Shown: in pieces, positions 1 through 43,328 of the stretch
Layout of the letters: each line of letters begins with the position of its first letter
Position numbering within the stretch: the stretch's first letter is position 1
Source of the DNA: a virus
Lineage: Duplodnaviria > Heunggongvirae > Uroviricota > Caudoviricetes
Virus record (IMG/VR): IMGVR_UViG_3300033076_000972
Span: 1-43,328 of that record
Direction: 5' to 3' (one strand)
Length of the DNA: 43,328 bases
The notes under the pieces: model-generated
What the model was told of the DNA's origin: nothing
Database searches by the model: none
What the model saw: the letters and a program-made list of their open reading frames with translations, nothing else
Program-made: the position numbers and the translations under genes

Positions 1-109
1 CCGCATCCAAAAAGTCTTTACCTAAATCAAGGTACCTTTGTGGTTTATATTTTGCAGAAGTCGAAAACTTCTTTTTTATTGTACTGAAATCGTTTTTCTT
101 AATTGCCAT
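1..109 (-). CDS. 5' part of a gene running off the window; probable RecA/UvsX-like recombinase N-terminus
   Basis: ATG at 109 opens MAIKKNDFSTIKKKFSTSAKYKPQRYLDLGKDFLDA... to the window edge. It lies directly downstream of the SSB and resembles my recollection of large-phage RecA-like N-termini. No Walker A motif is visible in the window. Confidence 0.4.
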   Translation of the reverse strand, partial: MAIKKNDFSTIKKKFSTSAKYKPQRYLDLGKDFLDA

Positions 110-130
110 AATTTTGTTTAAATAAAAAGA

Positions 131-163
131 GCACGGACACTATGTCTTTGCAAGTGTCCATGC
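131..163 (-). terminator. Intrinsic terminator after the SSB gene
   Basis: On the minus strand, GCAUGGACACU pairs with AGUGUCCGUGC (11 bp with one G-U) and is followed by UCUUUUUAUUUU. Confidence 0.8.
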
Positions 164-174
164 TCATAAGTTTT

Positions 175-1011
175 TTAGAACGGTAATTCCTCGTCAGCCT
201 CCATTCCCGCCTGTGGGTCTACAGGTGTACCACCAAATACTTCAGTAGCTTCATCACCGTAAACATATTTCTTAGCCTCAGAATCCCAACGTGGAACTTC
301 ACCACGAGCAATCGCCTCTAAGTATTCAACAGGTTTTTTGGAATAAACGTCCGCCCATGTTGTTGGGTCATTTTTCCAAGCTTCCATTTGTTCAGCATCT
401 TCTGACAATTTGCTTGGGTCATCGTACATCACAGTTTGAATTGATGTATATTCTTTTCCTTTTGGTGTTTTTGATTTAACCAATTGGATGATAAGGTCAC
501 GACCTTCATTTGGGTCAGTCAAATTACCTTTAGCTCTCCAAATTGGAATAATTTTATCTAAAATACCGTCTTGTTTGTAGTTGTGTTTAAATCTCCAAAA
601 TTTAACACCATCTTCTTCGTGGTCACGGTCAATAACCTTAACGATGTAGAATTTACGTGCTTTATACTGTGCTGCCAAATCTTTGTCAGTTTGTTTACCA
701 GTTTTCATAAGTTCCTCATAAACCTCAGTCAAAGGTGAACGTCCACCTTCGTTTTTATCAGGGTCATAAAATTTATTGTAAACTCCATTAACTTGGATTT
801 CATGGAACCATACTTCCTTAAAAGGAGATGAACCATCAGTGGTTGGGAGAATTCTAATTCTTCTTTGTCCCGAGTTTTCACCTTTAGGAAGAATAGCTGC
901 GAAATAACGCTTCATTCTGTCCTCTTGTGACATCATTGGTTGGTCACCAAATGGTTTTGTGTTTTGTTCGTACTGCGCCAGAACGGCATCAAATGTTTTG
1001 TCTGTCATCAT
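175..1011 (-). CDS. gp32: Single-stranded DNA-binding protein, T4 gp32-like
   Basis: Contains RIRILP, PFKEVWFH and YIVKVIDRDHEEDGVKFWRF motifs and an acidic tail ending DEELPF. The ORF-track start at 1053 is a TTG; ATG at 1011 or 1008 is preferred. Confidence 0.85.
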   Translation of the reverse strand: MMTDKTFDAVLAQYEQNTKPFGDQPMMSQEDRMKRYFAAILPKGENSGQRRIRILPTTDGSSPFKEVWFHEIQVNGVYNKFYDPDKNEGGRSPLTEVYEELMKTGKQTDKDLAAQYKARKFYIVKVIDRDHEEDGVKFWRFKHNYKQDGILDKIIPIWRAKGNLTDPNEGRDLIIQLVKSKTPKGKEYTSIQTVMYDDPSKLSEDAEQMEAWKNDPTTWADVYSKKPVEYLEAIARGEVPRWDSEAKKYVYGDEATEVFGGTPVDPQAGMEADEELPF

Positions 1012-1041
1012 AATTGTATTTTTATCTTTTAATGTAAGATA

Positions 1042-1069
1042 ATTATAATACAATTTATTCAGAAATCAA
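1042..1069 (-). promoter_or_regulatory. Putative early/middle promoter TTGATT-N16-TATAAT
   Basis: -35 at 1069-1064 and -10 at 1047-1042, upstream of the SSB. The same pattern precedes the helicase, PolB and glycosyltransferase genes. Confidence 0.6.
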
Positions 1070-1070
1070 A

Positions 1071-1745
1071 TTAGTTTTGTAAACCCTGGTCAAAAGATTT
1101 TCTAATACCTGTCTTGTCGTAATTTTCAACATCATCAGGAGTTAGAATATATTGTTCTTTACCTTGTTGTTGCATCTGTGGTTCCTTTTCAGCAAAGAAA
1201 TCTGACAATTTTTGACTATAAGGACCCGAATCCATAGACCTTAATTCCATTTTCTCTTCAGCAGTTTTAGGTCTATATTTTTCAACCTTATCTTCAATTG
1301 AATTAATTTTTTCAAAAATAGAGTCCATCTGAGCCAACTTTGTTTCTAAGTCATTTAATTTTGACATCATTGAATTCATATACTCCTCTTGTTTTGACTG
1401 CATGTCTTTTTGTGAAGTAACTAATTCAGTAATGTCTAACTCTTCAGTACCGCTTTCATTAGTATCATTTTTACCACCTTCAGAATCACCAGTTTCAATT
1501 TCTTCAACATCAGGGTCGTTTTCAATATCAATTGGGGACGCAGTGTCGGGTGCTGCTTCACCTTCAGGTGGAGTTGCACCACCTAATGTTGTGTCATTAG
1601 GTGCCGGTGGTGGGGGTTCAACCGCACCAGGTTCATCACCTTCAGGTGGTGGAGGTAATGCCGCATCTTGTTCAACAATATAATTGTTGATTTGATTGTA
1701 TCTTTTTAATTCCTCTAATATTGTTTTTGAAACTTTGTTTTCCAT
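1071..1745 (-). CDS. Acidic, Pro-rich coiled-coil protein of unknown function (possible head core/scaffold-type protein)
   Basis: 224 aa with an N-terminal ILEEL motif, poly-Pro/Glu-Asp low-complexity middle and a heptad-like segment (MMSKLNDLETKLAQMDSIFEKINSIEDKV). Confidence 0.65.
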   Translation of the reverse strand: MENKVSKTILEELKRYNQINNYIVEQDAALPPPPEGDEPGAVEPPPPAPNDTTLGGATPPEGEAAPDTASPIDIENDPDVEEIETGDSEGGKNDTNESGTEELDITELVTSQKDMQSKQEEYMNSMMSKLNDLETKLAQMDSIFEKINSIEDKVEKYRPKTAEEKMELRSMDSGPYSQKLSDFFAEKEPQMQQQGKEQYILTPDDVENYDKTGIRKSFDQGLQN

Positions 1746-1747
1746 GA

Positions 1748-1975
1748 TTAACCGTTTAATAATGTTTTTACACCTTGTGGTGTTTCTACTTTTAATGTTC
1801 TGTTTAATTTCATAGTATTATCAACTCTTTCAATTAAACCGTCTTTTAATCTTACAGTGTAACAGTCACCAGTTTGTAAATCACAAACTTCTTTATATCC
1901 ATTACCCAAATCTTTTTCGGCAATTACAGTATCTTTCTGTAAGTAGTTATCTAATAAATTTTTTAAATTACTCAT
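1748..1975 (-). CDS. Hypothetical protein
   Basis: 75 aa with ATG start, preceded by TATTTAT and tightly coupled to the next gene. Contains CDLQTGDC. Confidence 0.7.
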   Translation of the reverse strand: MSNLKNLLDNYLQKDTVIAEKDLGNGYKEVCDLQTGDCYTVRLKDGLIERVDNTMKLNRTLKVETPQGVKTLLNG

Positions 1976-2010
1976 AGTATTTTTCTTAATAAATATAACG
2001 ATTTTTTGAT

Positions 2011-5000
2011 TTAGTACAATCCTAATGTTTTTGCTTGTTTATATGCCCATCTTACATTACCCAACCAAGTGTTATAATTTGAATCTTGATTGTAAGTTTT
2101 ATTTAAAGCCCCTGAAGTATACCAAGTATTATAGAATAATTCAATTATTTTATTCACAGTTTGTTCTTCTAAAAGTCCGTCAGTAAAATAACTACCCATT
2201 TTTTGAGAATAAAAATCTCTAACAAAATTAACATTGTCTTCAATTGTATTGAATGTAGCAAATGGTCTTGTAAGATTTTCACCCGTTTTCAAACATCTAT
2301 ACTTTGTTATTAAACTCTTTAATCCACCAGGAAACGCCACATCAATAATAACACCATATAAATTATTTTGTTTGTATTTTAATCTTGATGTTATTTCTGT
2401 ATTGTTACCCATCATATATAACATACAGAACATATATGTTTTTAATTTACTATCAGTAGTTGAGTTATTAATTAAACTAACAAGATTATTAACAGTTATT
2501 GAACTTGTTATTAAATCACTATTAGTAACAACACCATAAACTGGATTTACATTTTCAAGACATTCTTGTGTTGATATGTCAGTAGTTTGACTAATAAATC
2601 CTTGATAAGGAGTTCTACCTGATAATACATAATTTTTTGATTGGTCACCTGTCAGATATTGTCTTGAATTACTATCAAACGAAACTAAAGTATTACTATC
2701 GACAAATTGTTTGATTTTGTCAGATAATTTTTTTGAAAAGTCTTCATTAACACTCGCTAAATCTTCAGATACTTTTGTATTAATATTTGCAGAAACTCTT
2801 TGTCCATTAAACTCAGTGTTGAAGCTTCCCGGACTTATTGTATGTTTAACATTTCGAATGATATATGTACCGTTAAACATTGGCATGTGTCTCAATACAA
2901 AGTACATTGTTGGTTGAATCATTACATTACCCAAAGTTTTTACTGTACTAGTATATGAACGGTTTTTATAAAAATCATATAACGATGTTGTTTGTTGCAT
3001 TGTTTTTTTACCTGAGCCTTGGTTACCCATATCAATTGTTGTTTGAATTTGTTCGGATGATGTAACACCTTGTTCTTGGTTAATGTCAACAGATTTAAAG
3101 ATACTTTGGTTTATTGTACCAAAGTCAACAACAAAACCAACTGCTTTATTACTATTATGTTGGTTTGGTGAACTTTTTTCAACAATTGGATTGTTAGTTG
3201 GATTACCCAAATCAAAAGAATCACTCTTAAATGGGTAATTAGGGTCAGACTCTAAAGACAATGTTTGTGACGGTCTGTCAATATATTGACATAAAAATTT
3301 AGGTGCCGAGTCAATATAATCAACATATGTATATGTACTGAAAACATCATTAGCATTATTCAAAATTGATACATTTCTATCGGTAGTTCTTAATGATGAT
3401 TTACCATAAAAATTAATGTACGCAGGCATTACAAAGAAGTTCATTCTATTATCAGAAACTATTTGTCTAATTAATGACATTACTGAATTTGATGAGTTGT
3501 CCCAGTTACAATACTTTCTAATTGAGTCAGTATTAATAATTAACTCATCACCTATATCACGATTAGCCTTATCAAAAAATAAAAATTCGTCAAATATCAA
3601 TCTACTTTTTGTATCTCTACCCGCAACCCATTTATCATTAACAGCTTTAAATAGTTCCCATTGTTCTAATTTAATAATGTCACCATCTAATTTAGAATCA
3701 ACATTTTGAGTTGTCTCTTGTCTTTGACCCAATAAAGATGACGGTAATTTACCTCTAAATTGTTGTTCAATACTATTACGTTTTGTTTCAGCCTTGGTTA
3801 AAATATTTGATATGTCACTAGCAAATCTTGTTGAACTATAGGTTGAATCAAGTTTCTTTTGTGTTGCATATATTCTTATTAACGGATATAATCCTTTTAT
3901 ATTTTCACTTGTGAATGGTATTTGATTATCTCTAAAAAAGTCATATACTGTTGACGTTTGGGTATATTCAATACCTTCTATTGTTGAAAATCCAACATAT
4001 TCTTGTAGAGTTTTCCATACATCAGGATATTGAGATTTAGAATCGGAAACTGTTTTACCACCAACACTTGGTAATGGATTTGGGTCATTGGGATAAAATG
4101 TTACGTATTGTCCACCATAACTAAAGTTCTGAGCCGGTTTGAATTGTGGATTATTTGAAAAATTACCAAATTGTTGTCTGTCATATTTTTTTGGATTTCC
4201 ATTTTTTAAATAAACTTGTATATTAACAAATTTACTTAACACGTCATTAATGTTTGCGGCTTGTGTTTTAGCCAAAGAAATATTATCTAAACCAGCATCA
4301 GGTTTAATTAAGAACATTTTCTTAAATAAATTAATAATATTTGCATATGTTGTATCATCACCTTCAGGTGAAAATATTTTAGATTGTCCATCTATTTTAC
4401 AGAATTCTTTAAATTCGGTTTCAAATGAATCTAATTGGTCTTTAGTAAACACACCAAATAAATCTTCAATTGATGAATATACACTTGAAATGTCAAAGTC
4501 AGGTTGGTTTTCAGTTGTACCAGTTCTTACATATTTCATGTATTCAAATGGTGTTGGCATTGTAACTTTGGAATTATCAAACCATCCATAAGTTGGTGCG
4601 TTCCAAAAAGTTTTAACACTACCATTATACATTTGATTTGAAGAACTTAATTCACTTATACTAACATCTGATGTGTTACCTTCATCTCTTAATTCATAAT
4701 ATGATTGTTGGAATGGTTGTACACCAGAAGATGGAAACAAACATTTAAATCCGTCGTATTGCGGACCAAAGTATGGTGTGTAATCAGCGTTAATGTTTAA
4801 ATAAGAATACCAACTAGATATTGGTCCTTTTATTTTACCAACGTTTTCATTGTTGTATTGTAAAACTAACTCATTACCAAATAAAACTGTGCTGTTATCT
4901 AAATCGTAATTATCAAATAAATTATTGTTTGTTAATAATTTATAAAAACTATTAATTACTTGCGGATAAAAACCATTTTGTATTGTGTTGGTTCCTAAAA

Positions 5001-8000
5001 GTGTAAATGGTCGTTTACCTGAGTTTGCTGAACCATAAACAATGTTATATGTTTTAGATGGATTTGATGTTATAGGGTCATAATTTTTCTTGTAATCAAA
5101 ATCTTTCCATATTGATGTTAGAATATCTGTGTTAGTTTCAATATAATTTTTATATCTATACCATATTGAACCTAATTTAAGAATCCAAGCATAAGGTAAT
5201 TCATGAATTGCTGAAAACTTATTTAAATTAGCAAATATGTATTCAGTTGAAACACCATTAGTACTATCAATATATTTTTCATGCAATGTTGATAATGGCA
5301 ATGAGTTTAATAAAAGATAACCCAATTTAGTGTATTTGTTATCACCCGTTGAGCTACTTGACTCAACAATTGCGTTTATAAAATAAGGTGTGTTTAATAA
5401 ACTTGTAGTTTGTGTAATTGTTAAATTATTATCAGTTGTGTATGTTAAATTACCCTCAGTATAGAATTTTTTTAATTTGTTTCCATACCTATCTTCATAA
5501 AAATTAATAATAAGTTGGTTTGTTGTTTGTGTGTCTGAATAACCCGCAGTACTAGTTTGGTTTCGAGTTAATGGTGTAATATTTGGGCCCGAAAAATTAT
5601 CAATAACTAATTTTTTATCATTAAAACCATAACTATTAATTGTGGTATATCTATTATCTTTATTAGGTGTACCTTGCATTTTTTTAGCAAAATCATCAAA
5701 GATAAACGGATATGTATCAAAGATTGTGGTTGCGTTAGTTGTATTAGCGCTTATAACACTTCTAATGTTATCCAAACTCTTAATTTTTAATGGGTTAGTT
5801 GTTGAAACATTGAAGTCTCTCGGACTTAAAAGTTTCCAACTATTATTAACTTGGTCTTGAATATATGGTGTTACAAAGTTCTGAGATATAAATGTTTGCC
5901 ATAGTGGTCCCGCTTGATTTTCACCAGCAGTTGTTTTTAAGTAATTATAAAGTGTTGTTGTTGGTAATGTATTTGTAATAACATCTTTTAAATTACCTGT
6001 TGGTAATGACTGTACAACATTATTAGTTTCAATATCTGAGGCGGTTAAAACTAAGTCTTCATTTACATCAATATAATATAACCCAGAATAAAAAGTATTA
6101 AGATATAATCTTTCATACATTTCATAAACATAATTTTCAGTTGGATTATTTTGTTGACTATAAACATTAGTATTAAACGGTATTTCAATAGCGTGTTCAG
6201 GTGTATATTTTAAAACTAAAGACGGATTTGGTTTTACGTCTGTTGTAAAATTTCTGTCTTTTTCTAAAACACCTTTCAAATATTCTTCAACAAATTCAAC
6301 TTCAGGCCATATAACAGGATTATACGCTTGTGTTGATTCACTAGTTGCCTTTGAACCCGGATATGTTACTTCATATTCTACTTTTCCTGATGTTTCTTTT
6401 TTCTGAACAAATTGTGGCCAAGGATAAACAAAATAATTAGGGTTCTGAGTTGTAGTTGTTTTAATTACGTTTTTACCTTCCTGAGATGGGTTTGTAGTCA
6501 GGATTGATTTTAATCTTGCGGTATTTTCTCGTTGGTTCCAAGCATTTGTATGAACATCATCCATTAACTGATAGAAAGCATCAACTGAAGCCATGATAGC
6601 ACCGACAACGTTTCTAACTGTTGGTCTAAATTGTAAGTCTTGTACATTACCATTTGTCCTAACCTTATCTTTTAAAACTTGGTTAAGTCTTTCTGATTCT
6701 TCTTTATATTTTTGTATAATTTGACCATTAATGTTTTTTATACTTTCAATTTCTTTATCTAATGTATAGTAATATAAATTACCTGTAGTTATTGTAACAT
6801 TTTCTTTTGGGTCAATAGAAATTAAGGTTCCGTTGGTTCTTAATTCATTTATCAAATTAACTTTAAATTTATTATATTCAACGTCGGTATTTGGATTAGT
6901 TATTTGTCGACCCCTTTGTTTGAAATATGTGTCCTCAAAATTAATGTCTTCAACACTGAATTTTTCTTTAAAGAAATTAACATTAAACGCTTTAGGGTCT
7001 AAAGCAATACTTTTACAAATATCAGTTGGTACTGAACTAAATTCTTTAATCGCTCCGTCTAAAATTGATGTTAATTTATTTTCTACTTCACCTGACAATT
7101 TTACATTTGACTCAATTGTTTCACCTGTTGAACTATTTGTTAAATTTTTCAATGGATACAATTTAATATTCTTAAACGAGTCGTTTAATACCAATACTTT
7201 AGTTGAGTCTAAGTTTGTTTGTCCCCAATCAACAATTTTATTACTAAAATTATTTAAAGAACCCTTATATCTTTCAAGTGCAACTATATTTGTAAAATCT
7301 AATTTATCAAATTCTTTATTCAAAAATTCTGTATACTTGGTCAATCTCAATGACATTTCATTCAAAGATATTGCCGGTACATTGTTATCAATTAAACCTC
7401 TTCTTTTATATTCATCAAAAACTTGTACTATTTTAGAATAACCTTTTGACGGTGATTGTACAAGTACTTCAGTAGTATTTCCAACACCATTTTGTTGTAC
7501 CGATGCGGTACCTGTGTCATTTGTATTACCGTTTGGTACATTAGGTATATAATACTGATTATACATGTGTGGTAATGCAAACAAATATCCTAAACGGATA
7601 TCATCTAGCATTGCACTTGTTCTAGCAATAAATTTTAAATTAACAACATAATTTCCCGTTGACGCTTCAAACGAAGCTTGGAAATTTAATAACATTAACT
7701 CATACTTAATGGCTTTACCATAAAACCCTTTCAATACTAATTCAAAAAGAGGGTATGGATAATATAAGAATACGGAATAAGGTGAATTACCACCTGTTTG
7801 GAATAAACTTCGACCTTGAACATCTACCAATGTCATTGTTACTGTTGGGACACCGTTGAATTTTATATCAACATTAATGTCTCTAATACCCAAAACTTGG
7901 GTGTCAACAAAATTAGTTTGTTGTGGGTTTTGAATATTATTAAATTTGATTTGGTTTACACCTTGTCCTTGACTACTACCAGCTCCTGTAAATTCGTCAG

Positions 8001-8280
8001 TATAACTTGTGTCAAATACATTTTTATCAGTAGGTTTTAAAAAATTAATTGACGCAACTGTTGTATTGTTTACGCTCGACTCAACGTCTTGTCCTACAGC
8101 AAGTTTTGTTCTTGGTACAGCCTTTGCAATTAAATTTGCATACATTACCAAATTCTCTTGTTTTATAACACGGTCTTTTTTTAACCCTTTTGAATCTATA
8201 ACAGAATTTGGGTCAATTAAAACAATGTTTGAGTTTTCTTCGTAATATATGTTTTCACCACCACCAAAATTATCTGCCAT
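2011..8280 (-). CDS. Giant baseplate hub-like protein (gp27/gpD/VgrG-type ends) with a possible C-terminal cell-wall hydrolase-like domain
   Basis: About 2090 aa. A hub-type motif LGNVMIQPTMYFVLRHMPMFNGTYIIRNVKHTISPGSFNTEFNGQR lies near the C-terminus, and the gene follows the gp53/LysM-like gene. Start at 8280 (MADN) overlaps the upstream stop (ATGGCAGATAA) and is preferred over 8307. Confidence 0.6.
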   Translation of the reverse strand: MADNFGGGENIYYEENSNIVLIDPNSVIDSKGLKKDRVIKQENLVMYANLIAKAVPRTKLAVGQDVESSVNNTTVASINFLKPTDKNVFDTSYTDEFTGAGSSQGQGVNQIKFNNIQNPQQTNFVDTQVLGIRDINVDIKFNGVPTVTMTLVDVQGRSLFQTGGNSPYSVFLYYPYPLFELVLKGFYGKAIKYELMLLNFQASFEASTGNYVVNLKFIARTSAMLDDIRLGYLFALPHMYNQYYIPNVPNGNTNDTGTASVQQNGVGNTTEVLVQSPSKGYSKIVQVFDEYKRRGLIDNNVPAISLNEMSLRLTKYTEFLNKEFDKLDFTNIVALERYKGSLNNFSNKIVDWGQTNLDSTKVLVLNDSFKNIKLYPLKNLTNSSTGETIESNVKLSGEVENKLTSILDGAIKEFSSVPTDICKSIALDPKAFNVNFFKEKFSVEDINFEDTYFKQRGRQITNPNTDVEYNKFKVNLINELRTNGTLISIDPKENVTITTGNLYYYTLDKEIESIKNINGQIIQKYKEESERLNQVLKDKVRTNGNVQDLQFRPTVRNVVGAIMASVDAFYQLMDDVHTNAWNQRENTARLKSILTTNPSQEGKNVIKTTTTQNPNYFVYPWPQFVQKKETSGKVEYEVTYPGSKATSESTQAYNPVIWPEVEFVEEYLKGVLEKDRNFTTDVKPNPSLVLKYTPEHAIEIPFNTNVYSQQNNPTENYVYEMYERLYLNTFYSGLYYIDVNEDLVLTASDIETNNVVQSLPTGNLKDVITNTLPTTTLYNYLKTTAGENQAGPLWQTFISQNFVTPYIQDQVNNSWKLLSPRDFNVSTTNPLKIKSLDNIRSVISANTTNATTIFDTYPFIFDDFAKKMQGTPNKDNRYTTINSYGFNDKKLVIDNFSGPNITPLTRNQTSTAGYSDTQTTNQLIINFYEDRYGNKLKKFYTEGNLTYTTDNNLTITQTTSLLNTPYFINAIVESSSSTGDNKYTKLGYLLLNSLPLSTLHEKYIDSTNGVSTEYIFANLNKFSAIHELPYAWILKLGSIWYRYKNYIETNTDILTSIWKDFDYKKNYDPITSNPSKTYNIVYGSANSGKRPFTLLGTNTIQNGFYPQVINSFYKLLTNNNLFDNYDLDNSTVLFGNELVLQYNNENVGKIKGPISSWYSYLNINADYTPYFGPQYDGFKCLFPSSGVQPFQQSYYELRDEGNTSDVSISELSSSNQMYNGSVKTFWNAPTYGWFDNSKVTMPTPFEYMKYVRTGTTENQPDFDISSVYSSIEDLFGVFTKDQLDSFETEFKEFCKIDGQSKIFSPEGDDTTYANIINLFKKMFLIKPDAGLDNISLAKTQAANINDVLSKFVNIQVYLKNGNPKKYDRQQFGNFSNNPQFKPAQNFSYGGQYVTFYPNDPNPLPSVGGKTVSDSKSQYPDVWKTLQEYVGFSTIEGIEYTQTSTVYDFFRDNQIPFTSENIKGLYPLIRIYATQKKLDSTYSSTRFASDISNILTKAETKRNSIEQQFRGKLPSSLLGQRQETTQNVDSKLDGDIIKLEQWELFKAVNDKWVAGRDTKSRLIFDEFLFFDKANRDIGDELIINTDSIRKYCNWDNSSNSVMSLIRQIVSDNRMNFFVMPAYINFYGKSSLRTTDRNVSILNNANDVFSTYTYVDYIDSAPKFLCQYIDRPSQTLSLESDPNYPFKSDSFDLGNPTNNPIVEKSSPNQHNSNKAVGFVVDFGTINQSIFKSVDINQEQGVTSSEQIQTTIDMGNQGSGKKTMQQTTSLYDFYKNRSYTSTVKTLGNVMIQPTMYFVLRHMPMFNGTYIIRNVKHTISPGSFNTEFNGQRVSANINTKVSEDLASVNEDFSKKLSDKIKQFVDSNTLVSFDSNSRQYLTGDQSKNYVLSGRTPYQGFISQTTDISTQECLENVNPVYGVVTNSDLITSSITVNNLVSLINNSTTDSKLKTYMFCMLYMMGNNTEITSRLKYKQNNLYGVIIDVAFPGGLKSLITKYRCLKTGENLTRPFATFNTIEDNVNFVRDFYSQKMGSYFTDGLLEEQTVNKIIELFYNTWYTSGALNKTYNQDSNYNTWLGNVRWAYKQAKTLGLY

Positions 8281-8587
8281 AATAATAGAATCTTGTTTGT
8301 ATAGCATTATTATAATCCTGAAGTGAAGTAACTAAAGGATATGGTATAATAATGATTGAATTATCAGGTATATCCCACTCTAACCCACCATACTCAGGAT
8401 TCGCTTGTAATATTAACCAACCAAAAAATGGTGTTCCATAATATTCTTGACTAATCTTATCTAATCTACTAACACCTGCTTTAAATACATATTTTATATC
8501 AGTACTTTTTCTTGGTAGTGTTAAACCAGGAACAACGGTTTGCTCACCGTTTAACAAAAATTGACTATATCTATTGTAGTAATCCAT
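8270..8587 (-). CDS. Baseplate wedge gp53-like / LysM-fold (tail X-type) protein
   Basis: 105 aa with the signature RLDKISQEYYG..FFGWLILQANP...IPDNSIIIIP, located in the baseplate cluster. Confidence 0.75.
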   Translation of the reverse strand: MDYYNRYSQFLLNGEQTVVPGLTLPRKSTDIKYVFKAGVSRLDKISQEYYGTPFFGWLILQANPEYGGLEWDIPDNSIIIIPYPLVTSLQDYNNAIQTRFYYYGR

Positions 8588-11500
8588 TAGAATATAACTT
8601 TACCATTAAATGTATTTTTATCAGGATTACTATTTTGTCCTGTGTAAAGATTTTTTAATCTTGTTTTATCATTATCAGTTGCGGATGGGTTAAGAGTAAT
8701 ACTTGTTATTCTTTTATTCTTAATTAAAGTTGTAGCGTCACCAGGAATGTAACTTTTCTTATACTCTTTATTGTATGTTGAGAAAATTTCACTCATTTTT
8801 TTCTTTTCCCCGTCAGCGGGTTCTTTATAATATTTAGTTAAATTTTTACTAATAAAACTTGTCCAATCTTTTGTAGTAAATGAACCTATTACTTGAGTTT
8901 CAAACGCTTTATAGTTATTAGCCAATTGCCATCCAAATACTAAAAAGAATCTTTTATCAGCTGCGTTAGTTGCAAAACTACCATTTGGTAATACATAGTT
9001 TTGGTCATCACTATAAGTTGATGTTATGATTTTTTTAGTTTCCAAATTTGTCTCTAATAAATTAATTAATGGTGAGTAAGTATTCATCATTATACCAATT
9101 TCATTTACAGTCGTTGCACTATCTATATTATAAATTTGTGGAACCCCTTTAGTATCAATATAACCATCAATTCCTTGAATTACATAGTTCAATTTGTCTA
9201 TGTTTCTTGTCATAGTAAGTTGAAGTTTTGATAATTCATTACTTGTGTTTACAAGTTTATCTGTAAATGCTGGTTTATAATCATTTACCAATTTTTTTAA
9301 TTGGTTATTGAAGTTGTTTTGGTCAACGGATTTAAAATTTTGTTTCAACATTTCCTGTTGAATAGTTAATGAGTTTGTACTAATATCACTTAATAATGAA
9401 CTAAATAACGTGTCAATTTTACTTTCAAACGTTGATTTACCAAAGATTGTAAGATTAGTCTGTGTTGCCGATGGGCTACCAAATTCATTCATTTGACCTG
9501 ATTTATAATCACGGTCTTTGGTGTATAACATTAAAATACCACTATTGTATTGTTCACTAATTTGTTTTAATTTATCGTATTCACCTTGAGTAAAATTATT
9601 AAAACTTCCGATGAAATCATTAACAATACCTTTATAGGCAATATTAGCGGTTGTGCCACTGTTTTTAAATTTACCATCAACATCACCAATAGTAGTTCCC
9701 CCTTCATTTTGAAGTGTAGAGTTTGTATTTTTAATTGTGTCGCCAGTTGGTTCTGTCTTTTCAATAAACTGTTTGTTGTAAGCTGAAACCTGTAATGAAT
9801 CAGTTGCTCTTTCATCATACATTTCAGTATTGGCAAAGAAATTAAACGACAATGCGTTTTGTAATTCATCAATTGGTCCTTTTAATCCTTGACCACCAAT
9901 AAATTTGAATCCCATACTTACGGTTACAATCATTGGTTGTACACCAATACCTTCAGGGTTCAAATCATATTTTGAATCATCATATGAAAAATTACAACTA
10001 TCAATAACAACTTTCGAGTGATAAAAATCACCAACTCTTAAAATACAGATTGGTGGTGCACCAAATGATGTGTTTCGAGCATCAGTATCAATTAAATTAC
10101 CACCAGCTTGTTTTGTTGGGATAGTATCACCAGGTCTTGTACATTGTAATAAAAATGTTAATCTTTCATTCAAACCCTCAGGTGTCATAGAGTGAAACGC
10201 TGGATGAAAATATTTTAACTTTTCTTTTAAAGAGTCATAAACAAATGGATTACTTTCTTTCATAAATTTAAAGTAATCCGCCTCACTCAAAAGTTTTCTA
10301 ATAACTTGTTTAGAAATAGATTCTTGTGTTGGTACCGCAGGTGTGTTGAAATTATTTATAATATTCTTTTGATTTTCATTTAATAAAGTATCAATAGCGC
10401 TAATGGCACCCGATGCAACTCCACCATTTGGATTGTTTAAGTTTGGAAGTGGCGTTTCAATGATATCTTCAATGATAACTCTTCTACAACCCACAGGTCC
10501 TGTACCATATTGGTCAGTTGTTGTTGTACTACATTTATAGTTTTGTGGTTGAATTGTTTCATCCGCAGAACCATTTGACTTAGAAATCTTAACTCTTTTA
10601 TCGTTATTCAATAAAGTTTTGATTGAATCTTCAATACATGTGTTTCTTTCAGACTCAATATTATTTCCTTCGTTATATGATATATTTGAGCGTAATCTAA
10701 TTTCAATAGTTACATTGGCATTTGATGACAATAATGTTTTAATACTTTCAGTAAATGCTGTTAACGCATTTTCTGAAGATGTTATTAATGTCTGTTGGGT
10801 AGAATTAATTTTACTGTAATTAGGACTTGTTGTATAAGTAACAACATTGTTTGAGTAGTTGGTTCCCCCACCACTATTGTAGTCAAAATAAAACTGTGTT
10901 GATTTGTAAGCACTTAATTGTGGTGTATAAACTTGTTGTCCTACATTTGAATTTGAACTTAAAGAGCCACCGGCAGCGTCACCACCAATATTTAATGATT
11001 GATTAACAACATCTTTAATTTTTTCAGGATTACTTGAACCATTAATGATTTTTTGAATCTGTCCCAATTCTGTTGGTGAGAAATTGTTATATCTCTTTGA
11101 CAATTCATATATATCAAATTTTGTAAGTCCCGCAAAGAATGAATCAATTACTTGGTCAGCAATTTGACTTGATGATGTATTATTTAAAACTCTATTAACC
11201 AATAAATTCATTACTGAAGGGTGGTCGACAATTACCTTAAAAGATAATTGACCGCTTCTTTCAGAACTTTGATATGTGTAAATTTTTTCAGGTCTACCCA
11301 AAAAAGAATTACCTTCCCAAGACGCTGAGTTGTTTTCACTAAATGTTAAATCATACGGTGGGAACCACATAATTCTACCTCCATTTGGTCCTTTTTCAGA
11401 TTCAGGTAAATCAGAATATCTAAATCCAGGTCTTCTTGATGTTCTCCATGCAAGGTTTTCTAATGACAACATATATTTTTTAACTTGTCCACCTTGTAGT

Positions 11501-13230
11501 GTTGTTGAGTCAGGTCCTGATGTTGGGTATATGTTTAGGTTATATGTTTTATCTAAAATAGAATATGGATTTTTTCTTATTCCACCATCACTCTTAACCA
11601 ATTTTTGATTATCATAATATGGAATATCTTTAGCAAATACTCTACCATATTCCTCACCTTTGAATATACCATTGTTATCTGTATATCTAATAACTCTTGA
11701 ACCTTTTGTAATTTCTTTATATCCATCGTTGAATACTTTTGAAACTTGGTCAATCGCATTACCTACGTGTTGTAATCTTTTACCACCAGCCGGTTGTGAG
11801 TTAATTAATCTTTGTGTATCATCTAAAATACCACCTTGTTTAAGTGCATATCCTGTTGATTCACTTCTTGTATAATTTGCTGCGATTGGTTGATACTCAG
11901 GGTCTTGACCTTTTATATCACCACCAACACCAACTTTAAATCCGGCATTTCCTTTATATTTTGGTGAAACCCAAGTAAATCCACCCTGAACACCACCACC
12001 CTCTATGGTAGGGGTTTGGTTTAATCCGAATTTAAAATCAACGTTGTTCTCATATAATTTAGCTAAATTACTTGGTCCGTATACGTTTGTTTCAACTTCA
12101 ACACCAAATTGGTTTACCGGAATTTGTCCTGAAGGTGATACAATATCTAATGGTTCAGATGTTCTACTACCAATATAATAATTTCCTTTTGGTGCCGTTA
12201 AATTTAAGTTACTTAAAAAATTAGCTTTGTAGTCAGGTGTATAATAGTTTAAAGATAAATTATTAAATAATACTTTTCTTGAACCACCACTAGTGTATGC
12301 TAAAAATACATCTGATGAACTTTTTTTACTTGGTAATACCGATGGAAATCCAAATACATTAGCAACTGCGTTGATTGCTTGGTTTAATATACTTTTTTTA
12401 CCTACGTTGTTAAAATAATCACCAGGTATGTACGAATATGGTGAATAAACACCTGTGACTCTTGAAATAAAATCTAATCCTTTACCTATAATACTATCAG
12501 GTACTGTGATATGCCAATCAGGTTCTATTAAAGGTTGTCTGCCCGTTATTAAATTTAATATTCTATAAGGGTCACTACCTGTTTGAAGAGCGTTTGCTCT
12601 ACCTAAAGTTTGTTGGTAAGTTTCTAAAGCGATTGAAGATTCGAATAATTTTCTTAAGTTGGTCGCACCTATTTGAGCTAATGATGAATCTTGTGATAAT
12701 GAACCTAAAGTACCAATAGGGTCTTTACTTAAAAGAATATTAATTGGTCTGTAACTTGAAGCTCTGAATGTATAATATTCTGCTCTTGTCGTTAATTGTC
12801 TAACAATTAATTCTAACTCAGATGATGCGTCTACCCATCCGTCTTGTGGTCCAAATAAATTTTTAGTTATTAAATTTTTTTGTGAAAATTGTGCTTCGTC
12901 AAACTTTTTGGTTTGTGGACTAGCAAAATTAAATTCACCCTCATTTGAGTTATTTATTACAACATCATTATTAGCAGTTGTTTTATATCCCCCATCAGGA
13001 CCGTATTGGTTAACCGTGTATAATCTTTTCTTTTCAGGAATTGATGTGTCAATCATGTCCGGTTGATTTACCAAAGGTACATCAATCCAAGTTGTTTCTT
13101 TAGTATATGCTTGGTTTTTTGGGACAACTCTTGTTCCTGAACCTTTAACAAAATAAGGTTCCAAGTTAGACGCAATTAATTTTTTTCTAAATTGGTCTGA
13201 AGCTGAAAATGATAATAAGTTGTCTGCCAT
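8587..13230 (-). CDS. Large baseplate / tube-initiator protein (gp48/gp54-like domains) with an inserted degenerate OmpA-like domain
   Basis: 1547 aa between the tape measure and gp53-like genes. It has two tube-initiator-like blocks (MWFPPYDLTFSEN...LGRPEKIYTYQSSERSGQLSFKVIVDHP and GAPPICILRVGDFY...PMIVTVSMGFKFIG). Confidence 0.55.
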   Translation of the reverse strand: MADNLLSFSASDQFRKKLIASNLEPYFVKGSGTRVVPKNQAYTKETTWIDVPLVNQPDMIDTSIPEKKRLYTVNQYGPDGGYKTTANNDVVINNSNEGEFNFASPQTKKFDEAQFSQKNLITKNLFGPQDGWVDASSELELIVRQLTTRAEYYTFRASSYRPINILLSKDPIGTLGSLSQDSSLAQIGATNLRKLFESSIALETYQQTLGRANALQTGSDPYRILNLITGRQPLIEPDWHITVPDSIIGKGLDFISRVTGVYSPYSYIPGDYFNNVGKKSILNQAINAVANVFGFPSVLPSKKSSSDVFLAYTSGGSRKVLFNNLSLNYYTPDYKANFLSNLNLTAPKGNYYIGSRTSEPLDIVSPSGQIPVNQFGVEVETNVYGPSNLAKLYENNVDFKFGLNQTPTIEGGGVQGGFTWVSPKYKGNAGFKVGVGGDIKGQDPEYQPIAANYTRSESTGYALKQGGILDDTQRLINSQPAGGKRLQHVGNAIDQVSKVFNDGYKEITKGSRVIRYTDNNGIFKGEEYGRVFAKDIPYYDNQKLVKSDGGIRKNPYSILDKTYNLNIYPTSGPDSTTLQGGQVKKYMLSLENLAWRTSRRPGFRYSDLPESEKGPNGGRIMWFPPYDLTFSENNSASWEGNSFLGRPEKIYTYQSSERSGQLSFKVIVDHPSVMNLLVNRVLNNTSSSQIADQVIDSFFAGLTKFDIYELSKRYNNFSPTELGQIQKIINGSSNPEKIKDVVNQSLNIGGDAAGGSLSSNSNVGQQVYTPQLSAYKSTQFYFDYNSGGGTNYSNNVVTYTTSPNYSKINSTQQTLITSSENALTAFTESIKTLLSSNANVTIEIRLRSNISYNEGNNIESERNTCIEDSIKTLLNNDKRVKISKSNGSADETIQPQNYKCSTTTTDQYGTGPVGCRRVIIEDIIETPLPNLNNPNGGVASGAISAIDTLLNENQKNIINNFNTPAVPTQESISKQVIRKLLSEADYFKFMKESNPFVYDSLKEKLKYFHPAFHSMTPEGLNERLTFLLQCTRPGDTIPTKQAGGNLIDTDARNTSFGAPPICILRVGDFYHSKVVIDSCNFSYDDSKYDLNPEGIGVQPMIVTVSMGFKFIGGQGLKGPIDELQNALSFNFFANTEMYDERATDSLQVSAYNKQFIEKTEPTGDTIKNTNSTLQNEGGTTIGDVDGKFKNSGTTANIAYKGIVNDFIGSFNNFTQGEYDKLKQISEQYNSGILMLYTKDRDYKSGQMNEFGSPSATQTNLTIFGKSTFESKIDTLFSSLLSDISTNSLTIQQEMLKQNFKSVDQNNFNNQLKKLVNDYKPAFTDKLVNTSNELSKLQLTMTRNIDKLNYVIQGIDGYIDTKGVPQIYNIDSATTVNEIGIMMNTYSPLINLLETNLETKKIITSTYSDDQNYVLPNGSFATNAADKRFFLVFGWQLANNYKAFETQVIGSFTTKDWTSFISKNLTKYYKEPADGEKKKMSEIFSTYNKEYKKSYIPGDATTLIKNKRITSITLNPSATDNDKTRLKNLYTGQNSNPDKNTFNGKVIF

Positions 13231-13280
13231 CTTATACTGTTTTTTATAAATAGATGAAACAGGATTTTTTATTTATATTT

Positions 13281-14861
13281 TTAAGGCCCAACACTGTATC
13301 CACTCTTATCAGATACTGTGGTTTTAACAGATTTTGCAATCTCATTTGCAATATGTATTTTAACAACATCAGACAATCCAACATCTAATCCTGTAACTCT
13401 AACATCAATAACAGGATTACCTTCCACTTTAATAAATTTATCTTTTGATACTGCTTGGGTATATTCATTTATTCTATCCAAAAAAGTTTCTGTTCCACTA
13501 GCAGAGAAAGAACTTTTTAAATCTCCTAGTATTTTACCACCACCTTCAATTGATTTGTCTAAAATATTTTTTACTTGTTCTTGAGCTTTTACAACAACAC
13601 CTGTGTATCCTTCTAAAGAAGTTGAAAAATTACCAGCTTGTAAAGTTGCCATTGAAAATGCATTTGTTAATTGGTTGTTAGCTAAAATAACTGATTCAGT
13701 TGCCGATAAATTTCGTTGTATACTATCAATATTAGCATCGGTGTTATTTTTTAATTCACTACCTGAACCTTGAATATTTGATAAAATTTCTTTTACTTTC
13801 TCAGGAGTTAATCCACCAATATCTTGACCTTCAATTGTTACAACACCACCTTTTTGTAATTGAGCATAACCCGCAAGTGTTTCTTGTTCTTCTTTAGACA
13901 ATCCTTCAAATTGTGGTTTAAATTGGAATTGACTTATAATTTGTTCTTGTTTTGCTAACTTTAAAGCGGTTTCTTCAATTTTATCGGCCTCAATTCCAAG
14001 ATTTTTCAATCCCTTTAATCTTAATCTTTCATTCGCACTTATTTCAAACTGACCTGTTTCTTTATTAAATGTTGCAATACCTCTTGTGGCATTAATTAAT
14101 TGGTCATTTAATCCTTTTAAATCATTTTGAGCCATGTACAATAATTGTGCACCATCACCTAATTGTGAAAATGAACCACCTAATGTTTGTAATTGAGCAG
14201 CATATTCATAAGCCTTTTCAGGACTATCCATAATTTGGTCGGCAAAATTTTGTGCAACACTTAATGTATCACCTAAGAGTTGTGACTTAGCAACCATTGA
14301 CGCCAAGTCAGATACTCCTTTGGGAAATCCGTATTTGTTAACAATGTCTAATTTACCTGCAACTGAACCAAGAAATTGTCCAACATTTAATCCATAAGCT
14401 TTAGCAGTATTAACTAATTGAATTTGTTTTTCAGTTGCTGCGTCCATACCGCCACCAACTTTGTCAAAAAACTTGACAAAAGAATTAATAGTCTCACCTT
14501 TAACACCGTATTTTTCAATCGCTTCAACATTTTCATAAAATTGTTGAGACAGATATGTTGTTCTACCTATTTGTGTGTTAATTTCGGTAAACGTTTTAAT
14601 AACGTCTTCCAAAGACCCACCCATTTTAACAACATTAACCGCAGCTCTTCCTAATTCGTTTTCAACACTTTTTGCGTAAGCAGCACTTTGTCCTAAATTT
14701 CTGGCATTAGATATTAACTTAGTGTCAAAATTTGACACAGTATTAAGTGTATCTTTAAAATTACCTTTTAACCTTTCAGATATTTTACCAACTTTTTCAA
14801 GTTCAGCGGCAAGTCCTGTTACTTGGGTGGTAGTTTGGGTTACTTCGTTTTGTTCCGGCAT
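13281..14861 (-). CDS. Tape measure protein
   Basis: 526 aa, helical and Ala/Gln/Leu-rich, positioned after the tube and chaperone pair and before the baseplate genes. Confidence 0.65.
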   Translation of the reverse strand: MPEQNEVTQTTTQVTGLAAELEKVGKISERLKGNFKDTLNTVSNFDTKLISNARNLGQSAAYAKSVENELGRAAVNVVKMGGSLEDVIKTFTEINTQIGRTTYLSQQFYENVEAIEKYGVKGETINSFVKFFDKVGGGMDAATEKQIQLVNTAKAYGLNVGQFLGSVAGKLDIVNKYGFPKGVSDLASMVAKSQLLGDTLSVAQNFADQIMDSPEKAYEYAAQLQTLGGSFSQLGDGAQLLYMAQNDLKGLNDQLINATRGIATFNKETGQFEISANERLRLKGLKNLGIEADKIEETALKLAKQEQIISQFQFKPQFEGLSKEEQETLAGYAQLQKGGVVTIEGQDIGGLTPEKVKEILSNIQGSGSELKNNTDANIDSIQRNLSATESVILANNQLTNAFSMATLQAGNFSTSLEGYTGVVVKAQEQVKNILDKSIEGGGKILGDLKSSFSASGTETFLDRINEYTQAVSKDKFIKVEGNPVIDVRVTGLDVGLSDVVKIHIANEIAKSVKTTVSDKSGYSVGP

Positions 14862-14872
14862 AATAATAAATA

Positions 14873-15088
14873 TTATTTATTGGATTTTTCACGAGCTTCA
14901 ATAATCATATCGTGTTCTTGAAGAACTTTGCCAATAAAATATTTACGTTCATATGTTGGCATACTCATAACGTCAACATAAGAAAAGTTGGCGTTTTTAA
15001 CCAAAAAAAATATTTCGTCTAATAATATTTTTTTATATTCCGAAGAAAGGACGAAAAAAGTCAACCCCAAAATTGACAGTAATGTCAA
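14873..15088 (-). CDS. Second tail-assembly chaperone ORF (T / cyanophage gp51-like), probably expressed as a frameshift extension from ~15052
   Basis: FSYVDVMSMPTYERKYFIGKVLQE is a typical 'T'-chaperone motif. The frame opens after a TGA with only a TTG at 15088, has no ATG until codon 41, and overlaps the end of the upstream ORF in the +1 frame. Confidence 0.7.
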   Translation of the reverse strand: MTLLSILGLTFFVLSSEYKKILLDEIFFLVKNANFSYVDVMSMPTYERKYFIGKVLQEHDMIIEAREKSNK

Positions 15089-15785
15089 TCATTTCTCCTG
15101 ACGGGGTTCTAACTTGTTTGGTTAAATCCAATCTTGGTTCAACCTCTTTTAAAAATTTTCTAATGAATTTTGAGTCGGCAATTGGCATCTGTTGAACATA
15201 TTTTACAATAGACTCTCTATCCGTACTACCATTGATTGAAACAATCTGAGCCTCCAATTTTCTTGTAATAATTGGAGCAATCATACTTTTTGGATAAATT
15301 TCCATTTCTTTATCAATCATATTTTCTTCACCATAAGTTAAAAGTTTTAATTTAACAATATCCTTAGAGATTGGTAAATTTGTTTCAAATAAACCTTCTT
15401 GGTCAGGTGTTACGTCAACTTTTTTTATATTCAATTCACTTAAATCAACTTCAGCATCAAATCTTTGATTTGTTTTTGGGTCAAAAGATGATAAAACATA
15501 TCTTGTTCCAAAAGCAGTATTTCTTAAAAACAATAAGATTGCTTCAATGTCACCACCTAGCATATCGTCAATTCTAAAATCAGGCTCGTAAATTTTTGAT
15601 TTTAACAATTGGTTAATAACATTGTCACTATTTGAACTCATTAAAAGGTTTTCATCTTGGGCGGTCAAATATCCAACCTTAACTGATTTCTTTTTATTAG
15701 CATAAAATAAACCTTGTGAAGGTAGTGGTACCACATCGTGTGGTAAGTTAAAATTCATTTGTCCGTATTGTATTTCGTTTTCCAT
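15033..15785 (-). CDS. Tail assembly chaperone / baseplate hub assembly protein, T4 gp26-like
   Basis: Contains LPHDVVPLPSQGLFY...VKVGYLTAQDENLL...DIEAILLFLRNTAFG and ends VNFGVDFFRPFFGI. Start ATG at 15785; the track start at 15797 is a TTG inside a hairpin. Confidence 0.75.
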   Translation of the reverse strand: MENEIQYGQMNFNLPHDVVPLPSQGLFYANKKKSVKVGYLTAQDENLLMSSNSDNVINQLLKSKIYEPDFRIDDMLGGDIEAILLFLRNTAFGTRYVLSSFDPKTNQRFDAEVDLSELNIKKVDVTPDQEGLFETNLPISKDIVKLKLLTYGEENMIDKEMEIYPKSMIAPIITRKLEAQIVSINGSTDRESIVKYVQQMPIADSKFIRKFLKEVEPRLDLTKQVRTPSGEMIDITVNFGVDFFRPFFGI

Positions 15786-15789
15786 AAAA

Positions 15790-15814
15790 AAAGCCAAGGA
15801 TTACCCTTGGCTTT
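15790..15814 (-). terminator. Terminator-like hairpin after the tail tube gene
   Basis: AAAGCCAAGG-GTAAT-CCTTGGCTTT (10-bp stem). The U-tract runs directly into the chaperone ATG. Confidence 0.7.
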
Positions 15815-15850
15815 AAATATAAACTGACTTTGTTTTTTGTAAATGAAATA

Positions 15851-16339
15851 TTAATAAACTAAGATACATCTATCAGGACGAAGTGTTGCTGAGATGGTTT
15901 GTAAACCGTCATCAGTATATGACACACCCTGAAAGTCCACGTCTGTTAGGAAACAACCTTGTAAAATCCATTTTTCAACCGCAACACCTGTCGGGTCTAA
16001 CATTTCCAAAGTAATATCCTTTTTATAACCAGCAGCATATCCCATACGACCTGTTACTGATTCAGCGTGTAAACGAACCCATTCCATAAGTGCTTGAGCA
16101 GCTGATGGTCCAATAGGGTCACGGAAAGTAACACCAATGGTTCCCCATTCAAACATACCAGCAACATATGTTTTTGTGTTTAGGAATGCAATATCTTTAG
16201 ATGCAATTGTTATTTTTGGTCTAGCAGCAGATTCTACATACCAAGAATTAATACCCAATGAAGTAGGAAACGTTAAAATAAATCGGTTTTTACGTTTTGG
16301 TTCATACGGGTCGGGCATTTTCATTAATAAGTCAGCCAT
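15851..16339 (-). CDS. gp19: Tail tube protein, T4 gp19-like
   Basis: Contains YEPKRKNRF, VESAARPKI, AGMFEWGTIGVTFRDPI, ALMEWVR and EKWILQGCF. 162 aa, downstream of the sheath gene. Confidence 0.9.
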   Translation of the reverse strand: MADLLMKMPDPYEPKRKNRFILTFPTSLGINSWYVESAARPKITIASKDIAFLNTKTYVAGMFEWGTIGVTFRDPIGPSAAQALMEWVRLHAESVTGRMGYAAGYKKDITLEMLDPTGVAVEKWILQGCFLTDVDFQGVSYTDDGLQTISATLRPDRCILVY

Positions 16340-16451
16340 TTTATTATATTTTTGTTTTAGTTTCTTTAGTTTATTTACCTATAAATACTTGATTATCCAA
16401 ATTTTTTCTCTTATATTATCTAGGCGTTCTAGTTTATTATTTTATTATATA

Positions 16452-17306
16452 TTAATATCTAGTTTTAGTTTGAGCTTTGGTTAAATATGTAGTTACTGGA
16501 TGCTCTAGTCCAAATTCTTTGTTTAAGAATTCTTTAACTTTTTCCACATTTCTTTCATCATCATCTGAAAAACCTATTGAAGGGACCACGAAATTATTGG
16601 ACACGTCATTTTTGAACAATACTTTTCCACCCACTTTGTTTGCAAGGTCTTTACAATAACTGATAAAATCTCTTAAAGCATTTATTTTTCCTTCTTCAGG
16701 ATTGGCTTCAGAACCAGTTCCGAATGATACAGGATGAAAACGACACATATCCAAATATTCTTTAATCATAGTATCGTCATCTTTAATCTCCTCACCTGTA
16801 AAATCACGGTATTTCTTTAATGATTCTACCAACTTTTCTTGGTCTAAACCTCCTACATTATTTTTGATGAGTTTGTAAACAGCTTGTTTTAAAACTTTTG
16901 GGTTGTGTCCACGTGCTGTGATGATTGCAAAAATTGACCCACCATTAATACACTCAACAAAATCATCCCATGATGGTCCAAAACTTGCCGACATTACATC
17001 AATCAAAAATTGTTTTTCACCCTCACCTCTGAAATTTCTAAAAGGATTTGGTGCAAAACCAACTATATTTTTTCCATTATAGACAAATGGTTTTTTTCCC
17101 AAATCGTGTCTATGTTCTGCGAAATCATCAGTTGACATACCAATTTCATTATCATTATCGTCTAAAACCATAATTTTTGTTGGCATGTTCATTACATTAT
17201 CATCCCAATCAAAAGCATAATATTTGTGGTCAGGTAATCCTGATGGGTCCATTCCCTCAGTTACCATTTCTAACAAATGTTTTCTTATTGATTTTTTTAA
17301 ATTCAT
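16452..17306 (-). CDS. HAD-superfamily phosphatase-like protein
   Basis: Motif I YAFDWDD, motif II IITARGH, a Lys (EEGKINA) and motif IV IGFSDDD. Confidence 0.7.
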   Translation of the reverse strand: MNLKKSIRKHLLEMVTEGMDPSGLPDHKYYAFDWDDNVMNMPTKIMVLDDNDNEIGMSTDDFAEHRHDLGKKPFVYNGKNIVGFAPNPFRNFRGEGEKQFLIDVMSASFGPSWDDFVECINGGSIFAIITARGHNPKVLKQAVYKLIKNNVGGLDQEKLVESLKKYRDFTGEEIKDDDTMIKEYLDMCRFHPVSFGTGSEANPEEGKINALRDFISYCKDLANKVGGKVLFKNDVSNNFVVPSIGFSDDDERNVEKVKEFLNKEFGLEHPVTTYLTKAQTKTRY

Positions 17307-17452
17307 TACTTTTTGTTTTTTGATAATTTAGCAATAACTAATTCTAATTGTGATTCAGTTAAAACAATGTTTTGTGGTTTTTCAGAATAAGTTTTTTTAC
17401 CATTAGTTGGTACTTGTAAACTCTCCATTAATACTTTTTTTGTGAATTCCAT
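17306..17452 (-). CDS. Small 48-aa protein of unknown function
   Basis: ATG at 17452 (MEFTKKVLMESL...IVLTESQLELVIAKL), preceded by TATTTAT, with TAATG coupling to the HAD gene. The track's longer start at 17500 runs through the terminator. Confidence 0.65.
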   Translation of the reverse strand: MEFTKKVLMESLQVPTNGKKTYSEKPQNIVLTESQLELVIAKLSKNKK

Positions 17453-17472
17453 AATTTTATATATAAATAATA

Positions 17473-17498
17473 GGGAGGGGGTTTTTATTTCCCCTCCC
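17473..17498 (-). terminator. Intrinsic terminator after the sheath gene
   Basis: GGGAGGGG / CCCCTCCC inverted repeat with a 10-nt loop, followed on the minus strand by an A/U-rich tail. Confidence 0.75.
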
Positions 17499-17508
17499 AT
17501 GTTTATTT

Positions 17509-20500
17509 TTAGATATTTTCAAACGAAGCTCCTGTTGGTGTAATCAAGAACTCAATGTCAATGAATTCAAGAGCTTTTGTTGGTTTAAGGTAAATTTTAC
17601 CTGTCATTGTATTTCTATCCAAATCTTCAGGTGTGTTTGTTACAACAACTCTAAAGTCAATTAAACCTCTATCTCTTCTAATTGAATCCAAAATTGGGTT
17701 AACAGCGTCTAAGAAATCTTGTCTTACTTTATCGTCGTTTTGTTCAAACAACAATCTAACAGCCACTGCTGAAATCAATTTACGAGCTTGTAACAACAAT
17801 CTTCTTACGTTGATTCTATCAAGAGCTGATTCAGCAACTTGAGTAGTTTTGTTACCCCAAATTAATGTTCCAACATCTGAGAAAGTTGCAATTGGGTTAA
17901 TTCTACCTTGATACAAAGTATCTCTATCATCTTGAGTAAGTTTTTTACGAGCTTTAACTGAATTTACAATACCTCTCGTATAACCCGCTGATGCGAACCA
18001 AGGGAATGAAATGTTATCAGTCAACGCTAAGTTTCTACAAACTTCAGCAGTTGGTGGAAGATAAATTTGTGTATTATTTACAGTATCTCTTGTTAATACC
18101 CAAGGATAATAAGTAGCTGTGTAGTTTGAATCGATACCAGTACCGTCCAAGTTGTCAACTGCTTCAGTTGGGTAAATTAAATCAGTTGCTGGTGATGTTG
18201 TAGTATTAACAAACATGTTATAATCAGGACAAGTCATAATATATAATGAATCAGCTCTTTGTGATTCAATCATATCAATTGCGTCTTCAACCAAGTTAGA
18301 GTTATTAACAAAGTCAATTCCTGGTGTTACAAACACGTTAATGTTTGTTGCTTCAGGATTGCCAAATGTTTGTTGTCCTAATAAGTATGCGTAGTAGTCA
18401 GTGTTTGCCCATTCAGTTGCGTTACCGTTAACAGTAATTCTCTTGAATGCTCCCCATCCTGTTGCAGTTGGGAATTGTGTTGTTGGTGCTGCTCCTTTTA
18501 AGTAACCTGAACCACCTAACACGTAGTTATCACCGTTTGTTCTATATTTTCTATAAATGTCCCATCCGTCAAATCCACCACGAGCAAATAATGTGAATTT
18601 TCTTGCTTGGATTCTGTAGTATGGATTTGTTGGGTCAGTAGGGTCAGAAGTGAAAGAAGTATCACCTACTTCAAAAGCTGAAGTACCTGATGTACTATAT
18701 ACTGATGAAATTGTTACAACAGTTGCTCCTGAGTCCATATGGAAACCTTTAGATAAGAAATCCCAATCAGCTGACGAAGTAGCTGTTGCAATGTTATTAG
18801 GATTTTGTTTTCCTTTATAATTGTAATATTCAGGGTCATAACCAATAGTATCAGACAAACCTAAGAATACTCTATTAATTTTATCACCAGCACTTCTTTG
18901 AACTGATGAGAAAGGTGGTTGATAAATTACCTCACCCGCAACATCATATTTTGTTTTATACACAGGGAACGGAGTAACAGCTCCATTATAATTTCTCATT
19001 AAGTAACCTTCAAATCCACAAGGTAATGCGTCTATTGGTGCTTCAGAACTAATTTCTAACATTACATATTTTGACCTTACAGCGTATTCACCATCACTAG
19101 TTCCAATTTTAACACCCACGAAACTATTTGAACCAGGGTTCATAGAACAATTTGTGAATTTTTCTAAGTAAACAGGACTTGCATCCGTATCATTATATGC
19201 TCTAATTGCCACGTCAAAAGTTCCATTATTAAATGAAATATTCATTATAGAAATTTTAACTTCTTGGTTAGCGTCATTACCATCTGAAATTAATATAAAT
19301 TTAAACAATTCATAAACTTTGTTACCTCTTAATTCAGAAACAACAAATGGAGTTTCAGGTGTTTGATATTGTTCTAAGTACCAACCTATAGATGTATTAC
19401 TTCCATTATCGTCTTGTGCTGAAGGTAATGCTGTAATACTTTGTTGGACACCTCTAATGTAACCTTTCTTATATGAATAATTAAGTAAATTATTAAATTC
19501 TTCCTCAACAAACAATGGTACCTCATTACTTGGTTTTCCAAAATTAGATTGACCAAATACTTTTGAAATAAAGTTTGTATCTGTAGAATCTAAAGAAGCT
19601 TTAAATTCAAATGTGTTACCCTCGTAAGTTATACCAGAAACACCAAATGGTGAATATGGACTCATAGATGCTCCACTATAAGTTCCACTAAAATCCAAAA
19701 CAACATCAGTTGTTCCTGTTACTTGATAAACAGGATTTGTTGAAGTAGTATAATTTGATACACCTCTTGAACGTAAAGTTGCTATTACAACATCATTGTA
19801 TTCAGTATATGCAGTTCCAACAAAATTAACACCTGATACTTTAACAGTACCTGAGTAACTACCAGTTGCTCCTGTGATAATCGATATGTTTGATGAGAAT
19901 GAATATCCCGAATAATTATTACCCGTTGTTGGGTCAAATTGTGAGTAATACCAAGCGTCATTGTCTCTGCTTGAGTATGTTTGATTAGCATCTTTAAGAC
20001 TTGGTACACTGTATACATTTGTTAAACTTGTATATCCCGCACCTGTTAAACTATTATAAGTTGTATTATCTAAAGTACCAAAAACGTATGCTGAACTTGC
20101 ACTTAAAGAAGGTGTTGTAACAACTGAGCTTACAAACGATTTAAGTTGAGATTCAATTGACGAGGTTGTGCCATCTGACAACGTAAATTGTTTAGTTAAA
20201 TCATTATAAAAAATTGCTGAAGAAAAAGAACCAAACGAAACGGTTCCACCTGTTGTTGCTGTAAAGTTAACATATACTGCGGATACCGCTGAATTTACTG
20301 CGACTGTCGAACCTTTTACGTTCGCAACCGTACTAATAGACCAAGATGGTCCCGCATCATAACCAGACAAACCAAGAATTCTTGATACGAATAATTGGTT
20401 AGATTGTGATAAATATGATTTAGCGATATACGCTGCTTCGTATTTTGGTATCTGTGTATCTACAAACTTTTCAGGAGATGTTCCCCCAAAGATTGCTGAA

Positions 20501-20664
20501 AATTCATCGAAACTTGAAACGAAGATTGGCTCAAAAGCCGGACCTTTCAAAGTTTCTCCTACAATACCTAACGTTGTAACACCTACGCTTTGTGCTACGA
20601 ATGATAAGTCACGTTCTGAAGTATAAACTCCAGGTGAAACGAAAACTTTATTTGATGTTGCCAT
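17509..20664 (-). CDS. gp18: Tail sheath protein, T4 gp18-like
   Basis: N-terminal FVSPGVYTSERDLS and C-terminal YYPWV, WFASAGYTRG, LYQGRINPI, IWGNKT, ALDRINVRRLL and LEFIDIEF motifs. 1051 aa with insertions. Confidence 0.95.
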   Translation of the reverse strand: MATSNKVFVSPGVYTSERDLSFVAQSVGVTTLGIVGETLKGPAFEPIFVSSFDEFSAIFGGTSPEKFVDTQIPKYEAAYIAKSYLSQSNQLFVSRILGLSGYDAGPSWSISTVANVKGSTVAVNSAVSAVYVNFTATTGGTVSFGSFSSAIFYNDLTKQFTLSDGTTSSIESQLKSFVSSVVTTPSLSASSAYVFGTLDNTTYNSLTGAGYTSLTNVYSVPSLKDANQTYSSRDNDAWYYSQFDPTTGNNYSGYSFSSNISIITGATGSYSGTVKVSGVNFVGTAYTEYNDVVIATLRSRGVSNYTTSTNPVYQVTGTTDVVLDFSGTYSGASMSPYSPFGVSGITYEGNTFEFKASLDSTDTNFISKVFGQSNFGKPSNEVPLFVEEEFNNLLNYSYKKGYIRGVQQSITALPSAQDDNGSNTSIGWYLEQYQTPETPFVVSELRGNKVYELFKFILISDGNDANQEVKISIMNISFNNGTFDVAIRAYNDTDASPVYLEKFTNCSMNPGSNSFVGVKIGTSDGEYAVRSKYVMLEISSEAPIDALPCGFEGYLMRNYNGAVTPFPVYKTKYDVAGEVIYQPPFSSVQRSAGDKINRVFLGLSDTIGYDPEYYNYKGKQNPNNIATATSSADWDFLSKGFHMDSGATVVTISSVYSTSGTSAFEVGDTSFTSDPTDPTNPYYRIQARKFTLFARGGFDGWDIYRKYRTNGDNYVLGGSGYLKGAAPTTQFPTATGWGAFKRITVNGNATEWANTDYYAYLLGQQTFGNPEATNINVFVTPGIDFVNNSNLVEDAIDMIESQRADSLYIMTCPDYNMFVNTTTSPATDLIYPTEAVDNLDGTGIDSNYTATYYPWVLTRDTVNNTQIYLPPTAEVCRNLALTDNISFPWFASAGYTRGIVNSVKARKKLTQDDRDTLYQGRINPIATFSDVGTLIWGNKTTQVAESALDRINVRRLLLQARKLISAVAVRLLFEQNDDKVRQDFLDAVNPILDSIRRDRGLIDFRVVVTNTPEDLDRNTMTGKIYLKPTKALEFIDIEFLITPTGASFENI

Positions 20665-20788
20665 TATTTGTTTTTTTTTTATGTGTTGTTTTATTTACTA
20701 CATAAATATTATTGATTTTTGTAAAAAACTTAGTATACAGATACTATTTATAAATCAGTATGAATAAATTCTTCCTTTTTTCTGCCTT

Positions 20789-20959
20789 ATGAAAAAAACC
20801 CCTAAAAAAATAAAGAATATTAAGATTTCTGAAGAATCACACACAATTCTTAAAAAGTATTGTGAACTAAATGGTTTAAAAATTTACGGTTTTTTAGAAA
20901 ATTTGATTAAAGAAAAATGTCGTACAAAAACAGACATTTACGGTGACCCATTAGACTAA
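20789..20959 (+). CDS. Small ribbon-helix-helix-like DNA-binding protein (absent from the ORF track)
   Basis: Hand-translated 56 aa: MKKTPKKIKNIKISEESHTILKKYCELNGLKIYGFLENLIKEKCRTKTDIYGDPLD. The beta-strand KNIKIS plus two helices fits an RHH pattern. Confidence 0.6.
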   Translation: MKKTPKKIKNIKISEESHTILKKYCELNGLKIYGFLENLIKEKCRTKTDIYGDPLD

Positions 20960-22015
20960 TTTAATATCAAATAAAATATTTGAATCTTGGTTTGTTTTTC
21001 CGGCTTCTTTTTCTATGACAATTTTTAATCCAACATCAGTGTCCATAGGAAAATAAGATAAATCTTGACCAATAAATAATTCGGTACCTTGAGTTAGAGT
21101 AAACGCACTATAATGTACCACATTGTCAGATTTAACAAAATGGTAATCGTAATTAGTTGGTAATGAAGTTTGAGTTAAAGTTGTGTTAGAACCTATAAAT
21201 TTATAATTAGTTGGAATTTCATCGGGGTTTGGAGTAACCGCATTTGCTTTTCTTTGTCTAGTTTTAACACCAACATCCACCATAGTTAAAACTCTTGATA
21301 CCGCAGGTGCCACCTCAAATTGTTCTTCATCTAATAAAACACCCAACATTTTAAACGTATAATTTTGAATAAAATATCTTCTTTTTTGTAACTCAACAAC
21401 GGATTCATCCGAAATACTTTCCATTATAATTGGTATGTATCTTCCTTTAATAAGTGTATATGCTTGTCTTGATGAAAATTTATCTAAAACCTTTTGGTTA
21501 AATGAGTTTAATTCTCTCATTCTGTTAGTAAAAATCTTAACCTCATATGTAATATCAACAGGAATTGGTTGTGGTATTTTATATACATCCATACCATTTC
21601 TTGTTCCATCAAAATTTGGAACTAAAGCATATTGAAACAATGGTTTTCCTGGTATTCTATAGTTAGTGGCTCCTTGATTTGTACCATAAGGAGTTTCAGG
21701 TTTTCTAACCGTTGCAACAAATGGTGGTTTGATATTTGAATCTAAGTCTTGAAAGTTCCAAGTTTGTGTAAACTGTGCCCAGTTTTGTGTCGTAATAATA
21801 ACATCAACTGTATTAACAACTTTTCCATTAACATTTATACCTAAATCATTTTTAACAAAATCTAACATACCCTTATCCAAATCAGCATGGTATATTCCTT
21901 TAGGAAGATATGTTCCATCTTTTTGGATTTGTTCTAACAATTGTTCTCTTCTTGGTTGAAGAATTTTTTTTGGTGTTAGAGAAATTGTCTTTAATAATTT
22001 TTTTGGTAATGCCAT
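20951..22015 (-). CDS. Tail completion / sheath stabiliser, T4 gp15-like
   Basis: Contains PIPVDITYEVKIFTNRMRELNSFNQKVL. Located between the neck gene and the sheath gene. Confidence 0.65.
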   Translation of the reverse strand: MALPKKLLKTISLTPKKILQPRREQLLEQIQKDGTYLPKGIYHADLDKGMLDFVKNDLGINVNGKVVNTVDVIITTQNWAQFTQTWNFQDLDSNIKPPFVATVRKPETPYGTNQGATNYRIPGKPLFQYALVPNFDGTRNGMDVYKIPQPIPVDITYEVKIFTNRMRELNSFNQKVLDKFSSRQAYTLIKGRYIPIIMESISDESVVELQKRRYFIQNYTFKMLGVLLDEEQFEVAPAVSRVLTMVDVGVKTRQRKANAVTPNPDEIPTNYKFIGSNTTLTQTSLPTNYDYHFVKSDNVVHYSAFTLTQGTELFIGQDLSYFPMDTDVGLKIVIEKEAGKTNQDSNILFDIKLV

Positions 22016-22527
22016 TATATTCCTCTAAATTCATCTTCACTTACAGGTGTACAAACAAATGTTCTATAAAATGGTTTGTATCCACCGTAAGTATGTTTAT
22101 TATCTGAAACAATCCTTCCGTCATCAGCAACGGAATAATATCTCATTCTACTTTCAGTTTCGGGATAACCAATGTAATCACCGTATGAAATTGTTATTGC
22201 TTCTTCCTCTAAATAATGAAGATAAACACTCATAATTAAATTACCTGGTTCTGTTTGACTTAATTTAGAATTACCAAATGTTGCTTGTGAAGGAGCCTCA
22301 ATTTTAACAAACGCCTTTATTTCAATAGGTGCTAAATAAGAAACTGAATCGGTTAACGCTTCACCATAAACATCATCTTGATTTGTTTTACTTTTATCAA
22401 CACGATATAATACCAACGTAAAGTTCATATCACCATATAACCATTCTTCACCCATTGATATATTTAGGTTAAAATCCTGTTCGCCAAAGAATTTGGATAT
22501 TCGTGTAATTGGTACTTTATTTGCCAT
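22015..22527 (-). CDS. Neck / head-closure protein, T4 gp14-like
   Basis: About 170 aa with LYRVD...DDVYGE and YGDYIGYP motifs, upstream of the gp15-like gene. ATG at 22527 is preferred over the TTG at 22542. Confidence 0.6.
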   Translation of the reverse strand: MANKVPITRISKFFGEQDFNLNISMGEEWLYGDMNFTLVLYRVDKSKTNQDDVYGEALTDSVSYLAPIEIKAFVKIEAPSQATFGNSKLSQTEPGNLIMSVYLHYLEEEAITISYGDYIGYPETESRMRYYSVADDGRIVSDNKHTYGGYKPFYRTFVCTPVSEDEFRGI

Positions 22528-22580
22528 TATTGATAAATACAAGAAAATTGATTATATTACTTTATTAAAACTATTTTGAT

Positions 22581-24347
22581 TTGGAAAACCCAATAATTGA
22601 AAATTCAGGATTATTAGAACAAAAAGCCCTTAATATATTAAATGATTATCAGGGTGCAAATAACTATATCCTAAAATTAAAAGGTATTTTTAATCCAAAT
22701 AAACGAGGAATTCCAACAAGAAGTCAGTGTGAATATATAGTAAACTATTCAAATACTATCCCAAAAGTTGCTAAAAAATGGGTTGAACTAGATGAATACT
22801 TTTCAGAAAAAATATCAAACGAAAAATTATATACGGTTCCACCAAAACAAGTTTGGATTGAGAAGTTGTTGGTTGAAAAAGATAAATCTTATCACATTTG
22901 GGGTCGTTTTTTTGAAAGTGAACCATTGACTGATTTTTGGTTACCAAAAGCTGCGGTAATTAAAAACCCTGAACAATATTATAAAGAAATTGATTATTCT
23001 AAATATTCCCATAGACCACTTCTTTCACACCAAGTTGAAGCAGTAGAAAAACTTGTAAAAACCAAAAGATTTATTTTAGCAGATGATATGGGTTTAGGGA
23101 AAACCACATCAACTATTGTTGCTGCTTTAGAAACCGAGGCAAAAAAAATATTAATAATTTGTCCCGCATCATTAAAGATTAACTGGCAAAGAGAAATTGA
23201 AAATTACACTGACCGCTCAACATATATCTGCGGTAGTAAAAGATATGAAGATGCTGATTTTGTAATTGTTAATTATGATATATTAAAAAACTTTCATGAC
23301 CCAAAAGACAGAGATAATTCTCGTGTTTTAAAAAGTAATTTTGATTTGGTTATTATTGATGAAGCACATTATATTCAAAATAAAACTGCCCAAAGAACAA
23401 AATTAATTAATGATTTTGTAAAAGGTGTTGATAGGTTGTGGTTGTTAACGGGTACTCCTATGACATCAAGACCAATGAACTATTTTAATCTATTGGAACT
23501 TATTGAATCTCCTGTCGCAGCAAATTGGATGGCATATGTTGTTCGTTATTGCAGTGGGTACCAATTTAAAGTTGGAAACAGAAAAGTTTGGAATGTAACA
23601 GGCGCGTCTAATTTGGAAGAATTAAGAGACAGAACTTCAAGACAAGTCTTAAGAAGACTTAAAACCGATGTATTAGATTTACCCGATAAAATTATAACAC
23701 CTGTTTACTTAAGATTAAAATCAAAAGAATACGAAGAATTAATGGGTGAATACTTTGATTGGTATGAAAGAAATCCCGACGAAAGTGCGTCATTAACAGT
23801 GCAATTTACTAAACTTACAAAAGTAAGACAGGTATTAGCAAATGAAAAAATACGCTCAACTATAGAGTTAGCTGAAAATATAATAGAACAAGATAAAAAA
23901 GTAATAATTTTCACGAATTTTACTGATTCGTTAAATAAGATTTATGAACATTTTGGTAAACAAGCCGTTTACCTTGATGGTTCATGTTCACCAGCAAAAA
24001 GACAAAACGCTGTTGATGAATTTCAAAACAATGAAAAAATAAAAGTGTTTGTTGGTAACCTAAAAGCTGCGGGTGTTGGTATTACACTTACTGCGGGAGA
24101 AGCGGTTATTATGAATGATTTATCATTTGTACCTTCAGACCATTCACAAGCCGAAGACCGAAGTTATAGATACGGACAACAATCAAGCGTATCGGTATAT
24201 TATCCAATATTTGAAAACACCATAGAAGGAACAATCTATGATATTCTTAATAAAAAGAAAAATATTTTTGAGACCGTAATGGGTGATAACGTGGGTAGGG
24301 CAGAAATTGTTCAAGAAATTATGAATCAAATTTTTAATAGAAGGTAA
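22581..24347 (+). CDS. SNF2-family (SMARCAL1/HARP-like) helicase/ATPase
   Basis: Contains ILADDMGLGKT, ICPASLKINW, IIDEAH, LLTGTP, LRRLK, GVGITLT and QAEDRSYRYGQ. TTG start. Confidence 0.9.
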   Translation: MENPIIENSGLLEQKALNILNDYQGANNYILKLKGIFNPNKRGIPTRSQCEYIVNYSNTIPKVAKKWVELDEYFSEKISNEKLYTVPPKQVWIEKLLVEKDKSYHIWGRFFESEPLTDFWLPKAAVIKNPEQYYKEIDYSKYSHRPLLSHQVEAVEKLVKTKRFILADDMGLGKTTSTIVAALETEAKKILIICPASLKINWQREIENYTDRSTYICGSKRYEDADFVIVNYDILKNFHDPKDRDNSRVLKSNFDLVIIDEAHYIQNKTAQRTKLINDFVKGVDRLWLLTGTPMTSRPMNYFNLLELIESPVAANWMAYVVRYCSGYQFKVGNRKVWNVTGASNLEELRDRTSRQVLRRLKTDVLDLPDKIITPVYLRLKSKEYEELMGEYFDWYERNPDESASLTVQFTKLTKVRQVLANEKIRSTIELAENIIEQDKKVIIFTNFTDSLNKIYEHFGKQAVYLDGSCSPAKRQNAVDEFQNNEKIKVFVGNLKAAGVGITLTAGEAVIMNDLSFVPSDHSQAEDRSYRYGQQSSVSVYYPIFENTIEGTIYDILNKKKNIFETVMGDNVGRAEIVQEIMNQIFNRR

Positions 24348-24388
24348 GTTTTTTGAAAATCTATTTATTTATTAGATAATGATAGATT

Positions 24389-25951
24389 ATGAAATTTAAA
24401 AAATTAAAAGCCGAAATTGAAGAATTAGAAGACAAATTAACTACCGACGAAAATTTACAAGAATCAATACAGAACGAACAAAAAGAGATTATTAATGAAA
24501 TGAAAAAAATTGGAATCGAAAGATTACCATATTCATATTCATCTCTCGGTAGATTTATCGACCCAAAAACAATGAATGTTCATTATAACAAACATTATAA
24601 AGGGTATGTTGAAAAATTAAACGCCGCATTGTCAAAACTTAAAGGAGCGGATTTAGAACTTGAAGAAATTGTAAAAGGGATTTCAAGATTTAATAAAACA
24701 GTTAAAAATAATGCTGGGGGTGCATTTAACCACGCTCTGTTTTGGAAAATGTTATCCCCTAAAAAACAAGAAATTAATGGACCTGTTGCAGATAAAATAA
24801 AAAAAGATTTTGGTTCATACGAAGAATTTAAAAAACAATTCACCGAAAAAGCTCAAAAAAACTTTGGTTCAGGTTGGTGTTGGTTGGTCATTAATAATCA
24901 AGGTAAATTAAAAATTGTTACCACGCCAAATCAAGACAATCCATTAATGAACACAATTAAAGATGGAGGGTATCCAATTTTAGGACTTGATTTGTGGGAA
25001 CACGCTTATTATTTAAGATACCAAAATAAAAAAGATGAATATATTGGAAAATTTTTTACAGTTATTAATTGGGAATTTGTTAATAAACTTTTGACTTCAA
25101 AAGAAGAAAAGAAATTAAACGAAGAAAAATTAGCCGGTGAACTATTAGTTGAATCAAGAGAAAGTGTTGGTTGTTCAACATCTGAGGTTAGAGAAATTAA
25201 TAAAATGTTTGCAATGAACCCTCAAGTAAAATATAAATTCATGAACACCATTAATTCAATCATGAAGGAAAAATTTTCAGAATATTGGTTTGAAAAAGAC
25301 CAATATGAACCAGGTTCAATGTCAGGAATTTATAACTATGGTAAACCAGGTCGTTCAGTTATAAACAAATTAAACACAAATTACAGTTCTTTTTGTATTT
25401 TAATGAATGACTTAAATGTTTACTTGGTAAAAAATAATATAACACCAATATCATTCAATGATAAAGATAAACTCGGTCAAATTAAGGAGGTTGAAAGGTT
25501 TACAAAATATTTGTATAACTTAAAAGATAGAATTTTTAATTTATCAACTTCAAAAACATTTCAAACAATTGTACAAAAATTAGTACAAACTGACGCTAAA
25601 GGTGAAGAAAGAGAAGATATTACCATAATTGCATTAAGAAAAATATTTGGAACTGATGACGTACATAAAATAGGTGGTTTAGGTTCTGAAGAAGATATGA
25701 TTTCAGGTGTTGATGCAATTATTAACAAAGATGGACAAAGACTGACAGCTCAAATTAAACCATTTAGTAGTATCAAAGATTATAATGATAATGAGGTTAT
25801 GGTTTTTGGAGCAAGTGCACCAAAACAATACAAGACTGATTTTTTAGTTTTTAACAATAAAAATAAAACAGTTGTCTTCAAAAATGAAAATACAAAAATT
25901 ATTGAGGGTAACTACGTATTTCCAAAATCAAATTTATTTGGAAATATTTGA
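24389..25951 (+). CDS. sod: Mn/Fe superoxide dismutase fused to an N-terminal leader and a C-terminal PD-(D/E)xK-like domain
   Basis: SOD motifs LPYSY, HYNKHY, NNAGGAFNHALFW, FGSGWCWL, NQDNPL and DLWEHAYYL. About 270 additional C-terminal residues include GEERE...GVDAII...TAQIKPF. Confidence 0.9.
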   Translation: MKFKKLKAEIEELEDKLTTDENLQESIQNEQKEIINEMKKIGIERLPYSYSSLGRFIDPKTMNVHYNKHYKGYVEKLNAALSKLKGADLELEEIVKGISRFNKTVKNNAGGAFNHALFWKMLSPKKQEINGPVADKIKKDFGSYEEFKKQFTEKAQKNFGSGWCWLVINNQGKLKIVTTPNQDNPLMNTIKDGGYPILGLDLWEHAYYLRYQNKKDEYIGKFFTVINWEFVNKLLTSKEEKKLNEEKLAGELLVESRESVGCSTSEVREINKMFAMNPQVKYKFMNTINSIMKEKFSEYWFEKDQYEPGSMSGIYNYGKPGRSVINKLNTNYSSFCILMNDLNVYLVKNNITPISFNDKDKLGQIKEVERFTKYLYNLKDRIFNLSTSKTFQTIVQKLVQTDAKGEEREDITIIALRKIFGTDDVHKIGGLGSEEDMISGVDAIINKDGQRLTAQIKPFSSIKDYNDNEVMVFGASAPKQYKTDFLVFNNKNKTVVFKNENTKIIEGNYVFPKSNLFGNI

Positions 25952-25966
25952 TATTTATAAGACAAG

Positions 25967-27082
25967 ATGGCAATTATTGTAGAACCAGAAAGAAGTAAAC
26001 TTTATAGAAGAATCAAAGCTCTTCTTGGTGCTCCTGTTAGGGGTGTTGAATTGGAAGACGAACAAATGGATTCATTGTTAGAACTTGCAATTGGTGACTA
26101 CGAACAATACATTTTAGATTGGTTAATTGAAGCACAGTGGACTTCATTGTATGGTATGAACCTTGACGAACAGTCATTAACAAGGGCACTTACCAAAAGA
26201 AGTTTAGATTGGGAAACCCAATACACCTACGCATATTCAAAAATTGTTGGATTACAAGCGGGTGGTGATTGGGTTCTTAAAAAAGACTATGTTGATTTAG
26301 TACCTAACCAACAAATTTATGAAATACCGGCAGGTCGTGAAATTAATGAACTATTGTGGTTCATGAGAGCAGAATTAAATAATTCTTTGTTTGACCCATT
26401 TATGGGTGGATTTGGTGGATTTGGTGGTATGGGATTAGGTGGTCCTGGTGGATACGCACAATTTGGTGCTAGTGGAAGTTATTTTATGATGCCAGCGTTT
26501 GATGTTGTTTTAAGAATGGCCGATAGGAATTTAAAACAAAGAATTATTATTGGTGATTTAACTTATAGAATAACGGCACTTCCTGAAGGAAAAAAAGCAT
26601 TACATTTATACAATGTACCAGGTGGAAAATTTGATTTTTCTAATATAGGTTTTAACGAATATAGATGTTGGTATTGGTATTATGATACAAACGATGACCG
26701 TGATGATTGTTTAGCCGCTAACCCTGATATTGTAAGATTACCATCTGATATACCATTAGAACCTTTGAATTGGCAGGACCTTAATACACCCGCACAACAA
26801 TGGGTAAGAAGATGGTTTACCGCCTATTGTAAAGAAACTTTAGGACGTATATGGGGTAAATATAGTGGAAATCTTAAAACCCCTGATTCCGAACTAACAT
26901 TAGATTATACATCTTTGTTAGGAGAAGCCAAAGATGAAAGAGCCAAACTTGAGGAAGAATTAAAATTACGTCTCGAAAGATTAAGTCCTGTAAAACAAAT
27001 GGAAAAAGAAGCTTTAATTGCTGAAAACTTAAATAAGCAATTAAAATTCAGACCGTTCCAAAGTCCATACAACGTAATTTAA
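25967..27082 (+). CDS. Neck protein, T4 gp13-like
   Basis: Contains LGAPVRGVELEDEQMDSLL...YEQY and QWVRRWFTAYCKETLGRIWGKYSG...ELTLDYTSLLGEAKDE. Confidence 0.75.
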   Translation: MAIIVEPERSKLYRRIKALLGAPVRGVELEDEQMDSLLELAIGDYEQYILDWLIEAQWTSLYGMNLDEQSLTRALTKRSLDWETQYTYAYSKIVGLQAGGDWVLKKDYVDLVPNQQIYEIPAGREINELLWFMRAELNNSLFDPFMGGFGGFGGMGLGGPGGYAQFGASGSYFMMPAFDVVLRMADRNLKQRIIIGDLTYRITALPEGKKALHLYNVPGGKFDFSNIGFNEYRCWYWYYDTNDDRDDCLAANPDIVRLPSDIPLEPLNWQDLNTPAQQWVRRWFTAYCKETLGRIWGKYSGNLKTPDSELTLDYTSLLGEAKDERAKLEEELKLRLERLSPVKQMEKEALIAENLNKQLKFRPFQSPYNVI

Positions 27083-27086
27083 TTTT

Positions 27087-27422
27087 ATGCCAATATTAAG
27101 AAGTATTCCAAGTAAAAAAATAATAGGAGGTGTTGAAGTTAAAACATCTGAAGTTGCTTTAATATCTGAAACTAACTACATCACATCGGGTGAATATGCT
27201 ATCGTTATAAAAACAGTTGAACATTGTGATTTATTATTGGATAGTAAAACAACCGACCATATTGTTGTCAAAGCTTTAACCAAAGTAACTATTCGACCTG
27301 ATAAAAGTAAAATTGACGAACAATATGATGAAGTTGAAATAGGAAAAGGAGCGTGTGTAGAATTTCACTTTATTGGTGGAAACTGGTATATCTTATCATC
27401 AGACGGTCTCAAACTCGACTAA
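27087..27422 (+). CDS. Small beta-rich hypothetical protein (probably virion-associated)
   Basis: 111 aa with ATG start, co-oriented after the neck gene, ending CVEFHFIGGNWYILSSDG. It overlaps the PolB 3' end convergently by 24 nt. Confidence 0.7.
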   Translation: MPILRSIPSKKIIGGVEVKTSEVALISETNYITSGEYAIVIKTVEHCDLLLDSKTTDHIVVKALTKVTIRPDKSKIDEQYDEVEIGKGACVEFHFIGGNWYILSSDGLKLD

Positions 27423-30128
27423 TTGTTCCTCCCAACCTTCTTCAGCTAAATTGTAAATGTAATCAGGACTAATTCCTACTTTATCCCAAAATTTCATTTC
27501 GGGTTCTGAAATTGTTAACACATCTTCTAATTTGTCTTGGTCAGCATCCTCAAATGGATGACCATTAATTAATTGACATTGTTCCTTAGTGAAAAATTCT
27601 CGTTTAGAAGGATTATCAACAATTAAAGAATTTCTTACATCGTCTTTAAACACAACCATCAAAGGTTCGATACGTTTATTAAAAGTTGTAATTGCTCTTG
27701 GTACATTATATTCACCCAACATATCAGGATTTCTTTCAAGCTCATCATTGTCCAATCTATAAGCATTAATAACCAATGAATCGGCTTTCTTTACAACATC
27801 ACCATGTGAGGCTTTTGTACCGTTATTCACATAAAAAATAACGTCACCCAAGTTAGCAGCAATGTTATCATGGATAATAAGTTCCATATGTGCTTGTCTT
27901 GACATCATACTCCCTGATTTAGTCTTTTGACCACATCTTACTTTATAATCATCTACTGATATTTTAACCTTAGCACGTGACGCAATTTGTTTTAAAGGGA
28001 TTTGTTTGTTAAAGATTTTTTCCAAATATTCATAGTACCAATCAACAAATTGTTGACCCTCACCCATTAATAACATTTTAATACCTTTGTCCAAAAATGC
28101 TTCAATATATAAAGGTAACTTCTTTGATTTAATAGTATTACCAACCAATTTAATTTTACCTTTGTCAGTCATCAAAGCGTAATTTTTACGTGCTAAGTTA
28201 ATACATGACGGCCAAACACCATCGTTATCCAATGCCATTTCACCTTTCATAAACAAATCATTATACTCAGCAATATCAGCAGCAGCTCCTGTATATTCCT
28301 TACCCTCTTTGACTTTCCAATTCAAACCTTTACCAATGTATTTACGTGATTCAACATCAGATGGTGATGAAAAGTTCACACCGTCCGTGTCCATAACCAA
28401 TGGGTCATAACCACGTTTCATAAAAAATTTAATCATTTGACGTAGATATTGTCTCCCCGTACAAGTAATTCTCTCACCTTGATTCATATCACCCCAATGG
28501 TAAACCTGAGGTGCTGAAAGAGCACCAAACATTGAGTTAATAAAAATCTTAATTGGTAATTGTTTTCTATCATATGATAATGACTTTTTAGGGTCTGATT
28601 TAGAAAACTCTTCAGCCAATTGTTTATACAAGATACGAGTATTTCTAAAATATGTTAACATACCTTTCATCGCTCCTGTAACGTCACAGTCAGGAAATAC
28701 ATCATGTACTAATTGAATTGAAGGATAAAGTGAACTAAAGTCAAGTTTCAAAACGTCTGTTGAATAACCTACTTTAATCAAACGTGAAAGTCCTCCAACA
28801 AAGTCTTGTTTTGATTGTTTAGCTGGAATTGCAAGTCCGTGTTTGTATGACCACGCTCTCATTTGAATTTCCCAAAGTGTTGCGGTACCCATTGTTGCAA
28901 TTCTCTGATATGTTGTTGGAACCAAAGACGCCAACAAAAATGAACCCTGATTAAACTCTTCGTCCACTCTTAAAGTCTCAATTAAGTCATCGTCAAGATA
29001 CCTTTCAACCAAATCATCACCTGTAGTTTTTATGTAAGTGTCAGTTCTTCTACTACAAACTTCATCAACTTTTTCATCAATACCACATTTTTTATATTTT
29101 CCATTTTGAACATTCAACCAATAATCTTCTTTTTTGGCATACATAGAACCAATATCGGTATGGTCGATGTAGATACGGTCAGCATCTTCAGCTTCTAAGT
29201 ATTGAACTATGTATTTCAAACCTGCGGATTTAATGTTTGAATTAATCGCCTGTGCTCGTCTTACTGAGTGTAATGCGTCAATAACATTATACCCCCAAAT
29301 AGATGTTTGAGTGTAATCTTCAATTTCGTTAGCAAGTTTTAATAAACCTTTTGTTTGACTGATTGATTTTTCAGGATTCAAAGATTTACAAATCTTTTTA
29401 ACATCCAAACCTAACGCTTTTGCTCTTTCAAATATCCAATACCAGTCAAACGCAAATCCGTTATAGGAAACAATGATTGATGGTTTAATTTCATTTATAT
29501 GATTAAAGAAATCGATAATACCTTGTCTTTCTTGTTCCTCAGTTGCACATTCAATAACCTTATGAAATCCTTTATTTGTTTTGAGTCCAAACATGAATAT
29601 TCTACCGTCTTTCGGCTCTAAAGCGGTAGTTTCTAAGTCAAATACAAAACGAGTTACGTCATCATAGCTTTCAAAACCTTTAAATAATCTTTTTTCTTTT
29701 TGAATCAAATATTGTTCAATTGGTGGTAAAATCAAAACTTTATCTTTAGCCTTTTCACCATATGGGTCAATACCACCGTCACGGAAAAATTGAACTAACG
29801 TTCTATACCCTTTCAAAGATTTAACCATAAAAGACAAACCGTCTTCAAGTCTTTTATTTCCGTCTGTTCTTAATTTTTCAATAACAATTCCATATTTGGA
29901 CATTGCCTCTTTTTGTAGTCCTTTTGAGCTTTGATAAAAATTGAGTCCACGTAAATCACCAACCCATGCAAATGGGATAAATGTATCACGTTTAACAATT
30001 TTACCTTTAACGGGGTCTTCAATAATTTTGTAAATGGAGTCACTCAAATAGTCAAATTCAACACTGACTATAAATTGTTCAGGGTCAGAACCCTTCAAAA
30101 AATCTTCAATTTCTTCTGCTGGTATCAT
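27399..30128 (-). CDS. polB: Family B DNA polymerase
   Basis: ExoI FDLETT, ExoII YNGFAFDW and ExoIII YLDDD; polymerase motifs DFSSLYPS, KIFINSMFG and MDTDG. Confidence 0.95.
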   Translation of the reverse strand: MIPAEEIEDFLKGSDPEQFIVSVEFDYLSDSIYKIIEDPVKGKIVKRDTFIPFAWVGDLRGLNFYQSSKGLQKEAMSKYGIVIEKLRTDGNKRLEDGLSFMVKSLKGYRTLVQFFRDGGIDPYGEKAKDKVLILPPIEQYLIQKEKRLFKGFESYDDVTRFVFDLETTALEPKDGRIFMFGLKTNKGFHKVIECATEEQERQGIIDFFNHINEIKPSIIVSYNGFAFDWYWIFERAKALGLDVKKICKSLNPEKSISQTKGLLKLANEIEDYTQTSIWGYNVIDALHSVRRAQAINSNIKSAGLKYIVQYLEAEDADRIYIDHTDIGSMYAKKEDYWLNVQNGKYKKCGIDEKVDEVCSRRTDTYIKTTGDDLVERYLDDDLIETLRVDEEFNQGSFLLASLVPTTYQRIATMGTATLWEIQMRAWSYKHGLAIPAKQSKQDFVGGLSRLIKVGYSTDVLKLDFSSLYPSIQLVHDVFPDCDVTGAMKGMLTYFRNTRILYKQLAEEFSKSDPKKSLSYDRKQLPIKIFINSMFGALSAPQVYHWGDMNQGERITCTGRQYLRQMIKFFMKRGYDPLVMDTDGVNFSSPSDVESRKYIGKGLNWKVKEGKEYTGAAADIAEYNDLFMKGEMALDNDGVWPSCINLARKNYALMTDKGKIKLVGNTIKSKKLPLYIEAFLDKGIKMLLMGEGQQFVDWYYEYLEKIFNKQIPLKQIASRAKVKISVDDYKVRCGQKTKSGSMMSRQAHMELIIHDNIAANLGDVIFYVNNGTKASHGDVVKKADSLVINAYRLDNDELERNPDMLGEYNVPRAITTFNKRIEPLMVVFKDDVRNSLIVDNPSKREFFTKEQCQLINGHPFEDADQDKLEDVLTISEPEMKFWDKVGISPDYIYNLAEEGWEEQLVEFETV

Positions 30129-30214
30129 AATATTTTTTAGATTGGTTTATTTGCTTCCGAACTTGTCGGAGTTTACCTTGTCTAAAATAAATATATGTTA
30201 CAGAATTGGGATTA

Positions 30215-30595
30215 TCAACAACAGTATTGAGTTTTGATAAATGAAGGGGTAATGTTAATAAATAAAGATTCTCTGATTGGTACAATCAATTCACCATCAG
30301 TTGTGGTAATACTAAACTCACCCAAATATCTGCCAGGTGTTTTAGTGTCATTAGGACTAAAATTATAATAAATGTAATATTCTTCAGGCGCGTCAGGATT
30401 GTCTAAAAATTTTTGAGTAATGTAAGCGGGTTTTGATGCGATTTTTAACATACCCGTATCTGAGTTAATCATAGAAAACGTTATAATTGCATTTTGTAAC
30501 GAATCCATAAAACTTCTGAAATCGTTTCTACCATCTTTAACAACTTGCATTTTTAAAGTTGGTAATGTTGCGTTTTGTTTTATAAAAAATTCCAT
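30215..30595 (-). CDS. BppU N-terminal-like (Ig-like baseplate/fibre attachment) protein
   Basis: FFIKQNATLPTLKMQV...YYNFSPNDTKTPGRYLGEFSI pattern. It is the last gene of the lectin/adhesin cluster. Confidence 0.5.
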   Translation of the reverse strand: MEFFIKQNATLPTLKMQVVKDGRNDFRSFMDSLQNAIITFSMINSDTGMLKIASKPAYITQKFLDNPDAPEEYYIYYNFSPNDTKTPGRYLGEFSITTTDGELIVPIRESLFINITPSFIKTQYCC

Positions 30596-30621
30596 TTATT
30601 ATAAATACTTTATATTTTGTT

Positions 30622-33438
30622 TTAATATACCTGTGCCGTTTGATATGATTGTCTTGTTGCAGTTGTTGAGAATCCACTAACAGTGTGTAATGTTGTCCAG
30701 TTAGTATTATCATTACTTCCCGCAATTGTCCAAGATGCTGGGTCTCTACTTTCTTCGTCATTCGCAGTTGCCCATCTGTATCCTGTAAACGCTTTAGCAC
30801 TTGAGAATTGGAATATAAAGTTTGTTACGTTACCGTTGGTAACAAAATTTAAATCAAGAGCTTTAGTTGTTAATAATCCATCTACTAAGTTTGGTGGAGT
30901 TTCACCAACTGGGTTATTTCCGCTTGGATTTGTAACGGTAACTCCCGCCATACTTTGGTCAACACCACCAATTTGGAATACAAATTCAGATGCCTGTACA
31001 CAGTTAGCGTTAGGTGGCATTGTTTTTGCTGCGGTTATTTGCCATCTATAATACGTAAATGCGGTTCTTGTTGGTGTTGGTGTTACGGTTCGTGTTATTG
31101 TTGGTGTTACCGAAGGTGTTACAGAAATTGTAGGAGTAGGTGTTGGTGTTTTAGTTACCGAAGGTGTTACAGAAATTGTAGGAGTAACTGTTGGTGTTTT
31201 AGTTACCGAAGGTGTTACAGAAATTGTAGGTGTATTAGTTGGTGTTGGAGTTGGAGTTAAAGATATTGAACTATAATACTTAATAACAACTATACCACTA
31301 CCACCCGAACCACCTGGTTGTGCAGCTCCACTAGTATTACCTCCACCACCACCACCTTTACCTGTGTTAGCGGTTCCCGCAGCACCCGAAACTGATGTAT
31401 TTCCTTTAGCACCATTACCACCAGCACCATAAACATTACTAACACCTGTTATTAGTGATGTTAACCCGGTACCACCAGTACCACCAGCAGATGCGGTACC
31501 ATTTGTACCACTTGTGGTTGCTCCACCACCACCTCCGCCTGAACCACCAACAGCAGATGCTGAACTTCCACCACCATTACCGGCACCTGCAACGGATATG
31601 TTTGAGTTTTGTACCGCTCCACCAACACCTACACCACCTGGCGCACTTCTACTACCATAACCACCTGTACCTCCTGATGCAACTATAGTATCAAATGATG
31701 AATTAACACCATTAGAACCGTCAATATTACTTCTTACTGACGCACCACCGCTTCCACCGCCACCAACAACAACAGTGTAAACACCGCCAGGTGTTACTGG
31801 TGTAGTTCCTGTAAGTACCATACCACCGGCACCTCCACCTCCACCACCTGTGTCATAACCATTACCACCGCCACCACCGCCACCAACAATTAAGTATTCA
31901 ATTGATGTTACGTCAGATGGTGCGGTCCAAGTTGTACTTCCAGTAGTTGCAAATGTAATTGATGTTGATTGTGGAACATCAAATGCGTATAATAAAGCGT
32001 TTCCGACTAATTTTGTTATTGCTAATGTTGGTGAATTTATATTACCAAACCATGTATTAAAACTTATTAATTTTGAATTTCCTACTTTTCTATACCCAAT
32101 AAATGGATAAGAATTAGAAGTGAAATTTGCATAGGTAGTTGAGCCATTGACAACAGGTACATTACCATTTGTGAACGAGCCGGCACCTATATTAAAACCA
32201 ACGTTATCAGTTATTGGTGACTGTACCAAAACTGCAAAATTTCCCGTTGCGTCTGTTGATTGTGCTTGTGTGTTGAATGTTGTTGTTCCTGTATGATTGA
32301 ATGTACCGGGATAAATACTCCATAAGAATGTACCTGCAATCATATGACCACCCGAATTAACAAAGTTTGTAAGTGCGGTTGCCAAGGTTGGGGTTCCGTA
32401 TTGTGCACTATTGGTCCACATTACAACCGCATCGTAATTGTCGGTTGTAATATTACCACTACCTGTATAAGTTGTACTCATAGTAACGGCTGAATACGTT
32501 ATAGAACTACCCGTATTTGTAATATAACTTGATATGTTAGTGGCTACTGTTGCGTAGTTTGTATCACCCAAGAATAAAACACGTCTCTGTGAAACAATTG
32601 GTGATGCACTTGGGGTAATTGTTATGGTTGGCGTTATAGTTGGTGTAATAGATATAGTTGGTGTTTGAGTAGGTGTATTAGTTACAGTAGGAGTGTTAGT
32701 TACTGTTGGCGTAACTGTATTTGTAGGTGTAACTGATATTGTAGGTGTTTGAGTTGGAGTATCAGTTACTGTAGGAGTAACAGTTGTTGTAGGAGTCTGA
32801 GTAGGAGTATTAGTAATAGTTGGTGTTATACTAATTGTTGGTGTGACTGTGTTTGTAGGAGTCTGAGTAGGAGTATTAGTAATAGTTGGTGTTATACTAA
32901 TTGTTGGTGTGATTGTGTTTGTAGGAGTTTGAGTAGGGGTATTGGTTACACTTGGCGTTACACTAATCGTTGGTGTGACTGTGTTTGTAGGAGTTTGAGT
33001 TGGTGTGTCAGTTACTGTAGGGGTAAGAGTTATTGTAGGTGTTATTGTCGGAGTATTAGTAACACTTGGCGTTACACTAATTGTTGGTGTAACTGTACTT
33101 GTAGGAGTTTGAGTCGGAGTATTAGTTATTGTAGGTGTAATACTAATTGTAGGTGTAACTGTAGGCGTATTAGTAATAGTTGGAGTAACTGTATTTGTTG
33201 GCGTTGAAGTAATTGCTGTGGTGGGTGTTGGTGTATTAGTTGGTAAAGGTGTTCTTGTTGGGTATGATGTTCCATAACCATAAACAACAACATCCCAATT
33301 GGTATTACCAGTTGTTGGTTCACTATTAGTACTACTAAATAATGATACATACATTGTATTCAGATGTGTCACAAAAGTATTTGATGTGTAAGTAACACCT
33401 GAATTCCAAAAACCACCCCAACTAAAATTTGACATCAT
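30622..33438 (-). CDS. Thr/Pro-rich multidomain adhesin/fibre-like protein (CBM-like N-module, TP repeats, Gly-rich domain, C-terminal discoidin/F5-8-like domain)
   Basis: 938 aa with long TPT repeats, an internal RVLFLGD...YDAVVMW...FVNSGG domain and a Gly-rich block [13 protein letters not shown]. The C-terminus reads YRWQIT...YRWATAND...[12 protein letters not shown]...W. Confidence 0.75.
31065..31262 (-). repeat. Coding 48-nt tandem repeats ([12 protein letters not shown]-like)
   Basis: gttaccgaaggtgttacagaaattgtagg occurs three times at about 48-nt spacing. Confidence 0.85.
32600..33262 (-). repeat. Degenerate coding tandem repeats (Thr/Pro; ~22-aa units such as [22 protein letters not shown])
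   Basis: Near-identical 66-nt units, e.g. starting at 32810 and 32876. Confidence 0.9.
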
Positions 33439-33465
33439 ATATAATTATTTTTTACTAAATTTATT

Positions 33466-35127
33466 TTATACAAATCTTGTTGATAAGAAATTATATTGTT
33501 GGGTAATTTCTGAAAGACTAAGTGATTTATTGTAGTAATACATGTTAGCAACGTACCCAAATGGTTGACCATTAATCGAACCCCAATAATCATGTCTATT
33601 TCCAGCCGCATTGTATGACACGCTTCCAACTTGGGTTGTGTTGATATAGAATGTACTACCAGTACTTGTACCGACAACAGTTAACTGAGCCCATGTATCC
33701 AAAATAGGTGTAACATCATATCCTGTGCTAAAGAATGATGGTGTGTCATTATCGTAAAAACCTAAAGTATTTGTACTTATATTGACAAGAACTGGGTGGT
33801 CATTCGGAGCGGTTCTATATAGTGTTCTATAAGTTGTTGAGTTATTTTTGATTCTAACCCATGATACATAAGTGTAACCACTTGATGGTAATGTCGGACC
33901 AGTGCTGTTTACTCTAATATTTGTTGTTAATCCATTACAGTCAAAACATTTAACACCACTTAAAACGGTATATGGAGCATTTGTTAACGTGTGATTATAT
34001 CCACTTTTTATATCATAAACTGTTGTACCTGTTCCAGGATAACTTGAACTTGTATATGCATCAAGTTGAATTACTAACCCATTTGTAACTATATTTGGGG
34101 TTGGTGTAATTGTTGGTGTTGGAGTAACAGTAGGTGTATTAGTAATTGTTGATGTTGGTGTGATAGTAGGTGTGTTAGTTATTGTCGGTGTCGGGGATAA
34201 AGTAATTGAAGGAGTAACAGTAGGTGTGTTAGTTATTGTTGGTGTTGGTGTTATATTATATCCGTAACGCCCTTTGTAATCATCCCATTCATTACCAACC
34301 TCAATATTTGATAATGCTCTTTTCCATACTTTAACAATTGAAATTTTACCGTTAAAATATTCATTTATGTAAGTTCGCCCAACGGTAAGATTTGAATTTA
34401 TCCCAACATTATGTCCTGTTGGTGAATCACTTCCAATGTTTGTACCATTGAAGTAAAGTTTTCTTGTTGTTCCATCAAATGATGCAATAATATTATACCA
34501 AGTGTTTGTACTGTATGATTGATTTACAGCTAAATCGTAATACCACCAATAGTTAATAATTGCTTGGTTTCCACCATTATTTAAAAATCTAATAGCGTTT
34601 GCCTGACCAACATTACCATAATTACCCCAACCTATTATACCATCATCACTTAACAAATTATCAGGTGAAACCCAAACACTTATAGTGTAATTTTCATTAT
34701 TTATAGGAATTTGAGTTACCGTTGTAAAATCAATTAAATCTGATGTACCGTTAAAATCAAAATATCCTGATTGTAATGAGTTATATGTTGGACCGTTAAT
34801 GTTACCATTATTTCCAAACCCTGAAATGTCATACCATGTTGAACCAGTACCACCATATGAAGAATTATTTCCAGCATCTAAGAATAATACAGGTCCTAAT
34901 GGTGTTGACGAACTACTTGGTGTTTGAGTTGGCGTTATACTTGGTGTCGGTGTAATTTGATTTACACCAATAACAAAAACATTCCAATTTAACATGTCTT
35001 CATTTGGTGGTAAAAGACTATAAAAACTATTTGTTGAAACATAACATATGTTATCTTTTTTAACAAATGTGTTTACCGAATACGAAGTACCCGAAACCCA
35101 TTGACCAAACCATGTAAAATTAGACAT
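33466..35127 (-). CDS. Tandem LamG/concanavalin-A-like domain protein with a TP linker
   Basis: Two LDA..SSY.G.G.T.YD.....N..L...P.Y repeats and FNGKISIVKVWKRALS / ANMYYYNKSLS endings. It has the shared N-terminal module. Confidence 0.8.
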   Translation of the reverse strand: MSNFTWFGQWVSGTSYSVNTFVKKDNICYVSTNSFYSLLPPNEDMLNWNVFVIGVNQITPTPSITPTQTPSSSSTPLGPVLFLDAGNNSSYGGTGSTWYDISGFGNNGNINGPTYNSLQSGYFDFNGTSDLIDFTTVTQIPINNENYTISVWVSPDNLLSDDGIIGWGNYGNVGQANAIRFLNNGGNQAIINYWWYYDLAVNQSYSTNTWYNIIASFDGTTRKLYFNGTNIGSDSPTGHNVGINSNLTVGRTYINEYFNGKISIVKVWKRALSNIEVGNEWDDYKGRYGYNITPTPTITNTPTVTPSITLSPTPTITNTPTITPTSTITNTPTVTPTPTITPTPNIVTNGLVIQLDAYTSSSYPGTGTTVYDIKSGYNHTLTNAPYTVLSGVKCFDCNGLTTNIRVNSTGPTLPSSGYTYVSWVRIKNNSTTYRTLYRTAPNDHPVLVNISTNTLGFYDNDTPSFFSTGYDVTPILDTWAQLTVVGTSTGSTFYINTTQVGSVSYNAAGNRHDYWGSINGQPFGYVANMYYYNKSLSLSEITQQYNFLSTRFV

Positions 35128-35294
35128 TAATTACGTACTATTACATCCCAATTATCAGTATCCACAAAAGGATTTACATCTGTTGCTGGAACAAAATTCT
35201 TGGAAATGTATAACACATTGTCCCATAGTACAACCACGTTTTCATTATAAGGTAAATTTGGTAACCAAGTACCCTTCCAATTAAATTGAGCCAT
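35127..35294 (-). CDS. Stand-alone 55-aa CBM5/12-like module (absent from the ORF track)
   Basis: Hand-translated MAQFNWKGTWLPNLPYNENVVVLWDNVLYISKNFVPATDVNPFVDTDNWDVIVRN. It has its own TATTTAT motif (35302-35308) and TAATG coupling to the next gene. Confidence 0.75.
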   Translation of the reverse strand: MAQFNWKGTWLPNLPYNENVVVLWDNVLYISKNFVPATDVNPFVDTDNWDVIVRN

Positions 35295-35356
35295 TTAACC
35301 TATAAATAGTTGGCGATTTAAAAACCTTTTTTACAATCTGTATTTTAATTTGTTGT

Positions 35357-37237
35357 TTAAGTAAATTGTAAACTCCAAGAAAGTAATCCGTGATTATCGG
35401 TAGAACCTCCTGTTCCCGCACCGAATCCCATATAATAAGAACTTGTGTCAAATGAGAAACTATTAAATGTTTTGTTTGGCGAACCGGGCTTACTATTTGT
35501 TGTGTTCCAATACAATGCAAATGTTTGAGCGGAGTGATTATAGTCACCCCAAAAATACAATGTTTGTCTCCAAAATCCAGAACTTACACTTGTTGCACCT
35601 TGTGAAACATTATTTTTATACCAAGTATAATTGTTATTTGTGAATGTTAAGAATGTGATTGCGTTTATTGCAGTACTAATTAAACCAACACCACCACCTG
35701 TTGGGCCGTTTGTATTATTTGTCGGTGTCCATTGTACACAATATCCATCAGCGCCCGTACCACCACTAATAAATATTGACCACTGAGTCGAGAAGTTTCT
35801 ATCATATTTGATTGCAGTAGTTCTATAAACATTACCAACTTGATTTGTGGATGCCGTTGTTAGATAGTAAATATTTGATGATACAGATGTATTACCAACA
35901 CCAACAAGTCCAGTGGTTGAAGCAAAATTAGAATAACTAAATCCTTGTGCATTTATGTTTGTTGGAGTTGGAGTGTTAGTTGGTGTAACCGTAGGTGTTT
36001 GTGTTAATGTTGGTGTAACCGTTGGAGTTGCCGTAGGAGTTACTGTAGGAGTTGGTGTTGGAGTAACTGCTCCATTCACAACATAACTAATATACACGGT
36101 TTGCCCCGTAACAAAGTTAGTAGTTGCAGATTGAATTAATACCAACTGATTTGGTCTTGTTTGTGGATTATAATTAAAACTATTACCACCTGAAGTGTCA
36201 TATATAAATGCGGTTGGTGAACCACTATAAATTGCGGTATCACCATTTTGTGTAAAATAAACGGTAACAGAAACACCTGTCATTCCTGAATAATAACTTA
36301 TTCTATTAACCGATGAATTATCTATTGAGTTCCAATAAACACCATTTGTTGTAAATGTGTTAGGATTTGTTGTCCCACTATTTAAACCAGGTGTTGCAAA
36401 TGTTGGGAATATTGTGTTTCCACTTGTTGGTACTTGGTAAGGTAATACCACTAAGTTATATCCATAACCCGTAACAGGTATTGGTGTTACAGATGGTGTT
36501 GGTGTATTTGTTGGTGTCTGAGTTGGTGTATCAGTTACTGTAGGAGTAATAGTTGTTGTAGGTGTAACAGTAGGCGTGTTAGTAATAGTTGGTGTTATAC
36601 TAATTGTTGGTGTAACTGTGTTTGTAGGAGTCTGAGTAGGTGTGTCAGTTACTGTGGGAGTAATAGTTGTTGTAGGTGTATTTGTTATTGTTGGTGTAAC
36701 TGTACTTGTAGGAGTTTGAGTCGGAGTATTTGTTATACTTGGAGTTACACTAATTGTTGGTGTAATAGTTGGTGTTAGGGTTAATGTTGGTGTAACTGAT
36801 GGTGTTAGTGTCTTAGTAACGGTTGGTGTAATAGTTGAGGTAATTGTTGGTGTCGGAGTTTTAGTAACTGATGGTGTTATAGTTGGTGTAATAGTTGAGG
36901 TAATTGTTGGTGTCGGAGTTTTAGTAACTGTTGGTGTAACAGTAGATGTTTGTGTTGGAGTAATTGTCGGAGTTAGTGTTGGTGTTGGAGTAACTGTAGA
37001 TGTTGGTGTTGGGGATGGGTTTGGTTCGGTAATATCAATCACAAATGTTTGGTCTGTACCTGAAAAATAAATAAAAACTTTACCTTGTGGTGTGCCATCT
37101 GCTGGAAAATAATCAAAAGGTATTGTTTCAGTACCTAAATTAAACGTTTGATTTAATGTTGTATCCAAATATGTTACTAAACAAGTTTGTCCACTATAAA
37201 CAGTACTTTCAACTCTAAATCCGTAATTATTTGACAT
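35357..37237 (-). CDS. Thr/Pro-rich protein with a C-terminal legume (L-type) lectin-like domain
   Basis: Long TP repeats, then LTTASTNQVGNVY...FSTQWSI...GADG...YMGFGAGTGGSTDNHGLLSW. Start ATG at 37237 overlaps the upstream TAA. Confidence 0.75.
   Translation of the reverse strand: MSNNYGFRVESTVYSGQTCLVTYLDTTLNQTFNLGTETIPFDYFPADGTPQGKVFIYFSGTDQTFVIDITEPNPSPTPTSTVTPTPTLTPTITPTQTSTVTPTVTKTPTPTITSTITPTITPSVTKTPTPTITSTITPTVTKTLTPSVTPTLTLTPTITPTISVTPSITNTPTQTPTSTVTPTITNTPTTTITPTVTDTPTQTPTNTVTPTISITPTITNTPTVTPTTTITPTVTDTPTQTPTNTPTPSVTPIPVTGYGYNLVVLPYQVPTSGNTIFPTFATPGLNSGTTNPNTFTTNGVYWNSIDNSSVNRISYYSGMTGVSVTVYFTQNGDTAIYSGSPTAFIYDTSGGNSFNYNPQTRPNQLVLIQSATTNFVTGQTVYISYVVNGAVTPTPTPTVTPTATPTVTPTLTQTPTVTPTNTPTPTNINAQGFSYSNFASTTGLVGVGNTSVSSNIYYLTTASTNQVGNVYRTTAIKYDRNFSTQWSIFISGGTGADGYCVQWTPTNNTNGPTGGGVGLISTAINAITFLTFTNNNYTWYKNNVSQGATSVSSGFWRQTLYFWGDYNHSAQTFALYWNTTNSKPGSPNKTFNSFSFDTSSYYMGFGAGTGGSTDNHGLLSWSLQFT
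36480..37030 (-). repeat. Degenerate coding Thr/Pro tandem repeats
   Basis: Includes an exact 49-nt duplication (36822-36870 and 36882-36930, 60-nt period). Confidence 0.9.
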
Positions 37238-39138
37238 TATGGTGCTGGTATTAACGTTGCTGTAAAACCTCCACTTGGTATGACGCATGAACCATCAGGG
37301 CAGTTGAAGTTAAACAGGCTAAATTTATTTTTTAATATTCTATAATTATGTTGTACTTGTGCGGAACCTAAAGGCTCAACATACATTCTGAACTCAGATA
37401 TTCCACCCATAAATGTTCCACCAAAATTTTGTTCTAATAATATATTTGTGGTAAGTCCTGATAAACTTGTCCCACTTAATGTGTTATCACACATAACTTC
37501 AGGGTCTTGAATATACGGACCTGTTGCACCACTACAACCACTAAACGTTAAAGACTCTCTTAGTCCAAAAGTTCCCCCACCCCACGATATATTAAATGGA
37601 ACACCAATTTGTTTTTCTTTAACATCATTTAATTCTCTTGGAATAATTTCTTCAAAGTTTTCAACTGTCATAAACAATTTACCATTAACAAAAAACTTTA
37701 ACTTACCCAATCTATATTCTCTTTGGTCTAACCATTTTCTGTTTAATTGTATAGTTTCAACTTTACTTGGATATGTATTACCCGAATGTGTTGCTGGCGG
37801 TTCAATCAACGATACACTATTGTCATAAGTTGTTGCGGTGTAATGCATTTGGCGAATATCACCCAAACCACCCATGTTCAACAAATAACAATCATCCCAA
37901 GTAATATTTCTTTCAAAAACAACATCTAACATTACCCATTTTTCAATACCCGTTGAACCTGTTGAACAAACATCATAAATTCCATCAGTTGAGCATATTT
38001 CAGTGATGGTATATCCCGATTCAAATGTTAAACCTGTTGTTTCACAAGAACCTGTTGTAACACAACTACCTGTCAATAATAAAAATTTAACACATAAATG
38101 AGGATTTGATGGGTCACCGTCAAATCTCAATGATAACGCATTTGAAAATACATCGTTTTCAGGGTTATGGTCTTGTTGAATAACTGTTGTTGTACGGCAG
38201 TTTTGAGTTATGGTAAATGCTGAAGACGGATATAAACTATAACAATCTGAATTTGTAATAGCGGTATTTGTGCAAGCACATGTACCAACACAATTAGTTA
38301 ATCCCGATGTAACTCTTGTGTAACCCGAAAAGGTATCAGCGGTACCGGCAGCATAATGATAAAATTTATTTTCAGCCCTGGCACCCATAAAAAAGAAAGT
38401 ACCCGAATTTTCAGTATAAATGTTATTTAAATATGTTTGGCCAGATGATGGTGAATATTCATCAACCAATCTTGGTTTTAACATCATTTCTACTGTCCAT
38501 CCTTTGTGCATTCTTTCAGGTAAAACTTCATAATCATACCCATATAACTTATAAAAACCTTGTAAATATCCACCATATAATTCATAATACTGTCCAATAG
38601 TTGTTGCAGTTTTAGTAACAATATTATACAATGTTTGTGCGGTAATTCCTGAAAATCTTGTGTTTGGACTTTGTGTGTAACCTGTTACAGGTCTCATTTT
38701 AAATCTTCTATCGTAATGTAATGGGTCAAACTTATAATCATTTCTAATACCCATTGAATAGTATAATGTCTGTCCTGTCATTTCAGTAACAAGTCCATTA
38801 TCAATTCCAGTTAATCCAACATCACACGCTCCTGTAAATGCACTGTAACAAGTATCATTTAACGGATTTATATTATAATTGTTTAAAGAAACAATTGTGT
38901 TACCTGAAAAATAATCACCATACGAATAAGATAAGTTTTGTGAACAACCACTATTTGATAATTCAATTGAGATTGGTAGTCGATTACCATCATTATATCC
39001 AATTAAATAAGGTGAATAAATAACCTCTTGGTCGTACTGTTTTTCATCGGCAACAAGAAAAAAATCAGTATATGAACTGTCGTCAGCTCTTAAATCTAAT
39101 CTATTAAAATAATAGTTATTTATGTTCTGTGTTGCCAT
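37237..39138 (-). CDS. Cys-rich virion-type protein with a LamG-like fold
   Basis: 633 aa containing GWTVEMMLKP, LKFFVNGKL and FMGGISEFRMYVEPL. Preceded by TATTTAT. Confidence 0.6.
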   Translation of the reverse strand: MATQNINNYYFNRLDLRADDSSYTDFFLVADEKQYDQEVIYSPYLIGYNDGNRLPISIELSNSGCSQNLSYSYGDYFSGNTIVSLNNYNINPLNDTCYSAFTGACDVGLTGIDNGLVTEMTGQTLYYSMGIRNDYKFDPLHYDRRFKMRPVTGYTQSPNTRFSGITAQTLYNIVTKTATTIGQYYELYGGYLQGFYKLYGYDYEVLPERMHKGWTVEMMLKPRLVDEYSPSSGQTYLNNIYTENSGTFFFMGARAENKFYHYAAGTADTFSGYTRVTSGLTNCVGTCACTNTAITNSDCYSLYPSSAFTITQNCRTTTVIQQDHNPENDVFSNALSLRFDGDPSNPHLCVKFLLLTGSCVTTGSCETTGLTFESGYTITEICSTDGIYDVCSTGSTGIEKWVMLDVVFERNITWDDCYLLNMGGLGDIRQMHYTATTYDNSVSLIEPPATHSGNTYPSKVETIQLNRKWLDQREYRLGKLKFFVNGKLFMTVENFEEIIPRELNDVKEKQIGVPFNISWGGGTFGLRESLTFSGCSGATGPYIQDPEVMCDNTLSGTSLSGLTTNILLEQNFGGTFMGGISEFRMYVEPLGSAQVQHNYRILKNKFSLFNFNCPDGSCVIPSGGFTATLIPAP

Positions 39139-39145
39139 TTAATAG

Positions 39146-39171
39146 ATAAATACAAACAATATGGTATTTAT
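39146..39171. promoter_or_regulatory. Back-to-back pair of putative late-gene motifs (TATTTAT) driving divergent operons
   Basis: ATAAATA at 39146-39152 (minus-strand TATTTAT, 7 nt before the ATG at 39138) and TATTTAT at 39165-39171 (before the ATG at 39189). Confidence 0.6.
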
Positions 39172-39188
39172 AGATAAACTGTTTGAAT

Positions 39189-39899
39189 ATGTCTGAACAT
39201 AAATATAAAACAAAAAAGGAAGCTTTAGACGCCGCTGAAAAACTTGGTTGTCTTGGATATCACAAAATGGGTGATGATTCATATATGCCGTGTAAATCAC
39301 ACGAAAGATTTAAAAAATTAAATACAACAAAAAAATCTGAAGAACCCGAAGGTGAGCTTGAGGAATTTGTGGATGCTGATGGAACAATGTTAAATTCTAA
39401 AATTCCAATCTTGGACCCAGCGTTACACCCAAGAAAAACTATGGACCAAACAGTTGCAGCCGCAAGAAACGTATATGACATTTTTAGAATGGGTTATAGA
39501 AGATATTTTTCAGAAACTGATATGTCAAAAGCGTTTGGGTATGATGAAACAAAATTCATGAACGCCAAAGAAACTATAAAGTATTTGGAAAAAGAATTAG
39601 GATTAGATTCTGAAGATGCTGAAGATAGAGCGGAAGAAATGGGTAAAAAACCTAAAATGGATAGAAAATCAGAATTCAAAGATAAAAAGAATTTTGTAAA
39701 TCGTGGTGTTTTAGCCGAAAAAGATGTTGATGATGTTAAAGAAGAAATTGTAACAAAAAAATCAGATGACCATGAAATTACTGAAAAAATGAAAACAAGT
39801 TCTAAAGTAATTTCAAGAAATGTTCAAGCACTTAAAAAACAAGCTGAAAAAGAAGGTATATCCATAAACGATTTAATAAAAATGTTGAAAAGTGAATAA
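39189..39899 (+). CDS. Hypothetical acidic protein with an N-terminal Cys/His motif
   Basis: Contains AAEKLGCLGYHKMGDDSYMPCKSHE. ATG at 39189 follows TATTTAT at 39165-39171. Confidence 0.7.
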   Translation: MSEHKYKTKKEALDAAEKLGCLGYHKMGDDSYMPCKSHERFKKLNTTKKSEEPEGELEEFVDADGTMLNSKIPILDPALHPRKTMDQTVAAARNVYDIFRMGYRRYFSETDMSKAFGYDETKFMNAKETIKYLEKELGLDSEDAEDRAEEMGKKPKMDRKSEFKDKKNFVNRGVLAEKDVDDVKEEIVTKKSDDHEITEKMKTSSKVISRNVQALKKQAEKEGISINDLIKMLKSE

Positions 39900-40353
39900 A
39901 GACCTGTATGGTAAGGAATATGAGATTCCACCGCATTTATTAAATATTATTGCAAAAGGTTTATCTAAGTACTCAAATCAAAGTACTGAAAATGTTAAAC
40001 GTGCACAAGATTTAATATCAACAGGTAAAGCGACGTATCAACAATTAAAAAGAATAAAAAACTGGTTTGAATCAAACTCAAATACATCAAATCCTGAATT
40101 TCATCTTTTAGGTGGAGGAGCGTTTAAAGGATGGGTTGACCAAACTTTAAATTCTGATAGAGGAGCTATTGATTTATCCAAAAAAGCTAAGAGTGTTGCA
40201 ATGTCAAATCAATACAGTGACGAACACGAAAAAAACAATGACTTGAGAAAAGATTTTAGACCAAGTCAATCACATAAAAAAAGTGGACATAAAATAACAG
40301 GTGTTCACGAAGAAATTGAAAGAATAAACGCATGGTTTAAACTATTAATATAA
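39892..40353 (+). CDS. Hypothetical protein (resembles a domain seen in phage head-morphogenesis proteins)
   Basis: GTG start overlapping the upstream stop. RAQDL...TYQQLKRIKNWF...LLGG...GWV pattern. Confidence 0.55.
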   Translation: MNKDLYGKEYEIPPHLLNIIAKGLSKYSNQSTENVKRAQDLISTGKATYQQLKRIKNWFESNSNTSNPEFHLLGGGAFKGWVDQTLNSDRGAIDLSKKAKSVAMSNQYSDEHEKNNDLRKDFRPSQSHKKSGHKITGVHEEIERINAWFKLLI

Positions 40354-40658
40354 TGAGCACACAAAACGATAAATTAGACTTTTCACAGCCAGCTGGTGAT
40401 AATAATCAACTGAGTTTTTATGCTGAACAACAAAGGTCAAAATTATTTCCAAGAAATGATTTTAACTATAAAAACCCATATGGTCCAACAAATAAAGATG
40501 CATTAGCAGATGGTGATGGAATGGGTAGAGGTACTGGTGGATTTTTAGATGTTAACAATGATAAAATTGGTAACAGTGCTGATATTATGGATAGAGTAGA
40601 TAATATCAAAATAAATAAATACAACTATAAAACTCCTTACACAACACCAACACCATAA
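40353..40658 (+). CDS. Hypothetical protein
   Basis: 101 aa, TAATG-coupled on both sides. Confidence 0.7.
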   Translation: MSTQNDKLDFSQPAGDNNQLSFYAEQQRSKLFPRNDFNYKNPYGPTNKDALADGDGMGRGTGGFLDVNNDKIGNSADIMDRVDNIKINKYNYKTPYTTPTP

Positions 40659-41065
40659 TGAAACTTTTTTCATCATTTAAAGAAGTATTAACAGAAGCAG
40701 TGTCTTTTGATGACTTACAAAGAGCCATCAAGAACCTTGATGTTATTACAATTACTTATGATGGTGACGAACCAGGTGGTAAAGGTTATCGAACTGTTTA
40801 TCCTGTATGTTTAGGTAGGTCAAAAGCCGGTAATTTAGTTTTAAGGGCTTATGATATTGAAGGAGCGTCTCATAGAGCGGCTTTAGGTTTAAAACCATTA
40901 CCTAGTTGGAGAATGTTTAGAATTGATAAAACATTTACTTTTAATAGAACTGGTGAGAAATTTAGTGAACTACCTGTTGACTATAACCCAAATGGTGATA
41001 AATCTATGGTACAAGTTTACATAAACGCAAAAGTAGGTCAAACACCTGAAGAAATAATAGCATAA
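40658..41065 (+). CDS. Stand-alone WYL-like domain protein
   Basis: ITITY...RTVYPVCLG...GNLVLRAYD...WRMFRIDK matches the WYL-domain pattern. No HTH domain is present. Confidence 0.65.
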   Translation: MKLFSSFKEVLTEAVSFDDLQRAIKNLDVITITYDGDEPGGKGYRTVYPVCLGRSKAGNLVLRAYDIEGASHRAALGLKPLPSWRMFRIDKTFTFNRTGEKFSELPVDYNPNGDKSMVQVYINAKVGQTPEEIIA

Positions 41066-41066
41066 T

Positions 41067-41660
41067 ATGAGTAACGATTTAATGACTAAATTAGCCATTT
41101 CCAAAAAAATAATGGATAGGCACCAAGAAATCCCAAGAGGTACTGCTAGTGGTACTGCAACATATAATACACCTATGGTAGAAAATTATGAAGCACCACC
41201 AGCAAATTATAATATACCACAAGAATTTGTATCAGAATCACTTTCTGAAGTTAAACAGCCCGAAATTCCAACACAGGATAGAATATTAAATTCTAAACTT
41301 CCTGATGAAATTAAACAACTAATGATTGAAAACCCAATTGCACAGGTTAATTTACCTGGCACCACAAATGTTTTATCTAATGAAATTATTGAAGGTGCTC
41401 AAAAATTAATGGGTACATCACCAAAAAAACAATCTCAAGGACAACCTCAAGGACAAAATGTCTCCGGTATTGATATGAATATGTTAAAAACTATGATAAG
41501 AGACACTGTTAGGGATACCGTTAGAGATGTTGTAAGAGAAGAGCTTTCTAAGTCAGGTATGATTGTTGAAAACGAACAAAAGGCTAATGAACAGTTAACT
41601 TTAAAAGTTGGAAAACATATTTTTGAGGGTAAGGTTACTAAAATTAAAAAGATAGAATAA
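41067..41660 (+). CDS. Hypothetical protein
   Basis: 197 aa continuing the operon, with a repeated IRDTVRDTVRDVVREE segment. Confidence 0.7.
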   Translation: MSNDLMTKLAISKKIMDRHQEIPRGTASGTATYNTPMVENYEAPPANYNIPQEFVSESLSEVKQPEIPTQDRILNSKLPDEIKQLMIENPIAQVNLPGTTNVLSNEIIEGAQKLMGTSPKKQSQGQPQGQNVSGIDMNMLKTMIRDTVRDTVRDVVREELSKSGMIVENEQKANEQLTLKVGKHIFEGKVTKIKKIE

Positions 41661-41663
41661 GGT

Positions 41664-41691
41664 TTGATTATTTGATTAATATTTCTATATT
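41664..41691 (+). promoter_or_regulatory. Putative early/middle promoter TTGATT-N16-TATATT
   Basis: Same architecture as the SSB promoter, 17 nt upstream of the glycosyltransferase ATG. Confidence 0.55.
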
Positions 41692-41708
41692 TTAAGAAAT
41701 ATTAACTT

Positions 41709-42920
41709 ATGTCAAAGATTAAAATACTAGTGTTACCATCCGATAGAACAGGAGTTGGTAAGTTTCGTTCAATTGAACCTCACATTTTTTTACAAAATAA
41801 ATACCCTGAAGATTTTCACGTAGACATTGATTTTGAACCAAAAATGGATGATATATCCTATTGGACAAAATACGATATGGTATGTTTCCATAGAAGTCTA
41901 AACGCTGACTACGATAAATCAAATACATTAATTCAAGTTTTAAACAGTTTGGGAATTATAACTGTAATGGACTTAGATGATTATTGGTTACCTACTAAGG
42001 AACATCCTGCATATCATTTGGTAAACCAACATAAAATACATGAAAAGATTATAGCAAATTTAAAAGTTGCAAAATACGTAACAACAACAACATCTATTTT
42101 TGCTGATGAAATAAAAAGGTTAAATAAAAATGTTTTTGTTTTACCAAACTCTATTAACCCAAATGAATCTCAATTCATGGAACCAACTAAACCATCAGAT
42201 AAATTAAGATTTGGATGGTTAGGTGGTTCATCTCACTTACACGATTTAGGTTTAATGAAAGGTTTTACAGATGCCTTAGGTCAAGAACTTAGAGATAAGT
42301 CACAAATATTCCTTTGCGGATTTGATACAAGAGGTACAATGACTGAAATTAACGCTCAAACAGGTGAACAAAAACAAAGAGCTATTTTACCACAAGAAAC
42401 TGTGTGGGCAAGATATGAAGAAATTTTTACAAAAAATTATGAATTTACCACACCTGAATATAAAGATTATTTATTAAAATTTAGACAAGAGTCTTGGAAT
42501 GGTGATGAACAATTTTATAATCGAGTTTGGACAGAACCTGTTACGTCATACGCTAAAAATTACGCAAAATTTGACGTTTCGTTAGCACCAATTATGAATC
42601 ACGTATTTAATCGTGTAAAATCACAATTAAAAGTAATTGAAGCGGGTTTTTATAAAAAGGCTATTATCGCTTCTAATGTCGGACCATATACAATTGACTT
42701 GAAACATTCATTACAAAATGGTAATTTTGTTGACGGAAATGCAATTTTAATTGATGAAAAAAGAAATCACTCTGATTGGACAAAAGCTATGAAAAAATTA
42801 ATCAATAACCCATCTTGGGCTGTTGATTTGGGTGAAAGATTATATGAAACAGTTAAAGACAAATACGACTTAAATATTGTAACCGACCATAGAGCACAAC
42901 TTTATAAATCATTCAAATAA
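41709..42920 (+). CDS. GT-B fold glycosyltransferase (GT4-like)
   Basis: Contains DRTGVGKFR, MDLDDYW, FGWLGGSSH and DVSLAP...KSQLKVIEAG...IIASNVGPY. Confidence 0.85.
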   Translation: MSKIKILVLPSDRTGVGKFRSIEPHIFLQNKYPEDFHVDIDFEPKMDDISYWTKYDMVCFHRSLNADYDKSNTLIQVLNSLGIITVMDLDDYWLPTKEHPAYHLVNQHKIHEKIIANLKVAKYVTTTTSIFADEIKRLNKNVFVLPNSINPNESQFMEPTKPSDKLRFGWLGGSSHLHDLGLMKGFTDALGQELRDKSQIFLCGFDTRGTMTEINAQTGEQKQRAILPQETVWARYEEIFTKNYEFTTPEYKDYLLKFRQESWNGDEQFYNRVWTEPVTSYAKNYAKFDVSLAPIMNHVFNRVKSQLKVIEAGFYKKAIIASNVGPYTIDLKHSLQNGNFVDGNAILIDEKRNHSDWTKAMKKLINNPSWAVDLGERLYETVKDKYDLNIVTDHRAQLYKSFK

Positions 42921-42921
42921 T

Positions 42922-43328
42922 ATGTTACCATATCCTAAAACAAAATTGTTATTTTTTGACTTGGAAACCGTTGGTGGTTATCCAACATTGTCAGAATTTG
43001 AAAAAAATAATCCTGAACTTCATAAGGTTTTTATGAAGTATCAAGATTGGTTTATAAAAAAATTTCCTGAGGACAAAGACAAAACTCCTGAAGAAATTTA
43101 TGAGACAAGAGCCGCTTTGGTTCCTGAATTTGCTAAAATTGTTGTTGCAAGTTTTGCATTTATTTCACCTGATGGAAAAATGCAAATGCAGACATTTGCG
43201 TTAGATGATGAGAAACAATTATTAAAGAATGTAATTCAACTTTTAAATAAAGTTCACAAACTAAACTTCTTTATGTGTGGCCACAACATTAAAGGTTTTG
43301 ATATTCCAATGCTGGCAAAAAGAATGAT
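42922..43328 (+). CDS. DEDD 3'-5' exonuclease (PolB-exo-like, stand-alone), truncated by the window end
   Basis: Hand-translated MLPYPKTKLLFFDLETVGG...AALVPEFAKIV...CGHNIKGFDIPMLAKRM, showing ExoI and ExoII motifs. Confidence 0.8.
   Translation, partial: MLPYPKTKLLFFDLETVGGYPTLSEFEKNNPELHKVFMKYQDWFIKKFPEDKDKTPEEIYETRAALVPEFAKIVVASFAFISPDGKMQMQTFALDDEKQLLKNVIQLLNKVHKLNFFMCGHNIKGFDIPMLAKRM

What the first reader, a model, noticed from the sequence alone, without database searches (positions are those of the whole stretch)
14873..15062. Candidate +1 programmed frameshift (UUU_UUU_CGU_C) joining the tail chaperone pair
The gene order tube - chaperone G - ORF T - tape measure is the classic lambda G/GT arrangement, which normally uses a -1 shift (-2 in Mu). 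Here G ends GAC UUU UUU CGU CCU UUC UUC GGA AUA UAA (slip site 15059-15050) and ORF T is in the +1 frame. ORF T has no ATG until codon 41, and its frame reads ...FF-VLSSEYKKILLDEIFF exactly from the UUU/UUC overlap. A P-site tRNA-Phe could re-pair UUU to UUC, the same UUU_CGN signature known for influenza PA-X and amalgavirus +1 shifting. Predicted products are 250 aa (G) and about 303 aa (244+59, GT). As far as I know a +1 shift is atypical for phage tail chaperones.
Basis: partly seen in the sequence, partly recalled or inferred. Interest (0 to 1): 0.8.

Follow-up and report, generated by a model that had tools for sequence, protein, structure and literature searches.

The report
Plus-one frameshift in phage tail chaperone
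A tail-assembly helper gene of this uncultured AT-rich phage very probably makes a short and a long protein because some ribosomes skip one base at a strictly conserved UUU-UUU-CGN site; this is a forward-slipping version of the classic lambda G/GT trick, in the gene family that phage T4 keeps as two separate genes (26 and 51).

Summary
On the minus strand a 250-aa ORF (15785-15033) ends GAC TTT TTT CGT CCT TTC TTC GGA ATA TAA. A start-less ORF in the +1 frame runs on to 14873.

The upstream gene is not a lambda gpG homologue. It belongs to the T4 gp26/gp51 hub-assembly chaperone family (PF12322, phrog_150). It lies after the tail tube gene and before a probable tape measure gene.

In about 125 related metagenomic loci (51-99% identity):
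- the block GGG GNN GAN TTT TTT CGN CCT TTC TTC is nearly invariant;
- the +1 frame is always open for 43-58 further codons, and the other frame is closed;
- stops on both sides confine the shift to 20 nt around the T-run;
- the downstream frame is under purifying selection (pN/pS 0.22-0.42) before any start codon.

The fused read extends the phrog_150 match into the region that only T4 gp51 (the long paralogue) covers. More distant relatives keep UUU followed by C or U, with the second ORF in +1. Others carry TTTTTTTTC with the ORF in -1.

No conserved RNA structure was found. No experiment or RNA data were available, and I found no paper reporting this.

The scan reached the same conclusion earlier on other genomes (e1-5386434, e1-5372459).

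Verdict: a real, conserved +1 (less likely -2) recoding site and a new variant of a known kind.

The parts
15033..15785 (-). Short form 'G' (250 aa), a member of the T4 gp26/gp51 baseplate-hub/tail assembly chaperone family
   Evidence: PF12322 T4_baseplate at 30.5 bits (cutoff 24.5). phrog_150 'baseplate hub' at E 3.3e-13, profile positions 10-234 of 282. The AF2 model has pLDDT 85.7. The stop position is kept in the 120 best homologues.
15050..15059 (-). Proposed +1 shift site UUU_UUU_CGU_C. tRNA-Phe on the second UUU (15056-15054) re-pairs with UUC (15055-15053), so C15053 is effectively skipped.
   Evidence: TTT TTT CGN is invariant in about 125 loci. Stops in both frames confine the shift to 20 nt that contain it. 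More distant relatives keep UUU followed by C or U.
15042..15071 (-). Nearly invariant 30-nt block TTY GGG GNN GAN TTT TTT CGN CCT TTC TTC. It includes GGGG (15068-15065), built on a rare Gly codon, which may be an SD-like stimulator.
   Evidence: Alignment A3 of 52 sequences that are below 90% identical. GGG makes up only 39 of 971 Gly codons in the window's ORFs. The function of GGGG and of CCT TTC TTC is inferred, not shown.
14873..15052 (-). ORF T as translated after the shift: 59 codons (VLSSEYKKILLDEIFF...MPTYERKYF...) plus the stop at 14875-14873. It is the C-terminal extension of the long form.
   Evidence: The +1 frame is open in all loci. pN/pS is 0.22-0.42 in this frame and at least 1 in the other two. 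It extends the phrog_150 match to profile position 273. It resembles the C-terminus of T4 gp51 and the natural in-frame long form P0250.
14873..15785 (-). Composite coding region of the predicted long form 'GT' (303 aa: residues 1-244 in frame 0, then 59 in frame +1)
   Evidence: Alignment A2 shows the fused reads of 11 loci aligning end to end.
15851..16339 (-). Tail tube gene immediately upstream
   Evidence: phrog_4542 'tail tube protein' at E 2e-25.
13281..14861 (-). 526-aa ORF immediately downstream, a probable tape measure protein
   Evidence: There is no Pfam or PHROG function. Atlas feature hits of 0.92-0.93 to PhageMin_Tail and TMP_3 clusters are a lead only. The gene in the same position in Bacillus phage HSE3 is annotated as tape measure.

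Best explanation
The gene at 15785-15033 encodes a baseplate-hub/tail assembly chaperone of the T4 gp26/gp51 family.

Most ribosomes read it to the UAA at 15035-15033 and make the 250-aa short form. A fraction shift with tRNA-Phe in the P site on the second UUU (15056-15054) and the rare Arg codon CGU waiting in the A site. The tRNA slips one base forward onto UUC, which pairs better with its GAA anticodon. Those ribosomes continue in the +1 frame through 59 more codons to 14873.

The result is a 303-aa long form with the junction ...GVDFF-VLSSEYK.... The two forms share the chaperone body. Only the long form carries the gp51-like C-terminal tail. By analogy with lambda G/GT, that tail would tether the chaperone to the tape measure/hub during tail initiation.

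Shown here:
- the conservation of the site and of both frames;
- the absence of an independent start for T;
- purifying selection on T;
- homology of G to gp26 and of G+T to gp51.

Inferred:
- that the ribosome rather than RNA polymerase shifts;
- that the shift is +1 rather than -2;
- the role of the rare codon and of the upstream GGGG;
- the function of the two products.
For: 1. The anatomy is exactly as described.
2. 45 + 80 IMG/VR loci at 51-99% protein identity all keep TTT TTT CGN (CCT TTC TTC; one has GCT). All keep a +1 ORF of 43-58 codons past the G stop, and the other frame closes within 1-24 codons.
3. In some loci a +1-frame stop lies directly before the T-run. In others the G stop lies directly after TTC TTC. 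This leaves 20 nt for the shift.
4. L001, L003, L008, L010 and L026 types have no ATG/GTG/TTG in the T frame before codon 17-29. The one 'conserved' Met is ATA, GTG or CTT in several loci.
5. T codons 9-30 have pN/pS of 0.22 (clade A) and 0.42 (clade B). The other two frames give 1.0-2.0.
6. The fused read raises the phrog_150 score from 50.7 to 57.9 bits and extends the match from profile position 234 to 273.
7. T4 gp26 covers phrog_150 positions 14-235 and T4 gp51 covers 13-280. gp26 ends ...KEFFELL*, and gp51 continues ...DVFKLLVNPDEIF...MIPAERGF, like the window's DFF|VLSSEYKKILLDEIFF...MPTYERKYF. A natural in-frame long form, P0250, aligns to T.
8. Relatives at lower identity (24-50% where measured) keep UUU followed by a pyrimidine, with T in +1: TTT TTT TGG (Mel-JY01, L132), TTT TTT TAT (L136), TTT TTT CTA (L137), TTC TTT CGG (L139), TTC TTT CGT (Bacillus phage HSE3) and CTG TTT CGC (Streptomyces phage BRock). 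L139 has no T6 run, so only a +1 slip of tRNA-Phe fits there.
9. CGN codons are rare in the window's ORFs (81 of 434 Arg codons; AGA 330). In-frame TTT_C and TTT_CGN are depleted genome-wide: 74 against 105 +/- 5.7, and 3 against 9.1 +/- 2.5.
10. There is no conserved downstream RNA structure, as is usual for +1 sites.
11. UUU_CGN is an established +1 motif in influenza A PA-X (PMC3498833) and amalgaviruses (PMC5052127).
Against: - There is no protein, reporter or RNA evidence.
- The first Phe codon is also always TTT, so a full T6 run is kept although a +1 slip needs only UUU_C. This fits a -2 slip or polymerase slippage as well as it fits an E-site effect.
- The base N of CGN varies freely (T, C, G, A). 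Residue 245 of the long form is therefore V, A, G or D, which is unusual for a translated codon but acceptable for a linker.
- One relative has CTA instead of CGN, and Streptomyces phage BRock uses the common codon CGC. A 'hungry Arg codon' therefore cannot be the whole story.
- UUU_CGN has been shown to work only in eukaryotic systems. For bacteria I rely on my memory of work on UUU-pyrimidine sites in E. coli, which I could not retrieve.
Confidence: 0.72

Rival explanations
1. A -2 ribosomal frameshift occurs on the U6 run. tRNA-Phe on the second UUU slips back two bases onto UUU. The same downstream frame is read and the long form has one extra Phe (DFFF-VLSS...).
For: A T6 run, not merely TTT_C, is invariant in all of about 125 close relatives. 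-2 gives the same frame as +1. From memory, -2 shifts have been proposed for some Mu-like tail chaperone genes (Xu, Hendrix and Duda 2004).
Against: L139 (TTC TTT CGG), HSE3 (TTC TTT CGT) and BRock (CTG TTT CGC) have the +1-frame ORF but no run that allows -2 re-pairing. -2 shifting is generally inefficient and known cases need extra stimulators. No structure is conserved here.
Confidence: 0.08
2. Transcriptional slippage. RNA polymerase drops one U (or adds two) on the T6 template run, so a subset of mRNAs encodes G-T in one frame.
For: The homopolymer run is invariant. Family members with longer runs (T7, T9) carry the second ORF in +1 or -1 respectively. A slippage mechanism that is indifferent to frame could explain both.
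Against: By established knowledge of bacterial polymerases, six T is short for efficient slippage. The phase of the run relative to the reading frame is strictly kept (TTT TTT C for +1, T TTT TTT TTC for -1). That matters for ribosomes, not for polymerase. L139, HSE3 and BRock have only T3. The invariant CGN/CCT context and the upstream GGGG are not needed for polymerase slippage.
Confidence: 0.07
3. ORF T is made on its own, by non-canonical initiation or by termination-reinitiation after the G stop, as a separate peptide of 30-55 aa. There is no fusion.
For: Bacillus phage HSE3 and Streptomyces phage BRock have annotated small ORFs with their own ATG or TTG in this position. The window has TTG codons in the T frame at 15088 and further on.
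Against: Many loci have a +1-frame stop right before the T-run and no canonical start until codon 17-29, yet codons 1-30 are conserved and under purifying selection. No start position is conserved, and the only near-conserved Met is lost in several loci. The invariance of TTT TTT CGN would be unexplained. T4 gp51 and P0250 show that the fused architecture exists naturally.
Confidence: 0.05
4. The +1 shift happens two codons later, at CCU_U, with tRNA-Pro in the P site. This would give ...FFRP-SSEYK....
For: It would make the N of CGN a purely synonymous site, matching its free variation. CCT is invariant although CCA is the preferred Pro codon, 365 against 226.
Against: CCU to CUU is poor re-pairing. 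Relatives have CCT GAC (L132), CCA CAA (L136), CCT AAG (Mel-JY01) and no Pro at all (L139, BRock), yet still carry T in +1. The T4 gp26 and gp51 sequences diverge right after the FF/VF position, not after RP. The invariance of TTT TTT would be unexplained.
Confidence: 0.04

Closest known systems
Phage T4 gp26 (208 aa) and gp51 (249 aa), baseplate hub assembly chaperones (PF12322 T4_baseplate, phrog_150; Leiman et al. 2010, PMC3004832, Table 2)
   Same: The window's G matches the same Pfam and PHROG families. G covers phrog_150 positions 10-234, like gp26 (14-235). G+T covers 10-273, like gp51 (13-280). The point of divergence (FF) and the motifs of the tail (DEIF..., MP.ER..F) correspond.
   Different: T4 encodes the short and long forms as two diverged, divergently transcribed genes with no frameshift. 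Here one gene would give both through recoding. This gene sits between the tube and the probable tape measure gene, whereas T4 genes 26/51 sit beside hub gene 27. Direct profile-to-sequence comparison with T4 gp26 and gp51 was not significant.
Lambda gpG/gpGT and the conserved programmed frameshift of tail assembly chaperone genes in long-tailed phages (Xu, Hendrix and Duda 2004, Mol Cell 16:11; cited from memory and from the reference list of PMC9024508)
   Same: The position is the same: after the tail tube gene and before the tape measure gene. There are two overlapping ORFs, and the second has no start of its own. A slippery sequence sits in the overlap, and a short and a long product share an N-terminus. 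The top structural matches of the G model, although weak, are tail assembly chaperones: YqbN 3klu at Z 6.0 and the HK97 chaperone 2ob9 at Z 5.4.
   Different: The direction is +1 (or -2), not -1. The site is UUU_CGN, not an X_XXY_YYZ heptamer. There is no sequence-level homology to gpG families. G is about twice the size of gpG and may be two chaperone-like domains in tandem.
UUU_CGN +1 ribosomal frameshift sites of influenza A virus PA-X (UCC_UUU_CGU, PMC3498833) and plant amalgaviruses (PMC5052127)
   Same: The core is identical: tRNA-Phe on UUU, a rare CGN Arg codon in the A site, re-pairing to UUC, and no downstream structure required.
   Different: Those cases act on eukaryotic ribosomes in RNA viruses. 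This would be a bacterial ribosome on a dsDNA phage mRNA. This site also has an invariant extra UUU upstream, an invariant CCU UUC UUC downstream and a conserved GGGG 8 nt upstream.
-1 frameshift variant of the same gp26-like gene (T_TTT_TTT_TTC or T_TTT_TTC) in other giant phages, noted earlier in this scan (e1-5370134 and others) and seen here in L134 and L140
   Same: It is the same gene family. The FF codons at the end of the short form are the slip point, and the T-like extension has the same motifs (...EEV[FY].[IL]SR...[LM]P.[WY].[KR]R...).
   Different: There the run is T9C, in phase for tandem -1 slippage, and the extension lies in the -1 frame. Here the run is T6C in the other phase and the extension lies in +1.

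Membership tests
T4 gp26/gp51 hub assembly chaperone family (PF12322 T4_baseplate / phrog_150) | Significant match to the family profiles | tested here: met
   PF12322 at 30.5 bits against a gathering cutoff of 24.5. phrog_150 at E 3.3e-13 for G and 2.1e-15 for G+T. T4 gp26 and gp51 hit the same two profiles.
T4 gp26/gp51 hub assembly chaperone family (PF12322 T4_baseplate / phrog_150) | A short form ending at the FF motif, and a long form with a gp51-type C-terminal tail | tested here: met
   G ends 6 residues after FF, and gp26 ends ...EFFELL*. G+T reaches phrog_150 position 273, a region covered by gp51 but not by gp26.
T4 gp26/gp51 hub assembly chaperone family (PF12322 T4_baseplate / phrog_150) | Required for baseplate hub assembly and absent from the finished particle | not testable with these tools
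   This needs genetics and virion proteomics of a cultured relative.
Frameshifted tail assembly chaperone pair (lambda G/GT type) | Located between the major tail/tube gene and the tape measure gene | tested here: met
   The tube gene is supported by phrog_4542 at E 2e-25. The downstream 526-aa ORF is a tape measure only by weak feature hits and by synteny with the annotated tape measure of phage HSE3.
Frameshifted tail assembly chaperone pair (lambda G/GT type) | Two overlapping ORFs, the second without its own start, with a conserved slippery sequence in the overlap | tested here: met
Frameshifted tail assembly chaperone pair (lambda G/GT type) | -1 shift on an X_XXY_YYZ heptamer | tested here: not met
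   The -1 frame closes within 1-24 codons in all loci, and the extension lies in +1. The window therefore works like this family but is a directional variant of it.
Frameshifted tail assembly chaperone pair (lambda G/GT type) | gpG-type chaperone fold or homology | tested here: inconclusive
   There are no Pfam TAC families and no Foldseek PDB hit. VIA-align gives its top rows to YqbN 3klu (Z 6.0), 3fgx (Z 6.0) and the HK97 tail assembly chaperone 2ob9 (Z 5.4). These values are below the level the tool calls reliable.
Frameshifted tail assembly chaperone pair (lambda G/GT type) | Both products made in a fixed low ratio, and both essential | not testable with these tools
   No expression data are available.
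UUU_CGN +1 programmed ribosomal frameshift (PA-X / amalgavirus type) | In-frame UUU followed by CGN, with a conserved +1 ORF | tested here: met
UUU_CGN +1 programmed ribosomal frameshift (PA-X / amalgavirus type) | The A-site codon is rare or slowly decoded | tested here: inconclusive
   CGN is 19% of Arg codons in the window's ORFs and CGG is 0. The phage contig carries no tRNA genes. However, L137 has CTA at this position and BRock uses the common CGC. Host tRNA levels are unknown.
UUU_CGN +1 programmed ribosomal frameshift (PA-X / amalgavirus type) | +1 shift shown by peptide or reporter | not testable with these tools
   An experiment is needed.
prfB (RF2)-type +1 frameshift | In-frame stop codon in the A site at the shift, with an SD-like element 3 nt upstream | tested here: not met
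   The A-site codon is CGN, not a stop. The conserved GGGG lies 8 nt, not 3 nt, before the slip codon.

The most novel reading that the evidence does not exclude
The gp26/gp51-type chaperone gene of a very large group of contractile-tailed phages (1766 clusters at 50% identity) carries an ancient recoding site at its C-terminal Phe-Phe codons. Lineages have switched this site repeatedly between -1 (U9C) and +1 (UUU followed by C or U). T4 would have replaced the site with a gene duplication. In this clade UUU_UUU_CGN, together with an upstream GGGG, would be the first conserved +1 frameshift signal of the PA-X type working on bacterial ribosomes. It may also use the anti-Shine-Dalgarno sequence in hosts that otherwise do not use SD for initiation.
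Probability: 0.45. Interest if true: 0.78.

Novelty: new variant of a known kind. Interest (0 to 1): 0.62.

Why it matters
The frameshifted G/GT chaperone pair is one of the most conserved features of long-tailed phages, yet T4-type phages have seemed to lack it. This locus and its relatives indicate that the gp26/gp51 family is the T4-type counterpart. In many uncultured phages the family still uses recoding, and here the direction is the unusual +1, on a motif (UUU_CGN) known so far from influenza PA-X and amalgaviruses.

Practical consequences:
- Gene callers miss the long form in hundreds of phage genomes. GenBank records such as Microcystis phage Mel-JY01 annotate two unrelated 'hypothetical proteins'.
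- The site offers a compact natural +1 signal to test on bacterial ribosomes.

The scan has already reported the same site in other genomes, so this window adds a further member and broader comparative support rather than a first discovery.

Tried and rejected
- **Sequencing error or pseudogene.** Rejected. The stop and the frame offset are kept in about 125 independent assemblies and in the 120 best database homologues, which are all about 250 aa.
- **Independent start for T.** Rejected for the clade.
- **Downstream stimulatory RNA structure.** RNAalifold on 52 sequences predicts no pairs. The single-sequence fold has z -0.56. Rfam gives nothing near its thresholds.
- **Direct comparison with T4 gp26 and gp51.** hhalign of the fused alignment against the single T4 sequences was not significant. 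The link rests on the Pfam and PHROG profiles instead.
- **Structure of the fused protein.** Only G was folded.
- **Solved-structure searches.** Foldseek against the PDB and a sequence profile against the PDB found nothing.
- **Literature.** Searches for a published gp26/gp51 frameshift found none in the held library. Subscription journals are not covered, so this is not proof of absence.
- **Phage-encoded tRNA-Arg as a modulator.** There are no tRNA genes in the window or in the 107-kb contig.

Full report
**Observation**

All genes discussed lie on the minus strand. The ORF at 15785-15033 (250 aa, P0001) ends ...AAT TTT GGG GTT GAC TTT TTT CGT CCT TTC TTC GGA ATA TAA. The +1 frame is open from 15088 to the stop at 14875-14873. 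It reads ...LGLTFFVLSSEYKKILLDEIFFLVKNANFSYVDVMSMPTYERKYF... and its first ATG is codon 41. Reading 244 residues in frame 0 and then 59 in frame +1 gives 303 aa.

**What the genes are**

- The upstream gene hits Pfam PF12322 'T4_baseplate' (30.5 bits, cutoff 24.5) and phrog_150 'baseplate hub' (E 3e-13). This is the family of T4 gp26 and gp51, not a lambda gpG family.
- Its neighbours are a sheath gene (17509-20664) and a tube gene (15851-16339, phrog_4542, E 2e-25). Downstream lies a 526-aa ORF with only language-model similarity to tape measure clusters.
- The order sheath, tube, gp26-like gene, small ORF, large tape-measure-like gene recurs in Microcystis phage Mel-JY01, Bacillus phage vB_BceM-HSE3 (where the large gene is annotated as tape measure) and Streptomyces phage BRock.
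- T4 gp26 covers phrog_150 positions 14-235 and gp51 covers 13-280. The window's G covers 10-234 and the fused G+T covers 10-273, with a higher score (50.7 to 57.9 bits).
- T4 gp26 ends ...KEFFELL*. gp51 continues ...DVFKLLVNPDEIFTFY...MIPAERGF..., which parallels DFF|VLSSEYKKILLDEIFF...MPTYERKYF.
- So G corresponds to the short T4 paralogue and G+T to the long one. A natural single-frame long form (P0250, 304 aa) also aligns to T.
- Leiman et al. list gp26 and gp51 as 'hub assembly chaperones' (PMC3004832).

**Comparative test**

- The 120 best database homologues (55-99% identity) are all about 250 aa and cover only the G part. The stop is therefore real.
- Two scans of IMG/VR gave 45 + 80 loci. 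In every one with complete sequence, the +1 frame is open across the G stop for 43-58 further codons. The other frame closes within 1-24 codons.
- The block TTY GGG GNN GAN TTT TTT CGN CCT TTC TTC is essentially invariant in 52 sequences that are below 90% identical over 130 nt. Flanking third positions vary freely.
- N in CGN takes all four values.
- Some loci (L075, L083, L104) have a +1-frame TAG directly before the T-run and the G stop directly after TTC TTC. The shift must therefore occur within 20 nt.
- Sixteen or more loci have no ATG/GTG/TTG in the T frame until codon 17-29. The one widely shared Met codon is ATA, GTG or CTT in several loci.
- T codons 9-30 show pN/pS of 0.22 and 0.42 in two clades. 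The two alternative frames give 1.0-2.0.
- T is therefore translated from a point where no initiation is possible.

**Which site and which direction**

Only the T-run allows re-pairing. Wider relatives from a search of 1.84 billion representatives (1766 clusters; most end FF[W/R/F/Y/L]P...) were inspected at the DNA level.

| Locus or phage | Sequence at the site | Frame of the T-like ORF |
|---|---|---|
| L132, Mel-JY01 | TTT TTT TGG | +1 |
| L136 | TTT TTT TAT | +1 |
| L137 | TTT TTT CTA CCT TTC TTC | +1 |
| L139 | TTC TTT CGG | +1 |
| HSE3 | TTC TTT CGT | +1 |
| BRock | CTG TTT CGC | +1 |
| L134, L140 | TTT TTT TTC | -1 |

- The common denominator of the +1 group is a UUU codon followed by a pyrimidine. 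This is what a forward slip of tRNA-Phe (anticodon GAA) needs.
- L139, HSE3 and BRock lack any run that would permit a -2 slip or polymerase slippage. HSE3 and BRock also have their own start codons, so they may not depend on the shift.
- A rival site at CCU_U is not conserved outside the clade.
- T4 gp26 and gp51 diverge right after the FF position.

**Context supporting shift-proneness**

- In the window's ORFs AGA supplies 330 of 434 Arg codons. CGT supplies 57, CGA 20, CGC 4 and CGG 0.
- The 107-kb contig (31.6% GC) carries no tRNA genes.
- Against synonymous-codon shuffles, in-frame TTT_C is depleted (74 against 105 +/- 5.7), and so is TTT_CGN (3 against 9.1 +/- 2.5). General codon-pair bias could contribute to this.
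- The conserved Gly codon GGG upstream is rare (39 of 971), so it is probably kept for an RNA-level reason. It forms GGGG 8 nt before the slip codon.
- The phage's genes lack Shine-Dalgarno motifs. An SD-like stimulator is therefore a hypothesis only.
- No conserved RNA structure follows the site, and no Rfam family matches.

**Fold**

- An AlphaFold model of G built on 45 homologues has pLDDT 85.7.
- Foldseek finds nothing in the PDB.
- The exhaustive aligner puts YqbN (3klu, Z 6.0, model residues 129-218) first. Next come an uncharacterised Bacillus protein (3fgx, Z 6.0, residues 11-101) and the HK97 tail assembly chaperone (2ob9, Z 5.4).
- These Z values are below the tool's reliability level. 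The theme is still consistent with G being two tail-assembly-chaperone-like domains. I treat this as a lead.

**Literature and earlier scan notes**

- UUU_CGN is documented as a +1 site for influenza PA-X (PMC3498833) and amalgaviruses (PMC5052127).
- I found no paper describing a frameshift in gp26/gp51-type genes. GenBank records for Mel-JY01, HSE3 and BRock annotate separate ORFs.
- The scan itself has already reported the same +1 site in other genomes (e1-5386434, e1-5372459, e1-5362972). It has also reported the -1 variant in further giant phages (e1-5370134 and others).
- I re-derived both independently here.

**Verdict**

A conserved recoding site that fuses G to T is very likely (about 0.9). 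A ribosomal +1 slip at UUU_C is the best-supported mechanism (0.72). A -2 slip, polymerase slippage, a CCU_U shift and independent translation are minor rivals. The finding is a new directional variant of the known chaperone frameshift. It lies in the T4 gp26/gp51 family and remains unverified by experiment.

Noticed in passing
window 15790-15814 (- strand): There is a terminator-like hairpin (AAAGCCAAGGGTAATCCTTGGCTTT followed by a T-run) directly between the tube gene and the chaperone gene. The chaperone ATG sits at the end of the U-tract. Close relatives keep the hairpin with compensatory changes (aagg/cctt, aggg/ccct, agag/ctct). The more distant clade lacks it. It probably lowers chaperone expression relative to the tube protein.
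   Followed up: partly
window 14866-14872 and upstream of most genes; also the region between the T stop and the next gene in L001-L045: A TATTTAT motif lies 5-25 nt before the start of the tape-measure-like gene in the window and in all related loci. It is the reverse complement of the T4 late-promoter core.
   Followed up: partly
window, the 30 nt upstream of all 29 large ORFs: Shine-Dalgarno-like motifs are almost absent (2 of 29 ORFs) and the leaders are A/T-rich. This suggests a host that does not use SD for initiation, for example Bacteroidota. It makes the conserved GGGG before the shift site stand out.
   Followed up: partly
L134:3500-3760 and L140:1440-1680: Relatives in the same gene family carry TTT TTT TTC at the same Phe-Phe position, and the T-like extension lies in the -1 frame. 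The family therefore uses both shift directions.
   Followed up: partly
L132:4073-5284: In one relative an IS605-type OrfB/TnpB gene (PF01385, PF07282) is inserted between the chaperone extension ORF and the next tail gene.
   Followed up: no
whole contig (G000, 107,328 bases): Phe codon choice depends strongly on the next base. TTT_G is enriched (z +9.1) and TTC_G depleted (z -9.1). TTT_C is depleted (z -5.4) and TTC_C enriched (z +5.6). This may be avoidance of shift-prone UUU-pyrimidine sites, or it may be general dinucleotide bias such as CpG avoidance.
   Followed up: partly
window 8587-13230 and 2011-8307 (- strand): Two giant ORFs (1547 and 2098 aa) downstream of the tape-measure-like gene have no Pfam or PHROG match. 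They flank a small gp25-like baseplate wedge gene (8270-8587, phrog_7145, E 8e-4).
   Followed up: no
window 15033-15785, AF2 model md4bae2628604: The chaperone model appears to consist of two similar alpha/beta domains (about residues 11-101 and 129-219). Each gives its best weak match to a small phage chaperone-type protein, which hints at an internal duplication.
   Followed up: partly
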